A stretch of DNA of 64,000 nucleotides from Asterias rubens (Eukaryota): NCBI RefSeq assembly GCF_902459465.1, contig NC_047066.1, positions 11,160,001-11,224,000 on the forward strand, read 5' to 3'. Made by a program: the position numbers and the translations under genes. Positions 1 through 64,000 of the stretch are shown here, one piece after another. A model generated the notes under the pieces. That model ran no database searches and was not told the origin of the DNA. It saw only the letters and a list, made by a program, of their open reading frames with translations. How positions within the stretch are numbered: position 1 is the first letter of the stretch; the number at the start of each line of letters is the position of its first letter.

Positions 1-126
1 TCTCTTCAACTCCGACGATCAATCGAGCTAAAATTTTCACAGGTTTGTTATTTTATGCATATTTTGAGATACACCAAGTGAGAAGACTGGTCTTTGACAA
101 TTACCAATAGTGTCCAGTGTCTTTAA
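1..126. mobile_element. Kolobok-like MITE family A, partial (window edge)
   Basis: Ends with TIR ...TTACCAATAGTGTCCAGTGTCTTTAA. Family A consensus is about 385 bp with TTAA|AGGCAGTGGACACTATTGGTAATT termini. Confidence 0.8.
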
Positions 127-1652
127 ATATTGCATGCAAAGGCTTGTTTAAAAATTATTGTACTGCAGTGGTGAGCAAAAAGTATCAGCTGCATTATTCA
201 CTGCCAAAAAGAAACCCATTAATGTAACATGAGGTCTGATCAGTATTCTACACTTTGTGGATGTATTCTATGTCTATTATTAAAAACCTGAATGAATATA
301 TTAATAACACCATAATGTATCATTTACTACAATCAGCAAGAAAGGTGTTTCTTCATAGAGCAACATTATTGCAGGTTTGTTGCAGTCCAGTTATACATTT
401 GGTGATACATGTAATTGAAGTGGTCTATACAAAACAAAACTCAATGTATTGCTAGTAAAAAAGAAATGCATTATAGAGCGCCACCAAGAGTTTAATTGGG
501 GCCATTTTCAAAGTCTATTCTAGAAGACTAGCAAATAATGCACACGTTATAAGCTTTGAGCTTTTCAAAGCATTCCATAAAGCCGTGCATATAACAACAT
601 ATAATTATCACTGTTAACAGACACAAGTTTACAACAAAAAACTTAATAATAAAATCAGTTTAATCGTTCAAACGCTTACAAAGTCCCAGAAACCTCGTTC
701 CAGGGGTGATCCATGCCGCGTCCTTTAAGCAAGTTTGCGCTGCTTGCTTTGCCCACAGTATTTGTTACTAAAAATGTTCCAGTACATGTATTAATATTTC
801 AAACAGGCCTGTGTGGTTGAACCACTCAAACCACTCAACGTGCGCGCTTTAAGTGCAATAGCCTGCAATAGAGGCACAAAGAGCAGCCTATAGTCTCCTC
901 TCGTTTTTCTTTTATAACGTGACATGTCAAACTGTATGCAGTTTTTTTAGAAAGAAGTAATTTCCAACTTAAATATTTGAATTTGAATATGAGACAAACT
1001 TTCTACTCATTTGATTTTGAGACCTCAGATTTAGAATTTGAGATCCCCAAAACAAGCATCCAAAAGCACACATCTTCGTGTGACAAGCATGTTTTTTATT
1101 CCATTATTACTTCCCTACCAGGGGTAAGTGATGAGAGGTATTGATACGGCGTGACACCCTGGTTAGTGAGGCTGTTATTACCCATCTCGCCAATTTAACT
1201 GATGCTGCTAGCGTGGACTTCAAACATGTCTGAGAAGGAACACTGTTTCCATGTTACTATTAATGGCATTTAATTGGCCACAAGGCTCAAATATTAACTG
1301 CGACTGTGCAAAGTTATGTGGTTGTCCCAGGAGATTTGTAAAAATAACCGTTGTGAAGATTGAAACTGTTAAAAACAAAAAAATCAAAGCACTGATGAAA
1401 TACCGCTCCAATAAATTGTGTTTATTTTTATGGTTAATTATTTGCAAGTGGTTAGCAAAGAATTGATTGATGTTTTTATTTCACATATCATGGGATACAC
1501 AGTCAGACGGAAGAGGCAGGAGCAGGACTTGTGGTTCATAAAAGCTTCATCGAGTAGCTATTACACCACAACTGCGAGTTAAACACAAGCGAGACGTGTT
1601 GAGATACGATCAACTGTAACTCCTGTTTGCAGAAGATTAAAAGCGAATCGTC

Positions 1653-2786
1653 ATGGGGAATGATGTGACATCAGATAGCTGTAGTTTGTCCTATAACATC
1701 ACTGAGGAGACCACATCCGATTGGATTCATACACCGGTGGATACCATCATAACCACTATCATCATACCGATTATAGTAACCATAGGAATCTTCAACAACA
1801 CTACTTTTGTTTTTGTCATATTCCGCATTCCTAGAATGAGATCGGAAACTAATATCTATTTGGTACACTTGGCACTGGCTGATCTTCTGTTCTTGTGCCT
1901 ATCTGCGTTACAGTACTTCTGGCTCTATGCAACATCGCCAGTGTTCGATAGTGTCATCTTTGTGACCTCGGCAGAGTGTGTCAGCTTTTTTGTAGCCATA
2001 AACACTGGATATTTTGCATCCATTGCTTTAATAACCATGGTTTCGTTTGAGAGATATCTTGCCATGTGCCATCCTCTAAAGCACCTGAGAATCCGTACAC
2101 GGAAAAGAACCAATAAAATCGTGGCAATCTGTTGGTCAGTTGGGCTTGTGTTGTCCGGATTAGCTGTTCTGCGTAATGCTAAAATCACCTTTGTCTGCCT
2201 GCAATGGCCAGACGATGACATGTACCACGAGTTCCCATTAATTGTGGCATTTTGTGGTGTCGTACAGCCATGGATAAATTACTTGACTACTCCATTGCTA
2301 AACATTCCTTGGATAGTCGCACTGGTTTCCAACATTTACATGTACATAAAGATCATTCAAATGTTACACAACCGGACAGCCATTGGTAGGACTTCTCAAA
2401 GTGACCTCACCAAGCTCCGAACCCGAAACCAGGTGGTCAAAATGTTGATTGTTAATGGTGTGGTGTTCTTCCTGTGTCAAATGCCATATGCTGTTCTGAG
2501 CTTCACAAAAATCATCTGTATCATAGCGGGGATTCCTGATCCAATCCAAGCTGCACTCGGCATGTCAGGAGACTGGATCTTCGTAATCCCACAATTGATC
2601 AATAACAGTGTAAATCCACTGATTTATGGACTAATCAGTGCTCAGTATCGTACTGCATTCACGCAAGCATTTCAGTGCAAAAAGCACCATAGACAGCCAC
2701 AAAGTATCTACACAGTTTGCACTGCATCAAATCGAGCCATCACGACAGGTTCGTTGGTGAAGAACGTATGTAAAAGCCAAGTCTAA
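1653..2786 (+). CDS. Intronless rhodopsin-class (class A) orphan GPCR, peptide-receptor-like; cluster copy 1 (377 aa)
   Basis: Long ORF with 7 hydrophobic segments and motifs HLALADLL (TM2), SFERYLAMCHP (TM3, ERY), CW (TM4), FFLCQMPY (TM6), NPLIYG (TM7). Splice-acceptor-like TTTGCAG ends at 1632. Confidence 0.95.
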   Translation: MGNDVTSDSCSLSYNITEETTSDWIHTPVDTIITTIIIPIIVTIGIFNNTTFVFVIFRIPRMRSETNIYLVHLALADLLFLCLSALQYFWLYATSPVFDSVIFVTSAECVSFFVAINTGYFASIALITMVSFERYLAMCHPLKHLRIRTRKRTNKIVAICWSVGLVLSGLAVLRNAKITFVCLQWPDDDMYHEFPLIVAFCGVVQPWINYLTTPLLNIPWIVALVSNIYMYIKIIQMLHNRTAIGRTSQSDLTKLRTRNQVVKMLIVNGVVFFLCQMPYAVLSFTKIICIIAGIPDPIQAALGMSGDWIFVIPQLINNSVNPLIYGLISAQYRTAFTQAFQCKKHHRQPQSIYTVCTASNRAITTGSLVKNVCKSQV

Positions 2787-3170
2787 TATATAGAGTTTTC
2801 TTGCGTACATCATACTATAGAAAACTCGCTCAATGCAACTCCAATGGCATCAGGGATCAATTTCACAAAGAGCTTAGATAGATTGCATATGTAACTCAAT
2901 AAATCGCAGTTGCTTAGTAAAGTGTGATGTCACTATTCAGATCTCTTTGGTAATACTTACAATTTGTATTGCAATAAATTGTATTGCTTTTTGAAATCAG
3001 CCCCTGGTCTACAGTTTGCGCAATACAGACAGGATACTTCAGTCTGAGTCCAAAGGCAAGTGTTTGCAAATCCGTTTCACATTTTAAGATATACATGATC
3101 ATTGTAATATAGGCCTACGTCTGTTTCCCAGTATTCACACTGTTACAAAAATCAGATGTATTTATTAAGA

Positions 3171-3558
3171 TTAAAGGGAAGGTACACGTTTGGTAATATC
3201 TCAAAACAAATGTTAACTTCAAAACTGACTTGGTAGTGAACATTGGATAGCTGTTGACACACGTACAGTATTAAACATTGTGAGAAATGGCTCCCTCTGA
3301 AGTACATGTAGCATAAGTTTTGAAATAGAGGTAATTTCTCACTAAAATAATAAAAGACTTCTAGCTAGAAGTCTTTAATTCCTATCTGAACGCACACAAA
3401 TTCGTCCATCAAGGATGGTTTTTTTTTTCATCATTTTCTCCCAACTCCGATGACCAATTGAGCTCAAATTTTCAGAGTTGTTACTTTATGCATTTGTTGA
3501 GATGCACCTAGTGAGAACCGGGTCTTTGACAATTACCAATAGTGTACCTTCCCTTTAA
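3171..3558. mobile_element. Kolobok-like MITE family A (variant TIR)
   Basis: TTAAAGGGAAGGTACAC...GTGTACCTTCCCTTTAA; internal sequence shared with family A. Confidence 0.8.
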
Positions 3559-4399
3559 CAAAGGTTTAGGGTGCAGCACAGTGCCAGAGTGGTGTTGCTT
3601 ATCTCAAATGGGTCCAATGCGTCCCTACGTCAGGACTTAACTCGTCCTAAGTCCTCAGACTAATCCTTACGAAGAGTTTTGTGAAATCGACGACTGGTAT
3701 TTTCTTTGCAGTAAAGGGATATGAAGAAACGCACTACCTATGTACATGTACTAAAGCCGGTAAGAACAGAAGTATGCTAAGCACAAAACAAAATCAAGCT
3801 TTGGCAGAAACTGTGTACCAGTCAAAATACCATGAAATTCACATAAATAAAAAAACTAAAAAAACTAAATGTTTGCTGAAATGAAATTTGCTGAGAAGTA
3901 TTTTCTGCTTTAACAGGTTGTTGAAGTGTAGCCCAGAACACCAACCATTTGTTGTGTTGTTTTACACTCAAACATGAACACTTAAACAGATTAGGAAATA
4001 TAAATTAATTGACTCTACCAAAAACCACTGATATAATATCCCTTTAAGAATCATAAAGACAATGGTGTGACAGTCCTAATATTACCCTGTATTTGCCAAT
4101 GGTTGAGTGCAGGTCGTCGGCCCAGTGTTCTTTATGTTCATTCAATGTACTATTTTTAATTGCTTCTCTTTTGCTTTCCTCGAAAAGCATGTGATAAAAT
4201 AAATACATAAAATCCTTCAATTCCTAGTTTTGCATGAATATACCAATTTTGTCCATTGGCAACTATAGGTTCATCGATACAAGCCCTACTGTATGGGTTT
4301 CTAGATAGATTTGTTTTACTTGAGTGGAAACTAAGACAGAAAGAGAGAAAGAAACAAACAAATATCAATGGTAGAAATCAAAAGTACTTCGGTCTGAAG

Positions 4400-5474
4400 C
4401 AGGCCTCAAATTTCCCGGCGGCCACGACGGCCATGGCCGCCGGTGCCCTGCTTACTGGCCGTGGTGCCCCGAGAAAATCTGACATTTTCGCGGCCAAAAA
4501 GGCCGTGCCCTTTTTCTCCGATGGCCGCCGTGCCCTTTTTGAGATCAAAATTTATGTTTTGATACACCACCACCATCCGTCTGTGTGCACATAAAATCAA
4601 ACACTTACATGTACATTCTATATTAATACACGCACACAGAGCGCGGTCGGTTGAATGCTCATCACACGGAATTTAAACGGACGGCAGCATATCCATGCAG
4701 TGCATGTGTGTGTGCACGATGCAGAACGAACGACAGACGTGCATCCATCATAGACATTGTGTACTCGAAGTTTATACACGGGCCGGATGTACTTGCAACG
4801 ACCATTTGAGAACAATCGCACTGGTACTCATCTTGCAACATGCGTACCCACGCAAGGTTGTCCATGATGGGTACCAGCTAATCACAATTTCGGTTCCATT
4901 CGAGGTTGGGCGTCCGCCTATTCCACTGGTGTTGTGCTTGTTCACTGGTACTCGTACATGTTTGTGCACGTGGGCCATGTTACGTAAATCACACATCATG
5001 TACATGTACATGAAAAGTACATGTACATGTACTTTACATGTACATGTATGTCCGTTGAATAAATCTCCGCTCTGCACACAGTCAAGTGACAGCTCATTGT
5101 TTACGTCCGGCCGTCGCAACAAAATCTCCGCTGCACACAGTTAAGTGACAGTTCATTGTTTACGTCTGGCCATCGCAACAAAAAATGGATGCTTACTTTT
5201 ACTTCCCATTAATCAATAAAATTAAATACATTTAAAAATACTTGATGTTTTTTTGTTACAGGAAAGCAAAAGTAATGAAATGGTTCATTAAAATAGCCTT
5301 CATGGACCTGAACAGAAATTGTTTCATGATCTTTATTTTTTATGGCCTTGATGCCCTTTTTGAAATTTTAAGTTGGCCTTGGTGCCCTACCCCATGGCCT
5401 TGGTGCCCTTTCAAAATTTGACAAATTCAAGGCCAAAGTGGCCTTGCCCTAAAAATCGGGAAATTTGAGGCCTG
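4400..5474. mobile_element. Non-autonomous hAT-like DNA transposon (1075 bp) with 6-bp target duplication
   Basis: 17-bp TIR CAGGCCTCAAATTTCCC / GGGAAATTTGAGGCCTG. CTGAAG on both flanks. Subterminal GGCC(N)GTGCCC repeats at both ends. Confidence 0.8.
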
Positions 5475-6290
5475 CTGAAGATATCTTGTCCTAAATTCAA
5501 AGGTCACAATACAATTTTGTTGGCTGAACAAAATACTATAGCAGTTGGTGAATGTTAAATTACGCTTGTTTTGTTTATTTTTTTAGTTTTGTGTTTTTTA
5601 TTTCAACTAGTGCCCCAAACAAGGCTAAAAAGCCACTCTGTGTAAATGGGACAACCAGAAGGAAAACAGAAATTTGGTTTACTGTTACGTTAAAATATTA
5701 ACGATGAATATAGGAATACTATTTATAGGAATGTTTTGGTTTTTGGTGGAAATAGAATAGACAAGATTACAAACACTTATCTGCACTTTACGTGAATACA
5801 CTCCGATAATGAAGGTTTCCCCCAGCCAATTTCAGTAAAAATGAAATAGGTTATATTAACACGCATTCAATTCACGATTTCCTATTTCAATCAAACTCAG
5901 GTTTTTTTTAGTTTTTTTTTAAGGTGCTATATATATAATTGTGTGTTTTTGCACACATGGCAGTCAACACTACATTTTTCACAGTTCTCCGGTTTAATTT
6001 CAACAATGTCTATTTACAAACAATGAAAATGAATGGCTGATCAGCCTCTTGCTGTTGGCATTTGCGAAGTTCAATGATCTTTACGACCTACATGTATACA
6101 AATTTGAAGGCTCTTATTTGACCAGTGAATGCTAAACTATTGACAATCAACTACAAAACGGAGCAATCTTATTTAACCGAAATTGAACATGCTGGATCAA
6201 TCAGACTGGTTTTCATTGAGACAGATGGTTGTTGAAATTGGTCAGGAAAAAATATTTTAACTTTTAACAGAAGCGTTTTGTGGTTTGTTT

Positions 6291-6652
6291 TTAAAGTGTA
6301 TAAGTACTTTTTGTAGGACAAAAAACACAATGTCCACAGATGTACACTAAACTTACACAGTTTGAAGATACTCATACTGTAGTAGAAAGCTTCCCTTAAA
6401 ATAATACTTGCTGAGGTGCTGTAGTTTCTGAGAAATGAGTAAAATAATTTTTGTCTCAGTGATTATTTTAGCATGTAAGAACGTATTTTCATGACATTGT
6501 TTTACTCATTTACTCATTCTCAAAAACTACAGCACCGCAGAAGGTAATGTTTTAAGGTGCGCTTTCTACTACCATTATCTTCAACCGGTGTAGTTTAATG
6601 TAAATCTGTGGACATTGCGTTTTGTGTTACAAAAAGTACCCAAATCCTTCAA
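6291..6652. mobile_element. TTAA-type MITE family B (degenerate)
   Basis: Imperfect TIR AAG...GTACTTTTTGTA / TACAAAAAGTAC...CTT. Related fragments near 21296-21470 and 42281-42440. Confidence 0.55.
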
Positions 6653-7439
6653 AACGTGTAAAGGTGGTAGCCTGTTTGATGTGGAGAGGGAGATAACACA
6701 CTTTTATGTTTTAAAATTCAACTTGCAAATTCCTTTCAAAAGGGTTCAACAAAATCTTACACTGAATATTTACCAGTAAAAGCATGGTATCCAAGGGCAT
6801 ACATTGTTAGTACTTTTTGGTTATACAGTCTATTTTTATGATCCAGGCAAAAAAATGTTTCCGTCACAAAAGAAATCCTGGGCAGAACCCTGTGTAATAT
6901 TATGTGTCGTTCCTTAAAATGCAAATTTACTTTTAATAAGGAACAACCTACTCCGCGGTAGTGGAATAAGGAAAGACAGTTCTCTATGAACAAACTCTAC
7001 CTGGCAAGTACATTGTAGATACATGTACACACATGGTGTTATCACAAACCAAATATATATATATTGATACCTCCCACTCCCATGCAATGCCTCAAGTCCT
7101 AACTGCAATGCCTCAAATCCCATAGACTGTATAAGCTTCAGTTATACCATACACCTGTTCATGTATGAGATACATCATAATTTCTAACTACAGTGTACAT
7201 TCTAAGCAATCTTGTTGTACCACAGTGTACACTGTGAATTCTTGTTTGTCATGAACAATCACTTAATGTACTACAAATACTCAAGTGCATCTAGAACCTG
7301 CAAAATAAGACCTGATAATGAGACTTGACTTCCTTTTTTTGTTACAACACTTAAGAAGAATTCTGCCAAACTGATGTTCATGATTATCTTCAAACCTATT
7401 GGTCACACAAGTTTGGGCGTGATTGGCACATGAGGTTTT

Positions 7440-7844
7440 TTAAAGGCAGTGGACACTATTGGTAATTGTCAAAGACTAGCCTTCACAGTTGGTGTATCTC
7501 AACATACGCATAAAACAACCATCCTGTGAAAATTTGAGCTCAATCGGTCACCTCCCTGGCGAGATAATAATGAAACAAAAAAAACACCCATGTCACACGA
7601 AGTTGTGTGCGTTTAGACATGTTACATGTAGATGGTTGATTTCGAGACCTCAAGTTCTAAATCTGAGGTCTCAAAATCAGAAATTTGTGGAAAATTACTT
7701 CTTTCTTGAAAACTATGGCACTTCAGAGGGAGCCGTTTCTCCAGATTTTATACCATCAACCTCTCCCCATTACTTGTCACCAAGAAAGGTTTTATGCTAA
7801 TAATTATTTTCAGTAATTACCAATAGTGTCTATACTGCCTTTAA
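7440..7844. mobile_element. Kolobok-like MITE family A
   Basis: TTAA-flanked TIRs and internal hairpin GATTTCGAGACCTCA...TGAGGTCTC. Confidence 0.85.
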
Positions 7845-8296
7845 AAAGCAAGCATCATCGGGGGCATTTACCCGCAGTACGTGCAAACCTTAATACTTCA
7901 CTTAATTGATGCATATTTTAGGCATTGAGGAGAACCTTACTGGTAACCATTGAGGAGAACCTTACTGGTAACCATCAACATCATAAAGCGCTCATAAAAC
8001 TTTATGAAACCTGTGTGGGTTTAACTGCTGGTTTTATTAACGTTTTGCTGCCTTGTACTTGTGTATATTAGCACCCAACTTCATAGAGCTGTTAAGCACA
8101 ATTATTTGCTAAGCACAGATAAATTATGCTTAGCTAAAACAGGTTACCACCCGAAAAGAAATGAAACGATGAAGAAGATAATAACTCCAATATGGTTAAT
8201 TGACATCTTGCACCAAGGGTGAGAGCACACAAATAAAGTCTTCACTTTGACCCTTGGCCCTGGACTGCTTAAAGCACAAATAAAGCAGTTTAAACA

Positions 8297-8718
8297 AAGG
8301 CAGTGGACACTATTGGTTATAATTAATTTTAGTAATTACCAATGGTAATTACTAAAAATAATTGTTACCTTAAACCCTTACTTAGTAAGTTGGTAACGAG
8401 AATGTGGAGCTGTTGATAGTATAAAACATTGTGAGAAACGGCTCCCTCTGAAGTAACGTAGTTTTCGAGAAAGGAGTAATTTTCCACGAATTTGATTTTG
8501 AGACGTCAACAGAATTAGATTTTGAGGTCTTGAAATCAAGCATCTGAAAGCACACAACTTTGTGTGTCAAGGGTGTTTTTTTCTTCATTATTATCTCACA
8601 ACTTCGACGACCAATTGAGCTCAAATTTTTACAGGTTTGTTATTTTATGCACATGTTGAGATACACCAAGTGAGAAGACTGGTCTTTGACAATTACCACT
8701 AGTGCCCAGTGTCTTTAA
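8297..8718. mobile_element. Kolobok-like MITE family A
   Basis: Family A TIRs and body, reverse orientation. Confidence 0.8.
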
Positions 8719-10318
8719 TAATAAAGCACACATAAAGCAGTCAAGCACAACACAATCCTGCTGTAAACCAGAATGAGGTTACCATGTTTTGATGAGAAGC
8801 AGAGTGTGGATTTGGGTTCCACTCTTGGCACAGACAATTGTGTCCTTAAGCAAAATACTTGACAATTGTTGTTTGTGTCATGACCGTGAAAGAAAAGGAA
8901 GTTTCACTAGAGACAGGTCTTTTGCTTCAGCTGCACCATGTATCTGGAACTCTCTACCACTTTGAATCTCAGATCTTGTCTTTGTACCCCAAAAATCAAA
9001 TCTCTTCTCAACACTAATTATCTCATGCCACAGGTTTTCAAGGACTAATTTTGTTGTGTCTGTTTTCTATCGTTTTGGTTTTGGTTTTACTGCACCTTGA
9101 TGAGCACCAACCGGTGTAAGGACCTATCATAGGCGCATTGCAAGTCTTTAAAGATGGGCTGCAATACGCGTCATCCAACGCCATCATTGATATATTAACA
9201 AGGCAAAAGTGCACGCGTGTACACGCTGCGCGTGACTCTCAGCCAATGGTAGCTCTTCACACGTGCACAATTAATCAAATATGGCGGCCGATTTGCGCCA
9301 ATTGCAATTCATCTATTGCTAAAAAAAATATTCAGTGCAAATACTTGTATTGTTGAGATAAATTGAGAAGTGGTTTGCCCCGTTTTCATGAAATGATTGG
9401 CTGCAGAATGCAACACAGTACCTTCACCTTGTTAACAGTGGCATTAAAAGTGATCTCATAAATCAACAATATTTATTACCAAGCAAACCTGTACAGTCCA
9501 TCACTGTGATTTTAACCTTCTGGCGAAGACGTGCCACATAAAAGACTTGTTTAGTATGTTTTATTATAAAACATTTTGGGAGCCGCTACCAGCAGTTTCC
9601 TTCAAACTTGAAACAAAAAAGAACTGAAGCACCCTAAAAAAAAAACTGGAAGCTGTTAAACAAAACAAATTCATGAAAAATATTCTCTTGAGGTTTTTTT
9701 TGCAAGTATAGTTATTTTTAAATAATGACCTAAAAAAGGGTCAAATTACATATAATCCGTACAATTTGAGTTAATACTTTTAGTCATTTTCTGGGTCAGC
9801 CTGACCAGGAAATGAGTCAGACCCCCAAGGACACTGAATCACAGTCAGTTCTGACCAAGGTAGCTATAGAGTGAACTGTAACCCAATGAATAGGCTTGAA
9901 GATAACTACATGTATGCAGAGAATAAACTGAAGAAATAACTATATTTCCAAATTGGCGACTAGTTCTACAGCTATACGACTGTGGCTAAGAACATATATC
10001 TCTTAACACATGAAGACGCAGCAACCAAGCATTATGACGTAGCCATATACATTCGCCAATTCGTACACGGCACCAAACTGAGACCATCAACAATGTAACT
10101 AGAACTCGCATGAAACCAGTCTGCAGAGCCTATTCGTAAATCTACCTCGCTTACAAGACGTACGCCATCATTAATAGCAATAACTTTCGCAAATATCCTT
10201 TGCGCTAGCGCTAACTGTTGAATGAGAAGCATGTTGGTCAAGCTTACGAGTACTTGCTATATGAACAACCCACGCTTGACGACACACAAGGTATGACCAC
10301 ACTTTATGACAGCTCCTG

Positions 10319-10573
10319 GGCCCAATTTCATGGCTCTGCTTACCGCCGAATTCTGCGCTTAATATCACGATTCCCTGCTTACATGTACATGCAAGCGCCA
10401 AATTTATGCACTAGCCTTGTAAGCATAGAATGCCTAGTAACGTGAAGTACGCACGCGCAGAAGCCAGAATTCACCGCTAACCCGTGAAATACGCTTGCCG
10501 TAAACACTAGAATTCCCTGCTTCCGTAAGTGCCGGTTCTGTGCTTACGGTAAGCAGAGCCATGAAATTGGGCC
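10319..10573. mobile_element. PIF/Harbinger-like MITE with CTG target duplication
   Basis: TIR GGCCCAATTTCATGGCTCTGCTTACCG / CGGTAAGCAGAGCCATGAAATTGGGCC. CTG on both flanks. Confidence 0.75.
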
Positions 10574-10784
10574 CTGGCCGAGAGCCAAGTTGCACATGAG
10601 TATTCAGCTACCACATGACATAAGCCTACGTTCTCTCAAGGTTGTATACAGCGCCTTGAGTACCTTGTTTGATGCGCTATATTCTTTTATATAACACCCA
10701 AGCAGATCCTTGCCATTTGATTGGAGGATTGTCCGTCACGTGATAGCAAATAAAAGTACCATTGTACGCTGAGTCACTCGCCGT

Positions 10785-10869
10785 GCTTTTTCGTTCCATC
10801 CGAAAAGTACCATTGCACGCTGGCACGCTGCCAGCGTGCAATGGTACTTTTCGGATGGAACGAAAAAGC
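10785..10869. repeat. Perfect palindrome, 41-bp arms, 3-nt loop
   Basis: GCTTTTTCGTTCCATCCGAAAAGTACCATTGCACGCTGGCA-CGC-exact reverse complement. Confidence 0.95.
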
Positions 10870-11043
10870 TGAGTAAAAACATCACTGCGTGCGCGTGTCT
10901 TTGGTAACGCAGCAGGTGTTACTGCAAGAAGGCATAGTAAAATTACTAGCATTCGGCTTCTACAGTTGAAATTGTTTGTTTTGAAAGTTGTTTCTTTCAA
11001 TCAAAATGACAAAGTTCTACTTGGATGTTATATAAAACAAATA

Positions 11044-11193
11044 ATGAATGTTTTTCATTCGTGCAATGGTGCGAATATGTTCATTCGTTGAAAGCTGGAA
11101 TGTTCCATTCAACTCGGCTCCGCCTCGTTGAATAGAACATTCCATCTTTCAACTCATGAACATATTCGCACCATTGCACTCATAAACATTCAT
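11044..11193. repeat. Imperfect palindrome of about 150 bp
   Basis: ATGAATGTTT..GTGCAATGGTGCGAATATGTTCAT..GTTGAAAG ... CTTTCAAC..ATGAACATATTCGCACCATTGCAC..AAACATTCAT. Confidence 0.9.
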
Positions 11194-11523
11194 TGTGTAC
11201 AATATTATTATTATAAAAATACCGTTCCGAATCAATGGGTACCAGTAGAATAGACAGCTATAAAAAATATTAGAGGCAGCCATTTTCCATCATACTTGCC
11301 CGACGCTGATCAATGTGTTTAGCATTTAAAAAGCAAAACATGAAACAAAACTGCTCAGTATCGACTCAACTGTCCACAAAAAAGTTTGACATTTACCACA
11401 GTGTTGTCAACCTACACATATTCACTTAGCTTACAGCTTCTTTTGTGTAGCTATAGATTTCAGCCCAATCTCACTACATACATGTACAGACACAGTTGAC
11501 TTCCAGGAGCTCTAGCTTACAAC

Positions 11524-12603
11524 ATGGAATCAAATTACTGCAGAGTGACTTATTACATCGAGGAGGAGGATGTTTCAGCGTGGATTTATCCTCCAGCAGA
11601 CGACATCATTATTACCATCATCTTACCAATCTTAATGGGTCTTGGTCTAATCAGCAACTCTACTTTTCTTCTCATCATTTTCCGCATCCCGAAAATGAGA
11701 TCCGATACTAACATCATCTTGGCACATTTGGCAATATCTGACCTACTGTTCCTGGCCACTTCAGTACTACAGTATATGTGGAGCTATTATACCTCGATAG
11801 TCATCTATAATGAGCCCTACCAGAGCTCAGCTGGATGTGTGATTCATGCTGGATTGACAAATATTGGCTACTTTGCAGCTATTCTGTTGGTAACAATGGT
11901 GTCCTTTGAAAGATACCTTGCAATGTGTCATCCTGTGAAACATCTTAAGATCCGTGGAAGGAAACGAACTAACAGACTTGTTGCTATCTGCTGGGTTGTT
12001 GGGATCGTAATTTCTGCTTTGACAGTACCCTTGTGGGCTGATTATCAAACTGATATGTGCCTCCGATGGCCTGAAAATGACACTTACCAGGGATTTCCTT
12101 CAACAATGTCGTATTGTCGCCCGTTAGCGCCTTGGATAATACACGTTGTCATACCATTGTTGAACTTTCCCTGGACCATATTAATGGTTGCTAACGTTTT
12201 TATGTTTGTTGGTATCGTTCGGGCGTTGCACAACCGCGTTGGTGCCAACGTGGTAAAAGATGATCAGAAGGCACAACAAGTAAGGAACCAAGTTGCTAAG
12301 ATGCTGGTTGTGAATGGTATCATTTTCTTCATCTGTCATATCCCATATCGCGTGTTCAGTTTCAGTTGGTGGATTTGTTACGTTGCCCAGATCCCCAATC
12401 CACTAGACCTTGTGTTTGGGGACACATTGCAGAAGTGGATCACAGCCCTTCCTCAGCTAATCAACACTTGTATAAATCCATTGATATACGGTGCGATGAA
12501 CTCGCAATACCGTCTAGCATTCAAACAGGTGTTTCTCTGCAAAGCAAAACAACGGCCTAGGTCTGTTTCTACAATGAGTCGAACAGAGATGACTGGTGTC
12601 TAA
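11524..12603 (+). CDS. Intronless rhodopsin-class orphan GPCR; cluster copy 2 (359 aa)
   Basis: Motifs HLAISDLL, SFERYLAMCHP, FFICHIPY, NPLIYG. Colinear with copies 1 and 3. Confidence 0.95.
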   Translation: MESNYCRVTYYIEEEDVSAWIYPPADDIIITIILPILMGLGLISNSTFLLIIFRIPKMRSDTNIILAHLAISDLLFLATSVLQYMWSYYTSIVIYNEPYQSSAGCVIHAGLTNIGYFAAILLVTMVSFERYLAMCHPVKHLKIRGRKRTNRLVAICWVVGIVISALTVPLWADYQTDMCLRWPENDTYQGFPSTMSYCRPLAPWIIHVVIPLLNFPWTILMVANVFMFVGIVRALHNRVGANVVKDDQKAQQVRNQVAKMLVVNGIIFFICHIPYRVFSFSWWICYVAQIPNPLDLVFGDTLQKWITALPQLINTCINPLIYGAMNSQYRLAFKQVFLCKAKQRPRSVSTMSRTEMTGV

Positions 12604-12699
12604 GAATCAAAGTATTAATTTTAACGACATCTTGTTGTAGAAATTATACAGTCCTCTTTTTTTAATCAAAAATCAGTGTTCATATTTACGTGTACCATG

Positions 12700-13027
12700 T
12701 ACAGTGCAAAAACTGGGGTGTTAAATTGACACCATGGGTGTTGCCACTGATGCATTTACTTTTTGAACCTTCATCTTGTATACATGTACATAGAGATTAA
12801 TGATTTTAAAGTTTCTGTGATGTGTTTTGTAAGTATTAGTAATTTTATAATGATTCCAACCGCATGTGGTTGCAAATAAAAATGAACCTTACCTTACCTT
12901 AGAAAGATACCAACAAATGAACCAACATTTACACCCTAGGGCGATTAAATAACATAAACTTCTCTGGTATAAGACAACACCTACATGTACATGGTGTCAA
13001 TTTTAACACTTCATTCTTTGCAGTGTA
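12700..13027. mobile_element. TA-flanked MITE just downstream of GPCR copy 2
   Basis: Imperfect TIR TACAGTGCAAAAA..GTGTTAAATTGACACCATG / CATGGTGTCAATTTTAACAC..TTTGCAGTGTA. Confidence 0.6.
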
Positions 13028-13119
13028 GCATATAAATGTTTTACATCAACATTTTGGGTAAAATCTGTCGAACATTGGGCCTACTTTAAAGTTATATTGA
13101 AAGTTTTAAAATGTTATTG

Positions 13120-13396
13120 TTAAAGGCACCGGATGTTTGGTAATTGCCAATGACCAGTATTCTCACTTGGTGGATCCAAACATATATGCATATAAAATAA
13201 CAAATCTGTGAAAATGTTTGCTCAATTCGTCGTCGAAGTTGCAAAAGAATAATGAGAGGAAATACACACTTTTGTGTGCTCTCAGATGCCGAAAAAAGAC
13301 TTCATGTCTGAAGACTTTAATTTTTTGAGTGGGAAATTACCTCTTTCTCAAAAACTACGTTACTTTGATTATTATCAATAGTGCCCAGTGCCTTAA
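13120..13396. mobile_element. Kolobok-like MITE family A, internally deleted
   Basis: TTAAAGGCACCGGA...CCCAGTGCCTTAA; shares its TTAA with the next element. Confidence 0.7.
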
Positions 13397-13768
13397 AGTA
13401 AATGCACAACATCAGTAAACAGTGTTGTCCAAAGGGCCACACTTTGTGTATCACAACTTATCTATAAAATAACAAACCTGTGAAAATTTAGGCTCAATCG
13501 GTCATCTGAGTCGGGAGAAAATAACTGGAATACCCACCCTTGTTTCCGCACATTTCGCCGTGTCATGACAAGTGTTTTAAATATATCCAGTATTCTCGAT
13601 ATCGAGAGTTGATAATTGTTTAAATGTTTTCTCAAAAAGTAAAGCATTTCATGGAATAATATTTCAAGGGAAGTCTTTCACCATTACCTTCTGTAAACCC
13701 TGTAAGTTATTTGTAAATTTGTGAACTTTTAATTTTTGTTCTGTTCAGAAAGTGTATAAAGGCTTTAA
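13393..13768. mobile_element. TTAA-type MITE family C
   Basis: Body matches 21645-22006 and 50854-51216 (AATTTAGGCTCAATCGG, GTTTTCTCAAAAAGTAAAGCATTTCATGG). Confidence 0.75.
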
Positions 13769-14520
13769 GCGTCATGGAAAACAGTTTTTGGGTAGCGATT
13801 GGCTCAACTTGTGTCTGTAACAAACTAAACTTGACAATAGAAAACAAGATATATCTGTATGTTGTCTTGTCAATTACCAAAGAAGATTGTTCCACTTTCT
13901 TACCGGAGAGCAGTTCTTTTATATTTATAGAAGGGCTGAATAAAAGCCCACTTTAGCAATTTTGTTTGCAAAAGTTTTAGTTTGCAACAATGCTCAACGA
14001 TACATTTCAATACAAATGAAAACACTGGTTAACGTTTTAAACACGAAGTGCACATAATATCAAATGGAAACGTAAACAATTTTAGTGCATGTATATTTAC
14101 ATGATGTACCCTGTAAGTTATTTGTAAATTTGTGAACTTTTAATTTTTGTTCTGTTCAGAAAGTGTATAAAGGCTTTAAGCGTCATGGAAAACAGTTTTT
14201 GGGTAGCAATTGGCTCAACTTGTGTCTGTAACAAACTAAACTTGACAATAGAAAACAAGATATATCTGTATGTTGTCTTGTCAATTACCAAAGAAGATTG
14301 TTCCATTTTCTTACCGGAGAGCAGTTCTTTTATATTTTGGAAGGGCTGAATAAAAGCCCACTTTAGCAATTTTGTTTGCAAAAGTTTTAGTTTGCAACAA
14401 TGCTCAACGATACATTTCAATACAAATGAAAACACTGGTTAAAGTTTTAAACACGAAGTGCACATAATATCAAATGGAAACGTAAACAATTTTAGTGCAT
14501 GTATATTTACATGATGTACC
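13697..14520 (+). repeat. 411-bp tandem duplication (2 copies)
   Basis: ACCCTGTAAGTTATTTG at 13697 and 14108. Only a few substitutions seen. The duplicated spurious ORFs in the track are also 411 bp apart. Confidence 0.92.
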
Positions 14521-15146
14521 ATCACCTTTTCATATGTAAATATGTAAATAATAATTACGGTGTTGTTGGGTTTTTTGGTACCACATTGTACATGTAGATG
14601 TGGCAACTGCACTCTTCTGAACAAATAATAAGTGCACTTTGATATTATAAATAGTCCAAGTATTATACTAGTAATAATTCTATATAAATTACATGAGATG
14701 CTCGTCAAATTTTGTGTGTTAATATTCATAATCACATTTTATATGTGCAACTATACTCCCATGAATGAAGGGCACTGTGATACAGTATGTATTATTAGTA
14801 TAGCCCATTCAAGTATATATTTTGGCTAATTTGTAAGTAAATAAATACAATTGTGATACTGCTGAAAACTTGTTGTGTTACTTTCTGTATTACATTTTAC
14901 GATGTGTAACTGCACTTTCATGATTGAATAATATGCGCACTTTGAAAAAATTATCCTAATCTATATACAAACAACCAATATATATTAGCCTACTTTATAA
15001 TCACTTGTAAACAAATACAATTGGGATGCTGGTGAAAGTTTGTTTGCGTTAATTCGTGTATCACTATGACGATGACAGGAAGTTCCATCATACTCTCCCT
15101 TCGATAGTAATTGTTGAATTAATAGTATTTAATGTAAGTCACTCTC

Positions 15147-15498
15147 TTAAAGATGCTATTAAAGAATGGATTTTTTTGAGTGAATGGTATTTCAAAGAGT
15201 ATCACCCGCTCTAACGAAAAAAAAGTTGAACTTTTACTTTTAATGGTCAGCAACCATGACAAAATTTTTAAACATTTCTAATAAAACACATAAGAATTGG
15301 TCACGTGATATATTGTCGGGATCCCGACAAAAACTAATTTTGAGCACTTTATTTCACTGCTACTAATAATTGGCGGACTTTTTCGAGCAATGGCTCAAAT
15401 GAAAGCTTGTAACTTTCTCGACCCCCATCAAAATACCTATTAAATTTTAAATCAAAATTTTGGGGTAAAATCGGCCAAAAATCTGACAGCATCTTTAA
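15147..15498. mobile_element. TTAA-type MITE (AGATGCT termini)
   Basis: TTAAAGATGCT...AGCATCTTTAA; internal 18-bp palindrome TTGTCGGGATCCCGACAA (15313-15330). Confidence 0.65.
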
Positions 15499-15909
15499 TG
15501 TAAAAGAGTGAAAAACCACTCATTTTGTCCGCCATACCACTAATGCAAAGAGCAATTAATGGCGGACAACTCTTTTTAGAGTGAAACACTGGTACTTGCA
15601 ACTCGATTTAGATTGAAGTTTGTTCCAACTTCACTCAAAACGAGTGACACAGAAAGACTTTCACTCTCAAAAGACCTAAACAGACACCACTCGGACAAGA
15701 GAGTCAATTTTTCACTGGCTTACATTAAGAGAGTACAACATTTAAAAGACTATCCGAACACATACGTACATGTAGTATGCCTCGTCAGATGTAAATAAAT
15801 GCAATTGGGAATTGGTGAAACTTTGTGTGTGTTAATTTTTGTGTCACAATAAATATATTTTGTTTATGAAGGGACTGAACTAAGTGATGATAAGAAACTA
15901 TTTTAATCT

Positions 15910-16301
15910 TTAAAAGCAGTAGACACCATTGGTACATGTAAATACTCAAAATAATTATTAGCATAAAACCGTTATTTGGTAATGAGTAATGGGGAGAGGT
16001 TGATAGTATAAAACACTGTGAGCAACGGCTCCCTCTGAAGTGATGTAGTTTTCAAGAATGAAGTAATTTTCCACGAATTTGATTTTGAGACCTCAGATTT
16101 AGAATTTGAGGTTTCAAAATCAAGCATCTGAAAGCACACAACTTCGTGTGACAAGGGTGTTTTTTCTTTCATTATTATCTTGCAACTTCGACAACCAGTT
16201 GAGCTCAAATTTTCACAGGTTTGTTGTTTTATGCATATTTAAAATACACCAAGTGAGAAGACTAGTCTTTGGCAATTACCAATAGTGTCCAGTGTGTTTA
16301 A
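15910..16301. mobile_element. Kolobok-like MITE family A
   Basis: TTAA-flanked; opposite orientation to the copy at 16406. Confidence 0.85.
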
Positions 16302-16405
16302 GGAACTATGTTGTTAAACTTTCAAGAAGAAAGGGGGAATTTGATGAAACAAAAATAATTTTAAAAATTTAACGAGTGCAGTGTGAGTAAGGAAATGTTT
16401 GAGAT

Positions 16406-16790
16406 TTAAAGACAGTGGACATTATTGGTAATTGTTAAAGACCAGTCTTCTCACTTAGTGTATCTCAACATGCATAAAATAACAAACCTGTAAAAATTTG
16501 AGCTTGATTGGTCGTCGGAGTTGCAGATAACCATAAAAGAAAAAAAACACCCTTGTCACATGAAGTTGTGTGCGTTTAGATGCTTGATTTCGAGACCTCA
16601 AATTCTAAACTTGAGGTCTCGAAATCAAATTCGTGGAAAATTACCTCTTTCTCGAAAACTATGTCACTTCAGAGGGAGCTGTTTCTAACATTGTTTTATA
16701 CTATCAACCTCTCCCAATTACTCTTTACCAAGTGAGGTTTTATGCTGATAATTATTTTGAGTAATTACCAATAGTGGCCACTGCCTTTAA
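16406..16790. mobile_element. Kolobok-like MITE family A
   Basis: TTAAAGACAGTGGAC...GGCCACTGCCTTTAA. Confidence 0.85.
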
Positions 16791-17405
16791 AGGCAAATTA
16801 CACCTTTCCTTTTTTTCAACCGTTCGGTCATTTTAACCCAGATACAAATTATGATTTACATATGTACAATCAAACTAACCTGTGAAAAACTCATTTCAAA
16901 AGGTGGTAGCCTTTTTGAGAAAAGACCACAGTTTTTCACATCTGTGTGTACAAAACCTAATAACGCTGCAAGCGTCCCATCAATGGCAGAGTTAGGTAAA
17001 GCACTTGCATGTACCAGCTAAAAAATGTTCAACTAAAAGTAGAGCTATCTGTAACTTCAAACAAAATGCAATTTACTCAAGTTGTACTTTCTTTAATTAA
17101 AACAAAACCAATTGTATGTCACTAATGACTAAAAGTCACCAACATTAATTGCTTGGATTATAAGGAACCAAGGTCAATTGGTAAATGTACACTGCCTCCC
17201 TCCCTCACAAAAAAATACGACTTAGACGTAGATATCCAACCCCCCCCCCACCCCCAAATTCCCTACGGATGAGAGATTTAGTTAAAACAATGTAGTTGGA
17301 GTTTTGTGTTTACCTGTTTAAAGTGAGGGTATTTTACAATTATTAATCAAAAGTACAAACAAGAAGTACATTATAAGTACATTGCACTGTCCCACTTGGA
17401 GTGAC

Positions 17406-17802
17406 TTAAAGACACTGGACACTATTGGTTATTGTCACAGACTACCCTTCACACTTGTATCTCAACATATGCTCAACATTTATGCATATAAAACAACAAA
17501 CCTGTGAAATTTGAGCTCAATCGGTCGTTGATGTTGCGAGATAATGAAAGAAAAAAGCACCCTTGTCACACAAAGTTGTGTGCCTTCAGATGCCTGATTT
17601 CGAGACCTCAAATTCTAAATCAGAGGTCTCGAAATCAAATTCGTGGAATAATTACTTCTTTCTCGAACACTAGATTACTTCAGAGGGAGCCGTTTCTCAC
17701 AATGTTTTATACTATAAACGGCTCTCCATTACTCGTTGCCAAGTAAGGTTTAATTATGCCAATAATTATTTTGAGTATTTACCATTAGTGTCCACTGTCT
17801 AA
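17406..17802. mobile_element. Kolobok-like MITE family A
   Basis: Family A TIRs and body. Confidence 0.82.
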
Positions 17803-18542
17803 TACTGATATCACAAAACCAACAGGATGAGACCTTAAGACACACAACCTAAATATAGAGTTAAACCTTTAATTAAGCAGTGAGATTATTCATTAGTTTA
17901 ATCCCTTGTACAATTATTAATTAAACCGCTATGTCTTATCAGTGATCACTGAAGTCAACGTATGGATTAAGGACCAGTGACAATGGGAAAGTGTACAGCC
18001 TCAATTCCCTCACACACACAAAAAAAGAGGCAAAACACAGTTACGACAATTTGGAAAAATGTTTTGACAGGTACATGCACATGTAGGTCCTTGTAGATGA
18101 TTAAATGGAATTACTCAAATGATAAATCACATAATGGATGCGAGGAACGTTTGTTACAGGAGCAAACAGACAGAATTGGAGCAGGTTGCAGATGATGATG
18201 GAGTGTTTAAAGATGCAACATCAAAAATTACACTTTGAGAAAAGAGTGTTTAAAAATGCAGCAAGATGACCACCATTCGTGACCACCTCTCATATGTACA
18301 AGACATAACGTGTGTTGACTGTCAAGATTATTCAGACTATATGACGATGAGGCTTCAGTCTATGTAGAGGAGACTCTCATTTCTGTCAAGCTCTAGTTTC
18401 TAAAAAAAATTAAATCGTTTTTGGCATAGTTTTGCAAGACTGCTTTTGTTTCAGAAGCAGTACTGATGGCATAAACTAACATATTTTGTCAAGACTAGGA
18501 AACCTTCAAACATTTATCCATGTGATATTCTCTTATTCAGTG

Positions 18543-19694
18543 ATGGATTTAAACACAACAATGGTGTCAGAGGACTGCAGTGCTTCTTATAACATCACTG
18601 AGGAGACAGTTTCTGAGTGGCTTTTTACTCCAGCAGACACCATCATTATTACCGTCATCATCCCAATTATCCTGGGTCTTGGAGTTATCACCAATGCTAC
18701 ATTTCTCTTTGTCATTTATCGCGTTCCAAAACTGAGATCTGTGACAAGCATTTACTTGGCACACTTGGCCCTGGCCGATCTTCTGTACTTAATTATGTCA
18801 GCGTTTTACCACATTTGGAGGTACGCATCATCACCGATGGTACCCCACACCCCTTTTATGGGTTCGGCTGGGTGTGGCTGTTTTATTACTGTTACAAATA
18901 CAGGATATTTTGCATCCATCGCACTGGTGACTAGCATGTCCTTTGAGAGGTACCTTGCCTTGTGTCATCCAATGAAACATCTGAAAATACGCGGCAGGGG
19001 GCTTACTCTCACATCATTGGCAATCTGTTGGTTGGTTGGCTTTGCATTTGCTGCAGTGACTGTTCTCAGTTCAGCGACTCTCTACACGGATTGCCTACAA
19101 TGGCCAGATGAGGACGAGTACCTAGGATTCCCTTTGATAAGATCATACTGTGGTCCTGTCCAACCCTGGGTACCATACTACACTTTACCGCTTGTAAATT
19201 TACCCTGGTTGATAGCAATGGTGGCTAACATCTACATGTATGCACGTATTGTAATAACATTAAACAAACGCGGTTCCGTCAGCAGAATGATCCAAGACCC
19301 AAAGGCTGTACAAGTTCGGAACCAAGTAGCCAAGATGCTGATTGTCAATGGAGTTGTATTCTTCATCTGCCAGACACCATACCGCGTGATAAGTCTGACC
19401 GCATGGGTTAGTCTTTTAGCGCAGATTCAGGATCCTTTGAGCACAGCCCTTGGAAATGCTGGCGTATGGATATCGAGCCTTCCTCAGTTGATGAACACTT
19501 TCATCAATCCATTGATTTATGGAATGATGAGTGGACAGTACAGAACGGCATTAATCCAAGTGTTTCAATGTCAACCCAAGGCAAGACTGATGAGACAACA
19601 GGCTACCACAACTAGAGCATCAAAGATTGACAACTCAGCCTCCCAAATCACCTCACCGACGACGACAAGTGAGACATTTGAAACTAGACTGTGA
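18543..19694 (+). CDS. Intronless rhodopsin-class orphan GPCR; cluster copy 3 (383 aa from MDLNTT)
   Basis: Motifs HLALADLL, SFERYLALCHP, FFICQTPY, NPLIYG. The ORF-track start (18486) is not ATG; the first ATG is 18543, 2 nt after acceptor-like TTATTCAG. Confidence 0.93.
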   Translation: MDLNTTMVSEDCSASYNITEETVSEWLFTPADTIIITVIIPIILGLGVITNATFLFVIYRVPKLRSVTSIYLAHLALADLLYLIMSAFYHIWRYASSPMVPHTPFMGSAGCGCFITVTNTGYFASIALVTSMSFERYLALCHPMKHLKIRGRGLTLTSLAICWLVGFAFAAVTVLSSATLYTDCLQWPDEDEYLGFPLIRSYCGPVQPWVPYYTLPLVNLPWLIAMVANIYMYARIVITLNKRGSVSRMIQDPKAVQVRNQVAKMLIVNGVVFFICQTPYRVISLTAWVSLLAQIQDPLSTALGNAGVWISSLPQLMNTFINPLIYGMMSGQYRTALIQVFQCQPKARLMRQQATTTRASKIDNSASQITSPTTTSETFETRL

Positions 19695-20280
19695 CTACTT
19701 CAATTCGTCTGGCTCTATTCCATACTCAAAATCACAGATCATTAGACAATCTTCTCAAGTCAGTTAAACATTTACGTATGGTTTATTTGTCAGACAAACT
19801 GTGAAAGACTAGAGAATTTCCCGTGTCACAATTTGGAAAATAACTCGTACCTGATCGATTAGGCCTATAATTTGCATTTGGTAATTCGCTTCACGCATTT
19901 TTGCACCAAGTTTATGAACCGAGAAATACTCAATATCTTGCAAGGACAATAGTACATTGTTTTGCGCACAATTGTAATGATACAATAATGCTTTCTTCAG
20001 ATCTAGTTCATATGCAACTATTTCGCACTGGTTACGACCTTGTTGTACTTACAAACATTTTTGATCCTCTTTGAGGTATTTGTTGGGGGTACACAAAACC
20101 GTTACAACGTTCTTGAAGGTACACAAAACAGTGTTGGTCTTTTAGATCGGGAGCCTTACGTGTAGCTACATGTAGGAAGTTAACCAGTGTACATAATAAT
20201 AGCAATGAAGGAAACTGACATCTGTAAAGCACATTCTGATGGGTTTGGTCCGATACACCACTCCTGTAGCATACCTTTAA

Positions 20281-20628
20281 TTAAAGGCACTGGACACTTT
20301 TGGTAATTATCAAAGACCAGTATTCATACTTGGTCATGTTGGTGAATAAAATAAAAGAACAAATCTGTGCACAATTTGGGAGAGAATAAGGAAAGAAAAA
20401 CGCACTTGTTGCACAAATGTGTGAGCTTTCAGATGCCCAAAAAGGTCTTCAGTCCTTGAATATTATTCGAGTGAAAAATTCCGCCTTTCTCAAAAACGTT
20501 GTTGCTTCAGAGGGAGCCATTTCTCACAGTGTTTTGTACAATCAACAGCTCTCCATTGCTCGTTACCAAGTAAGTTTTTATGCTAACAATTATTTTGAGT
20601 AATTACCAATAGTGTCCACAACCTTTGA
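20281..20628. mobile_element. Kolobok-like MITE family A (older, partly deleted)
   Basis: TTAAAGGCACTGGACAC...AATAGTGTCCACAACCTTTGA; 45 nt from a DEPDC5 exon. Confidence 0.75.
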
Positions 20629-20673
20629 TAATCAATCAAAATCTTGACAAAGAGACACAAAAAAAGAACTTAC

Positions 20674-23600
20674 CGCACGTGTCAAAGTCCCACATCTCTG
20701 AGCTCATCTGTATGAACATGTACACCATGGCAGTGGCCGAGCGAAACGCAACGCGTGTATCTTCAGTCACTGCACCACACATCACCTTCTCTCCACGAGC
20801 CCATAGTTCGTTGACCTGAGCCCGGATACCGGAGTATTCTATCTTCTGCTGGACATGGAGGCAAGATCGCACCTGGAGAGAAATTCAAGTATGTTATAAA
20901 TAAATAGTAATAAAGGAACATTAAAGGCAGTGGACACTATTGGTAATTACTCAAAATAATTATTAGCATAAAACCTTTCTTTGTGACAAGTATTAAATGG
21001 GGAGAGGTTGATGGTATAAAACATTGTGAGAAACGGCTCCCTCTGAAGTGCCATAGTTTTTGAGAAAGAAGTAATTTTCCACGAATTTAATTTCGAGACC
21101 TCAGATTTAGAACTTGAGGTCTCGAAATAAACGCACACAACTCCGTGTGACAAGGGTGTTTTTTTCTTTCATTATTATCTCGCAACTTCAATGACCGATT
21201 GAGCTCAAATTATCGCAGGTTTGTTATTTTATGCATATGTTGAGATACACCTGTGAAGGCTAGTCTTTGACAATTACCAATAGTGTCCACTGCCTTTAAG
21301 GAATTTGGTAATCAAAAAATCTTAAGATCACAGATTTACACGGTCTTTATGATGATGATAGAAGAAAACATCCCTTGAAGTATTTCTGTCTGAAATGTCA
21401 CATTTGATGAGAAATAAATACAACTATTTCCTGCTTGTAGTGTTTTTGCTCAGTCAGTTAGTGAGGGTTTTAAAAAAAAATGTTTTAATTGATGTCATGC
21501 ATAATGTGTACTCCGTTTTCATTTTTTTCTTGTGACCCAGATGGCCAATCGATCCCAAACTTCAGGTTTGTCGGTTTACGTAATGGTGGATTACGTATAG
21601 TGCTTACACTGCCAGCAACTGTTTTGTTTTTTTGTAATGTTCCTTTAAAGCCATTGGACCCTTTCGGTAAACAGTGTTGTCCAAGGCCCAAACTTCTATA
21701 TCAAATAACAAACCTGTGAAAATTTAGGCTCAATCGGTTATCGGAGTCGGTAGAAAACAACGGAAAAACCCACCCTTGTTTCCCCGCGTTTCGCCATGTC
21801 ATGACATGTGTTTAAAATAAATCTCGTTAACGAGAATTTAACGAGAATTTATATTGTTCTGCTGTTTTCTCAAAAAGTAAAGCATTTCATGGAATAATAT
21901 TTCAAGAGAAGTCTTCCACCATTGCATTCTGTAAACCCTGTAAGTTATTTGTAAATCTGTGAACTTTTATTTTTTTTTCTGAACCGAAAGGGTCCAATGG
22001 CTTTAATTAATGAATAGTATCATTGAAGAACGTATCAATCTGCATAAGAAAAAATGATAAGCTTCACAGGACCAACAAAAAAAAATAAAATGAAATAGAA
22101 TTATAACAAGGACAATTTTAACATTTAAAATCAAACATCAAATAACAAAAACCATATCAGCAAAATAAAGAAAAATGTATGACTAATTAAACAATTAATA
22201 ATTCTGCCCAAAGCAATTCATTATTTTCAATGTATTATTTGTTCCTGTAAAAGAAAAGACTCAATAGTTGTTCTAAACAAGCTATGACTGTGTGGGTCTT
22301 ACCCCCAATTTGGAGTACTGGACGTGGGGTAAATCAATATTTGATTGCGATTTGTATGACAATCATGCTGACCAGGCATTGTGATTGAACCAGGCATCAT
22401 CATGCATTTGACTTTATCAACAAGACGATTTAAAACATGATCTTTATGGTAAATTAAACACACATGCAAATATGTAATGCAATGATAACTGAATGGAGTT
22501 TACTTTCAAGTTTGTGAATTGGACGTTGATGTTTTTTTTTTTAGGTATGCACTAAGCAACTGCTTTCACCAAAACGACAAACTAATTCTCTGCCATTGAA
22601 AAGTAACTTTAAAAACATTCTCTTGCCCATGAAAATTGAAACATTTTCATGAATGTGTTTGGATCACAACTAATTTAGTTTGAGGAAGCGGTGCTTCCCT
22701 ATACGAAATGTCCTTGGAATTCTGACAAGAAAAACTTGTCCAGTCTTCGCAACCTTTTAAAAAGTATTGAAGTTACAGGCACAGGGTTACAATTCTAAAG
22801 TACAGGATAGCTCATAACAAAGGGAAAGGGATAAGACTTACGGTCTGGGGTAACACTTTGGGTGCGTTCGATAAGCTTCCTCCTGGGTCAACCCCGGTGT
22901 GCTCATCCGACTGGCGTGTTTCTTTTTCCAGGATGAACATGGGCAGATAATTACCCAACGTTCGTCCTGAAAACGTCGCCTATTTTTTTTTCCAGGACGA
23001 ACGTGTGCAGATAATAACCCACGTTCTTCCTGGAAAAAACACGCATCCAGTTGTGTGGTGATGTCAGTGCACCTCGGGTCAGCCCCAGGTGCCCCGCTTG
23101 TGGATCGGGTCAACCCAGGTATAAAGCTAAACGAACACACCCCAAGTGTCTAAGTTGTAGTGGTTCTAGAAAAAGTGGTGTTAGAAGAAGAATTAAGTTG
23201 TTTTCCTTTTTTTAAACACTGCCACAACTAACAGAGAGATATGTCACGTACATGGTGTTTTAGTTACACTAACCGTACTTGAAAAGAAAAGAAAAAAACT
23301 CAAGGGGAATGGTGCATCAGAGCAAGGACTTCAAGTGCAAGACAACCATCTCAAGTAATCATTCATTCTTTGAAGTGGGTACTCAACGCTTCTTGTTGCA
23401 ATGGACACTTGGGTTGTTTTGTGTTTCTTTCTTCCACATCCTTACCCTTGAGGATGAGGGTGAGAAACCCCCAAGAGATTCCTTCAGCTGCTTGATAGGA
23501 TGGGGGACACTCGGGATTGGCTCGGGAAGCTGACTTGCCGAGAGGGGGGTGGGGGGTTGTTTAAAAAAGAAAAGTATGAAGTACAGGGAAGAGGATTGAG

Positions 23601-26600
23601 ATGGAGGAGGAAATGATAGGAAGCATAGTCACAAAGTTAATCATTCAGTAGAGCTTACACATTTACCGAAAAAGGGTTAATTCTATGACTCTGTTTAGGG
23701 GTCATTCACATTGACAATATTTGCAAGCGTACAAACTGTAAAGGGGAGGGGGCTGCATCCCTGAATGTTTTCTAAACAGGTGATGTTGTCATTTTTTGGT
23801 TTGCCAGTAATCATGCGAGGCTGGATGCTTCGTTTTTGAAAGTGCAAGAGCACCAAGGAAGACGTTTTATTAAAGGTAGAGGGCATCCCTATGAGGAAAG
23901 TTTAATTTCTATTGGAACATTTCAAAGGGCACTAAAGGGGGTAGCAGAGGCAATCGCTGTTGTTGCCTTCGTGAAGTATCAGAACTGCTATGGCTAAACT
24001 CACAGCCACATCAATGATTTAAAGGCAGTGGACACTTTTGGTAATTACTCAAAATAAATATTAGCATAAAACCTTTCTTGGTGACAAGTAATGGGGAGAG
24101 GTTGGTGGTATAAAACATTGTGAGAACTTGCTCCCTCTGAAGTGCCACAGTTTACGAAAAAGAAGTAATTTTCCACGAATTTGATTTTAAGACCTCAGAT
24201 TTAGAACTTGAGGTCTTGAAATCAACCATCTAAACACACACAACTTTGTGTAACAAGTGTGCTTTTTTCTTCCATTATTATCTCGCAAGTTTGATGACCG
24301 ATTGAGTTCAAATTTTCACAGGTTTGTTATTTTATGCATATGTTGAGATACCCCAACTGTGAAGGCTAGTGTTTGACAATTACCAATAGTGTCCACTGCC
24401 TTTAAAGAGATAAGGATGAGTGCTGGGCATCGTATCACATGTACAGTATGCAGGATTTCACTGCACATGTAGACTTGAAATTGGTAGAGGCAAGAATACT
24501 GGGGCTGGTAAACCATTGTTTTCACTAAGTAAGTCTTTCCCATGCTAAGCAAACTGATATGCCAATCAGCTTTATAAAATTTGTCATGTGGAAGAAACGC
24601 AAGAACAAAGGACAAACAAAGACAGACAGACTGATGAATGTCCTAGTGCTACATGTAGTATTAGAAATAGGTGTGTAATGGGGTCTTTACCATCTTTTAT
24701 GCGAGCAATAGTTTTTAAAACAACACACAAGGCCCTCAGCTTTACGTCCCATCCTAGGACACAAGTGTCACAACCGTGTCTCGAACCAACACTCTGCTGA
24801 TCAGATACAGCAGAGCTTGATTTCTGTGCTCTTATAACAACTGCTCGGCCACGACACTTCCTCCCTCCCCTTACGCAGAAGTAATAAGGTAATCTGAGGA
24901 GTTCCTCTACTGTACTACTATTTTTCCTACCAGGCTGTTCTTGAGTCGCCACATGTCACTGCGACTGATGTACTGATCTTTAAAGACCAACTCCACAAGA
25001 TCCAGACCAACATCTTGAACTGACGACACACGGCAAACCTCAACATCTTTGTAGGCTCTCAGTTGGAACAGGTTAGCTATCGTCTGATCCACGCTGATAA
25101 TCTCTATTAAAAAACAAAAATCATAAATTCTGAAGGTTATTGATCTGTTTTTTAAAGGCATTTTTTATGCATGATTGTTAAAGGCAGTGGACACTATTGG
25201 TAATTGTCAAAGACTAGGCTTCACAGTTGATGTATCTCCACATATGCATAAAATATCAAACCTGTGAAAACTTGAGCTCAATCAGTCATCGAACTTACGA
25301 GATAATAATGAAAGAAAAAACACCCTTGTCACATGAAGTTGTGTGCGTTTAGATGGTTGATTTCGAGACCTCAAGTTCTAAATCTGAGGTCTCTAAATCA
25401 AATTCGTGGAAAATTACTTCTTTCTCGAAAACTATGGCACTTCAGAGGGAGCCGTTTCTCAAAATGTTTTATACCATCGACCTCTCCCCATTACTCGTGA
25501 CCAAGAAAGGTTTTATGCTAATAATTATTTTGAGTAATTACCAATAGTGTCCACTGCCTTTAAATTATGAAATTATTTAAACAACAATTAATAACAACTT
25601 AATATGAAGTTGTTGCTGTTTTTTGAATTTTAAGACGAATTGTGAAAGTGGGGTAATGTACAACAAATCTTGATGACTGTAATAGTACCTAGTCTTGAAA
25701 TCCTAGTCTTGGAAACTTTAATAACTTAAACCACTGGTGTATACAAAAACCAACAGAAGTGCTTTGGGAAAAAACAATATATATTTTTTATTTTATTTTT
25801 TTTATTTTTATATGCAAGTTGCCAGACACACAAGGCCTGAAGGCCACTTCAAGGTGTGGGCTGAAACAGTCCATCCGGATGTAGGCTTGGGTTGCCATCA
25901 GTCCAAAGCCTAGCTGATAGAGCAGAAAGCACAACTTCCCCAATTTTAGGTAGCAAGTGTCACGACCGGGATTCAAACCCACGCTCTGCTGATCAAACAC
26001 CAGAGCTTGAATCCCGTGCCCTTAACCGCTCGGCCATGACACGACCATAATGTCACAGTGATGGGGCAGTGTCACTAACACAGAAACACTGCCCTCTCTT
26101 GGGCCAAAATGTCTTAGGTTGAAGACCCAGAAAAACTTGGAAAGTGTTGGTTATTGTTCTTTAAATAAAAAGAAAACATCCCAGCAAAAAAAGTAGGTCT
26201 ACTACAACATTTTGTTTCATCATCTTTTCTTTGTATTGAAACATTATTTTTATGCCTAAAAAAAAATATATATATATTGTTATCTTTAGTTTAAAGACAG
26301 TGGACACTATTGGTATTGTCAAAGACCAGTCTTCTCACTTGTTGTATCTCAACATATTGCACAAAACAACAAATCTGTGAAAACTTGAGCTCAATCATGT
26401 CAATTGGTTGTCGAAGTTGCGAGATGATAACGAAAGAAAAAACACCCTGGTCACACGAAATGGCGTGCTTTCAGATGCTTGATTTCATGACCTCAAATCT
26501 TTCTCGAAAACTACGTCACTTCAGAGGGAGCCATTTCTCACAATGTTTTACTATCAACCTCTCCCCATTACTCAGTACGAAGTGAGATTTTGTGCTAATA

Positions 26601-28492
26601 ATTTGTTTGAGTAATTACCAATACTGTCCACTTCCTTTAATGGTAAAACTTAACTTAGCTATTTTATAGAAAATTCATCTTTTTGTGTGTTTGTTAAACT
26701 TACCCTTCTGTGGTAGCTCTACATCTTTCAATGTGTTTACTTGTAACAGGAGATGGCTATTGAAAAAAAGGTGGATTCTAGGTTATTTCATTTTTAGGAA
26801 AAAAACCTTCATGCACCCATTTTTTTAAGACAAATTACAATGCAAAATTATTTCAGAACAAATACTAAAAATTAAATTGAACCCATACCACCACAATTGA
26901 TCAAGAGAAATATTTCCATCTAAAAAACTTGAAGTTTGAAGTTTTCATAATTTGATTTGATTTAGTGTTTTTTGAAGTAATATTTGATATGTTTATAGAC
27001 AATATAATTAAGTATTCGTCATTCATAATATAACAATCTTCCAGTTTTCATAATAAATATTAATTGATTCCATTTGATAATCTCCAGCCATACAACTAAA
27101 TGTTGTTGGGGGGGGTGGTGGTGAGCTATGAAAAATCTCACCCATAGCTGGCCCCTGGACTTTGCATCTCTGTATTATGTACAAAGAGATCGAGCTCAGC
27201 TACAATTTGTAGGCAGCCAAGCTAGACCTGTTTAGGTTTACACTGAGCAGTCACAAAAGCTCACTGTGTCTTGTATAGCTCCAATAATTGTATCAACGTT
27301 CAATGTCTTTTGAAAACAAGATAATTACAGAGTCGATTTCACAAAGATCTTAGGACCTTCGTACGAGAAACTTACGGCTAGTCGTAAGTTTGGACTAGTT
27401 ACTTGTCCGAACTTGAGATAAGACAGACAGGGGATGAGAAATAAAAAAATCTAACAGGACCTAACATTGACAAGCTACATGCACAATGTAAGAGGGAAAA
27501 TTAGGTTGAAGAAAATAATGATTTGGTGCAACTGAAAGTTTTCAAAAGAATTGAATCTTTCTTTAGTCCTCCCTCTGAAGTAACTTAAGTTTTCGAGAAG
27601 GAAGTAATTTTCCAAGAGATTGATTTCAAGACCTCAGATTTAGAACTTGGACACCCTATCACCAAATCCTTACTTCTAAAGAATAAATTGTGAACGTCCA
27701 CTTGAACATGAAGAGGAAGAGGACTTTAACAGTTTTTTAAGTACACTGGTGTGAATCTTTTCACCCAAAAGGATGACATCTGAGTAAATCAAACACGTTG
27801 TGAAGTCGCCTTTCAGAATCGACCATCAACCAACGAGGACGATAAAAACCATCTTAGAAACCATCTTTTTAGAAGACGCAGTGTGTTGGTTTGTTTCTTT
27901 GTTTGTTTGTTTCAAATTTGTAATCATGCTACAACTCACCTGTTCTTTTCATCCGGGTGAAAAATCTCCAAGATATCACCCACTTTTATGCCGGGGAACT
28001 CCTTTGGGTTCAAAATGAGCTCCTCCTCTGAAAGGAATAAAACTCCAACTTATTTTAATAAACTAAATTGAAAATGTTTAACAAAAAACCAACAGGACCT
28101 AAGAGGGAGCCTGCAGCCAACGATCGCCCCAATCCATCTACCAGCCCACCCAAGCCAACCAATCAGAGTCTCCCAACTGGACATACTGGGTGCATCACTA
28201 GCAGTGGCTACCAAAGTTACAGGGTATTTTCACCAGCAACATGCTCCTTGTTCCCCGGTCTCGTCTAGCCAGCAATGGGGACAGGAGGTTTTTCATTACA
28301 GCACCCAGGCTCTGGAATTCACTCCCTGAAAACCTCAGGGAAATACATTTAACATCTCCATCTTTCAGCAGCAACTCAAGACACACCTGTTCACACTTGC
28401 TTTCCCAACACTTGAGAATTTTCCATCTTTCCATCTTGACCGGCGCCTTTGAATGGTTTTTCACCAGATTTAGCGCACCTTTAAAAATGCTG

Positions 28493-28550
<58 letters not shown>

Positions 28551-28857
28551 TTGCAATTGAGTGAAAGATACAAATGGGGATACAAAACTTGCAAAGTTGT
28601 GTACAGCCCACAGGCACAAAATGAGCAACTCTGGCTGAAACATGAAGTATTCACAGACGCCATTTCAGTGAGCAACTCTTTTGATGCGACAATATACTGT
28701 ATCAGCACTGACAATGACCAGTGCTGTCAATGTAACAATACAAATGCTATTTGAAATAGGGGACATACTAGAGAAAGACATTGCAGTTTTCTTCCAAAAC
28801 AGAGAAATCCATTGATTACTCACCACTAAAGCTTTTCTGATGGACCCACAGCTTCAT
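20674..28857 (-). CDS. DEPDC5: GATOR1 complex subunit DEPDC5 (Iml1), 5' part; 5 coding exons, gene continues beyond the left edge of the window
   Basis: Exons (- strand): 28857-28824 (34 nt), 28027-27940 (88), 26756-26704 (53), 25103-24931 (173), 20872-20674 (199). All introns GT-AG with consistent phases. Spliced protein [36 protein letters not shown]...LLLQV...[19 protein letters not shown]...[25 protein letters not shown]...[15 protein letters not shown]...[22 protein letters not shown] matches the DEPDC5 N-terminus as I recall it. Confidence 0.93.
20921..21299. mobile_element. Kolobok-like MITE family A
   Basis: Perfect 28-bp TIRs including TTAA; opposite orientation to the 20281 copy. 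Confidence 0.88.
21645..22006. mobile_element. TTAA-type MITE family C
   Basis: TIR TTAAAGCCATTGGACCCTTTCGGT / ACCGAAAGGGTCCAATGGCTTTAA. Confidence 0.85.
22860..23142. mobile_element. PIF/Harbinger-like MITE (GGGTGCGTTCG termini)
   Basis: Imperfect TIR GGGTGCGTTCGATAAGCT / AGCTAAACGAACACACCC; internal palindromic repeats. One-ended fragment near 29570-29603. Confidence 0.65.
24019..24405. mobile_element. Kolobok-like MITE family A
   Basis: TTAA-flanked TIRs; opposite orientation to the 25178 copy. Confidence 0.88.
24720..24858 (-). mobile_element. tRNA-derived SINE (degenerate)
   Basis: On -, GTGTCGTGGCCGAGC.. (A box) and GGTTCGAGAC (B-box-like), then GACACTTGTGTCC. Similar to 25955-26043. 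Confidence 0.65.
25178..25563. mobile_element. Kolobok-like MITE family A
   Basis: TTAA-flanked TIRs. Confidence 0.88.
25783..26043 (-). mobile_element. tRNA-derived SINE with A-rich tail
   Basis: On -, GTGTCATGGCCGAGCGGTTAAG (A box) and GGTTTGAATCCC (B box), body, and A-rich tail at 25812-25783. Confidence 0.75.
26291..26640. mobile_element. Kolobok-like MITE family A
   Basis: TTAA-flanked, with a short internal deletion. Confidence 0.82.
28160..28550 (+). mobile_element. 5'-truncated L2/CR1-group LINE 3' end with (TTA)18 tail
   Basis: Translation [32 protein letters not shown] matches the L2/CR1 ORF2 C-terminal motif ([17 protein letters not shown]). Degraded HWLP motif upstream. Microsatellite tail 28495-28548. 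Confidence 0.8.
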
Positions 28858-29022
28858 ATTCCAGTCAATTCTCTCCGATGCCCCTGAGTCCTATGTTGAT
28901 TTATTGCGGTTTGAGCCAGACTGGCATTGTCACGGCTTGTACGGAGACTACATATATGTACATAAAGGCTGAATCTATTTGTTGAAGGTGGTCAGTCGGT
29001 ACATTGTTTTTTTCATTTTGAT
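28858..29022 (-). other. DEPDC5: DEPDC5 5'UTR part of the ATG-bearing exon, containing upstream ORFs
   Basis: Acceptor GTTTTGTTTCAG ends at 29023 on -. In-frame TAG upstream of the ATG. uORFs at 29016-28975 and 28963-28901. Confidence 0.55.
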
Positions 29023-29289
29023 CTGAAACAAAACAGACTGAATTTAGATTACAGCAGACATGAGAGTATTTAAACTTAAAAATAAATCATAATGCATTAA
29101 AGAAAACCCTCCAGAGAAAAATTCCCTGGTCACGCAAACATTAGGGCCTATTGTTTACATCCAGGAACCACAACTTCTCTTTTTAATAATCTAGTTGAGA
29201 CATAGTGAACCTTCATCCTCCCATCGGTCGGCAAGATGGATTGATAGAGTATTTGTTGAAATATCCCTGTAGGCTAATTAACACATAAC

Positions 29290-29450
29290 CTGAATTCAGG
29301 TAAGATGCAGTGGGTCACCTAGAACTATTTCGGTTTCGTTCCGCTATCGTCTCTCGTAACCTCATAGACGTCTACTCTCACGGCCAAAATTAGGCTCATG
29401 TGTCCTTTGAACTCTCATTGTCCATGGGACGACAGAAAATCCACTCCGCA
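29290..29450 (-). other. Possible non-coding first exon of DEPDC5
   Basis: Donor-like CAG|GTTATGT at 29290/29289 on -, CpG-richer sequence. The 5' end is only estimated. Confidence 0.3.
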
Positions 29451-30555
29451 ATCTCAAAAATTCGAGCCTAAATTTGGCTAAAAAAAGAGAAAAAAAAGAG
29501 AGATTTGCGATTCCAAAATTGATTGAACCAGTATAGTTAGTGAGAGGGGCTCACCCGAGTGAGGACTGCGGGGTACACCCAGGGAAGCTTATCGAACGCA
29601 CCCATGGCCATAGAGTACGTGGAGAATGCCACTGTGACTATACATGTTGATACACATGCAGTATTAATAATCTATATATAAGGGGAGGGGCGTGTTGTGG
29701 GAGGTGACTTTGCACTGCAGGGGCAACTTTGCTAAGTAATAAGGAGAGATATTGACTGGCTTTATTATATCACGCATGCTGCGGTTGTCCGCTGTTTGAT
29801 GCGTACATCAATACAAATATTAAAACATGTATGATTCAGCGTGGATTCACAAAAAATTACCAAGTTTACAAATGAAATACAAACATGACAAACCATAAAC
29901 AGACAAAAGTCGAAACCCAAATTCCAAAAACGTTTCATTTCATTATGTTATGTTGATTGGATTTTGTGAACGACAGTTTCGTTAAATAAAGGTTAACATG
30001 ATCAAGTAAAATGTGGGCACCAAAATGTGATCCATAAAACCATCTTAAACAAAAATTAAGCGGTCTGGTGTTTTACCTTTTACGAACTTTTAATCAGCAA
30101 CCCACATGCCATTTGGCGGCCATCACGGCTATCCGATGTTATGATTTTGCCAAATGTTGGTGAGGTCATGACCTTACACACGTGTAAGGGACCACATCCA
30201 AAGTTCTAAAACTAGATGCTACAATTAACTTAATATATGGGTACTGCTAGGTAGGGCCTACTATTAGTTGCTGGATTGCTTTGGTTTATTTAATGGTGTC
30301 AACACTACCACTTTGAGCGAAATTTTGTTATAACAGCTATTTGAGAGTTAAAAACTAAGGGGATAAAAAATGAACAGTCGTATACTTTCAAATTGAAAGT
30401 CTACGACTGTTCATTTTTTATCCATCGACGTCTGCTCTCCAGACGCCTTAATGTACGAATGTAGTGAGTGCACTGTGTGCCGCCAGTCTGAATTAAAAAT
30501 CAAAACAGGACTACAACACAAATTCAAGAAACACATCGTCGTGCTCGCATTGAAT
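29450..30555. promoter_or_regulatory. Candidate bidirectional promoter region between DEPDC5 and ERP29
   Basis: Divergent genes with ATGs 1.7 kb apart (28857 and 30556). CpG-richer segments and YY1-like GCGGCCATC near 30117. Confidence 0.5.
30361..30423. repeat. 63-bp hairpin (30-bp arms, 1 mismatch) upstream of ERP29
   Basis: GGATAAAAAATGAACAGTCGTATACTTTCA-AAT-TGAAAGTCTACGACTGTTCATTTTTTATCC. Confidence 0.9.
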
Positions 30556-33496
30556 ATGGAAATGGCTCCAAATGTTTATGTTTTTTCCCTTATTCTTTCA
30601 GTTTTGGTATTTAGTATTGGATTGGTGAACTCCTTCGGCTTTCAAGGCTCTGTGGCGCTTGATTCACTTACATTTGACAAGGTAAACATTTTCCGTCGAT
30701 CGCCCAACTAATTTTGGTACAAATCAAATAGACCTACATCATGTACAATACATGTGAATCATTTTTTGTCATTCCCTTTGGGATTGTCCAATCAAAGCAT
30801 GCCATATTGTAACAACATTTGTATCAGCGTTATTGGAAAAGTTTCCGTATGGCGCCACCACTTTTTCATTCGAAATAAAATAATATGGTATCTAATTTAC
30901 CTGATTGATATATATCCCTTTTTGTAAAAATGAGTGAAAAAGTGGTGGCGCCATACGAAAAGTTATCCGCGTTATTATCTATCAATTCTTATTAAAACTG
31001 GGTACTGCGGTGGATATTGTCCCTGTCTTTAAGGAAGAGGGAAACAAAGCTTTTGCTTCTTTTTCCTACAATCGGCTATGACATGTTTGTTAACGTCAAG
31101 CTATTTTCAATTTTTTGTTATTAACTGGATTAAGTTTTCCTTGGTACAAGTTATTAAATGTTTTCTGAACAATGTTATTGATGACGTTGACATGAAATAC
31201 ATGTATCTGAAATGAATGAAATGAAATGATATTTTGCCAGCAGGCAGCTTGGTGTAATGCATTGATGCCAGCAGAAACACACATGCTTATTATATAATAT
31301 CTTAATTAACAGCTCAGTGCCCCAGGGCAGTGCACTGTCTGTCTGACTCTGAGTGACTGTTCTCTTTCGAGCTTAAATTTTGTATTTTTATAATAACATT
31401 TTTTTTGTATACAAATTACAACAACAAGCGGGACCTCCTACAGCTTTACGTCCCATCAAAAGAAAAGCCAAGGATGAAGAAGTAGCCTACTGCTTGCTCT
31501 TGCAATTATAAACGGACTTAGGGACACAGGATTCAAACCCGCACTCGGCTGATCAGAATTACCAATGAATTGAGTCCAGTGCATTAAAGGCAGTAGACAC
31601 TATTGATAATTACTCAAAATAATTATTAGCATAAAACCTTACTTTGTAACAAGTTATTATAGGGAGGGGAGAGGTTGGTAGTATAAACCATTGCGAGAAA
31701 CGGCTCCCTTTGAAGGGATGTAGTTTTCGAGAAAGAAGTAATTTTCCGCGAATTTGATTGCGAGACCTCAGGTTTAGAATTTGAGGTCTCGAATCAAGCA
31801 TCTGAAAGCACACAACTTCGTGTGACAAGGGTGTTTTTTCTTTCTTTATTATCTCACAACTTCGACAACCAATTGAGTTCAAATTTTCACAGGTTTGTTA
31901 TTTTATTCACATGTTGAGAAACACCAAGTGGGAAGACTGGTCTTTGACAGTCACTAATAGTGTCCAGTGTCTTTAAACCGTTTGGCCACATATGTAGCCC
32001 CACCTGTGTGACCAACTCTCTCCAAGATTCAGAGAGAGTTCGGCCACATAGCCCATAGGTGGGGCTACCATGATCTTGAATAAAATATAATCCATGAAGC
32101 ACAAACTGTTTTATAACGAAAATTGAGTTTCTACATTTCATCTTGATTCAGGTAATTGGTAAATTCAAAGCGGTCTTAGTCAAGTTTGATGAGAACTATC
32201 CGCATGGAGAGAAGCAGGGAGAGTATAAGAAGATAGCGTCTGGTGGGAGTTCTCAGCCTGAATTACTCATTGCTGAGGTTGGAATACAAGGTGAATACAA
32301 AGGCCAAATAATAAAAAATACTAGTTGATCGTCCGGATTTTTCAAAAAAGAGGAGGATGAGGGCCTTACTATTTACTATGTACTATTTTTATTCAAGATG
32401 GCCGCTAAAAGTATTTCAAATCAAACAGGCCACCAATTCTTCAGTTTGAATCAACCGCAAACTTATTTATAATTAGTTGCATGATGACCTGTGTTAACAC
32501 TAACACTAACAGGGTCGGATAACAGATTTGCTGGTACTGGTAGGCATTCACTAATAATTGTTTTATGAAACCGACGGTTACAAGTGTTCGAAAAAAGGAT
32601 GCGACCCCCAAAAAGGATGTGGGCGGGGCGGTCAACTGGTATTTTTTTTTTTTTGCCTAACCCTTCATGATTTAAAACTAAAAGAGTCCTTCAAAACTTT
32701 TTGCAAGATAAATGGATAAAACACAAATTTGTTATCATCCTGAACGGCCTCTCAAATAGTAAAAGAAAATGTGGCTATTTTCAAGTTTGCAGATGGTTTT
32801 GTTGGGATTGCAACTGAAGTTAATATCAACCATTTTGCTCATTTTAATATGGCTGCCAGTGCTGCATAAACAGATTACATTTACTCCTACTACGGAGTTA
32901 AGGTTTTCATTCTAGCAGAAATGAAGACTTGACGAAGGGGCTTTGATTTAAAAATGCAAAATAAATGCTTTATTTTTCCAAATCATGTCATTACAGATTT
33001 TGGAAGTAAGGAAAATGGTGACTTAGCAGAACGCTTCAACATCCTCAAAGAAGAGCGACCCACTTACAAACTTTTCCTCCAAGGAAAGAAAGAGCCAATC
33101 AGCTACATCGGAGAAATAATCAGCTCGAGCATCTTGGATTTTGTTCAGGAACATTCCGGCCTTTGGATTGGTCGAGAGAGCTGCATTGAAAGCTTTGATA
33201 ATATAGTCAAGGAGTTCGTCAACGGAGACGAGATGAAGCAGAATTTGCTTCTTGAGAAGGCAGCAGAAGAAAAAGAGAAATTAGAGTTGCAGGACGAGAA
33301 GAAATCTGCAGAGATTTACATCAAAGTGATGAGAAAGATTCTGGAGAAGGGGAAAGAGTTTGTGATCTTGGAGATTGAGCGGGTCAAGAAATTGCTGAAA
33401 GAGAAAGTCAGTGATGCAAAGAAAAAGACTTTTGAAGCCAAGTTGAATATTCTGTCGTCATTTAGGGCTTTCATTAACTCTAAGGAAGAACTCTAG
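30556..33496 (+). CDS. ERP29: Endoplasmic reticulum resident protein 29 (ERp29/Windbeutel), 3 exons, 254 aa
   Basis: Exons 30556-30681 (126 nt), 32152-32290 (139), 32997-33496 (500), all GT-AG. Signal peptide, GSVALDSLTFDKVIGKFKAVLVKFD, helical D-domain, C-terminal KEEL. Start may be 30562. Confidence 0.95.
30835..30968. mobile_element. Small MITE in ERP29 intron 1
   Basis: Inverted arms CGTATGGCGCCACCACTTTTTCA / TGAAAAAGTGGTGGCGCCATACG. Confidence 0.7.
31584..31976. mobile_element. Kolobok-like MITE family A, abutting and probably interrupting a SINE (31425-31583)
   Basis: TTAA-flanked. SINE-like GGATTCAAACCCGCACTCGGCTGATCAG lies immediately to its left. Confidence 0.82.
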
Positions 33497-34245
33497 GGTA
33501 ATAAAGAGCTGGGATACATTTTTGTTTCCAATTTGTTTTGCACATTTCCAAGGGAAATGAATTTGGGAAGTCTTCACTATGTAGAATTTCAATTAATTTG
33601 TCACATTTAAGAACACTTTAACTTTCAAGATGTAGGATATTCACCTTCACTCAAAGATGTCACAATTTCCGTTGCAGCTGTCAAGTGCAAAAAATAATGT
33701 TATGTAACTCATTTTTAATTTTAACATTGTTATTAAATTTATACCCTGAAATCATTCTAATTTGTATCAAGGAAAAAATGTGCAATCTTAAATAAAAATT
33801 TATCTGGCTAAATTGAATGAAAATATTTTAATGAAGTTAAATTTTGGAGTAGTAATGTAAGTAGGAATTATTAAAAAAATCTTCACACACATTTTTTTTT
33901 TTTTTGATGTTCAAGCAGCTCCAAGCTCATCAAAACGAAATTTTGAAATATTTGTTAGCGATATCTCTATTTGGAATTAGGAAAAAAAAATTCATTACAA
34001 ATTTTTGAAATAAATCTATGCAACACCTCAATGAAATATTGTTTAAATCATGAATTTTGATTAACAAGTCGGCCACTTACATGTATCATTGGCCGATTTG
34101 TTTTATGTAATGCCTTTATTATGAAAACTTAATACCTCCAATCTGTAAAAAAAAGAATCTGCCCCCAAACATTATCTTACACATCTTCTTTAAAGGAAAA
34201 GAACTTTGGAGATTTGCACAAAGAAACTTTTAACATCAGGGTCAT

Positions 34246-34810
34246 TAGATAATGGGGATGTTATAGTAAGATTTACTATAGTGTTTCCCTGTTACTGTTT
34301 TCAAGTTTTTTGACTTGACAAGGTCACAAGAAGCATATATCACTTTTAACTAAGTTTTTGAAATTATTAATATGGTCACTTAACACCAAGTTGCTGTATG
34401 TACCGAGAAAATTGCATTAAAGAATGTGGTCATTTTTAATCAAGCACAAATTGAAATAAAAATTGTGTTTCATTTTTCTTTGGGATCCCTCCACCCGTCT
34501 TGTCATGGCTGCAGATATAGATATAGATAATGGGAATGTTATAGAATGTTATAGTAAGATTTACTATAGTGTTTCCCTGTTACTGTTTTCAAGTTTTTTG
34601 ACTTGACAAGGTCACAAGAAGCATATATCACTTTTAACTAAATTTTTGAAATTATTAATATGGTCACTTAACACCAAGTTGCTGTATGTACCGAGAAAAT
34701 TGCATTAAAGAATGTGGTCATTTTTAATCAAGCACAAATTGAAATAAAAATTGTGTTTCATTTTTCTTTGGGATCCCTCCACCCGTCTTGTCATGGCTGC
34801 AGATATAGAT
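34246..34810 (+). repeat. 288-bp tandem duplication downstream of ERP29
   Basis: GTAAGATTTACTATAG at 34266 and 34554. Copies nearly identical. Confidence 0.92.
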
Positions 34811-35029
34811 GGTAAAACCACAACCATGGCCTCTTTAGAACAATTTGTTGCTACATTTTGTACTAAATTGCTTCAACTTTCCAGGTTGTGAAAGCAAGTT
34901 TAAAACGAGTTGTTTACAAAAGATAATTATGTGAAAATTCAGAACAAGGCAAAGTTTTTTAAGATTATGTTGAGCTTATCCCTATACTTTCGAAATAAGT
35001 GTGTCTTTGTTGATAGAGGGCGCGCTTTG

Positions 35030-35111
35030 GACTACCGAAGGAGGACCACACACACGTGATGAATCGAGATTCGACTGTGCATTATTGAGAGAGAACGAAT
35101 CTTCTTGTCGG
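35030..35111 (+). other. Possible non-coding first exon of P2X gene A
   Basis: Consensus donor CGG|GTAAGT at 35111/35112. Matching acceptor with branch-site ACTAAC (37031-37036) and TTCTACTTCTAG ending 37061, about 100 nt before the ATG. Confidence 0.4.
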
Positions 35112-35351
35112 GTAAGTAGTTGTAAACAATTAGAAAGTTTTGGGGGTGTGACTTGAGGAGTGGACTAGGTTGGGCTAAAGCATGCTAAGAAAGTAGTGCC
35201 TACTCAAGACACGACACACATACACCGGCTGTACGCTCTTTCTGTACACTACTGACCGGTTGTTTTTTAATGGCATTATTTTATAAATTAGTTACTCGGA
35301 CGGAAAATTAACTTTACTTCCTTGGTGTTGTCAACCATGGAGGAATAAATC

Positions 35352-35834
35352 CGGTCCTACTTACTACTTGCCGTCAACTCGCCGACTTGCCGTCAACTCG
35401 CCGTCCACTCATTTTCGTGCCGTCAGCTCATTAAATTTACATGAAAAATTTATAAATGGGACACGGAAGTGTTAAGTCTGGGCTAAACTACATTTTTCTC
35501 ATGGTTTTCGGTAAAAATTCATTCACAAAAACGACTTTGTGTTGATAGAAAAAAAGTACCAATCATTGACATCTTGGCCTTGGGCCAAGACTAATCAATG
35601 TGAAAAAGCAAGATGGCGGCCGACGGTTTTGCTGTTTCGAGATAGTTTTTTTCACGAGAAAAAAACTCAATTTTTATTCCGAAATATGACCTAAAACTTT
35701 CGCGAATTCTCTTTGAGCTGATACTTTACAGTTCTATGCTTCTTTTGTGGGTTTTAAATGTATATTGGTGGAGTTGACGGCGAGTTGACGGCGCAAGTGA
35801 GTTGACGGCGAGTTGACGGCAAGTAGTAGGACCC
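35352..35834. mobile_element. Non-autonomous DNA transposon with 8-bp TSD and repeat-built TIRs
   Basis: AATAAATC on both flanks (35344-35351, 35835-35842). TIR GGTCCTACT..ACTTGCCGTCAACTCGCCG with reiterated GCCGTCAACTC units. Confidence 0.8.
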
Positions 35835-36144
35835 AATAAATCTAATTTATTCCGCAGTGCGCTAGATACCGATCTGTGTTATTTTCAAAACTTGTTAATG
35901 ATACCGTTGAGTTGGGGAACTTGCAATAGAGTCTATTTCTTCTTCCATGATGATACCAGCATCATCCCCTTTACAAGTCAACAGTCTATTTTATATTATT
36001 ATTATGGATTCTTCCTTCCACCATTTTTCAGAATCAGAATGCTTCTTGCTTGCACTATACCAACACCTACAATGTATGTTATTACTGTTCGTAAGTCCAT
36101 GGAGCACTTGCTCCATGGTGAGTCGTGCTATAGCGTACTACTAC

Positions 36145-36701
36145 TACAGTACAGAGTCTAACCCGTAATTCCTAGTGCATTGTCGTTTTTCATAGAATTG
36201 TCAGAATTTGTACGCACCGGTCTTCTCAGCGTCCGCCATGTTGTTACACTTACAGCGCTGCGTCAATGAAAACAACATGTGGAGACAGACTATCTAGGTT
36301 TGAAATAAATTAGTTGCCAAGTCATTAAAAGTTTTTTTAAAAGTTAACTGAATATCATGACTTTTTCTCTAATGTTCCCAAACTTGATTTATTCAGCAAT
36401 TTATTTTCCATTGAAAATGTCAGCGAAACTACGAGAACGACTATACAATAATAAAATTAGCACCTGTCGGTAGAAATTAAAAAAAATCCTCCAACTTAAG
36501 GAGTCTTTGTGCGTAGATCATTTTTAGACACGTTAAAAGTCCCGTAGGTAATGCGTTTTGGCTGCATTAGCTACCGTAGTTTTCAATTCGTGCCATGGCA
36601 GGAACTTCTAGCTATGCACGGAAAATAAAATCGAGCAACGGCCGGCGCGAATTGGTGCTATTACATAAATAACGGAAATACGGGTTAGACTCTGTACTGT
36701 A
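36145..36701. mobile_element. Tc1/mariner-pogo-like MITE
   Basis: Perfect 23-bp inverted ends TACAGTACAGAGTCTAACCCGTA / TACGGGTTAGACTCTGTACTGTA (TA TSD plus CAGT terminus). Confidence 0.8.
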
Positions 36702-37159
36702 CTACCTAGTGAGTACTAGGTACTAGAACAAGTGCCATCCAATCATAATTGCACATGTGCAATTGTTTGTGTGTACACAAACAAACAAGGAAATTGAACT
36801 TCCAGTTTCCTAAACTATACTCACTTACTGTCGTCAGTGTCTTAAGTTTCACTGTCGCTGTTTGTGTGTGTGAGTATAGGAGTGTTTCTTCGCAACTTGA
36901 CAACCGTCCCAACTAGGGGACTTTGAGGGGCACTAACCTGACCAAGGCCAAGACCAAGGGGCAACGAAGGCCATGACCTCTGTGGCCTGGCTACTTCTAA
37001 AACTTTGAGGTTCGTTCTGCTATTGTTTCCACTAACGAATACCTCATAGTTCTACTTCTAGTAGTAAATAGAAAGAATTACAAGAATTTGAACTAACCTA
37101 ATATTACATTCCATTTCAACACAGATTCTTCTCCTATGTAGATTACTAAACGTTGAATC

Positions 37160-40100
37160 ATGGCAGGGGAGACTGAATATGAAGGGGAATCGTCCACGTC
37201 GATACCGATGCTTCTTGTTAATGCGGCCTTCGAGTATGACACCCAGAAGATTGTTCACATCAAGAATAAGAAGATTGGATTCCTAAATCGTCTTATGCAG
37301 CTTGCCATCATTGGCTACATCATTGGGTGAGTATTTACTCATGGAAGTGTTAGGTTAATTATAAATGTTGAATTGGCATCGGATTCGGAGAAAAGGAATA
37401 CTAATTTGGTTTAACCCTTACACCCTCTAAATGCCCCACAGGTACCCATTTTTACCCCCGTTGAAGAGAAGCAATAAAACATCTTGCTCAAGGACAAGTG
37501 TCATGACCGGGATTTGAACCCACACTACGGTGACTTAACCACCAGGGCCCAATTTCATAGAGCTGCTAAGCACACAACTTTACTTAGCATGCAATTGTTG
37601 CCTTGATAAAAACAGGATTACCAAACAAATTTCCATATGGTTTTCAGGATAAGCATACAATGGCTGAACACCAGTAGCGATAAGCAAGAAATGGAAATTT
37701 GGTTGGTAATCTTGTTTTTTTCAAGGAAGAAATTTCATGCTTAGCAAATTTTCGTGCTTAGCAGCTCTATGAAATTGGGCCCTGAACTTGAATTTGATGC
37801 TTTAAAAAACAACTCAGCCATGTCACCCTACCCATGTAAATGTATTGGAACACTTAGTAGGGGATAATATTTTACAAAACATTTAACACTTGATACAATT
37901 TCATTTTTCAGGTATGCCATTGTTTACAAGAAAGGATACCAGTCAACGGATATTGTTGTAAGTTCCGTCACATCCAAGATGAAGGGTGTCTCCTATACCA
38001 ACATCAGCGGCCTACCAGATCTAAACATCGATGAAAACGAGACTGCTCCATACAATAGGATATGGGATGTTTCAGACTATGTCATACCTCCCCAGGTAAT
38101 AGCACTCGGACCTAATGCTAAACAATAAAGCTATTTAAGGTACTGGATACTACCGGTAACTACACCAAATAATTGTTAGTACAAAAACTTACCTGATTAC
38201 AAGCAATGGAGAGCTGTTGATAGTAAAACCTATTGTGAGAAACAGCTCCCTCTGAAGTAATGTAGTTTTTGAGAAAGAGGTAAATTCTCACTATTATATA
38301 AAAACTTTGTTTAGTCATGGTTTAAACTCAACAACAGTCGGTGACTGAAGTAAAGTGTTTAGAAAAGCCTGCTTGAACTGGTCTGTAATTTTGTGATTGT
38401 TTGTGTTTTGTCCCCTCAGCAATCTGATGCTTTTTTTGTGATGACCAACATGATTATTACGCCCAACCAAAAAAGAGGAAAATGTGCTGAGGTAAGAATT
38501 CATTTCGTTTGCAAACTACTATTTATTATCAAGTTTTAGCAGTTCGTTTCTTTGTAGGATGAAAAACAGTTGTGCCCCAATTTCATGGTTCTCGACCGCC
38601 GAATGAATTCTGTGCTTACAATCACCCTTCTCCGCTTAGGTGCAAGCACAAGCCAAAATTTCATGCTAACCCGTGAAATACGCTTGATGTAAGCACAGAA
38701 TTCCCTACTTCCACAAGCGTCTTTTCTTTGCTTACGGTAAGCAGAGCAATGAAATTGGGCCCAGTTGTGAAATCAACTAAGTATAGCACTGATGACTTAT
38801 CACACATTGATGTAGGTATAAAACCTCAATAATCGTGGTTCTTTGTTGGTTCTTTGTAGGATCCAGATATGTTCAATGTTAGTTGTTCGCCATCTGCCCA
38901 ACAATGCCAAAAGGGAGTTCCAGTTCCCAACGGAAATGGTAAAGTATGAAATAAGACGAATCTCATCTAAACAAAAATGTATTCTTATTGGTGACTCAAG
39001 TGAGTATAATTTGATTTTACCCTTATACACCGATGTGTGTAAGCACTGTATACTCGGTACCTTCCCGAGTTCTGTAAATCTTAAATCGCTGCGGTAGCCC
39101 CTGCTAAAATATAGGATTCATTATTCCTTAGCTTCCGGGCAATCTTGATGGCCTAGTTGGTAAGACATTTGCTCTAGAATGGGACAGGTTGTGGGTTCGA
39201 ATCCCACCCGAGAAGTACGCATGTGAATTTCTTTGGGGTTGGATAGTTCAGTGTTAGAAAGTGTCTCCAGGCCTGGATGCTTCGTTTTTAAAATGGCAAG
39301 GGTACCAGAGCACTTTATCATTGGTAAAGGGCAACCTAAATTTCTACTGATGCATTTCAAGGGCACAAAGGCAATGACCAGACCAGGGGGCATGGAGGCA
39401 ATCGCCTTTGGTGTCCCTGTTTTGTTTTGTTGTTTTTTGTTTGAAGTATGGACTTGTGAAAAAGCTGACAGAAATTTTATTCCCATCCTCTAGTTTTCAG
39501 TTGAGACACCCATACAACCAACTTGTGAAGAAGATAATAATATTATAATATATATATATTTTTATTTTTTTTATATATTTTTTATAATAGATGTTAAATT
39601 TGCATCTGGGATAAAGAATATTAATTTTTGGTTTTTACCCATATACACCAATGTAGCACTGTATACTCAGTACTTTCCCAAGTCCTGTGAAAAAAACAAT
39701 TTTAATAAAAAAAGTTACTGCTTTTATCAGTACAGTTTATGTAATGATATGTTTTATTTTTGATGTGTTTTCCAATGCTGCAGGAGTCCAAACTGGGGAG
39801 TGTGGTAACTTCACATTCCCAAATGGTAGCACAACTCATACATGTGAGATCTTTGCCTGGTGTCCAGTGGAGTATGACGTAAACCCAACGTAAGTCCACT
39901 GGCCAGCTCTTTATATTTTACAGTTATAGAGAAAAGAACCCAACAACCGATTTCATGAATCTAAAGTTAGAACGAGTAACCCGTCCTAACTTAGTATTGG
40001 TTTAATGTGTCCTAACGTTTATGCATACGAAACTCGTCCTAAGTGCTAAGATTAATCTAAGTTGGGAAGAGTTTGGTGAAACCGACAACAGACTCCCTGT

Positions 40101-43100
40101 GTAGAGAATGTGAAGATTAATGTTTTTGTTTACAAAAGAAAACAAGGGGTAGGCTAGGGGTAGAGATAAGGGGCTGATTTTAATCGTCAGAGGTCGGAAA
40201 CTCAAAAGACTTGAAGAATTTGAAGATGGGACGAGGGAGTAATTTAAGGGGGATATCTGTCGGGGAAAAAAGGTGAAGGCAAAGAAGGGTGGTAACAATA
40301 TGAAATTGTGAAATTATCCTAATTGATTTACAGGCAGAGTGAGCCGGTGCTGAATGATGCTCGAGACTTCACTGTTCTCATTAAGAACACGGCTACGTAT
40401 CCAAAGTTCAATTTCTCAAAGTAAGTACTCATCAGTATTTGGAGATTCTGGTTATGGGAAATTCATGTAATGAGGGCCATGACAGGGATTCAAACCCACG
40501 CTCTGATGACCCATCCATTGGAAATTTAGTACAGCTTGATTGTTAGTTTGGTCATTTGTTTGCTTTATGTCTCATTGGTTTTAAAGGAACATGACAGAAT
40601 TGGTTTTTGCTAACCAAACAGTTGCTGGTAGTGTAAGTACTTTATGTAATCCAACATATGCATAAACTGAAAAGCCTGTAGAAATTTGAGATCGATCGAC
40701 CATCTGGGTTACGAATTAATAGTGAAAAACCGATAACACATTTTTGCATGGCATCGATGCAAAAAGAAAAATGAATAAAACGCTCACTGAGCGATAAACT
40801 CCAAACACGAAATAAGATTATTTATTTCTCAACTAATATGACATTTCAGACAATGATATTTCATGGAATGTGTTCTACTATAGACCGTGTAAGTTTTATG
40901 TTAATCTGTGATCTTCACGATTTTTTTGTTTCTTACCAATTCTGTAACATTCCTTTAACATTTTGTATTGACGTTTCTTTTGCAGGAGAAATATTCTTGA
41001 AAGTTCCAATAAAACTTATCTTCAGAAGTGTAAGTACAACAGCCATACAGATCCATACTGTCCGATCTTCAGGTTGGGAGACATCGTCCATGAGACGGGG
41101 GAGGACTTTAAAACAATGGCGTATAGTGTGAGTACTTAAAGACACTGGACACTATAGGTAATTGTCAAAGACCAGTCTTCTCACTTTGTGTATCTCAACA
41201 TATATGCATAAAATAATAAACCTGTGAAAATTTAAGCTCAATCAGTCAATGTAGTTGCGAGATAGTAATGAAAGAAAAAACACCCTTGTCACACGGAAAT
41301 GTGTGCTTTCAGATGCTTGATTTCGAGACCTCAAATTCCAAACCTGAGGTCTCAAAATCAAGTTCGCGGAAAATTACTTCTTTCTCGAAAACTACGTTAC
41401 CTCAGAGGGAGCCGTTTCTCACAATGTTGTGTACTATCAACCTCTCCCCATTATTTGTTACCAAGTAAGATTTTATGCTAATAATTATTTTGAGTATTTA
41501 CCAATAGTGTCCACTGCCTTTAAAAGTATTTTACGGATTGAAAGAACTGACAAATTAGTCCAGTTCATGTTTTGTGTTGTAACCGTATCCTTCGCAATTC
41601 AGCTCCTCAGCTTTGAGTAGGGATGCTTAACTTTCAAAATTTGTTTTCAGTACCCGCTGCTAACACATAGGATTGAACATGCCTCTAGCCACCAGTCTAG
41701 CTTGGCGGTCTAGTGGTAAGACATCTGCTCTAGCAAATGGGTATTACAGAACTCCGGAAAGTAATGAATATACAGTGCTTTTATCGGTGTACGGGTAATT
41801 GCAATTAGAATTCGTCCTGCCTCTAGCCATCGGGCTAGCGCATTGGTCTAGTGGTAAGACATCTGCTCTAGCAATGCAAAGGTCGTTTGTTAGGATCCAA
41901 CCCGAGTGATTTGCCTGTTTGTTTTATGGAACTAGGGGAAAACACCGAGTTTACAGTGCTTACTCATATCGGTGTAAGGGTAAGATAAAAATAACAAATT
42001 TGTATTATGAATTATTATATAATTTGTTTTATTTTTTACATCAGGGAGGAGTTGTAGCAATCTCTATCAACTGGGATTGTAATTTGGATTATAGTCAGAA
42101 AGAATGTCGTCCTGTTTATACATTTGCAAGACTGGATAATAAGGATGCCAAACTGGCAAAGGGCTATAACTTCAGGTAAGTCTGTCAAACCAGAACCCAT
42201 TACAGCGTCATTGCAGCCAAATCAAGGCAGGGTTGCCCTTTATTTCAATTGCTGAAGGTGTGCTATATGCTGGTATTTACTTTAAAGGGTTTGGGTTCTT
42301 TTCGTATCACACAAACATCCACAGACTTACATTAAACTAACATGATTTAATAATAATGATGGCAGAAAATTTCCCTTGAATTATTACTCGCCGAGGTGCT
42401 GTAGTTTTGAGAAATGAGTAAGACAATTTCACAAAAACCATGTAGCATCTACAATGGATTTACTTGACTCTCCTGACTCTCCTGAAAACATTGCTGAATC
42501 TTCTTGATTTCGCAAACAAAATATTTCCCGGAGGAAAATGGAGTTAGGATGGAGTTAGCCTCCAAGTGAGACTCTGCTAGGGTTTATCGTCGGGCAATAT
42601 TTTTTCCATTTATACCATTGGTAATTTTGTTTGGTATGCAGTTTGCAACCGCTAATTCTATTTTCTCGTTCCATGGTCTTTTTGTGTTTGCAGATATTCC
42701 CACTACTACCAGGACACTGGAGGTGCTGATTCACGTACATTATACAAGGCCTATGGTATTCTCTTTAAGATCATTGTTACAGGCACTGCAAGAAAGTTTG
42801 ACTTTGTACCTCTGATGCTGAATATAGGATCTGGCTTAGCGCTGCTGACCATGGTTGGTACTTTTTGGAGTTTGGGGACCGTACACCTTGTCGTGGTTTC
42901 TGGGGCCTTTCTTAAAACTTTGGTTTGGGCTCTGGCTTAAGCTTCTGCAGCCGATTTCCTGAAACGCTAGGATTAATCCTATATCGTGTTAGGACGAGTA
43001 ACCCGTCCTAACTTAGGATGGGTTCAATGTGTCCTACGTCTTTGGATATGGAACTTAACTCTTCCTAAGTCATAAGATCAATCTGAGTTAGGAAGAGTTT

Positions 43101-45385
43101 GGCAAAATCGACATCAGGCTCTGTCTGCTGATATTCGAAACACTTTGTGCAGTAGGTGCTGCTCCCAAAAAGCAGTTTAAAGGCCTGGCTGCGTTTCCAC
43201 TACGTAGGCAGCGCGTAAGCCTGAGCCGAGGTTTGAGAAAGGCCCTTGGTCTGGGACATTGAGGTCTCGGTCTCGGTCTTGGTCTTTGACTATTGAGTCT
43301 CCACTACAAAACTGCCCTATAAACACGCAAACTAACAGGGTACTTTTAACAATGGAACCAGTCTAAATGGAACAATGCTACCCCACAACAAGGTTTTCTT
43401 TTTTTAGTGCTACCCTACATATGATTTCTTTAGAAAAGGGAAGACTTAAGAAGAGTAACAACGGAAAATACACCCTGTAACTTTGTAAGGGGGTGTGTGG
43501 GGAGTTGAAGGCTCTGTTATTATCTATCGAACAGGCTTGGAATTTCATCTTTAAAGGGGCATGGCCATATTCATGTAACAAAGGGCACTTCCATTGAAAA
43601 AAAAAAAAAATGACAAACTTTTTAAGGTAAGCCATGGTCTTCAAGGCCTTAGGTTAGGGATACCTTCGTATTGTACATGTTCAGAGTCGATTGTGTTTTA
43701 TGGTTTTTATTTTTCATATGCTGTTATTATTTTTAATTTTACAGTCGACCATTGCCTGTGATATCATCGTATGTTACATCTTAAAGGGGCGCGACTACTA
43801 CAAGAAGAAGAAATACATGAATGTGAACCCTGATGATGACGCCGATTATCAAGTGAGTCAAATTCCTTCTTTGTCAAATCAATATGATAGATTCAGATCT
43901 CTTGTCTTTGAACCGGTTGGCTTTGGGATTAAAATCCCAGTTCCTGTTGCCAGTGCTGGATGATTTTCGGTCAAAAAGACTTCTTTTAACTCTTTCACCA
44001 TTCACTCTCGTTTTGAATTTTGAATGAAAAATCCTCAGCTTTTATTTATTTTTTTTCAAAGAAAAAATACATCAAAACTTTCTCAGCAAACAGAATTTAT
44101 CTTGCATGTTTGGTTTGCGGTAACACCATGTGTGTATCTACTTGCCAGGTAGACTTTGTTCGTGGAGAACTGTCTTGCTTTATTTTACTACCGTGGAGTA
44201 GATAATCGGGGGATCGGGAGACTTCTCAGTTCTGAAAAGAATTGTTTTGCTTTTTAACTGTTACCAGGGCGGATGGTATAGAAAATAGGCTGGGACTACT
44301 ACTTTAGCTTCGTGATTAACTGTACTGCCGCAGAGTCAGTTCTGAATGGGTCTCAATATTTTGACTTGCTTGCTTGAGTCATAGTCAGGAGACTGAATTT
44401 ATCTTGTTGATTTGTGTTGCCTTGGTACATCCCAAAGTCAATAGAATTTCTTGAGTGATAGTGCCCTTTTGTGATAGCATGTATGTTATTGGTCGTACAT
44501 GTACGACCAATAACAATTCTTGAGTACATACAAAAAACCTGTACATGTACGTAAATGGCACTTTTGGGAATACATAAAATTGAGCGTACATAAACGTCCT
44601 TGTCACTGAAAAAGCTAATAGCCGCTAATAATTTGTTTTGATAATGAAACTCTGTTCAGACACCCACATTGAGAACATTATTATCCTGAAAGACCTTCAC
44701 AATTAATCTTCATTTGCTACTCAACATGAGCAATCACTATGCACAATCAGTCCAAATATTTGTTGCTGTGCAGAAATTTCTCTGGATGCACTCGCTCTTA
44801 GAGTCCACCAGACATGCCAGGGCTAGAATTGGGGGAGGGGGTGGGGAACTAAGCTTGTAGCTGCACCAGAATTTAGTGTGCAAGACCAGAAATGATATGA
44901 GAAGAGAAAATGCCTACATGTACAAAGTTTAAAGGCAGTGGACTCTATTTGTAATTACTCAAAATAGTTTTTAGCATAAAAACTTGCTCGGTAACAAGTA
45001 ATGGAGAGCTGTTGATAGTATAAAACATGGCTCCCTCTGAAGTAACAGTTTTCGAGAAAGAATACATTTTTCACAAATTTGATTTAGAGACCTCAGATTT
45101 AGATTTTGAGGTCTCGAAAATCAAGCATCTGAAAGCACACAACTTCGTGTGACATTAGTTTGATAATCAACAGAATTATATATAATATCAGAGTGAAAGT
45201 CACCATTTCAACAGAAACACAAGAGTGCCAGACTTGTCCAGTCATGAGTTTACTGGCCTGGTGCTAAATTCAATCTGGCTTCTGGCCAGTAGTCTACAGT
45301 GGAATGTAAGTTAGATCCCTGTCCATGTTCCTTCAACTGATTCCATTTTGTGTGTTATTTTGTGTCATTTCAGGTCTTTAATTGA
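37160..45385 (+). CDS. P2RX: P2X purinoceptor (ATP-gated cation channel), P2X4-like, gene A; 11 coding exons, about 415 aa
   Basis: Exons 37160-37326, 37912-38095, 38420-38491, 38860-38938, 39784-39889, 40334-40420, 40986-41127, 42045-42175, 42694-42853, 43745-43852, 45374-45385 (last exon less certain). All GT-AG, in phase. Motifs FEYDTQK, VTSKMKG, 10 ectodomain Cys, [23 protein letters not shown]2 [16 protein letters not shown]. Confidence 0.93.
37546..37781. mobile_element. PIF/Harbinger-like MITE inserted in a tRNA-SINE, P2X-A intron
   Basis: 28-bp perfect TIR GGCCCAATTTCATAGAGCTGCTAAGCAC. CAG/CTG flanks. SINE halves on both sides (37497-37545, 37782-37828). Confidence 0.8.
38574..38761. 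mobile_element. PIF/Harbinger-like MITE (same family as 10319)
   Basis: CCCAATTTCATGG...GCAGAGCAATGAAATTGGGCC, with shared internal sequence. Confidence 0.7.
39020..39240. mobile_element. Repeat with long inverted arm and internal tRNA-like cassette
   Basis: TACACCGATGTGTGTAAGCACTGTATACTC arm; A box TGGCCTAGTTGG and B box GGTTCGAATCC at 39149-39204. Confidence 0.6.
40581..40958. mobile_element. TTAA-type MITE family D
   Basis: TIR TTAAAGGAACATGACAGAATTGGT / ACCAATTCTGTAACATTCCTTTAA. Fragment near 21500-21648. Confidence 0.75.
41136..41523. mobile_element. Kolobok-like MITE family A, 8 nt after a P2X-A splice donor
   Basis: GTGAGTAC|TTAAAGACACTGGACAC...CCACTGCCTTTAA. Confidence 0.85.
41680..41990 (+). 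mobile_element. Two tandem partial copies of the tRNA-cassette repeat
   Basis: GCCTCTAGCCA..GGTCTAGTGGTAAGACATCTGCTCTAGCAA occurs twice. Confidence 0.6.
42951..43112. mobile_element. Short MITE with (GT)CGATTTCAC-type termini
   Basis: Shared core GTAACCCGTCCTAACTTAG. Related copies near 39947-40086, 3600-3692, 27332-27420. Confidence 0.6.
44929..45153. mobile_element. Kolobok-like MITE family A, one-ended
   Basis: Left TIR plus about 220 bp of body. Confidence 0.75.
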
Positions 45386-45417
45386 AGAAACAAACAAGTC
45401 AGAACATCCACAAATAA

Positions 45418-45715
45418 GAGATGTTTAATTTGCATCGGGATAAATATTTTTGTATCCCTGATGCAAATTTGACATCTCTTTTATTGTTGCGGTACCCGCT
45501 GCCAAAACATTATGATTCAAACTGCCTCTAGCTACCGGGAAACCTCGGTAGTCTGGTTGGTAAGACACTGCTCTAGATTTGCAAGGGTCGTGGGTTTGAA
45601 TCCACACGAGTAACATGCCTGTGATTTTTTTTTCACAGAACTAGGGAAAGTACTGAGTATACAGTGCTTACACACAATGGTGAATGGGTAAAAGCCAAAA
45701 TTAATATCCACAAAG
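45418..45715 (+). mobile_element. tRNA-cassette repeat with terminal hairpin, just after the P2X-A stop
   Basis: Hairpin GAGATGTTTAATTTGCATCGGGATA..TATCCCTGATGCAAATTTGACATCTC (45418-45478); tRNA-like part 45542-45612. Another partial copy at 50175-50310. Confidence 0.6.
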
Positions 45716-46511
45716 AAATTCATCATAAAGTTTAGACGCAATAATCTGAGGGTCAACAGGAATCATCAGTATTCGTTTTTTGATACTGCTGAGTATTTTA
45801 TATTAAAAGTTAGTATAATTCCTCCTTTGTAGATTTGTTTAACTTATGAATGGCCCCCGGGTGTAATAAAAAACACTCAAATTAAATCATCAAGTAACAA
45901 AACCAGGAATGCATGTAAAATTATGCTTTGTACAGTGCGGCCCTTCCTGGCAAAATGACCCAACTCAGAAATTGTGTTTTTATATAAGATCAGTTCTTGG
46001 TAAATTGATGGCGCTTTTCAAGGTTCAAAGACATACCATGTATAGATGTGATTACAAGTGTCCTACATGTATCTTGGCTCTTTTTTAACACTTTCACCCT
46101 CTTTTATGGCAGAAAAGCTTATCTATGTACTTACCTTTTTCAAAATGTCCTTTTTTCGAGTTGGGCTGTTTTGTCATGTAGATTTTTTTTTTAAAACACT
46201 TTCGTGTATTATAATCTTTTCTCATTCCTTTTTGTTTTTTACGACTCTCCTTGATTTTATCATTAGGCTAAATAATGTAAATTGTGTAGATTTTAATTAA
46301 TGTGTGTATACAGAGTATATTTTGAAAATTTTATAATAAAGTAATAAATCTTAAATAATTGTTATAGAATCATTCCAAAATTGTAAATTAAGCTAGAAGT
46401 GCCAATTTTTATAATGTAAGTGAGCTATTATAGACTCAAATTAAAAGAAAAATGATTAGCACTATTTAGAGCATTGTGCTACTTCACCAGAAAACTATTC
46501 CTAACAACTTC

Positions 46512-47175
46512 CTGCTAAGCATAAATCAGCAGATACCTGCCACAGAGTCTACATAATGACATGAAATTGTGGCTCGTAACCTTAATCTGGTAAGCATGTT
46601 ATTTAATGGGATGTGCCTCCATAAACTGTAGGCCCTACCTGTCGTTTTTGATTATAAGTTTGGATGCATTAATTTGTCTGCTAAGCATAAATCAGCAGAT
46701 ACCAGCCACAGAGTCTGCATAATGACATACAATTGTGGCTGGTAACCTTAATGTGGTTAGCATGTTATTTAATGGGATATGCCTCCATAAACTGTAGGCC
46801 CTACCTGTCGTTTTTGATTATAAGTTTGGATGCATTAATTTGTCTGCTAAGCATAAATCAGCAGATACCAGCCACAGAGTCTGCATAATGACATACAATT
46901 GTGGCTGGTAACCTTAATGTGGTTAGCATGTTATTTAATGGGATATGCCTCCATAAACTGTAGGCCCTACCTGTCGTTTTTGATTATAAGTTTGGATGCA
47001 TTAATTTGTCTGCTAAGCATAAATCAGCAGATACCTGTCACAGAGTCTACATAAGGACATGAAATTGTGGCTCGTAACCTTAACATCTGGTAAGCGTGTT
47101 ATTTTAGTTGTACTTGGATAACGGGATGTGGCTCCACAAACATTTTTTACTATAAGTTTGGATGCATTAATTTGT
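46512..47175 (+). repeat. 166-bp tandem repeat, 4 units
   Basis: CTGCTAAGCATAAATCAGCAGATACC at 46512, 46678, 46844, 47010. Confidence 0.92.
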
Positions 47176-47191
47176 TGTCTATTCCTTTTTC

Positions 47192-47578
47192 TTAAAGGCA
47201 GTGGACACTATTGGTCATTACTCAAAATAATTATCATCATAAAACCGTTATTTGGTAATGAGTAACGGTGAGAGGTTGATAGTATAAAACATTGTGAGAA
47301 ACAGCTCCCTCTGAAGTGACGTAGTTTTCTAGAAAGAAGTAATTTTCCACGAATTTGATTTCGAGACCTCAAGTTTAGAATTTGAGGTCTCGAAATCAAG
47401 CATCAGAAAGCACACAACTTCGAGCGACAAGGATGTTTGTTCTTTTATTATTATCTCGCAACATCGACGACCGATTGAGCTCAAACTTTCACAGGTTTGT
47501 TATTTTATGCATATGTTGAGATACACCAACTGCGAAGACTAGTCTTTGACAATTACCAATAGTGTCAACTGTCTTTAA
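47192..47578. mobile_element. Kolobok-like MITE family A
   Basis: TTAA-flanked TIRs. Confidence 0.85.
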
Positions 47579-47745
47579 TGTGCTTTCATAAAGCTGAGTT
47601 CATTCAAGTGCCGAAAATTGCACAAAATTGATGTTGAATGGATGCAGAGATGCAGGCTACCAAGTTAAAGTGAAAATGTTGATATCATGAGCGTGCTGTT
47701 ATTTTTAACTGTGCTTATTAAAGCAATACATTATATACTACCCCC

Positions 47746-48702
47746 CTATAAAGATCACTGACAAACATATGACATTGACTATAAAGATCACTGACAAACA
47801 TATGACATTGACTATAAAGATCACTGACAAACATATGACATTGACTATAAAGATCACTGACAAACATATGACATTGACTATAAAGATCACTGACAAACAT
47901 ATGACATTGACTATAAAGATCACTGACACACATATGACATTGACTATAAAGATCACTGACAAACATATGACATTGACTATAAAGATCACTGACAAACATA
48001 TGACATTGACTATAAAGATCACTGACAAACATATGACATTGACTATAAAGATCACTGACAAACATATGACATTGACTATAAAGATCACTGACAAACATAT
48101 GACATTGACTATAAAGATCACTGACACACATATGACATTGACTATAAAGATCACTGACAAACATATGACATTGACTATAAAGATCACTGACAAACATATG
48201 ACATTGACTATAAAGATCACTGACAAACATATGACATTGACTATAAAGATCACTGACAAACATATGACATTGACTATAAAGATCACTGACAAACATATGA
48301 CATTGACTATAAAGATCACTGACAAACATATGACATTGACTATAAAGATCACTGACAAACATATGACATTGACTATAAAGATCACTGACAAACATATGAC
48401 ATTGACTATAAAGATCACTGACAAACATATGACATTGACTATAAAGATCACTGACAAACATATGACATTGACTATAAAGATCACTGACACACATATGACA
48501 TTGACTATAAAGATCACTGACAAACATATGACATTGACTATAAAGATCACTGACAAACATATGACATTGACTATAAAGATCACTGACAAACATATGACAT
48601 TGACTATAAAGATCACTGACAAACATATGACATTGACTATAAAGATCACTGACAAACATATGACATTGACTATAAAGATCACTGACAAACATATGACATT
48701 GA
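47746..48702 (+). repeat. 33-bp minisatellite, 29 units
   Basis: Unit CTATAAAGATCACTGACAAACATATGACATTGA. 957 bp = 29 x 33. A>C variant in units 6, 12 and 23. Confidence 0.97.
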
Positions 48703-50853
48703 CATGTATTAGAATGAATATCAAGCTGATGATAGCATATTTTTGTGTTTGTAATAAATGATAAAAAAAAATTAAACAAAATTGTATTTCCCTGGTTTCT
48801 TATTCGATAAAAACTGAGCGAAACAAAATTGCTAATAATATTATTTGATGTTTTACTATTTGAGAATTAGGGCAGATCAAGATTCCAAATATAACCAATC
48901 AATAGTCAACTTGTAGACATACTTTTATGATGATCATAAGGGGCAAGAAATTTCAGACTTAATTACGAAAACATTTTGGAAAAACACCCGTTATTTTCGG
49001 AAGATATGAAGAAATATTGCTCCTTGATCTACGCCGCTGTACTTTTATACTGAGTTAAAAGTTACTCAAAATGCCTATTCGAAGCTTCTGTACTTCTATA
49101 CCAAGAAGCTGTTATTTCCATTAATTTTCAGAGTCATTACCAAACGTATGCATGCCATCAGTGATGCTTTTATAATTATTGATTATTTGAAAAACGCCTT
49201 TCATGTCACAGACACCACAAAGCGCTGCAAAGCTAAAACCAAGAAAAATACAGAAAATGTAAGTAAAACCAGAAGAAACAGTTGTTACTATAGTAATACC
49301 TTTAATAACAGCGGCATTTGGAACCGTTCCCGGTCATTTTCACACAGTAAGCAAATCAATCTTGTCTGCCGTGACGCAAATTATAAACCCGTATTCAATG
49401 GGAACTTATTGATGAAGTGGAAGAGAGCTGGACAAGAAAAACAAGGGATGTTTTCTTCTGAGCCAGTTCTATTTTGATTGATTTACGAACCTTACTTGTC
49501 CAGACGCATGTAATCAAAAAATCAGCATGAACAAAAAGTGTAACAGTGAAAGTGGATGTACTTTTTATCACAAATTTAACGGGCACTACTGACGGATGAG
49601 CTTCCTTTCTATTTTTACAGTACCTGTTCCCGTTATAATGTGCGGAACGATATCTCTTAACCCATTACTTGGTGCTTGATATGGCATGGTGTACCCCCCC
49701 CCCTCATATATGTACCTAAATTGGTCGTCGAAGTTGCGAGATAAATGGCAGAAAAAAACACCCTTGTCACACGAAGTTGTGTACTTTCTTGATTTCGAGA
49801 CCTCATACGCGTATACGGTCTCGAAATCAATTCGAGTATTTTTCTGAGAAATTTCTTCAAAAACTACGTCAAATCAGAGGGTGCCGTTCGACATATTATT
49901 CAGAAAGTTACCATCCTGTGACAATTATAGGAATATCGACATCGGACGTTTCAGGATGTTGTCATGTCGAGATAATTTATCTCAGGAGGTTGACATCTTA
50001 ACTACGTTTGACGTCATTTTCTTTTCATTTAATTTTTCATTACGAGACATTTATTTCCATTCCAACAGAACAAAATAACAATATCAAGGAACAGTATAGA
50101 GGAAAATTGGAAATGGGGGCGAAGCCAGAAAAGCTTAAAATTGTGGTAGGCATTCCCAGACAACTAAAAACACAACGGACTAATTGCAAGGGTCGTGGGT
50201 TCGAATCCCACCCGGGTAATATGCCTGTGATACTTTTTCACAGGACTTGGGAAGTACTGAGTATACAGTGCTAACAAACATCGGTGTATGGGTAAAAACC
50301 AAATACAACGGACTAACATGAACATTAACAAGTATAGTGATTGGTACTAAATTTAACTGATACAAGACAGACTCTATGAGTGAATAAGTGATCTCATTAA
50401 ATCGGATGGCACTTCCCGAGCTCCGTATCTATGATATTAAAGGATAATATTATTTTGAGCAATAGATTTATCTTAATTGAGACCGAGGTGTTGAAGCAGA
50501 GAGATGATTGGTGATGGGGCGGCCCCATGGGGTCTCCTTTGAGGCATGATGTTGGGGGTCGGTGGCCTACAGTGATCATGGTTCATTAGGCAGACTGTCG
50601 GGTCATAAGTGTCGTCTTGCTTGTGATTTGAAGTCGTGATACTCTACGGAGATACCATAAATTTACTTAAAGGTTTGAAGTAACACCTAAGCTTGCTTCA
50701 ATATCAAAAGAAAACAGTTTAGTTAAGTTTGTCATCCCATCATCCACATCATGAGAAGCTAATTATTGGATTCCTCGCATGGAAACAAATGTATAACTGT
50801 TAGCGCCGGGGCAGGTGGGTTCCCCCGTTCGTTATTCGTTATCTTTGAAAACC

Positions 50854-51216
50854 TTAAAGCAATTGGACACTTTCAGTATACAGTTTTGTCCAAGGCCCAC
50901 ACTTCGTGTACCACAACGTACATGTACATATAAAATAACAAACCTGTGAAAATTTAGGCTCAATCAGTCATCGGAGTCGGGAGAAAATGACGGGAAAACC
51001 TACCCTTGTTTCCCTACGTTTCGCCGTGTCGTGCATGACATGTGTTTAAAATAAATCCTTAATTCTCGCTATTGTTTTAATGTTTTCTCAAAAAGTAAAG
51101 CATTTCATGGAATAATATTTCAAGATGAGTCTTTCCTTCTGTAAACCCTGTAAATTATTTGTAAATCTGTGAACTTCTAATTTTTTTTCTGGACCGAAAG
51201 TGTATCATGACTTTAA
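50854..51216. mobile_element. TTAA-type MITE family C
   Basis: TTAAAGCAATTGGACACTTTC...CGAAAGTGTATCATGACTTTAA. Confidence 0.8.
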
Positions 51217-53298
51217 GCACCATTGGCATGATCATCTTAGGCCGATTTCTCACGATAGCGAGCGGACCTTAAAGTGGACATTATCCTCATAGTCGAGTTG
51301 GTGACACTGCTCATTCCCACTGCATGCAGCCTACACATTTTAAATCGGATATCAACACTTTCCAATGGGAGACCACAAAGGTTTCGGCTATGGCTTCGAA
51401 CCGGATCGATGAAGAGTATTTGGTCTCTGTAGTCAACGTTTACAGCCGTAGTCAAGTCGCTTGTTTTTGGACGGCCTCAGATTGTGCGTGGTAGTATGGC
51501 GGGAATCTATAGGGTCGTAGCACGTGGGTGTTAACGGGTTGTGTTGAATTTACCCACCCCAATAGGCCATATGCTCAATACCGCCATCTTAAAAGTACCC
51601 CAAGCTGACATACAAGATGGACGCCATGCTGATATTGTAACGGATAGAAACAATATATGCATTTTTGTCTTCACAATAATCATAACAGCATGCAAACTGA
51701 AATGCAACTATATATACAGAGCTATAAAACCACACCATGAGGACCGCATTTAAAATTAGCGCCCCGTGATCTCACCCAGAATCCTTTGTGTGCCGATCAT
51801 GCGCATTGTGACATTTACACTGGTCACTCCATGTAATGTAATTGTGTATGCTACTATCCTTATTATAAACCATCATCGGATGGCTCAAGTTCATTCTAAG
51901 TCACAGCGATTTCATTCTCTTATTATTCATGAGAGTGTTTGATTTTACAATTATTAGTCTAGTGCCGACAACAACGGTCCCCCTCTCGCCACCACATTTA
52001 AGAAGAAGGGTGAACAAAGTGCCGTGAGAGTCTCTCTGAGATTGGCAGTCAATTATTTAGCAGTTATTTTTTTAATAATGTAAATCTGGTGGGAACGTCT
52101 TCACTCAGGAATGACGCATGATTACCAGTGGTTCATCTAAGCCCCCCCCCCCCCCCCCCCCGTCGTTGTTGGATGTCGGCTCGATTCAAGTTGGGTTCGA
52201 GCTGGTCCATTATGGGAGGAAATTAAATAGACGGAATTGTGCTCCAGTAGGTGTCTGTGGATGTGCACTTTAAATGCAGGCGATTCTGGGGGCGTGTTTT
52301 CACTGTGTTTATAAATTAACCATTTTTAAAGGGAAGTTTAGAGAGGCATTTGGGAAATAAATACCCCCCACCCATGATCGGTACAGAATGTGATGGGGAG
52401 TTCCATCAAGTACCTTTTTAACGGGAGTATCTGCTTGCCCCCTCTCAACCCAAACACCCTTTCCGGAACTGGTATGTTTATTCCTGCTATTGTTGTTCGA
52501 TCCAACATTCCCTTTTCTGAAGTTCTCTGTGGGGCACGACTACACCAAACAAACCAGTGTGATGAACACTCTTTCTTTTATCATGTACGGTCACATTCGC
52601 ACGGCCACATTAATGATAAACACTAATTTTCCGACGCCCATACAAATGGTGTTTTCGTAATGCAAAACTTAAACTGAAACCTTACCTATACACACTAACC
52701 CTCTATAGCGCAGAGATCACATGAGGATTATCAGTACATGCTTGTTTGGAACACTATATATACGCTCTGAAAACTAACGGGTCAGAATTGACCCGGATTC
52801 GGAGTCCAATGGAGCTCAGGAGCTTGACGCATTCTGTGAGTAATTTTGCGGATAGTAGGCTTTGGTATCAAACATCAGAAGCTTATATAATGGTATAGAG
52901 CAGAAAACAACACGAGGCTAACAAAATGTTTCTTGGGGTTGGGTGATGTGGGGGAGGGGGGGGGGGCTTCATCACAACCTCCAATACACAACCCCTTTAA
53001 AAACATTTACCGTCTACCTATAAAGACAACCGGGATGAACTTCCCTCCCGTACACGGAGTCGTAGCTTGAAGGTGAGGGCCAGACATCAAACAGAAATCA
53101 GGAAGTGTTAGAGATGGAAATGTGGTCATTCATCAACGAAATCCATTAGTAATCATGAACGCCTTCGTCCCCGTCGAGCTTACCACGATTGCCCCAGCTG
53201 CGCACTGAACGCCACACAGAACGCCACACAGTTTGATTGGTAGAGGAGGGGTGTTGAAAACCCCAGAACCAAAGCGCAGGCTGTCAGCAAGACATTTG

Positions 53299-53538
53299 GG
53301 TCCAATTTCATAGAGCTGCTAAGCACAAACATTTGCTTAGCATGACATTTCTTCCTTGATAAAAACAGGATTACCAATCAAACTTCCACGTGGTTTTCAT
53401 GATTTAAGCAAGCAACAGCTGAATACCAAACAAGCAATATGCAACAAATGGAAATTTGGTTGGTAATCCTGTATTTATCAAGGAAAAAATGTCATGCTAA
53501 GCAAATTGTTGTGCTTATCAGCTCCATGAAATGAGGCC
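53299..53538. mobile_element. PIF/Harbinger-like MITE (same family as 37546)
   Basis: GGTCCAATTTCATAGAGCTGCTAAGCAC...CAGCTCCATGAAATGAGGCC, CTG on the right flank. Confidence 0.72.
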
Positions 53539-54021
53539 CTGGAAGCCATGCTACAAAACATTTTTGTAAGGTTATGGTCTGTGATGTCTGTGATGTCTGT
53601 TCGTCTTAACAATTTTGTGGACAATGACTGAACGTTGTTAGCCCCTAAAAAACACCCACAAAAACTACATAACTCTAGGTCCCAATGCCCCATTCTAGAA
53701 TATGGATTAGTCCAGTCTGGGATACCAAGGACTTGACTCCCACACAGGGCATTGCACTGTTGAGAAACCGGTGGAATACATGACTTTAGTGTTTCCAACT
53801 TTCACTTATTATAATGGTTTTCAACAACACAACCTAGAGTATGGAAAGCACTCAAGAATACTGTAGCGGAAGGGGTGATCTGGTAGACTTTACTTGGCTT
53901 TTAGTGCAAGATGAAACGATGCCTTGGAACACTGTAGGCCGTGTCACCGAACATATTAACAAAAAGCTTTTAAATTTACACCCCTTGAAGCCCTTTCCTT
54001 TCTAGAGTTTTAGTTTGAAGT

Positions 54022-54375
54022 TTAAAGCCACGCTAGACACTATTGGTAATTGTCAAAAACAGTCTTCTTACTTGGTGTATCTATAACCATGTAATAACAA
54101 ACTTGTGAAAATTTGAGCTCAATCGGTCATCAAAGTTGCAAGATAATATTGAAAGGAAAAACACCTTTGTCACATGAAGTTGTGTGCACCTCAAGTTCTA
54201 AATCTGAGGTCTCGAAATCAAATTCGTGGAAAATTACTTCTTTCTCGAAAACTACGTTATACTTCAGAGGGAGCCGTTTCTAACAATGGTGTATATTGTA
54301 AACAACTCTCCATTACTCAATACCAAGTAAGGTTTTATGCCAATAATTATTACCAATAGCGTCCACTGCCTTTAA
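54022..54375. mobile_element. Kolobok-like MITE family A
   Basis: Family A body; right TIR intact. Confidence 0.78.
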
Positions 54376-55048
54376 CTATCATGTGCCTAGTTTCATTCGA
54401 TGTGAGTGAACTGCAGTCAATAATCCGGTCACTCTTCCAGACGTATGGTAGTCTTAATTCTCAACGCTAATTTGTGTGTCAGTAACCGGTAGAGGGCGCA
54501 GGATCAACTGGCTCTGAGGGGACAAGCCTACGAATCTGGTTTAAAATCAGGGGCTCCAGGCTCCGTCTTATGACCGAACATGACTGAACAACTGTGTGCT
54601 CGCTGCTCTAAACTCCAGACTTCCAAACAGAGCCAAAAAGCATTGGTTTGTTTTGATCGAGATATTTGTTTGATACAAATATCTCTTCTCCAACTCATGT
54701 GGTGATATCAGCGACTACATTAAGTAAAACAAACGTCGCCATTCAAGACTATAAGGATTTAAACTGTGTTATTAATACGCAAATTATGTCAACGACCGAG
54801 ACACAAAATGCACATGTGGCATCGGTGTACATTTGAGAGCAGTACTGACCAATTGAGTGCGAGATGCCCACGTGTTCAGAATAAACGACTACCAACATGA
54901 ACATAGTTCAGTCACCCATGTCACCAACCCAAGTCATGGATGCTCATACTTTTCAAAAGGGTGTCAACAGCACTCCACAACCACAAGTAGCTACGCCTGA
55001 GGCTCTTTCACACGATGACGCCATTTTGCAATGATTCCGTGAGTTCAT

Positions 55049-55232
55049 GGCCTTTTCGAATCCACGACCTCGACTTCGAATTTTGCATTAGGCCGGCTCG
55101 GTAACAGCGTTCTCTCGTCTGAAGCCCTGATCGAGTGCGTATGCAAAGCACGCGCAAAAGTTGTGAAAACAACAGCGGGGCCACGCTAGTCTCCGCCGAG
55201 TCCAAAACCGAATACGTGGTTTCGAAATGGCC
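55049..55232. mobile_element. Short MITE (GGCC termini)
   Basis: GGCCTTTTCGAATCCACG / CGTGGTTTCGAAATGGCC (18 bp, 2 mismatches). Confidence 0.6.
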
Positions 55233-57209
55233 CATGTTGGTTTCTCACGTCCAGGTTTTCTCTAATATTATTGAAAGGCAGACAGTTCCTCTGAGCAATT
55301 GTTACTCATCCGATTCAGTTTTTATTTTGAGAACGAGGGTGAGTCTGTCTTGGACCAAGGCTCGCCAGCATTCATCATAGAGCGCCCCATAGTGTTCGAT
55401 ACCAGAATATGAAAATTTTGTCACAAGAGTCGATCCTTAAAACAAGACATGTTTGCAGCTATAGTTATCATTTGATTTGTCAGCCTCAAACGAAAGAGCA
55501 GATTTTCCACGGGTATTCAAAACTCTGTCCAACTGCAGTTAGATACTGACGCCTTCATTTTTTGTTATTACCTATAAACAGGTGTAGCGCCCTCAATCTA
55601 ATATGATTTTCTTGTTGTATGTGTTTTTTAATTTCTTTGCAGAAATATTGTATTTGTATTGTTCAGTTGGTACCTTCTTGATTTTGTTTTAATTGGTGGG
55701 GAATTTTTGCACTAAAATTATGTTATATAATTTTCAGTTGATTTTTTTTTAAAGATTTTTACTTACACTTAAGGGTTAATTCGAGGAGTTTGGCTTACAG
55801 CCCCGGGAGTTATCTCAATCCGGTCAAAATCTGTTCAGAACATGAATTGTAACATTTCTCAAAGATTCCAATCTCGGAAATGCAATTTTAACTGAGCACC
55901 AACAAGCAAGTTTCACATAACAGCAAAATAAGATATAACACAATATCTGAAGATGTTTTGTGTGATAGTCATAATTAGTTCAAATTCTCCCGCGCAAACC
56001 TAACTAAAAGACAATGATTAAAAAAGTACGCTGTCCTGAAATAAGCTTTCATCTTTTAATAGTTTTCCCCACAATATGATGGTGAATATTATTTACATTA
56101 ATTATTGTGATATTGTGCAATCTTACCTCTAGTTTGGAATAACATTAATAGTCCGAGTTGCGTGGTTTTTGTTTAACCACGCTTCATTGCGACGCTCCCC
56201 TTGGATAGACGAGGTTTTGCCCCGTCGCATTCGCAGCTCTGATGCCGACCAAGTCATTGCTTTGGCGCGCTGACAAACGTGCGGGTTTATTAGGCCTACA
56301 CTTAACATCACGACAACGTACACTGTTTTTAAGGATGGTTGCATTCTGGGTGCGCTGCAAATGCCCAGCTAAGACAATTGACCAACACGCCACAACAAGC
56401 ACGCTGTTGTTTTAACAGTGAGGGGTTCCCTGAATGGAACGAACCATCAGTTCTTACAACTATCGATATTCTGAAGGGATTTGGAGTTGGAAAGTTCTTT
56501 GTTCACTGTTTCTTACGTCATGAAGTTGATGGTTTCAAACTTTAACTGTGTCTACGAACAATGACTTACACCCTTTAGCGTGACTGCGGGAACTGGCGGC
56601 GAGTTACCGGGAATGTTTAGCTGTCTCTACAACACATTCATGACTATGAATACGATTAGGCACCAACAAAAGACACTCGGGGAATGTTAAAGTTTCCAGT
56701 GGGACATAAAAGTGATCAATTAATGTGACAACATGAAAATACATTGCAGGATTCTTTGATAAGGTAAATCGCCGACAAATTTGATGCTGACGTTAACTGA
56801 GAAATGTGTGGGTTGTTTTACGAAACTGGAATCAACTCTGGATGTGGGTGACTTACGAAACTGATAGCATCTGTGTACTGATGATTAATACCATAAGACG
56901 CGCGAAATTTATTTGTGCAGTGTTGGATCGTACGTAAAAAGAGAAGTGAACGTATGGTAAAATCAACTCTGCGGTTGATAAAACCATAATTGAAATGTAT
57001 ATCGCTTCTTCAAAGGCGTAAATAACGTCTGCTTAAAAGACTAGCCGTTTTCTTAATCCCATTGAAACGGTGGAAAATCTCAGTGCAGTGAAGTTATTTA
57101 AACGTGTGCTGAGGAGCCGGTACGGGAGGACGTTTCGTCGTAGACTTAGTCTACCTTCAACAGGCGTTTTTGGTGAACTCACAGCGGGTGGACGTGCTAC
57201 AAAGCAAAG

Positions 57210-57376
57210 ATGGGTAAAGGATTGGGGAATTTTGGGTCTAGGGTGGGTGCTTTCGTGGGGATGATGTCGGATCAGTTTTTCGACTACGACACGCCAAAGA
57301 TGGTGCAGATAAAGAGTAAGAAGGTCGGTCTTATCAACAGGGTGGTACAGATTTGCGTCATCGCCTACGTTGTTGT
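57210..57376 (+). CDS. P2RX: P2X purinoceptor gene B, first coding exon only
   Basis: MGKGLGNFGSRVGAFVGMMSDQFFDYDTPKMVQIKSKKVGLINRVVQICVIAYVV then GT|GTGAGT, same phase-2 junction as gene A exon 1. In-frame TGA upstream. Exon 2 not found in the window. Confidence 0.85.
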
Positions 57377-57652
57377 GTGAGTAGGAAACCACTTTTTCTT
57401 TTGCCGTAGTCTGTCCGTCATTGTTCTTTCTTTTACGTAAATGAGATACCGCTTTTGGAAGTAATCGGTGCATAATATTGGCAGTCGACTATGCAAAAAC
57501 GTCCGGTGTTAGATTTTTGAGAATATTATCTAGGCTGTAATGATTGTAAAGGACCGATTATGTGAGTGTAGGACTAAACCACTTTGCATTGTCTTTTGCT
57601 GGTTGTTCAGTGTTGTAAAGTATGTTCGTCATTTTCTCATTCTCACTCATTG

Positions 57653-58035
57653 TTAAAGGCAGTGGACAATTGGTAATTGTCAAAGACTATCCTTGACAGT
57701 TTGTGTATCTTAACATATGCATAAAATAACATACCTGTGAAAATTTGAGCTCAATCGGTCATCGAACTTGCGAGATAATAATGAAAGAAAAAACACCCTT
57801 GTCACACGAAGTTGTGTGCGTTTAGATGGTTGATTTCGAGACCTCAAGTTCTAAATCTGAGGTCTCCAAATCAAATTCGTGAACAATTACTTCTTTTTCG
57901 AAAACTATGGCACTTCAGAGGGAGCGTTTCTCACAATGTTTTATACCATCAACCTCTCCCCATTACTCGTCACCAAGAAAGGTTTTATGCTAACAATTAT
58001 TTTGAGTAATTACCAATAGTGTCCACTGCCATTAA
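57653..58035. mobile_element. Kolobok-like MITE family A in P2X-B intron 1
   Basis: TTAA-flanked TIRs. Confidence 0.85.
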
Positions 58036-59451
58036 TGTAGCATTTCTGTATCCGATTGCAACTTTACCCAATATGAAATAAAACAGTATATTGCTTATTC
58101 AAATGATATAGAGCTTTTGGTAGGCCAGTAATCAGTGACAAAATGACAGTCGGGTATTAATTTCAACAAAACCTCCAGAAAACGGAGATGAAAAAAATTC
58201 ATAACATGAACACATAACTATGGAAAATGATCACCCTGACAGTACCAAATCCCATTAATGCCTTGTCTCACCATAGCAGAATATTTAGATTAATTTGTAT
58301 TCGTGTGAAAACAACTATGTTACAAACCAAACTCCACAAAATTTGTGTATGATCTGACGAAATCCATAGTGAGTACTGAATTAATAAACACAACGTCCGG
58401 CTCATTGTACCAAAACCCGCCATTGGCCCAAACATTGGCCCAAACAAAGCAGTTCCAATTCGTTCGTTATCGCGTCTGGTCGGGTCGCGGATTTCCGGCC
58501 CACAGCCAGATGGTATCTCCAAATTGATGTCATTGCCGCAGCTTGCTTGAAAACGCTACAATTAAATTTAAACTACTTTAAGAAAACTGCATCTCAGTGT
58601 CTTAAAGACGAAATTAACGCATAAATTGTAACTTATCGGGATAAATTAGTTTCATTCTTCCTGAAAGCTCACTCTCTGTATACATGTTTGTTCATTTTAG
58701 CCTTCGAGAAAGACTCTGCCTATATACACCACAACGTCAGGCCGTTAACTATTTCTGTATATACCATCATCATTCCTTAGAGAAATATTTTCGTCTTGAA
58801 ATACTGAAATCATATTTTTATTTGGCAGTAAAGACCCAACAAATTACTATTCTTTAGTATTTCGATTGTGGCGATCGAAATAAGTTCAACACTTCCCTTG
58901 AAATACTAAAATTGATGAATAAGCACCCATGTGAAATAAGCTTGATAATGGCATGCAAATAAACCTCTCACAGTGCATATTAAACCGTCGTTCGCTGTTT
59001 TAACCCTCAAATGTGATGACTGAATTTAATGATATTTTCACAGGTTGGATGAATGGTGTGAAAACTGAAAACTAGATGATTGGATGTTAGAAACTTTACC
59101 CTTTGAAGTCATGTATTTTTTAGCATTTTTTTCACCATCAAAATTGAAAGCACGCATATCTGTGCAACTAGGGTTTTATTTTTCATTTATTGCAACTTCG
59201 ATGACCTTTTGAGCCCAAAATGTCACATCTATGTTGTATTATGAATCCAAATTAGCAAACTGGTCTGTGGTGACAATTTACAATGACCAGTCTTTAATGT
59301 AGTTTCATTATGCGAAACATACACTGTTATTAAGGTGAAGATATTGCGCTTGGATGCTCGAAGTCGATACCGACTTTAGCTTTCCGATTATCACCCGAAC
59401 CTTCAATAAGTAATCCTGTCCATTGATTATGAAAACTACACCGTGTCACCG

Positions 59452-59702
59452 TTAAAGGCACCGATACTATTGACAATTACTCAAAATAATTGTTAGCATA
59501 AAAACGTATCGATAAGGAGCAGTGGATAATAAAACATTGTGAAAAAGGCTCCCTCTGAAGTAACGTAGTTTTTGAAAAAAGGGATGTTTCTCACTCAAAT
59601 ATTTAAAGACTTCAATCGAGTCCAAATTTATACAGATTTGTTACTTTGGGGGGGGGGGGGATACACCAAGTAAGAAAACTGGTCTTTGTCAGGTGCCTTT
59701 AA
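59452..59702. mobile_element. Kolobok-like MITE family A, deleted derivative
   Basis: TTAAAGGCACC...GGTGCCTTTAA with a shortened family A body. Confidence 0.65.
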
Positions 59703-59735
59703 AGGGAACGTATAAATTGGTAATCACTCTTACAA

Positions 59736-60121
59736 TTAAAGACACTGGATACTATTGGTAATTGTCAAAGACCAGCCTTCACAGTTGGTGTATCTCAATA
59801 TTATGCATAGAATAACAAACCTGTGAAAATTTGAGATCAATCGGTTGTCGAAGTTGCGATATAATAATGAAAGAAAAACACCCTTATCACACGAAGTTGT
59901 GTGCGTTTAGATGGTTGATTTCGAGACATCAAGTTCTAAATCTGAGGTCTCGAAATAAAATTCGTGGAAAATTACTTCTTTCTCGAACACTACTCCACTT
60001 CAGAGGGAGCCGTTTCTCACAATGTCTTTTACTACCAACCTCTCCCCATTACTCATTACCAAGTAAAGTTTTATGCTAATAATTATTTTGAGTAATTACC
60101 AATAGTGTCCACTGCCTTTAA
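59736..60121. mobile_element. Kolobok-like MITE family A
   Basis: TTAA-flanked TIRs. Confidence 0.85.
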
Positions 60122-61830
60122 GTACAATGTGGTTGTGTGAAAAGATACTACTTTTTATGCCCCAAAAAATTCCATCTGCTGGGTATTTCTACTAAGAGTT
60201 CATATTCCTTCATGGATGTACTCGCTACGGATTTTCGGCAATTACTATTGCAACCACCTTTTGAAACGAATTTTCCCGATGTAATTTTGTATTGTGTACA
60301 TTTACGTTTTTGTATCGGAATAAAACAATCGGAAGGTTCCAAAAAACAAAGATATACTTTGCCTGCAATAGCCAGGTTTATTTAGCCAGACAGAGACTAG
60401 CCTTTGAGAGCGAGGTATCCTTAAATAATTTGCTGACATAACGATTCTTAGTGATGCTCATTGGGTTAGCGTGTGATAAAGGCGGGCACCTCTCGCGTTT
60501 AACAACACTACCTAACGCAATTAACAGTAGTATTATGGCTCATTACATTCCATGTAATATATGAAAGCATAATCATTATTGTAAAGAGATTTGGCGTGCG
60601 ATGTTAATGGTTTTTCAAAATGTTATTATTGAATCGGATAGCTGGCATGATTAACTACCGTCGACGGAAATAATGACAAATGTGTATGTGGAATATCATC
60701 ACGAGAAAATGCTTTTGTCGTTGACTGTAATGTATAAGGTTGATGAATATAAACAACATGTCACAGTACATTATAAAATTGTGTCATATTACTTACTCTG
60801 TTTACCAAGCACCGATATTTCACTGATCATTTTCCCATGCTTTTTTAACTATGGCATTTCTCTTAATTGAAACTCAAGTATTATTTATGTGATCTATAAA
60901 TTATAAGATATTGACATTGGGCTACGAGGTAATTAATTATCTCAGTGAACAGTATCTGTATTCATCAAGGGGTAGCCGTATTGTTTTGAAAACTAAGTGC
61001 TACGGCCAGCTGCTGCGTCTTCGGCGGCTGGAAATGGATGCCGCTTACACTCTAACAACTAAATAGTTGAATCCAACACTTGCATAAGTTCGGTGAGTGA
61101 CTACACTTTGAAACTGTTGAATCCAGCATTTTATGTATTAAATCGAGCATTTTAAAGTATTCAGTCAACAGTGTAAGTGCCAGGTTAACGTTTAAAAAAG
61201 CTGATTCAACAATTCCCAGGAATATTTTTTAGAAATGTTGAAATAATATTTAAATTGTTGGATTAACCCTTTTTGCCTTGGATCAAAAATTTAAAATGCT
61301 AGATTTAACAAACCAAACAAAACGCAGGATCCAACACTTTCAAAGTTTAGTCACTCACCAAACTCGTGCAGAGTGTAACTAGACCTGATTTCATGACTCT
61401 GCTTACTGTGGAATTCTGTGCTTACAACTATCGTATTCACAGGGTGTCATACCCTCTAAAAACACTCAGCGTCAAAAGTGATACAGAGTCTGGATACCAG
61501 GGGGCCTGATCCATCTCCAGGACAGGCGGACCCGGAAAGGTCCGGATTCGGATTTTAACTTGGATTCTGCGTTATTTTTGACCCATTGATGGGTAATTAT
61601 GAAACATACATTCCGGGTCATACTGACCCATAAATGGATCAGGCCGAAGGTGAATCGGATCCGGGTCAATTCTGACCCGAATAGGATTAGAGTTAAGCAC
61701 AAATATCTGCAGTTACCAGAGCGATGAATTTGGACCAATAAGGCAATGCGTCACACGCGTTTGCTGCACGCACAAAGAAGTCATCGGGTTAGCTGAGTCC
61801 GGTACAAAAGATGGCATACGATTGCACTAA

Positions 61831-63126
61831 TATAGGTTTCTCGGTCAATTTCGGAAAATGAGCAGCCAATTTAACCGCCGGCCTATTCTATTTCGCACGA
61901 AATTGAATGCTACTAAAAAGGGTAATTCTATTTCATTTTAAGACTAGTCAAATCTACTTTTACGTCATTCGATTTAACAAAATAACCATTCAATTTAACA
62001 ATTCATCGAAGCTGCGTTCAAATTCGCAGGAGTGTTTTTGCAGTCTTAAAAACGCTTGGTTAACTTGTTGTTTCCTTATACGAATGTTAAAGGCACGCGG
62101 TTAATTTGTTGGCACTCTTGAACATAATATGCCAAGATGTCTGGCCCGCCAACAGATGGTTGGTGAATATAGGTTTTCTCGGTCAATTTCGGAAAAAGAG
62201 CAGCCAATTTAACCACCAAGCTATTCTATTTCGCGCAAAATAGAATGCTACTCAAAAGGGTCATTCGATTTCGTTTTGGGATTAGTCAAATGTAATGTTG
62301 CGTCATTCGAATTAACAAAATAATCATTGAATTTAACAATTCATCAAAGCAGCATTCAAATTCGCAGACGCTTCTTGAGGCGTGTGTGTCACGAAAAAGA
62401 ATGACGCTACGCTAAATTGAACAGAGTGCTTAAGGAGTTTGACTCGACCCAAAACGAAATTGAATGGCCGAATTTCGAATTTGAAACGCAGTAACAACTG
62501 GAAAAGCAAAACAGCTTTAATTCGAACGCATGAAAATTAAATTGACTGCTCATTTGCCGAATTTGATCGAGAAAACCTATAATTATTTACAAAAAACAAC
62601 AACTGAAAAAAAAAAAAAAAAAAAAAAACATTCAAAACCTTCAAATGTCAGGTCTTCTTCAGTTAACCATTGAAGGTCTCCCGAAAAAAATAAATAAGAA
62701 AACAACCCTTATTGGGCCCAAGGTAAGGTCTACTGGGAACATAAAACAAAGAAAATAAGGTTCGCTCGATTTAAAAGTGAAGGTACGAATAAATTATAAA
62801 TTATACAGTTTATCTGTTTATTCGTATTTCTTTAGTCGTACTTATTTGAATCCTCGGTGAGCGAAATTGATTGCCTCTTTACGAAATTGAAATTGAATAA
62901 ATCAGCAAAATCTCTAGTCGAACCAGCTTTGCTAAAATTGAGTGATGATTGTGTGTCATGAAAAAGAATGAGTGTGCTAGGAACTTGAATGCCTCAAAAC
63001 GAAATTGAATGACCAAATTCTGAATTTGAAACGCAGTAAAAACCGGAGAGGCAAAATAGCTTTAATTCAAACGCATGAAAATTAAATTGGCTGCTCATTT
63101 GCCGAATTTGACCAAGAAAACCTATA
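61831..63126. mobile_element. Two nested copies of a TATAGGTTTTCTCGG-ended MITE
   Basis: Left ends at 61831 and 62168; right ends (GAAAACCTATA) at 62581 and 63126. Confidence 0.7.
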
Positions 63127-64000
63127 GTTACCCCCAAATCACATATTTTCATCGTCCAAACGCATTTCGTATGACATGAGCATGTGACTCTTGTGAAGAA
63201 CGCAAGTCTAGACGATCGTTATAAAAGCGACGTCCAATTATTTTCTTGCATAAGTCGTCAGAAAGAACCACAAGCGCAATGAAACTCCTATGGGATTTAG
63301 GTAATCAGTGGAGACAGAGTGTGTGAAGTAGGTGTGGCTTAAAACATTGGAATCACGTCACACTTACAAAAAGGGCTCACTTCAATTATGAACAGCAAAT
63401 AATGCTTTAACAAACTTCTTCTTATCCTAAAAGAGCAGGATACAGTCACAAATCGCACATGTGGAAAGGAATGTCTAGTTTCTTTATCCCGGTGAGCATA
63501 ATTTTGTTGTGCTTAGCCAATTTTATGCTGAAGCACCTCTAGACCATTTTCCCAATTTCACTGAACTGCTTTTAAGCAGAAGTAATTGTCTATTTGCAAA
63601 CGTAAGCAAGACACCAGTCACAGATTGAACACGTGATATGATATTTTGGCTGGTAACCTTATTCTGTTAAGCATTATGTTGTGCTCATTATAACTACTTG
63701 TTGTGCTTATAACTCATGTTTGATAAGCTGCTTATTATGTCTTTCACCCATTGTATACTTTATTGTTCTTTTTTGCACTAGGCGTTTTACAAATTTATTA
63801 TTGTTATTATGTCAAATTATAATGGTTATTATTATTAAGCAGCTCTGTAAAATGTCCTCAGGATAATATTTTGTTTTTGTTTTTTAGCTATCGCAAGTTT
63901 CAGTCGCGGGACCATCGCGCGTCCGACTATATAAACCAATCTTTATGGGGAAAAACACGCAGTCGCTTCCCAATCAAGAGAAAAACAATTCGTCATAATT

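Follow-up and report, generated by a model that had tools for sequence, protein, structure and literature searches.

The window, a stretch of 64,000 nucleotides of the Asterias rubens genome (contig NC_047066.1, positions 11,160,001 to 11,224,000), contains three single-exon receptor genes on the forward strand (designated G8, G9 and G10) and, on the reverse strand, the first five coding exons of a DEPDC5-like gene (the host), together with part of the intron that follows the fifth. Their locations are given in Table 1.

Table 1. Receptor genes and host gene features, in window coordinates.
Feature	Position	Strand	Details
Receptor G8, intact single-exon class A GPCR	1653..2786	+	377 aa; antisense to host; 7tm_1 E 3.6e-29
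Receptor G9, intact single-exon class A GPCR	11524..12603	+	359 aa; antisense to host; 7tm_1 E 2.6e-29
Receptor G10, intact single-exon class A GPCR	18543..19694	+	383 aa from first ATG
Right-hand third of host intron	1..20673	-	Donor at 20673/20674; other part left of window
Host (DEPDC5-like) coding exon 5	20674..20872	-	Residues ~117-183, ends ...WDFDTCG; phase 1; GTAAGT donor
Optional 84-nt cassette exon	23446..23529	-	Only in RefSeq N-terminal isoform X1 (P0382)
Host coding exon 4	24931..25103	-	P0335, P0382 and P0065 mapping; AG/GT boundaries; spliced contig
Host coding exon 3	26704..26756	-	Protein mapping
Host coding exon 2	27940..28027	-	Protein mapping
Host exon 1, coding part	28824..28857	-	ATG at 28857

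The initial annotation of the window described three paralogous intronless class A GPCRs on the forward strand, and this description stands: all three open reading frames are intact, match Pfam 7tm_1 (PF00001) end to end (profile positions 2-260 of 260; E 2e-29 to 2e-33, 102-116 bits, with a curated cut-off of 30.5 bits) and are 49-52% identical to each other. G8 has the ERY and NPLIY motifs and D2.50. G10 was taken to begin at its first ATG; in the database, model P0001 begins six residues downstream of this ATG, and a TTG-initiated orf from 18486 would encode 402 amino acids. The G10 stop codon is 980 bp from the host exon. The orthologues in Asterias amurensis are P0428 for G8 (93.4% identity), P0026 for G9 (95% identity, paired with it at 100/100 tree support) and P0429 for G10 (96.3% identity).

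Coding exon 5 of the host is preceded by an AG acceptor, matches positions 23-94 of the Pfam IML1 profile (E 1.4e-19) and, as first annotated, ends mid-protein at its donor, which falls one base into a codon. The next host exon, encoding (G)DLYIEKAVNGF..., is located on chromosome 5 (C5), in phase, at C5:11118599, 41.4 kb left of the window; therefore, the host intron extends over C5:11118600-11180673, a phase-1 intron of 62,074 bp. At the junction, ..TGC G before the GTAAGT donor is joined to GA GAT CTG... after the acceptor AG, which restores Gly-Asp-Leu-Tyr, and the acceptor (a pyrimidine tract, then AG) is intact. When the A. amurensis orthologue of the host (P0335) was mapped, residues 117-183 fell on the window exon and residues 183-228 on C5:11118599-11118468, with none unaccounted for; the mapping located no later host exon in window positions 1-20673. 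The original statements that positions 1-20673 hold no continuation exon and that the receptors lie inside one large DEPDC5 intron are borne out, the intron being a very large one of a DEPDC5-family gene. In-phase exons with canonical splice sites bound the intron that holds the receptors. An assembly artefact was rejected as the source of the array, as the 124 kb contain no N and three further assemblies show the same arrangement; derivation of exon 5 from a processed pseudogene was rejected on the grounds of its introns, canonical splice sites and RNA support.

The same host intron contains ten receptor loci in all (G1-G10, within 58 kb). Nine of these are intact, and G6 carries a frameshift in its third intracellular loop. 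Relative to the host, eight of the ten are antisense and the pair G5/G6 is sense. The initial annotation counted a cluster of three genes that might extend to the left; the three genes are real and seven more (G1-G7) do lie left of the window, so the count was too low and G8-G10 are the right-hand end of the array. No receptor-like sequence beyond the ten loci was detected by tblastn across the 124 kb examined. Full-length 7tm_1 matches above the cut-off were also obtained for G5, for G7 and for the nested orfs of Acanthaster planci and Patiria miniata described below. All intact copies share GxxxN, LAxADLL, ERYLAxCHP, CWxVG and NPLIY (NPVIY in G7) as well as an S/T-x-L/V tail at the C-terminus, and the set of class A micro-motifs (N1.50, D2.50, TM3 Cys, E/DRY, W4.50, NPxxY) is present. 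The toggle tryptophan of the TM6 CWxP motif, which is typical of class A and not obligatory, is missing from 9/9 intact copies, with C-Q/H-x-P in its place (FFICQTP, FFICHIP, FFLCQMP). The older members of the array are 41-63% identical, with saturated dS, and the young members G1-G4 are 82-94% identical in units of ~3.2 kb. About 27 loci of the A. rubens genome belong to this subfamily at 43% or greater identity to G10, and the ten in the array are the largest cluster.

The RefSeq annotation of A. rubens divides the host at exactly the array intron. In its models of the N-terminal part, P0065 (194 aa) and P0382 (222 aa), the reading frame continues past the donor as far as a stop at 20636; the model of the C-terminal part, P0333 (1225 aa), takes a methionine of the next exon (MRNINSEL) as its start. 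Taken literally, these models would mean that exons 1-5 yield a read-through product of 194 or 222 residues, that the remaining 1225 residues come from a separate transcription unit and that the array is intergenic. Such a split would agree with the ends of P0065 and P0382, which are intron sequence after the donor, with the start of P0333 in the next exon, and with the outcome of looking for short protein fragments that cross the exon 5/6 junction, in which the only Asterias matches were the two read-through RefSeq models. Nevertheless, the donor and acceptor are intact and their flanking exons in phase, and joined host models exist in A. amurensis (1435 aa), A. planci (1420 aa) and P. miniata (1453 aa). 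In run X5, an RNA-derived contig (record 12) splices host exons 4 and 5 at a depth of ~110, whereas contigs just past the donor have a depth of ~3, which indicates that read-through past the exon 5 donor is rare. Reads were mapped to window positions 19200-25150, a region swamped by repeats, and the usable result was the one spliced contig and a few contigs of low depth, none of which joins 20674 to C5:11118599. Repeats of very high copy number are located at about 20195-22184 and 23777-24572. Gene models made automatically are often broken where a very long intron contains other genes. The host of A. rubens is probably one gene that RefSeq has split in two, and a true split is quite improbable. 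It is more improbable still that the growth of the 62-kb array has begun to break the A. rubens host, with much of its transcription ending just past exon 5, to yield the N-terminal product of 194 or 222 residues, and its 3' part expressed separately; if so, the locus would present a gene fission in progress, driven by the expansion of an intronic family and visible against the single-unit annotation of A. amurensis.

The host had initially been described as DEPDC5, the housekeeping scaffold of GATOR1, an assignment that is correct as to family and incorrect as to copy. The window exon and downstream exons match the IML1 profile, and the host orthologues of A. amurensis, A. planci and P. miniata have the domain set IML1_N, vWA_IML1, DEP and DEPDC5_CTD, the same as that of the GATOR1 subunit DEPDC5/Iml1. 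In every echinoderm class sampled, however, DEPDC5 proteins come in two length classes, the host type of ~1430 aa and another of 1590-1650 aa. The longer paralogue (P0225, 1589 aa) matches loci at C5:1.30-1.32 Mb with 98% identity, and P0333 and P0335 match the array locus. In the phylogenetic tree of the host family, both paralogue clades sit inside one echinoderm clade (support 99), and the host belongs to the shorter, longer-branched 'L' clade (support 100); it is not a single orthologue of vertebrate DEPDC5. Thus, the host is a shorter, faster-evolving, echinoderm-wide DEPDC5-like duplicate that arose by duplication in the echinoderm stem, and not canonical DEPDC5; given this and the location of P0225 elsewhere, the label of housekeeping GATOR1 scaffold is not established. 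The position of the intron after ...WDFD..G is common to the host, its A. rubens paralogue and the sea urchin gene, and in the paralogue at C5:1.3 Mb the homologous intron is only 2.2 kb long.

Antisense nesting recurs in the same intron of other sea stars. In A. amurensis, the annotated DEPDC5-like gene of 1435 aa, which is 97% identical to the A. rubens host, spans four GPCR genes on the opposite strand. In A. planci (L022), the exon at 22787-22987 is followed by the next at ~51932, and the intron of 28.9 kb has four loci, all on the strand opposite to the host, of which two are intact (378 and 377 aa) and the other two broken. In P. miniata (L023), the exon is at 34125 and the next at ~46760, and the intron of 12.4 kb has two loci antisense to the host, of which one is intact (381 aa) and the other broken. 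In Strongylocentrotus purpuratus (L024), a sea urchin, the exons of the same junction are ~0.5 kb apart, the intron is empty, and there is no GPCR match in the surrounding 34 kb. The proposal that the array has grown inside the intron is supported by this series, from ~0.5 kb with no loci in the urchin through 12.4 kb with two in Patiria and 28.9 kb with four in Acanthaster to 62 kb with ten in A. rubens. The nested receptors of A. amurensis, A. planci and P. miniata belong to the subfamily of the A. rubens array, and those of A. planci and P. miniata share just 35-43% identity with the copies in A. rubens. The A. planci and P. miniata host genes have no receptor outside the homologous intron. 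Three relatives that are not nested (P0007 of A. planci, P0008 and P0021 of P. miniata) have no DEPDC5 exon within 10 kb; these loci are other clusters of the receptor family and no evidence against nesting.

Recent duplication within the array can be traced from unit to unit. The G3 unit is 93-98% identical to G4 upstream and 96-99% identical to G2 from ~90 nucleotides into the coding sequence onward; it is a G4/G2 recombinant, a directly visible product of unequal crossing-over. The species-specific duplicates G2/G3 (dS 0.065) and a pair in A. amurensis (dS 0.055) may be compared with orthologues (dS ~0.09), and young pairs have dN/dS of 0.29-0.57. Unequal crossing-over thus appears to have enlarged the array while purifying selection was relaxed. 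The interpretation that we favor, with a probability of roughly 0.8, is that G1-G10 are a birth-and-death tandem array filling a single 62-kb phase-1 intron of a sea star DEPDC5-like gene, and that this gene is one of the two co-orthologues of DEPDC5 in echinoderms. One receptor gene would have entered the small intron in an early sea star ancestor and would then have been multiplied by unequal crossing-over, an inversion giving the sense-strand pair G5/G6, as the intron lengthened with copy number by ~6 kb per locus. Each receptor would be transcribed as a unit of its own; transcription of the host pre-mRNA would run across all of them, and the product would then be spliced.

Alternatively, the same subfamily might have colonized the intron independently in the Asterias and valvatid lineages. 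The nested genes of the valvatids (Acanthaster and Patiria) form their own clade (100/100) with no supported join to any Asterias nested gene, and the backbone of the receptor tree is without resolution; therefore, orthology between the two groups is not established. This separation, the identity of only 35-43% and the rejection of a single exclusive clade of nested receptors when all rows were included (p-AU 6.6e-58) would suit two colonizations. The exclusive clade is no longer rejected (p-AU 0.18) only after post hoc removal of one A. amurensis gene, a translocated gene that lies on another chromosome; moreover, receptors of one subfamily occupy one and the same intron, on the strand opposite to the host, in three genera with no receptor elsewhere in these hosts, and fast birth-and-death turnover wipes out orthology signal. 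Independent colonization is accordingly unlikely, and a single entry into the intron is the preferred history.

The turnover of the array, its pseudogene, dN/dS values of 0.3-0.57 and inconsistent automatic names suggest that these receptors behave as environment-facing orphan receptors of chemoreceptor type rather than as conserved neuropeptide receptors. They could instead be receptors of an ordinary sort for endogenous peptides or hormones, with conserved physiological ligands: their nearest non-echinoderm relatives (P0063 and P0064, 23-27% identity) resemble peptide receptors (TRH-receptor-like and CCHamide-receptor), G8-G10 each have a one-to-one A. amurensis orthologue at 93-96% identity, and the C-terminal tail is kept in all intact copies. 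Conserved ligands are harder to reconcile with ten paralogues in one array, one a pseudogene, with species-specific duplications, and with automatic names as mutually inconsistent as opioid, capa, neuromedin-U, apelin, GHSR and somatostatin 'like'; likewise, outgroup matches reach only 33% identity in a crinoid (P0061) and the same 23-27% outside the echinoderms, and the search returned nothing from echinoids, ophiuroids or holothuroids. A conserved peptide or hormone role is rather unlikely. In run X5 (tissue unspecified), the 3' part of G10 (window positions 19200-19694) has a depth of 4.6-6.4, close to the intronic background of 2-3.5; its depth in raw RNA reads of the sister species (tissue unspecified) is about 0-0.8, and RNA runs labelled A. 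rubens contain almost none of the sequence words of G10. There is no pointer in the present results to a functional link between receptors and host, and the transcriptional interference or co-regulation suggested in the initial annotation is not supported.

The locus offers a dated, stepwise picture of a receptor family expanding inside a host gene, from the empty 0.5-kb intron of the urchin to 2, 4 and 10 loci in 12, 29 and 62 kb across three sea star genera. Two corrections of annotation follow, one to the RefSeq split of a probable single host gene and one to the identity of the host, which is an echinoderm-specific duplicate and not the canonical GATOR1 subunit. The results also define a sea star subfamily of about 27 orphan receptors in the A. 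rubens genome, for which automatic names such as opioid-, capa-, apelin- or neuromedin-like are misleading and which the published olfactory set of Acanthaster lacks. The nesting is real but ordinary in kind, typical of the evolution of lineage-specific GPCR arrays, and suggests no new mechanism.

Lineage-specific expansions of rhodopsin-type GPCRs have been described as the 'surreal-GPCRs' of sea urchins and the OR-like/ApOR groups of Acanthaster (PMC5442662, PMC7042368). These resemble the present array in that their genes are single-exon class A receptors, lie in tandem in either orientation, have duplicated within particular lineages and differ greatly from one taxon to another, and the A. 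rubens array is likewise single-exon, tandem and of the birth-and-death type. In sequence it stands apart from the ApOR set: six subfamily motifs taken from A. planci members have 0 occurrences in 63 published Acanthaster tube-foot ApOR sequences. Nesting in a host intron is a further feature of the A. rubens array that is not mentioned for surreal-GPCRs or ApORs ('nested' has 0 occurrences in PMC5442662). A literature search for DEPDC5 with a gene nested in an intron found nothing. Chemoreceptor genes inside introns of unrelated genes occur in nematodes and insects, and the sea star genes are like these in being intronless, mostly antisense, located in a long intron of a host unrelated to them and presumed to be independent transcription units; unlike them, a whole array of ten loci occupies one intron here, and occupancy of that intron is common to three sea star genera.

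Ten receptor loci (G1-G10) lie within one 62,074-bp intron of a DEPDC5-like gene on the minus strand, an arrangement that is a nested-gene array. The initial annotation described a minus-strand host exon that stops mid-protein at its donor, with neither a further DEPDC5 exon nor the expected DLYFEKAVNGF-type continuation in positions 1-20673 of the window, and this description proved accurate. The peptide of host exon 5 ends ...MWDFDTCG, and its coding sequence breaks off after the first base of a codon, at the GTAAGT donor. A whole-genome IML1 profile scan placed the next segment at C5:11118463-11118606 (minus strand), 41.4 kb left of the window, where a pyrimidine tract and AG are followed by GA GAT CTG TAC ATC GAG AAA GCG GTG AAT GGT; preceded by the single G left over from exon 5, this reads G-DLYIEKAVNGF..., precisely what the initial annotation had led one to expect. 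Residues 117-183 and 183-228 of the Asterias amurensis host orthologue (P0335) map to exon 5 and the next exon with no residues left over, and because they are continuous across the two exons, no host exon is hidden in window 1-20673.

When C5:11100001-11160000 was joined to the window and the resulting 124 kb were searched for ORFs and by tblastn, exactly ten receptor loci were found, all of them (10/10) within the host intron. The cluster had been suspected to extend left of the window, and G1-G7 were indeed found there, at C5:11121650-11156041. No other genomic cluster of the subfamily is as large: it holds 10 of about 27 loci that have at least 43% identity to G10. G1-G4 are spaced about 3.2 kb apart and are 82-94% identical, and all other receptor pairs have identities of 41-63%. 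The reading frame of G6 shifts within the third intracellular loop; it is probably a pseudogene. The G3 unit (locus L013 at C5:11127041-11130300, 31 kb to the left of the window) is a mosaic: its upstream flank and approximately the first 90 nt of its coding sequence are 93-98% identical to G4, whereas the remaining coding sequence and the 3′ flank share 96-99% identity with G2. Such a pattern is the signature of unequal crossing-over, and G3 is a recombinant produced by an event of this kind.

Coordinates of features of the receptor array, its host gene and neighbours (the window is G000:C5:11160001-11224000 in the 417.6-Mb Asterias rubens assembly; L022 and L023 are the DEPDC5-like loci of Acanthaster planci and Patiria miniata)
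Feature	Coordinates	Strand	Basis
Receptors G1-G4	C5:11121650-11132499	+	ORF scan, tblastn
Receptor G5	C5:11136884-11138059	-	ORF scan, tblastn
Receptor G6	C5:11144849-11146056	-	ORF scan, tblastn
Receptor G7	C5:11154851-11156041	+	ORF scan, tblastn
Receptor G8 ORF	window 1653-2786	+	ORF scan of window 1-22000
Receptor G9 ORF	window 11524-12603	+	ORF scan of window 1-22000
Receptor G10 ORF	window 18486-19694, first ATG 18543	+	ORF scan of window 1-22000
C-terminal S/T-x-L/V tails of window genes	window 2775-2783, 12592-12600, 19683-19691		
Host exon 5	window 20872-20674	-	AG acceptor; GTAAGT donor; IML1 match E 1.4e-19
Extra 84-nt cassette exon of P0382	window 23529-23446	-	
ERp29 gene, last coding exon	window 32954-33496	+	Pfam ERp29 E 2e-24, ERp29_N E 7e-9
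A. planci homologous exons	L022:22787-22987 and ~51932-52066		
P. miniata homologous exons	L023:34125-34323 and ~46760-46892		

The three long plus-strand ORFs of the window, originally read as paralogous class A GPCRs, were confirmed by the ORF scan and by profile match: G8, G9 and G10 each cover the whole Pfam 7tm_1 profile at 102-116 bits (cut-off 30.5 bits) and possess the class A landmarks N1.50, LAxADLL, ERY, CWxVG and NPLIY, with C-Q/H-x-P in place of CWxP in TM6. The receptors of the array are genuine members of class A. G8-G10 are old paralogues, with pairwise identities of 49-52%. All nine intact receptors (G1-G5, G7-G10) end in S/T-x-L/V (SRL, SRV, TRL, SQV or TGV), as do their A. 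amurensis orthologues, a terminus that resembles a class I PDZ-binding tail.

The IML1 scan also revealed that the chromosome carries another DEPDC5 gene at a distance of 10 Mb (C5:1302631-1318118, loci L001, L003 and L006); this gene is compact, and its intron at the homologous position is only about 2.2 kb. A protein search found two DEPDC5 forms in each echinoderm class sampled, of approximately 1370-1450 aa and 1590-1680 aa. The longer A. rubens paralogue (P0225, 1589 aa) is placed at the 1.3-Mb locus by a 98% match, and the window gene matches P0335 and an A. rubens RefSeq host model (P0333). The DEPDC5 tree has a single echinoderm clade (support 99) that contains an 'L' clade (support 100) with the window's gene; thus, DEPDC5 has two co-orthologues in echinoderms, of which the host is the shorter and longer-branched. 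The tree places the duplication on the echinoderm stem. The initial naming of the host as DEPDC5 holds at the level of the family, as attested by the IML1 match, but the gene is the shorter duplicate and P0225 represents the other copy.

Synteny in other echinoderms, proposed in the initial annotation as a check on the nesting, was informative: the intron is occupied in A. amurensis, A. planci and P. miniata and empty in Strongylocentrotus purpuratus. The DEPDC5-like gene annotated in A. amurensis encodes 1435 aa and extends over a 21-kb locus that also holds four opposite-strand GPCR genes, and G8, G9 and G10 have 1:1 orthologues in this species at 93-96% identity. Four loci lie between the homologous exons of A. 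planci, all opposite in strand to the host: intact GPCR ORFs of 378 and 377 aa, a disrupted copy and a fragment. Between those of P. miniata there are two, an intact copy of 381 aa and a disrupted one. The gene lists of the A. planci and P. miniata records include none of these valvatid receptors. In S. purpuratus (L024), the exons that form the WDFDTCG/DLYMEKAVNGF junction are about 0.5 kb apart, and no GPCR match was found across the 34-kb locus. The size of the host intron tracks the receptor count across species. The lineages of Asterias and the valvatids (Acanthaster and Patiria) split roughly 200 million years ago. The simplest reading is that a receptor entered this intron once in a sea-star ancestor and would then have expanded locally.

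The backbone of the receptor tree is without resolution. The valvatid nested receptors form their own clade (100/100), within which species-specific duplications occur, and none of the Asterias copies groups with that clade with support. An exclusive clade of all nested genes is rejected by the AU test (p 6.6e-58), because P0050, an A. amurensis receptor on another chromosome, falls inside the G5/G6 clade; without P0050, an exclusion chosen after the tree was seen, a single nested clade is not rejected (p 0.18). The preferred interpretation is that the nested receptors may share one origin and that at least one copy may have escaped from the intron.

At window 20636-20673 and C5:11118463-11118537, the A. 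rubens RefSeq annotation divides the host into N-terminal models P0065 (194 aa) and P0382 (222 aa), which read through the exon 5 donor and stop at 20636, and the C-terminal model P0333 (1225 aa), which starts at a methionine in the next host exon. No Asterias protein fragment across the junction of exon 5 and the next exon was found in the protein collection. The sister species A. amurensis has one undivided 1435-aa host model. RNA reads over host exons are dominated by high-copy repeats, and three items are usable. In X5, an RNA run examined over window 19200-25150, a contig of depth 110 joins 20708-20870 to 24929-25033, which given a 2-nt ambiguity is the exon 4-5 junction 24931/20872; contigs just past the exon 5 donor and elsewhere in introns have depths of 2-3.5; and depth over the 3′ part of G10 is 4.6-6.4. 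These depths indicate that the N-terminal host exons are expressed and spliced with rare read-through of the donor, and that expression of G10 in this sample is weak at most. A real partial fission of the host in A. rubens is considered improbable, and the split is regarded as an annotation artefact of the 62-kb gene-filled intron. Transcriptional interference or co-regulation between host and receptors, raised as a possibility in the initial annotation, found no support.

Very high-copy short repeats surround host exons 4 and 5 (window ~20195-22184 and 23777-24572), reaching depths of thousands to millions in all runs mapped, and the genome contains over 40 copies, at 92-97% identity, of a 120-nt element present at window 7-131. 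Window 47718-48779 is a tandem repeat of about 1 kb built from 33-bp units; several of its reading frames are open on each strand, which yields spurious ORFs of 324-353 aa. The ERp29 gene lies head-to-head with the DEPDC5-like gene, upstream of it, and is a neighbour of that gene in P. miniata (L023) too. Both valvatids have, about 10 kb 3′ of DEPDC5-like, another receptor of the same subfamily (P0027 of A. planci, L020:10001-11152; P0021 of P. miniata, L021:10001-11152, within a Reeler/EGF gene); the two are 100/100 sisters and an orthologous pair, and a genome scan found no counterpart near the host 3′ end in A. rubens. A BEN-domain gene is antisense in an early DEPDC5-like intron of A. planci (L022:7248-12392) and P. 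miniata (L023:8369-16485); in A. rubens the matching introns are short, and the window showed no BEN-like ORF of at least 110 aa.

Values of dN/dS are 0.29-0.45 for orthologue pairs of A. rubens and A. amurensis, 0.41-0.57 among young paralogues, and 0.15-0.24 for old pairs, in which dS is saturated. With dS at about 0.09 for the species split, 0.065 for G2/G3 and 0.055 for one A. amurensis pair, both pairs arose after the split. Selection on the array is purifying but relaxed, and birth and death are ongoing. Such a combination is typical of environment-facing receptor families, including the surreal-GPCRs of urchins and the OR-like genes of Acanthaster (PMC5442662, PMC7042368). The automatic names of subfamily members contradict one another, and the array differs from the Acanthaster ApOR set in that its subfamily's motifs occur in none of the 63 published ApOR sequences. 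Lineage-specific receptor expansions and nested-gene arrays are both already known kinds; specific to this locus are that one and the same intron is occupied in different sea-star orders, to a graded extent, and that the host is a DEPDC5 duplicate. In their behaviour, the array receptors are like the lineage-specific GPCR expansions of echinoderms.
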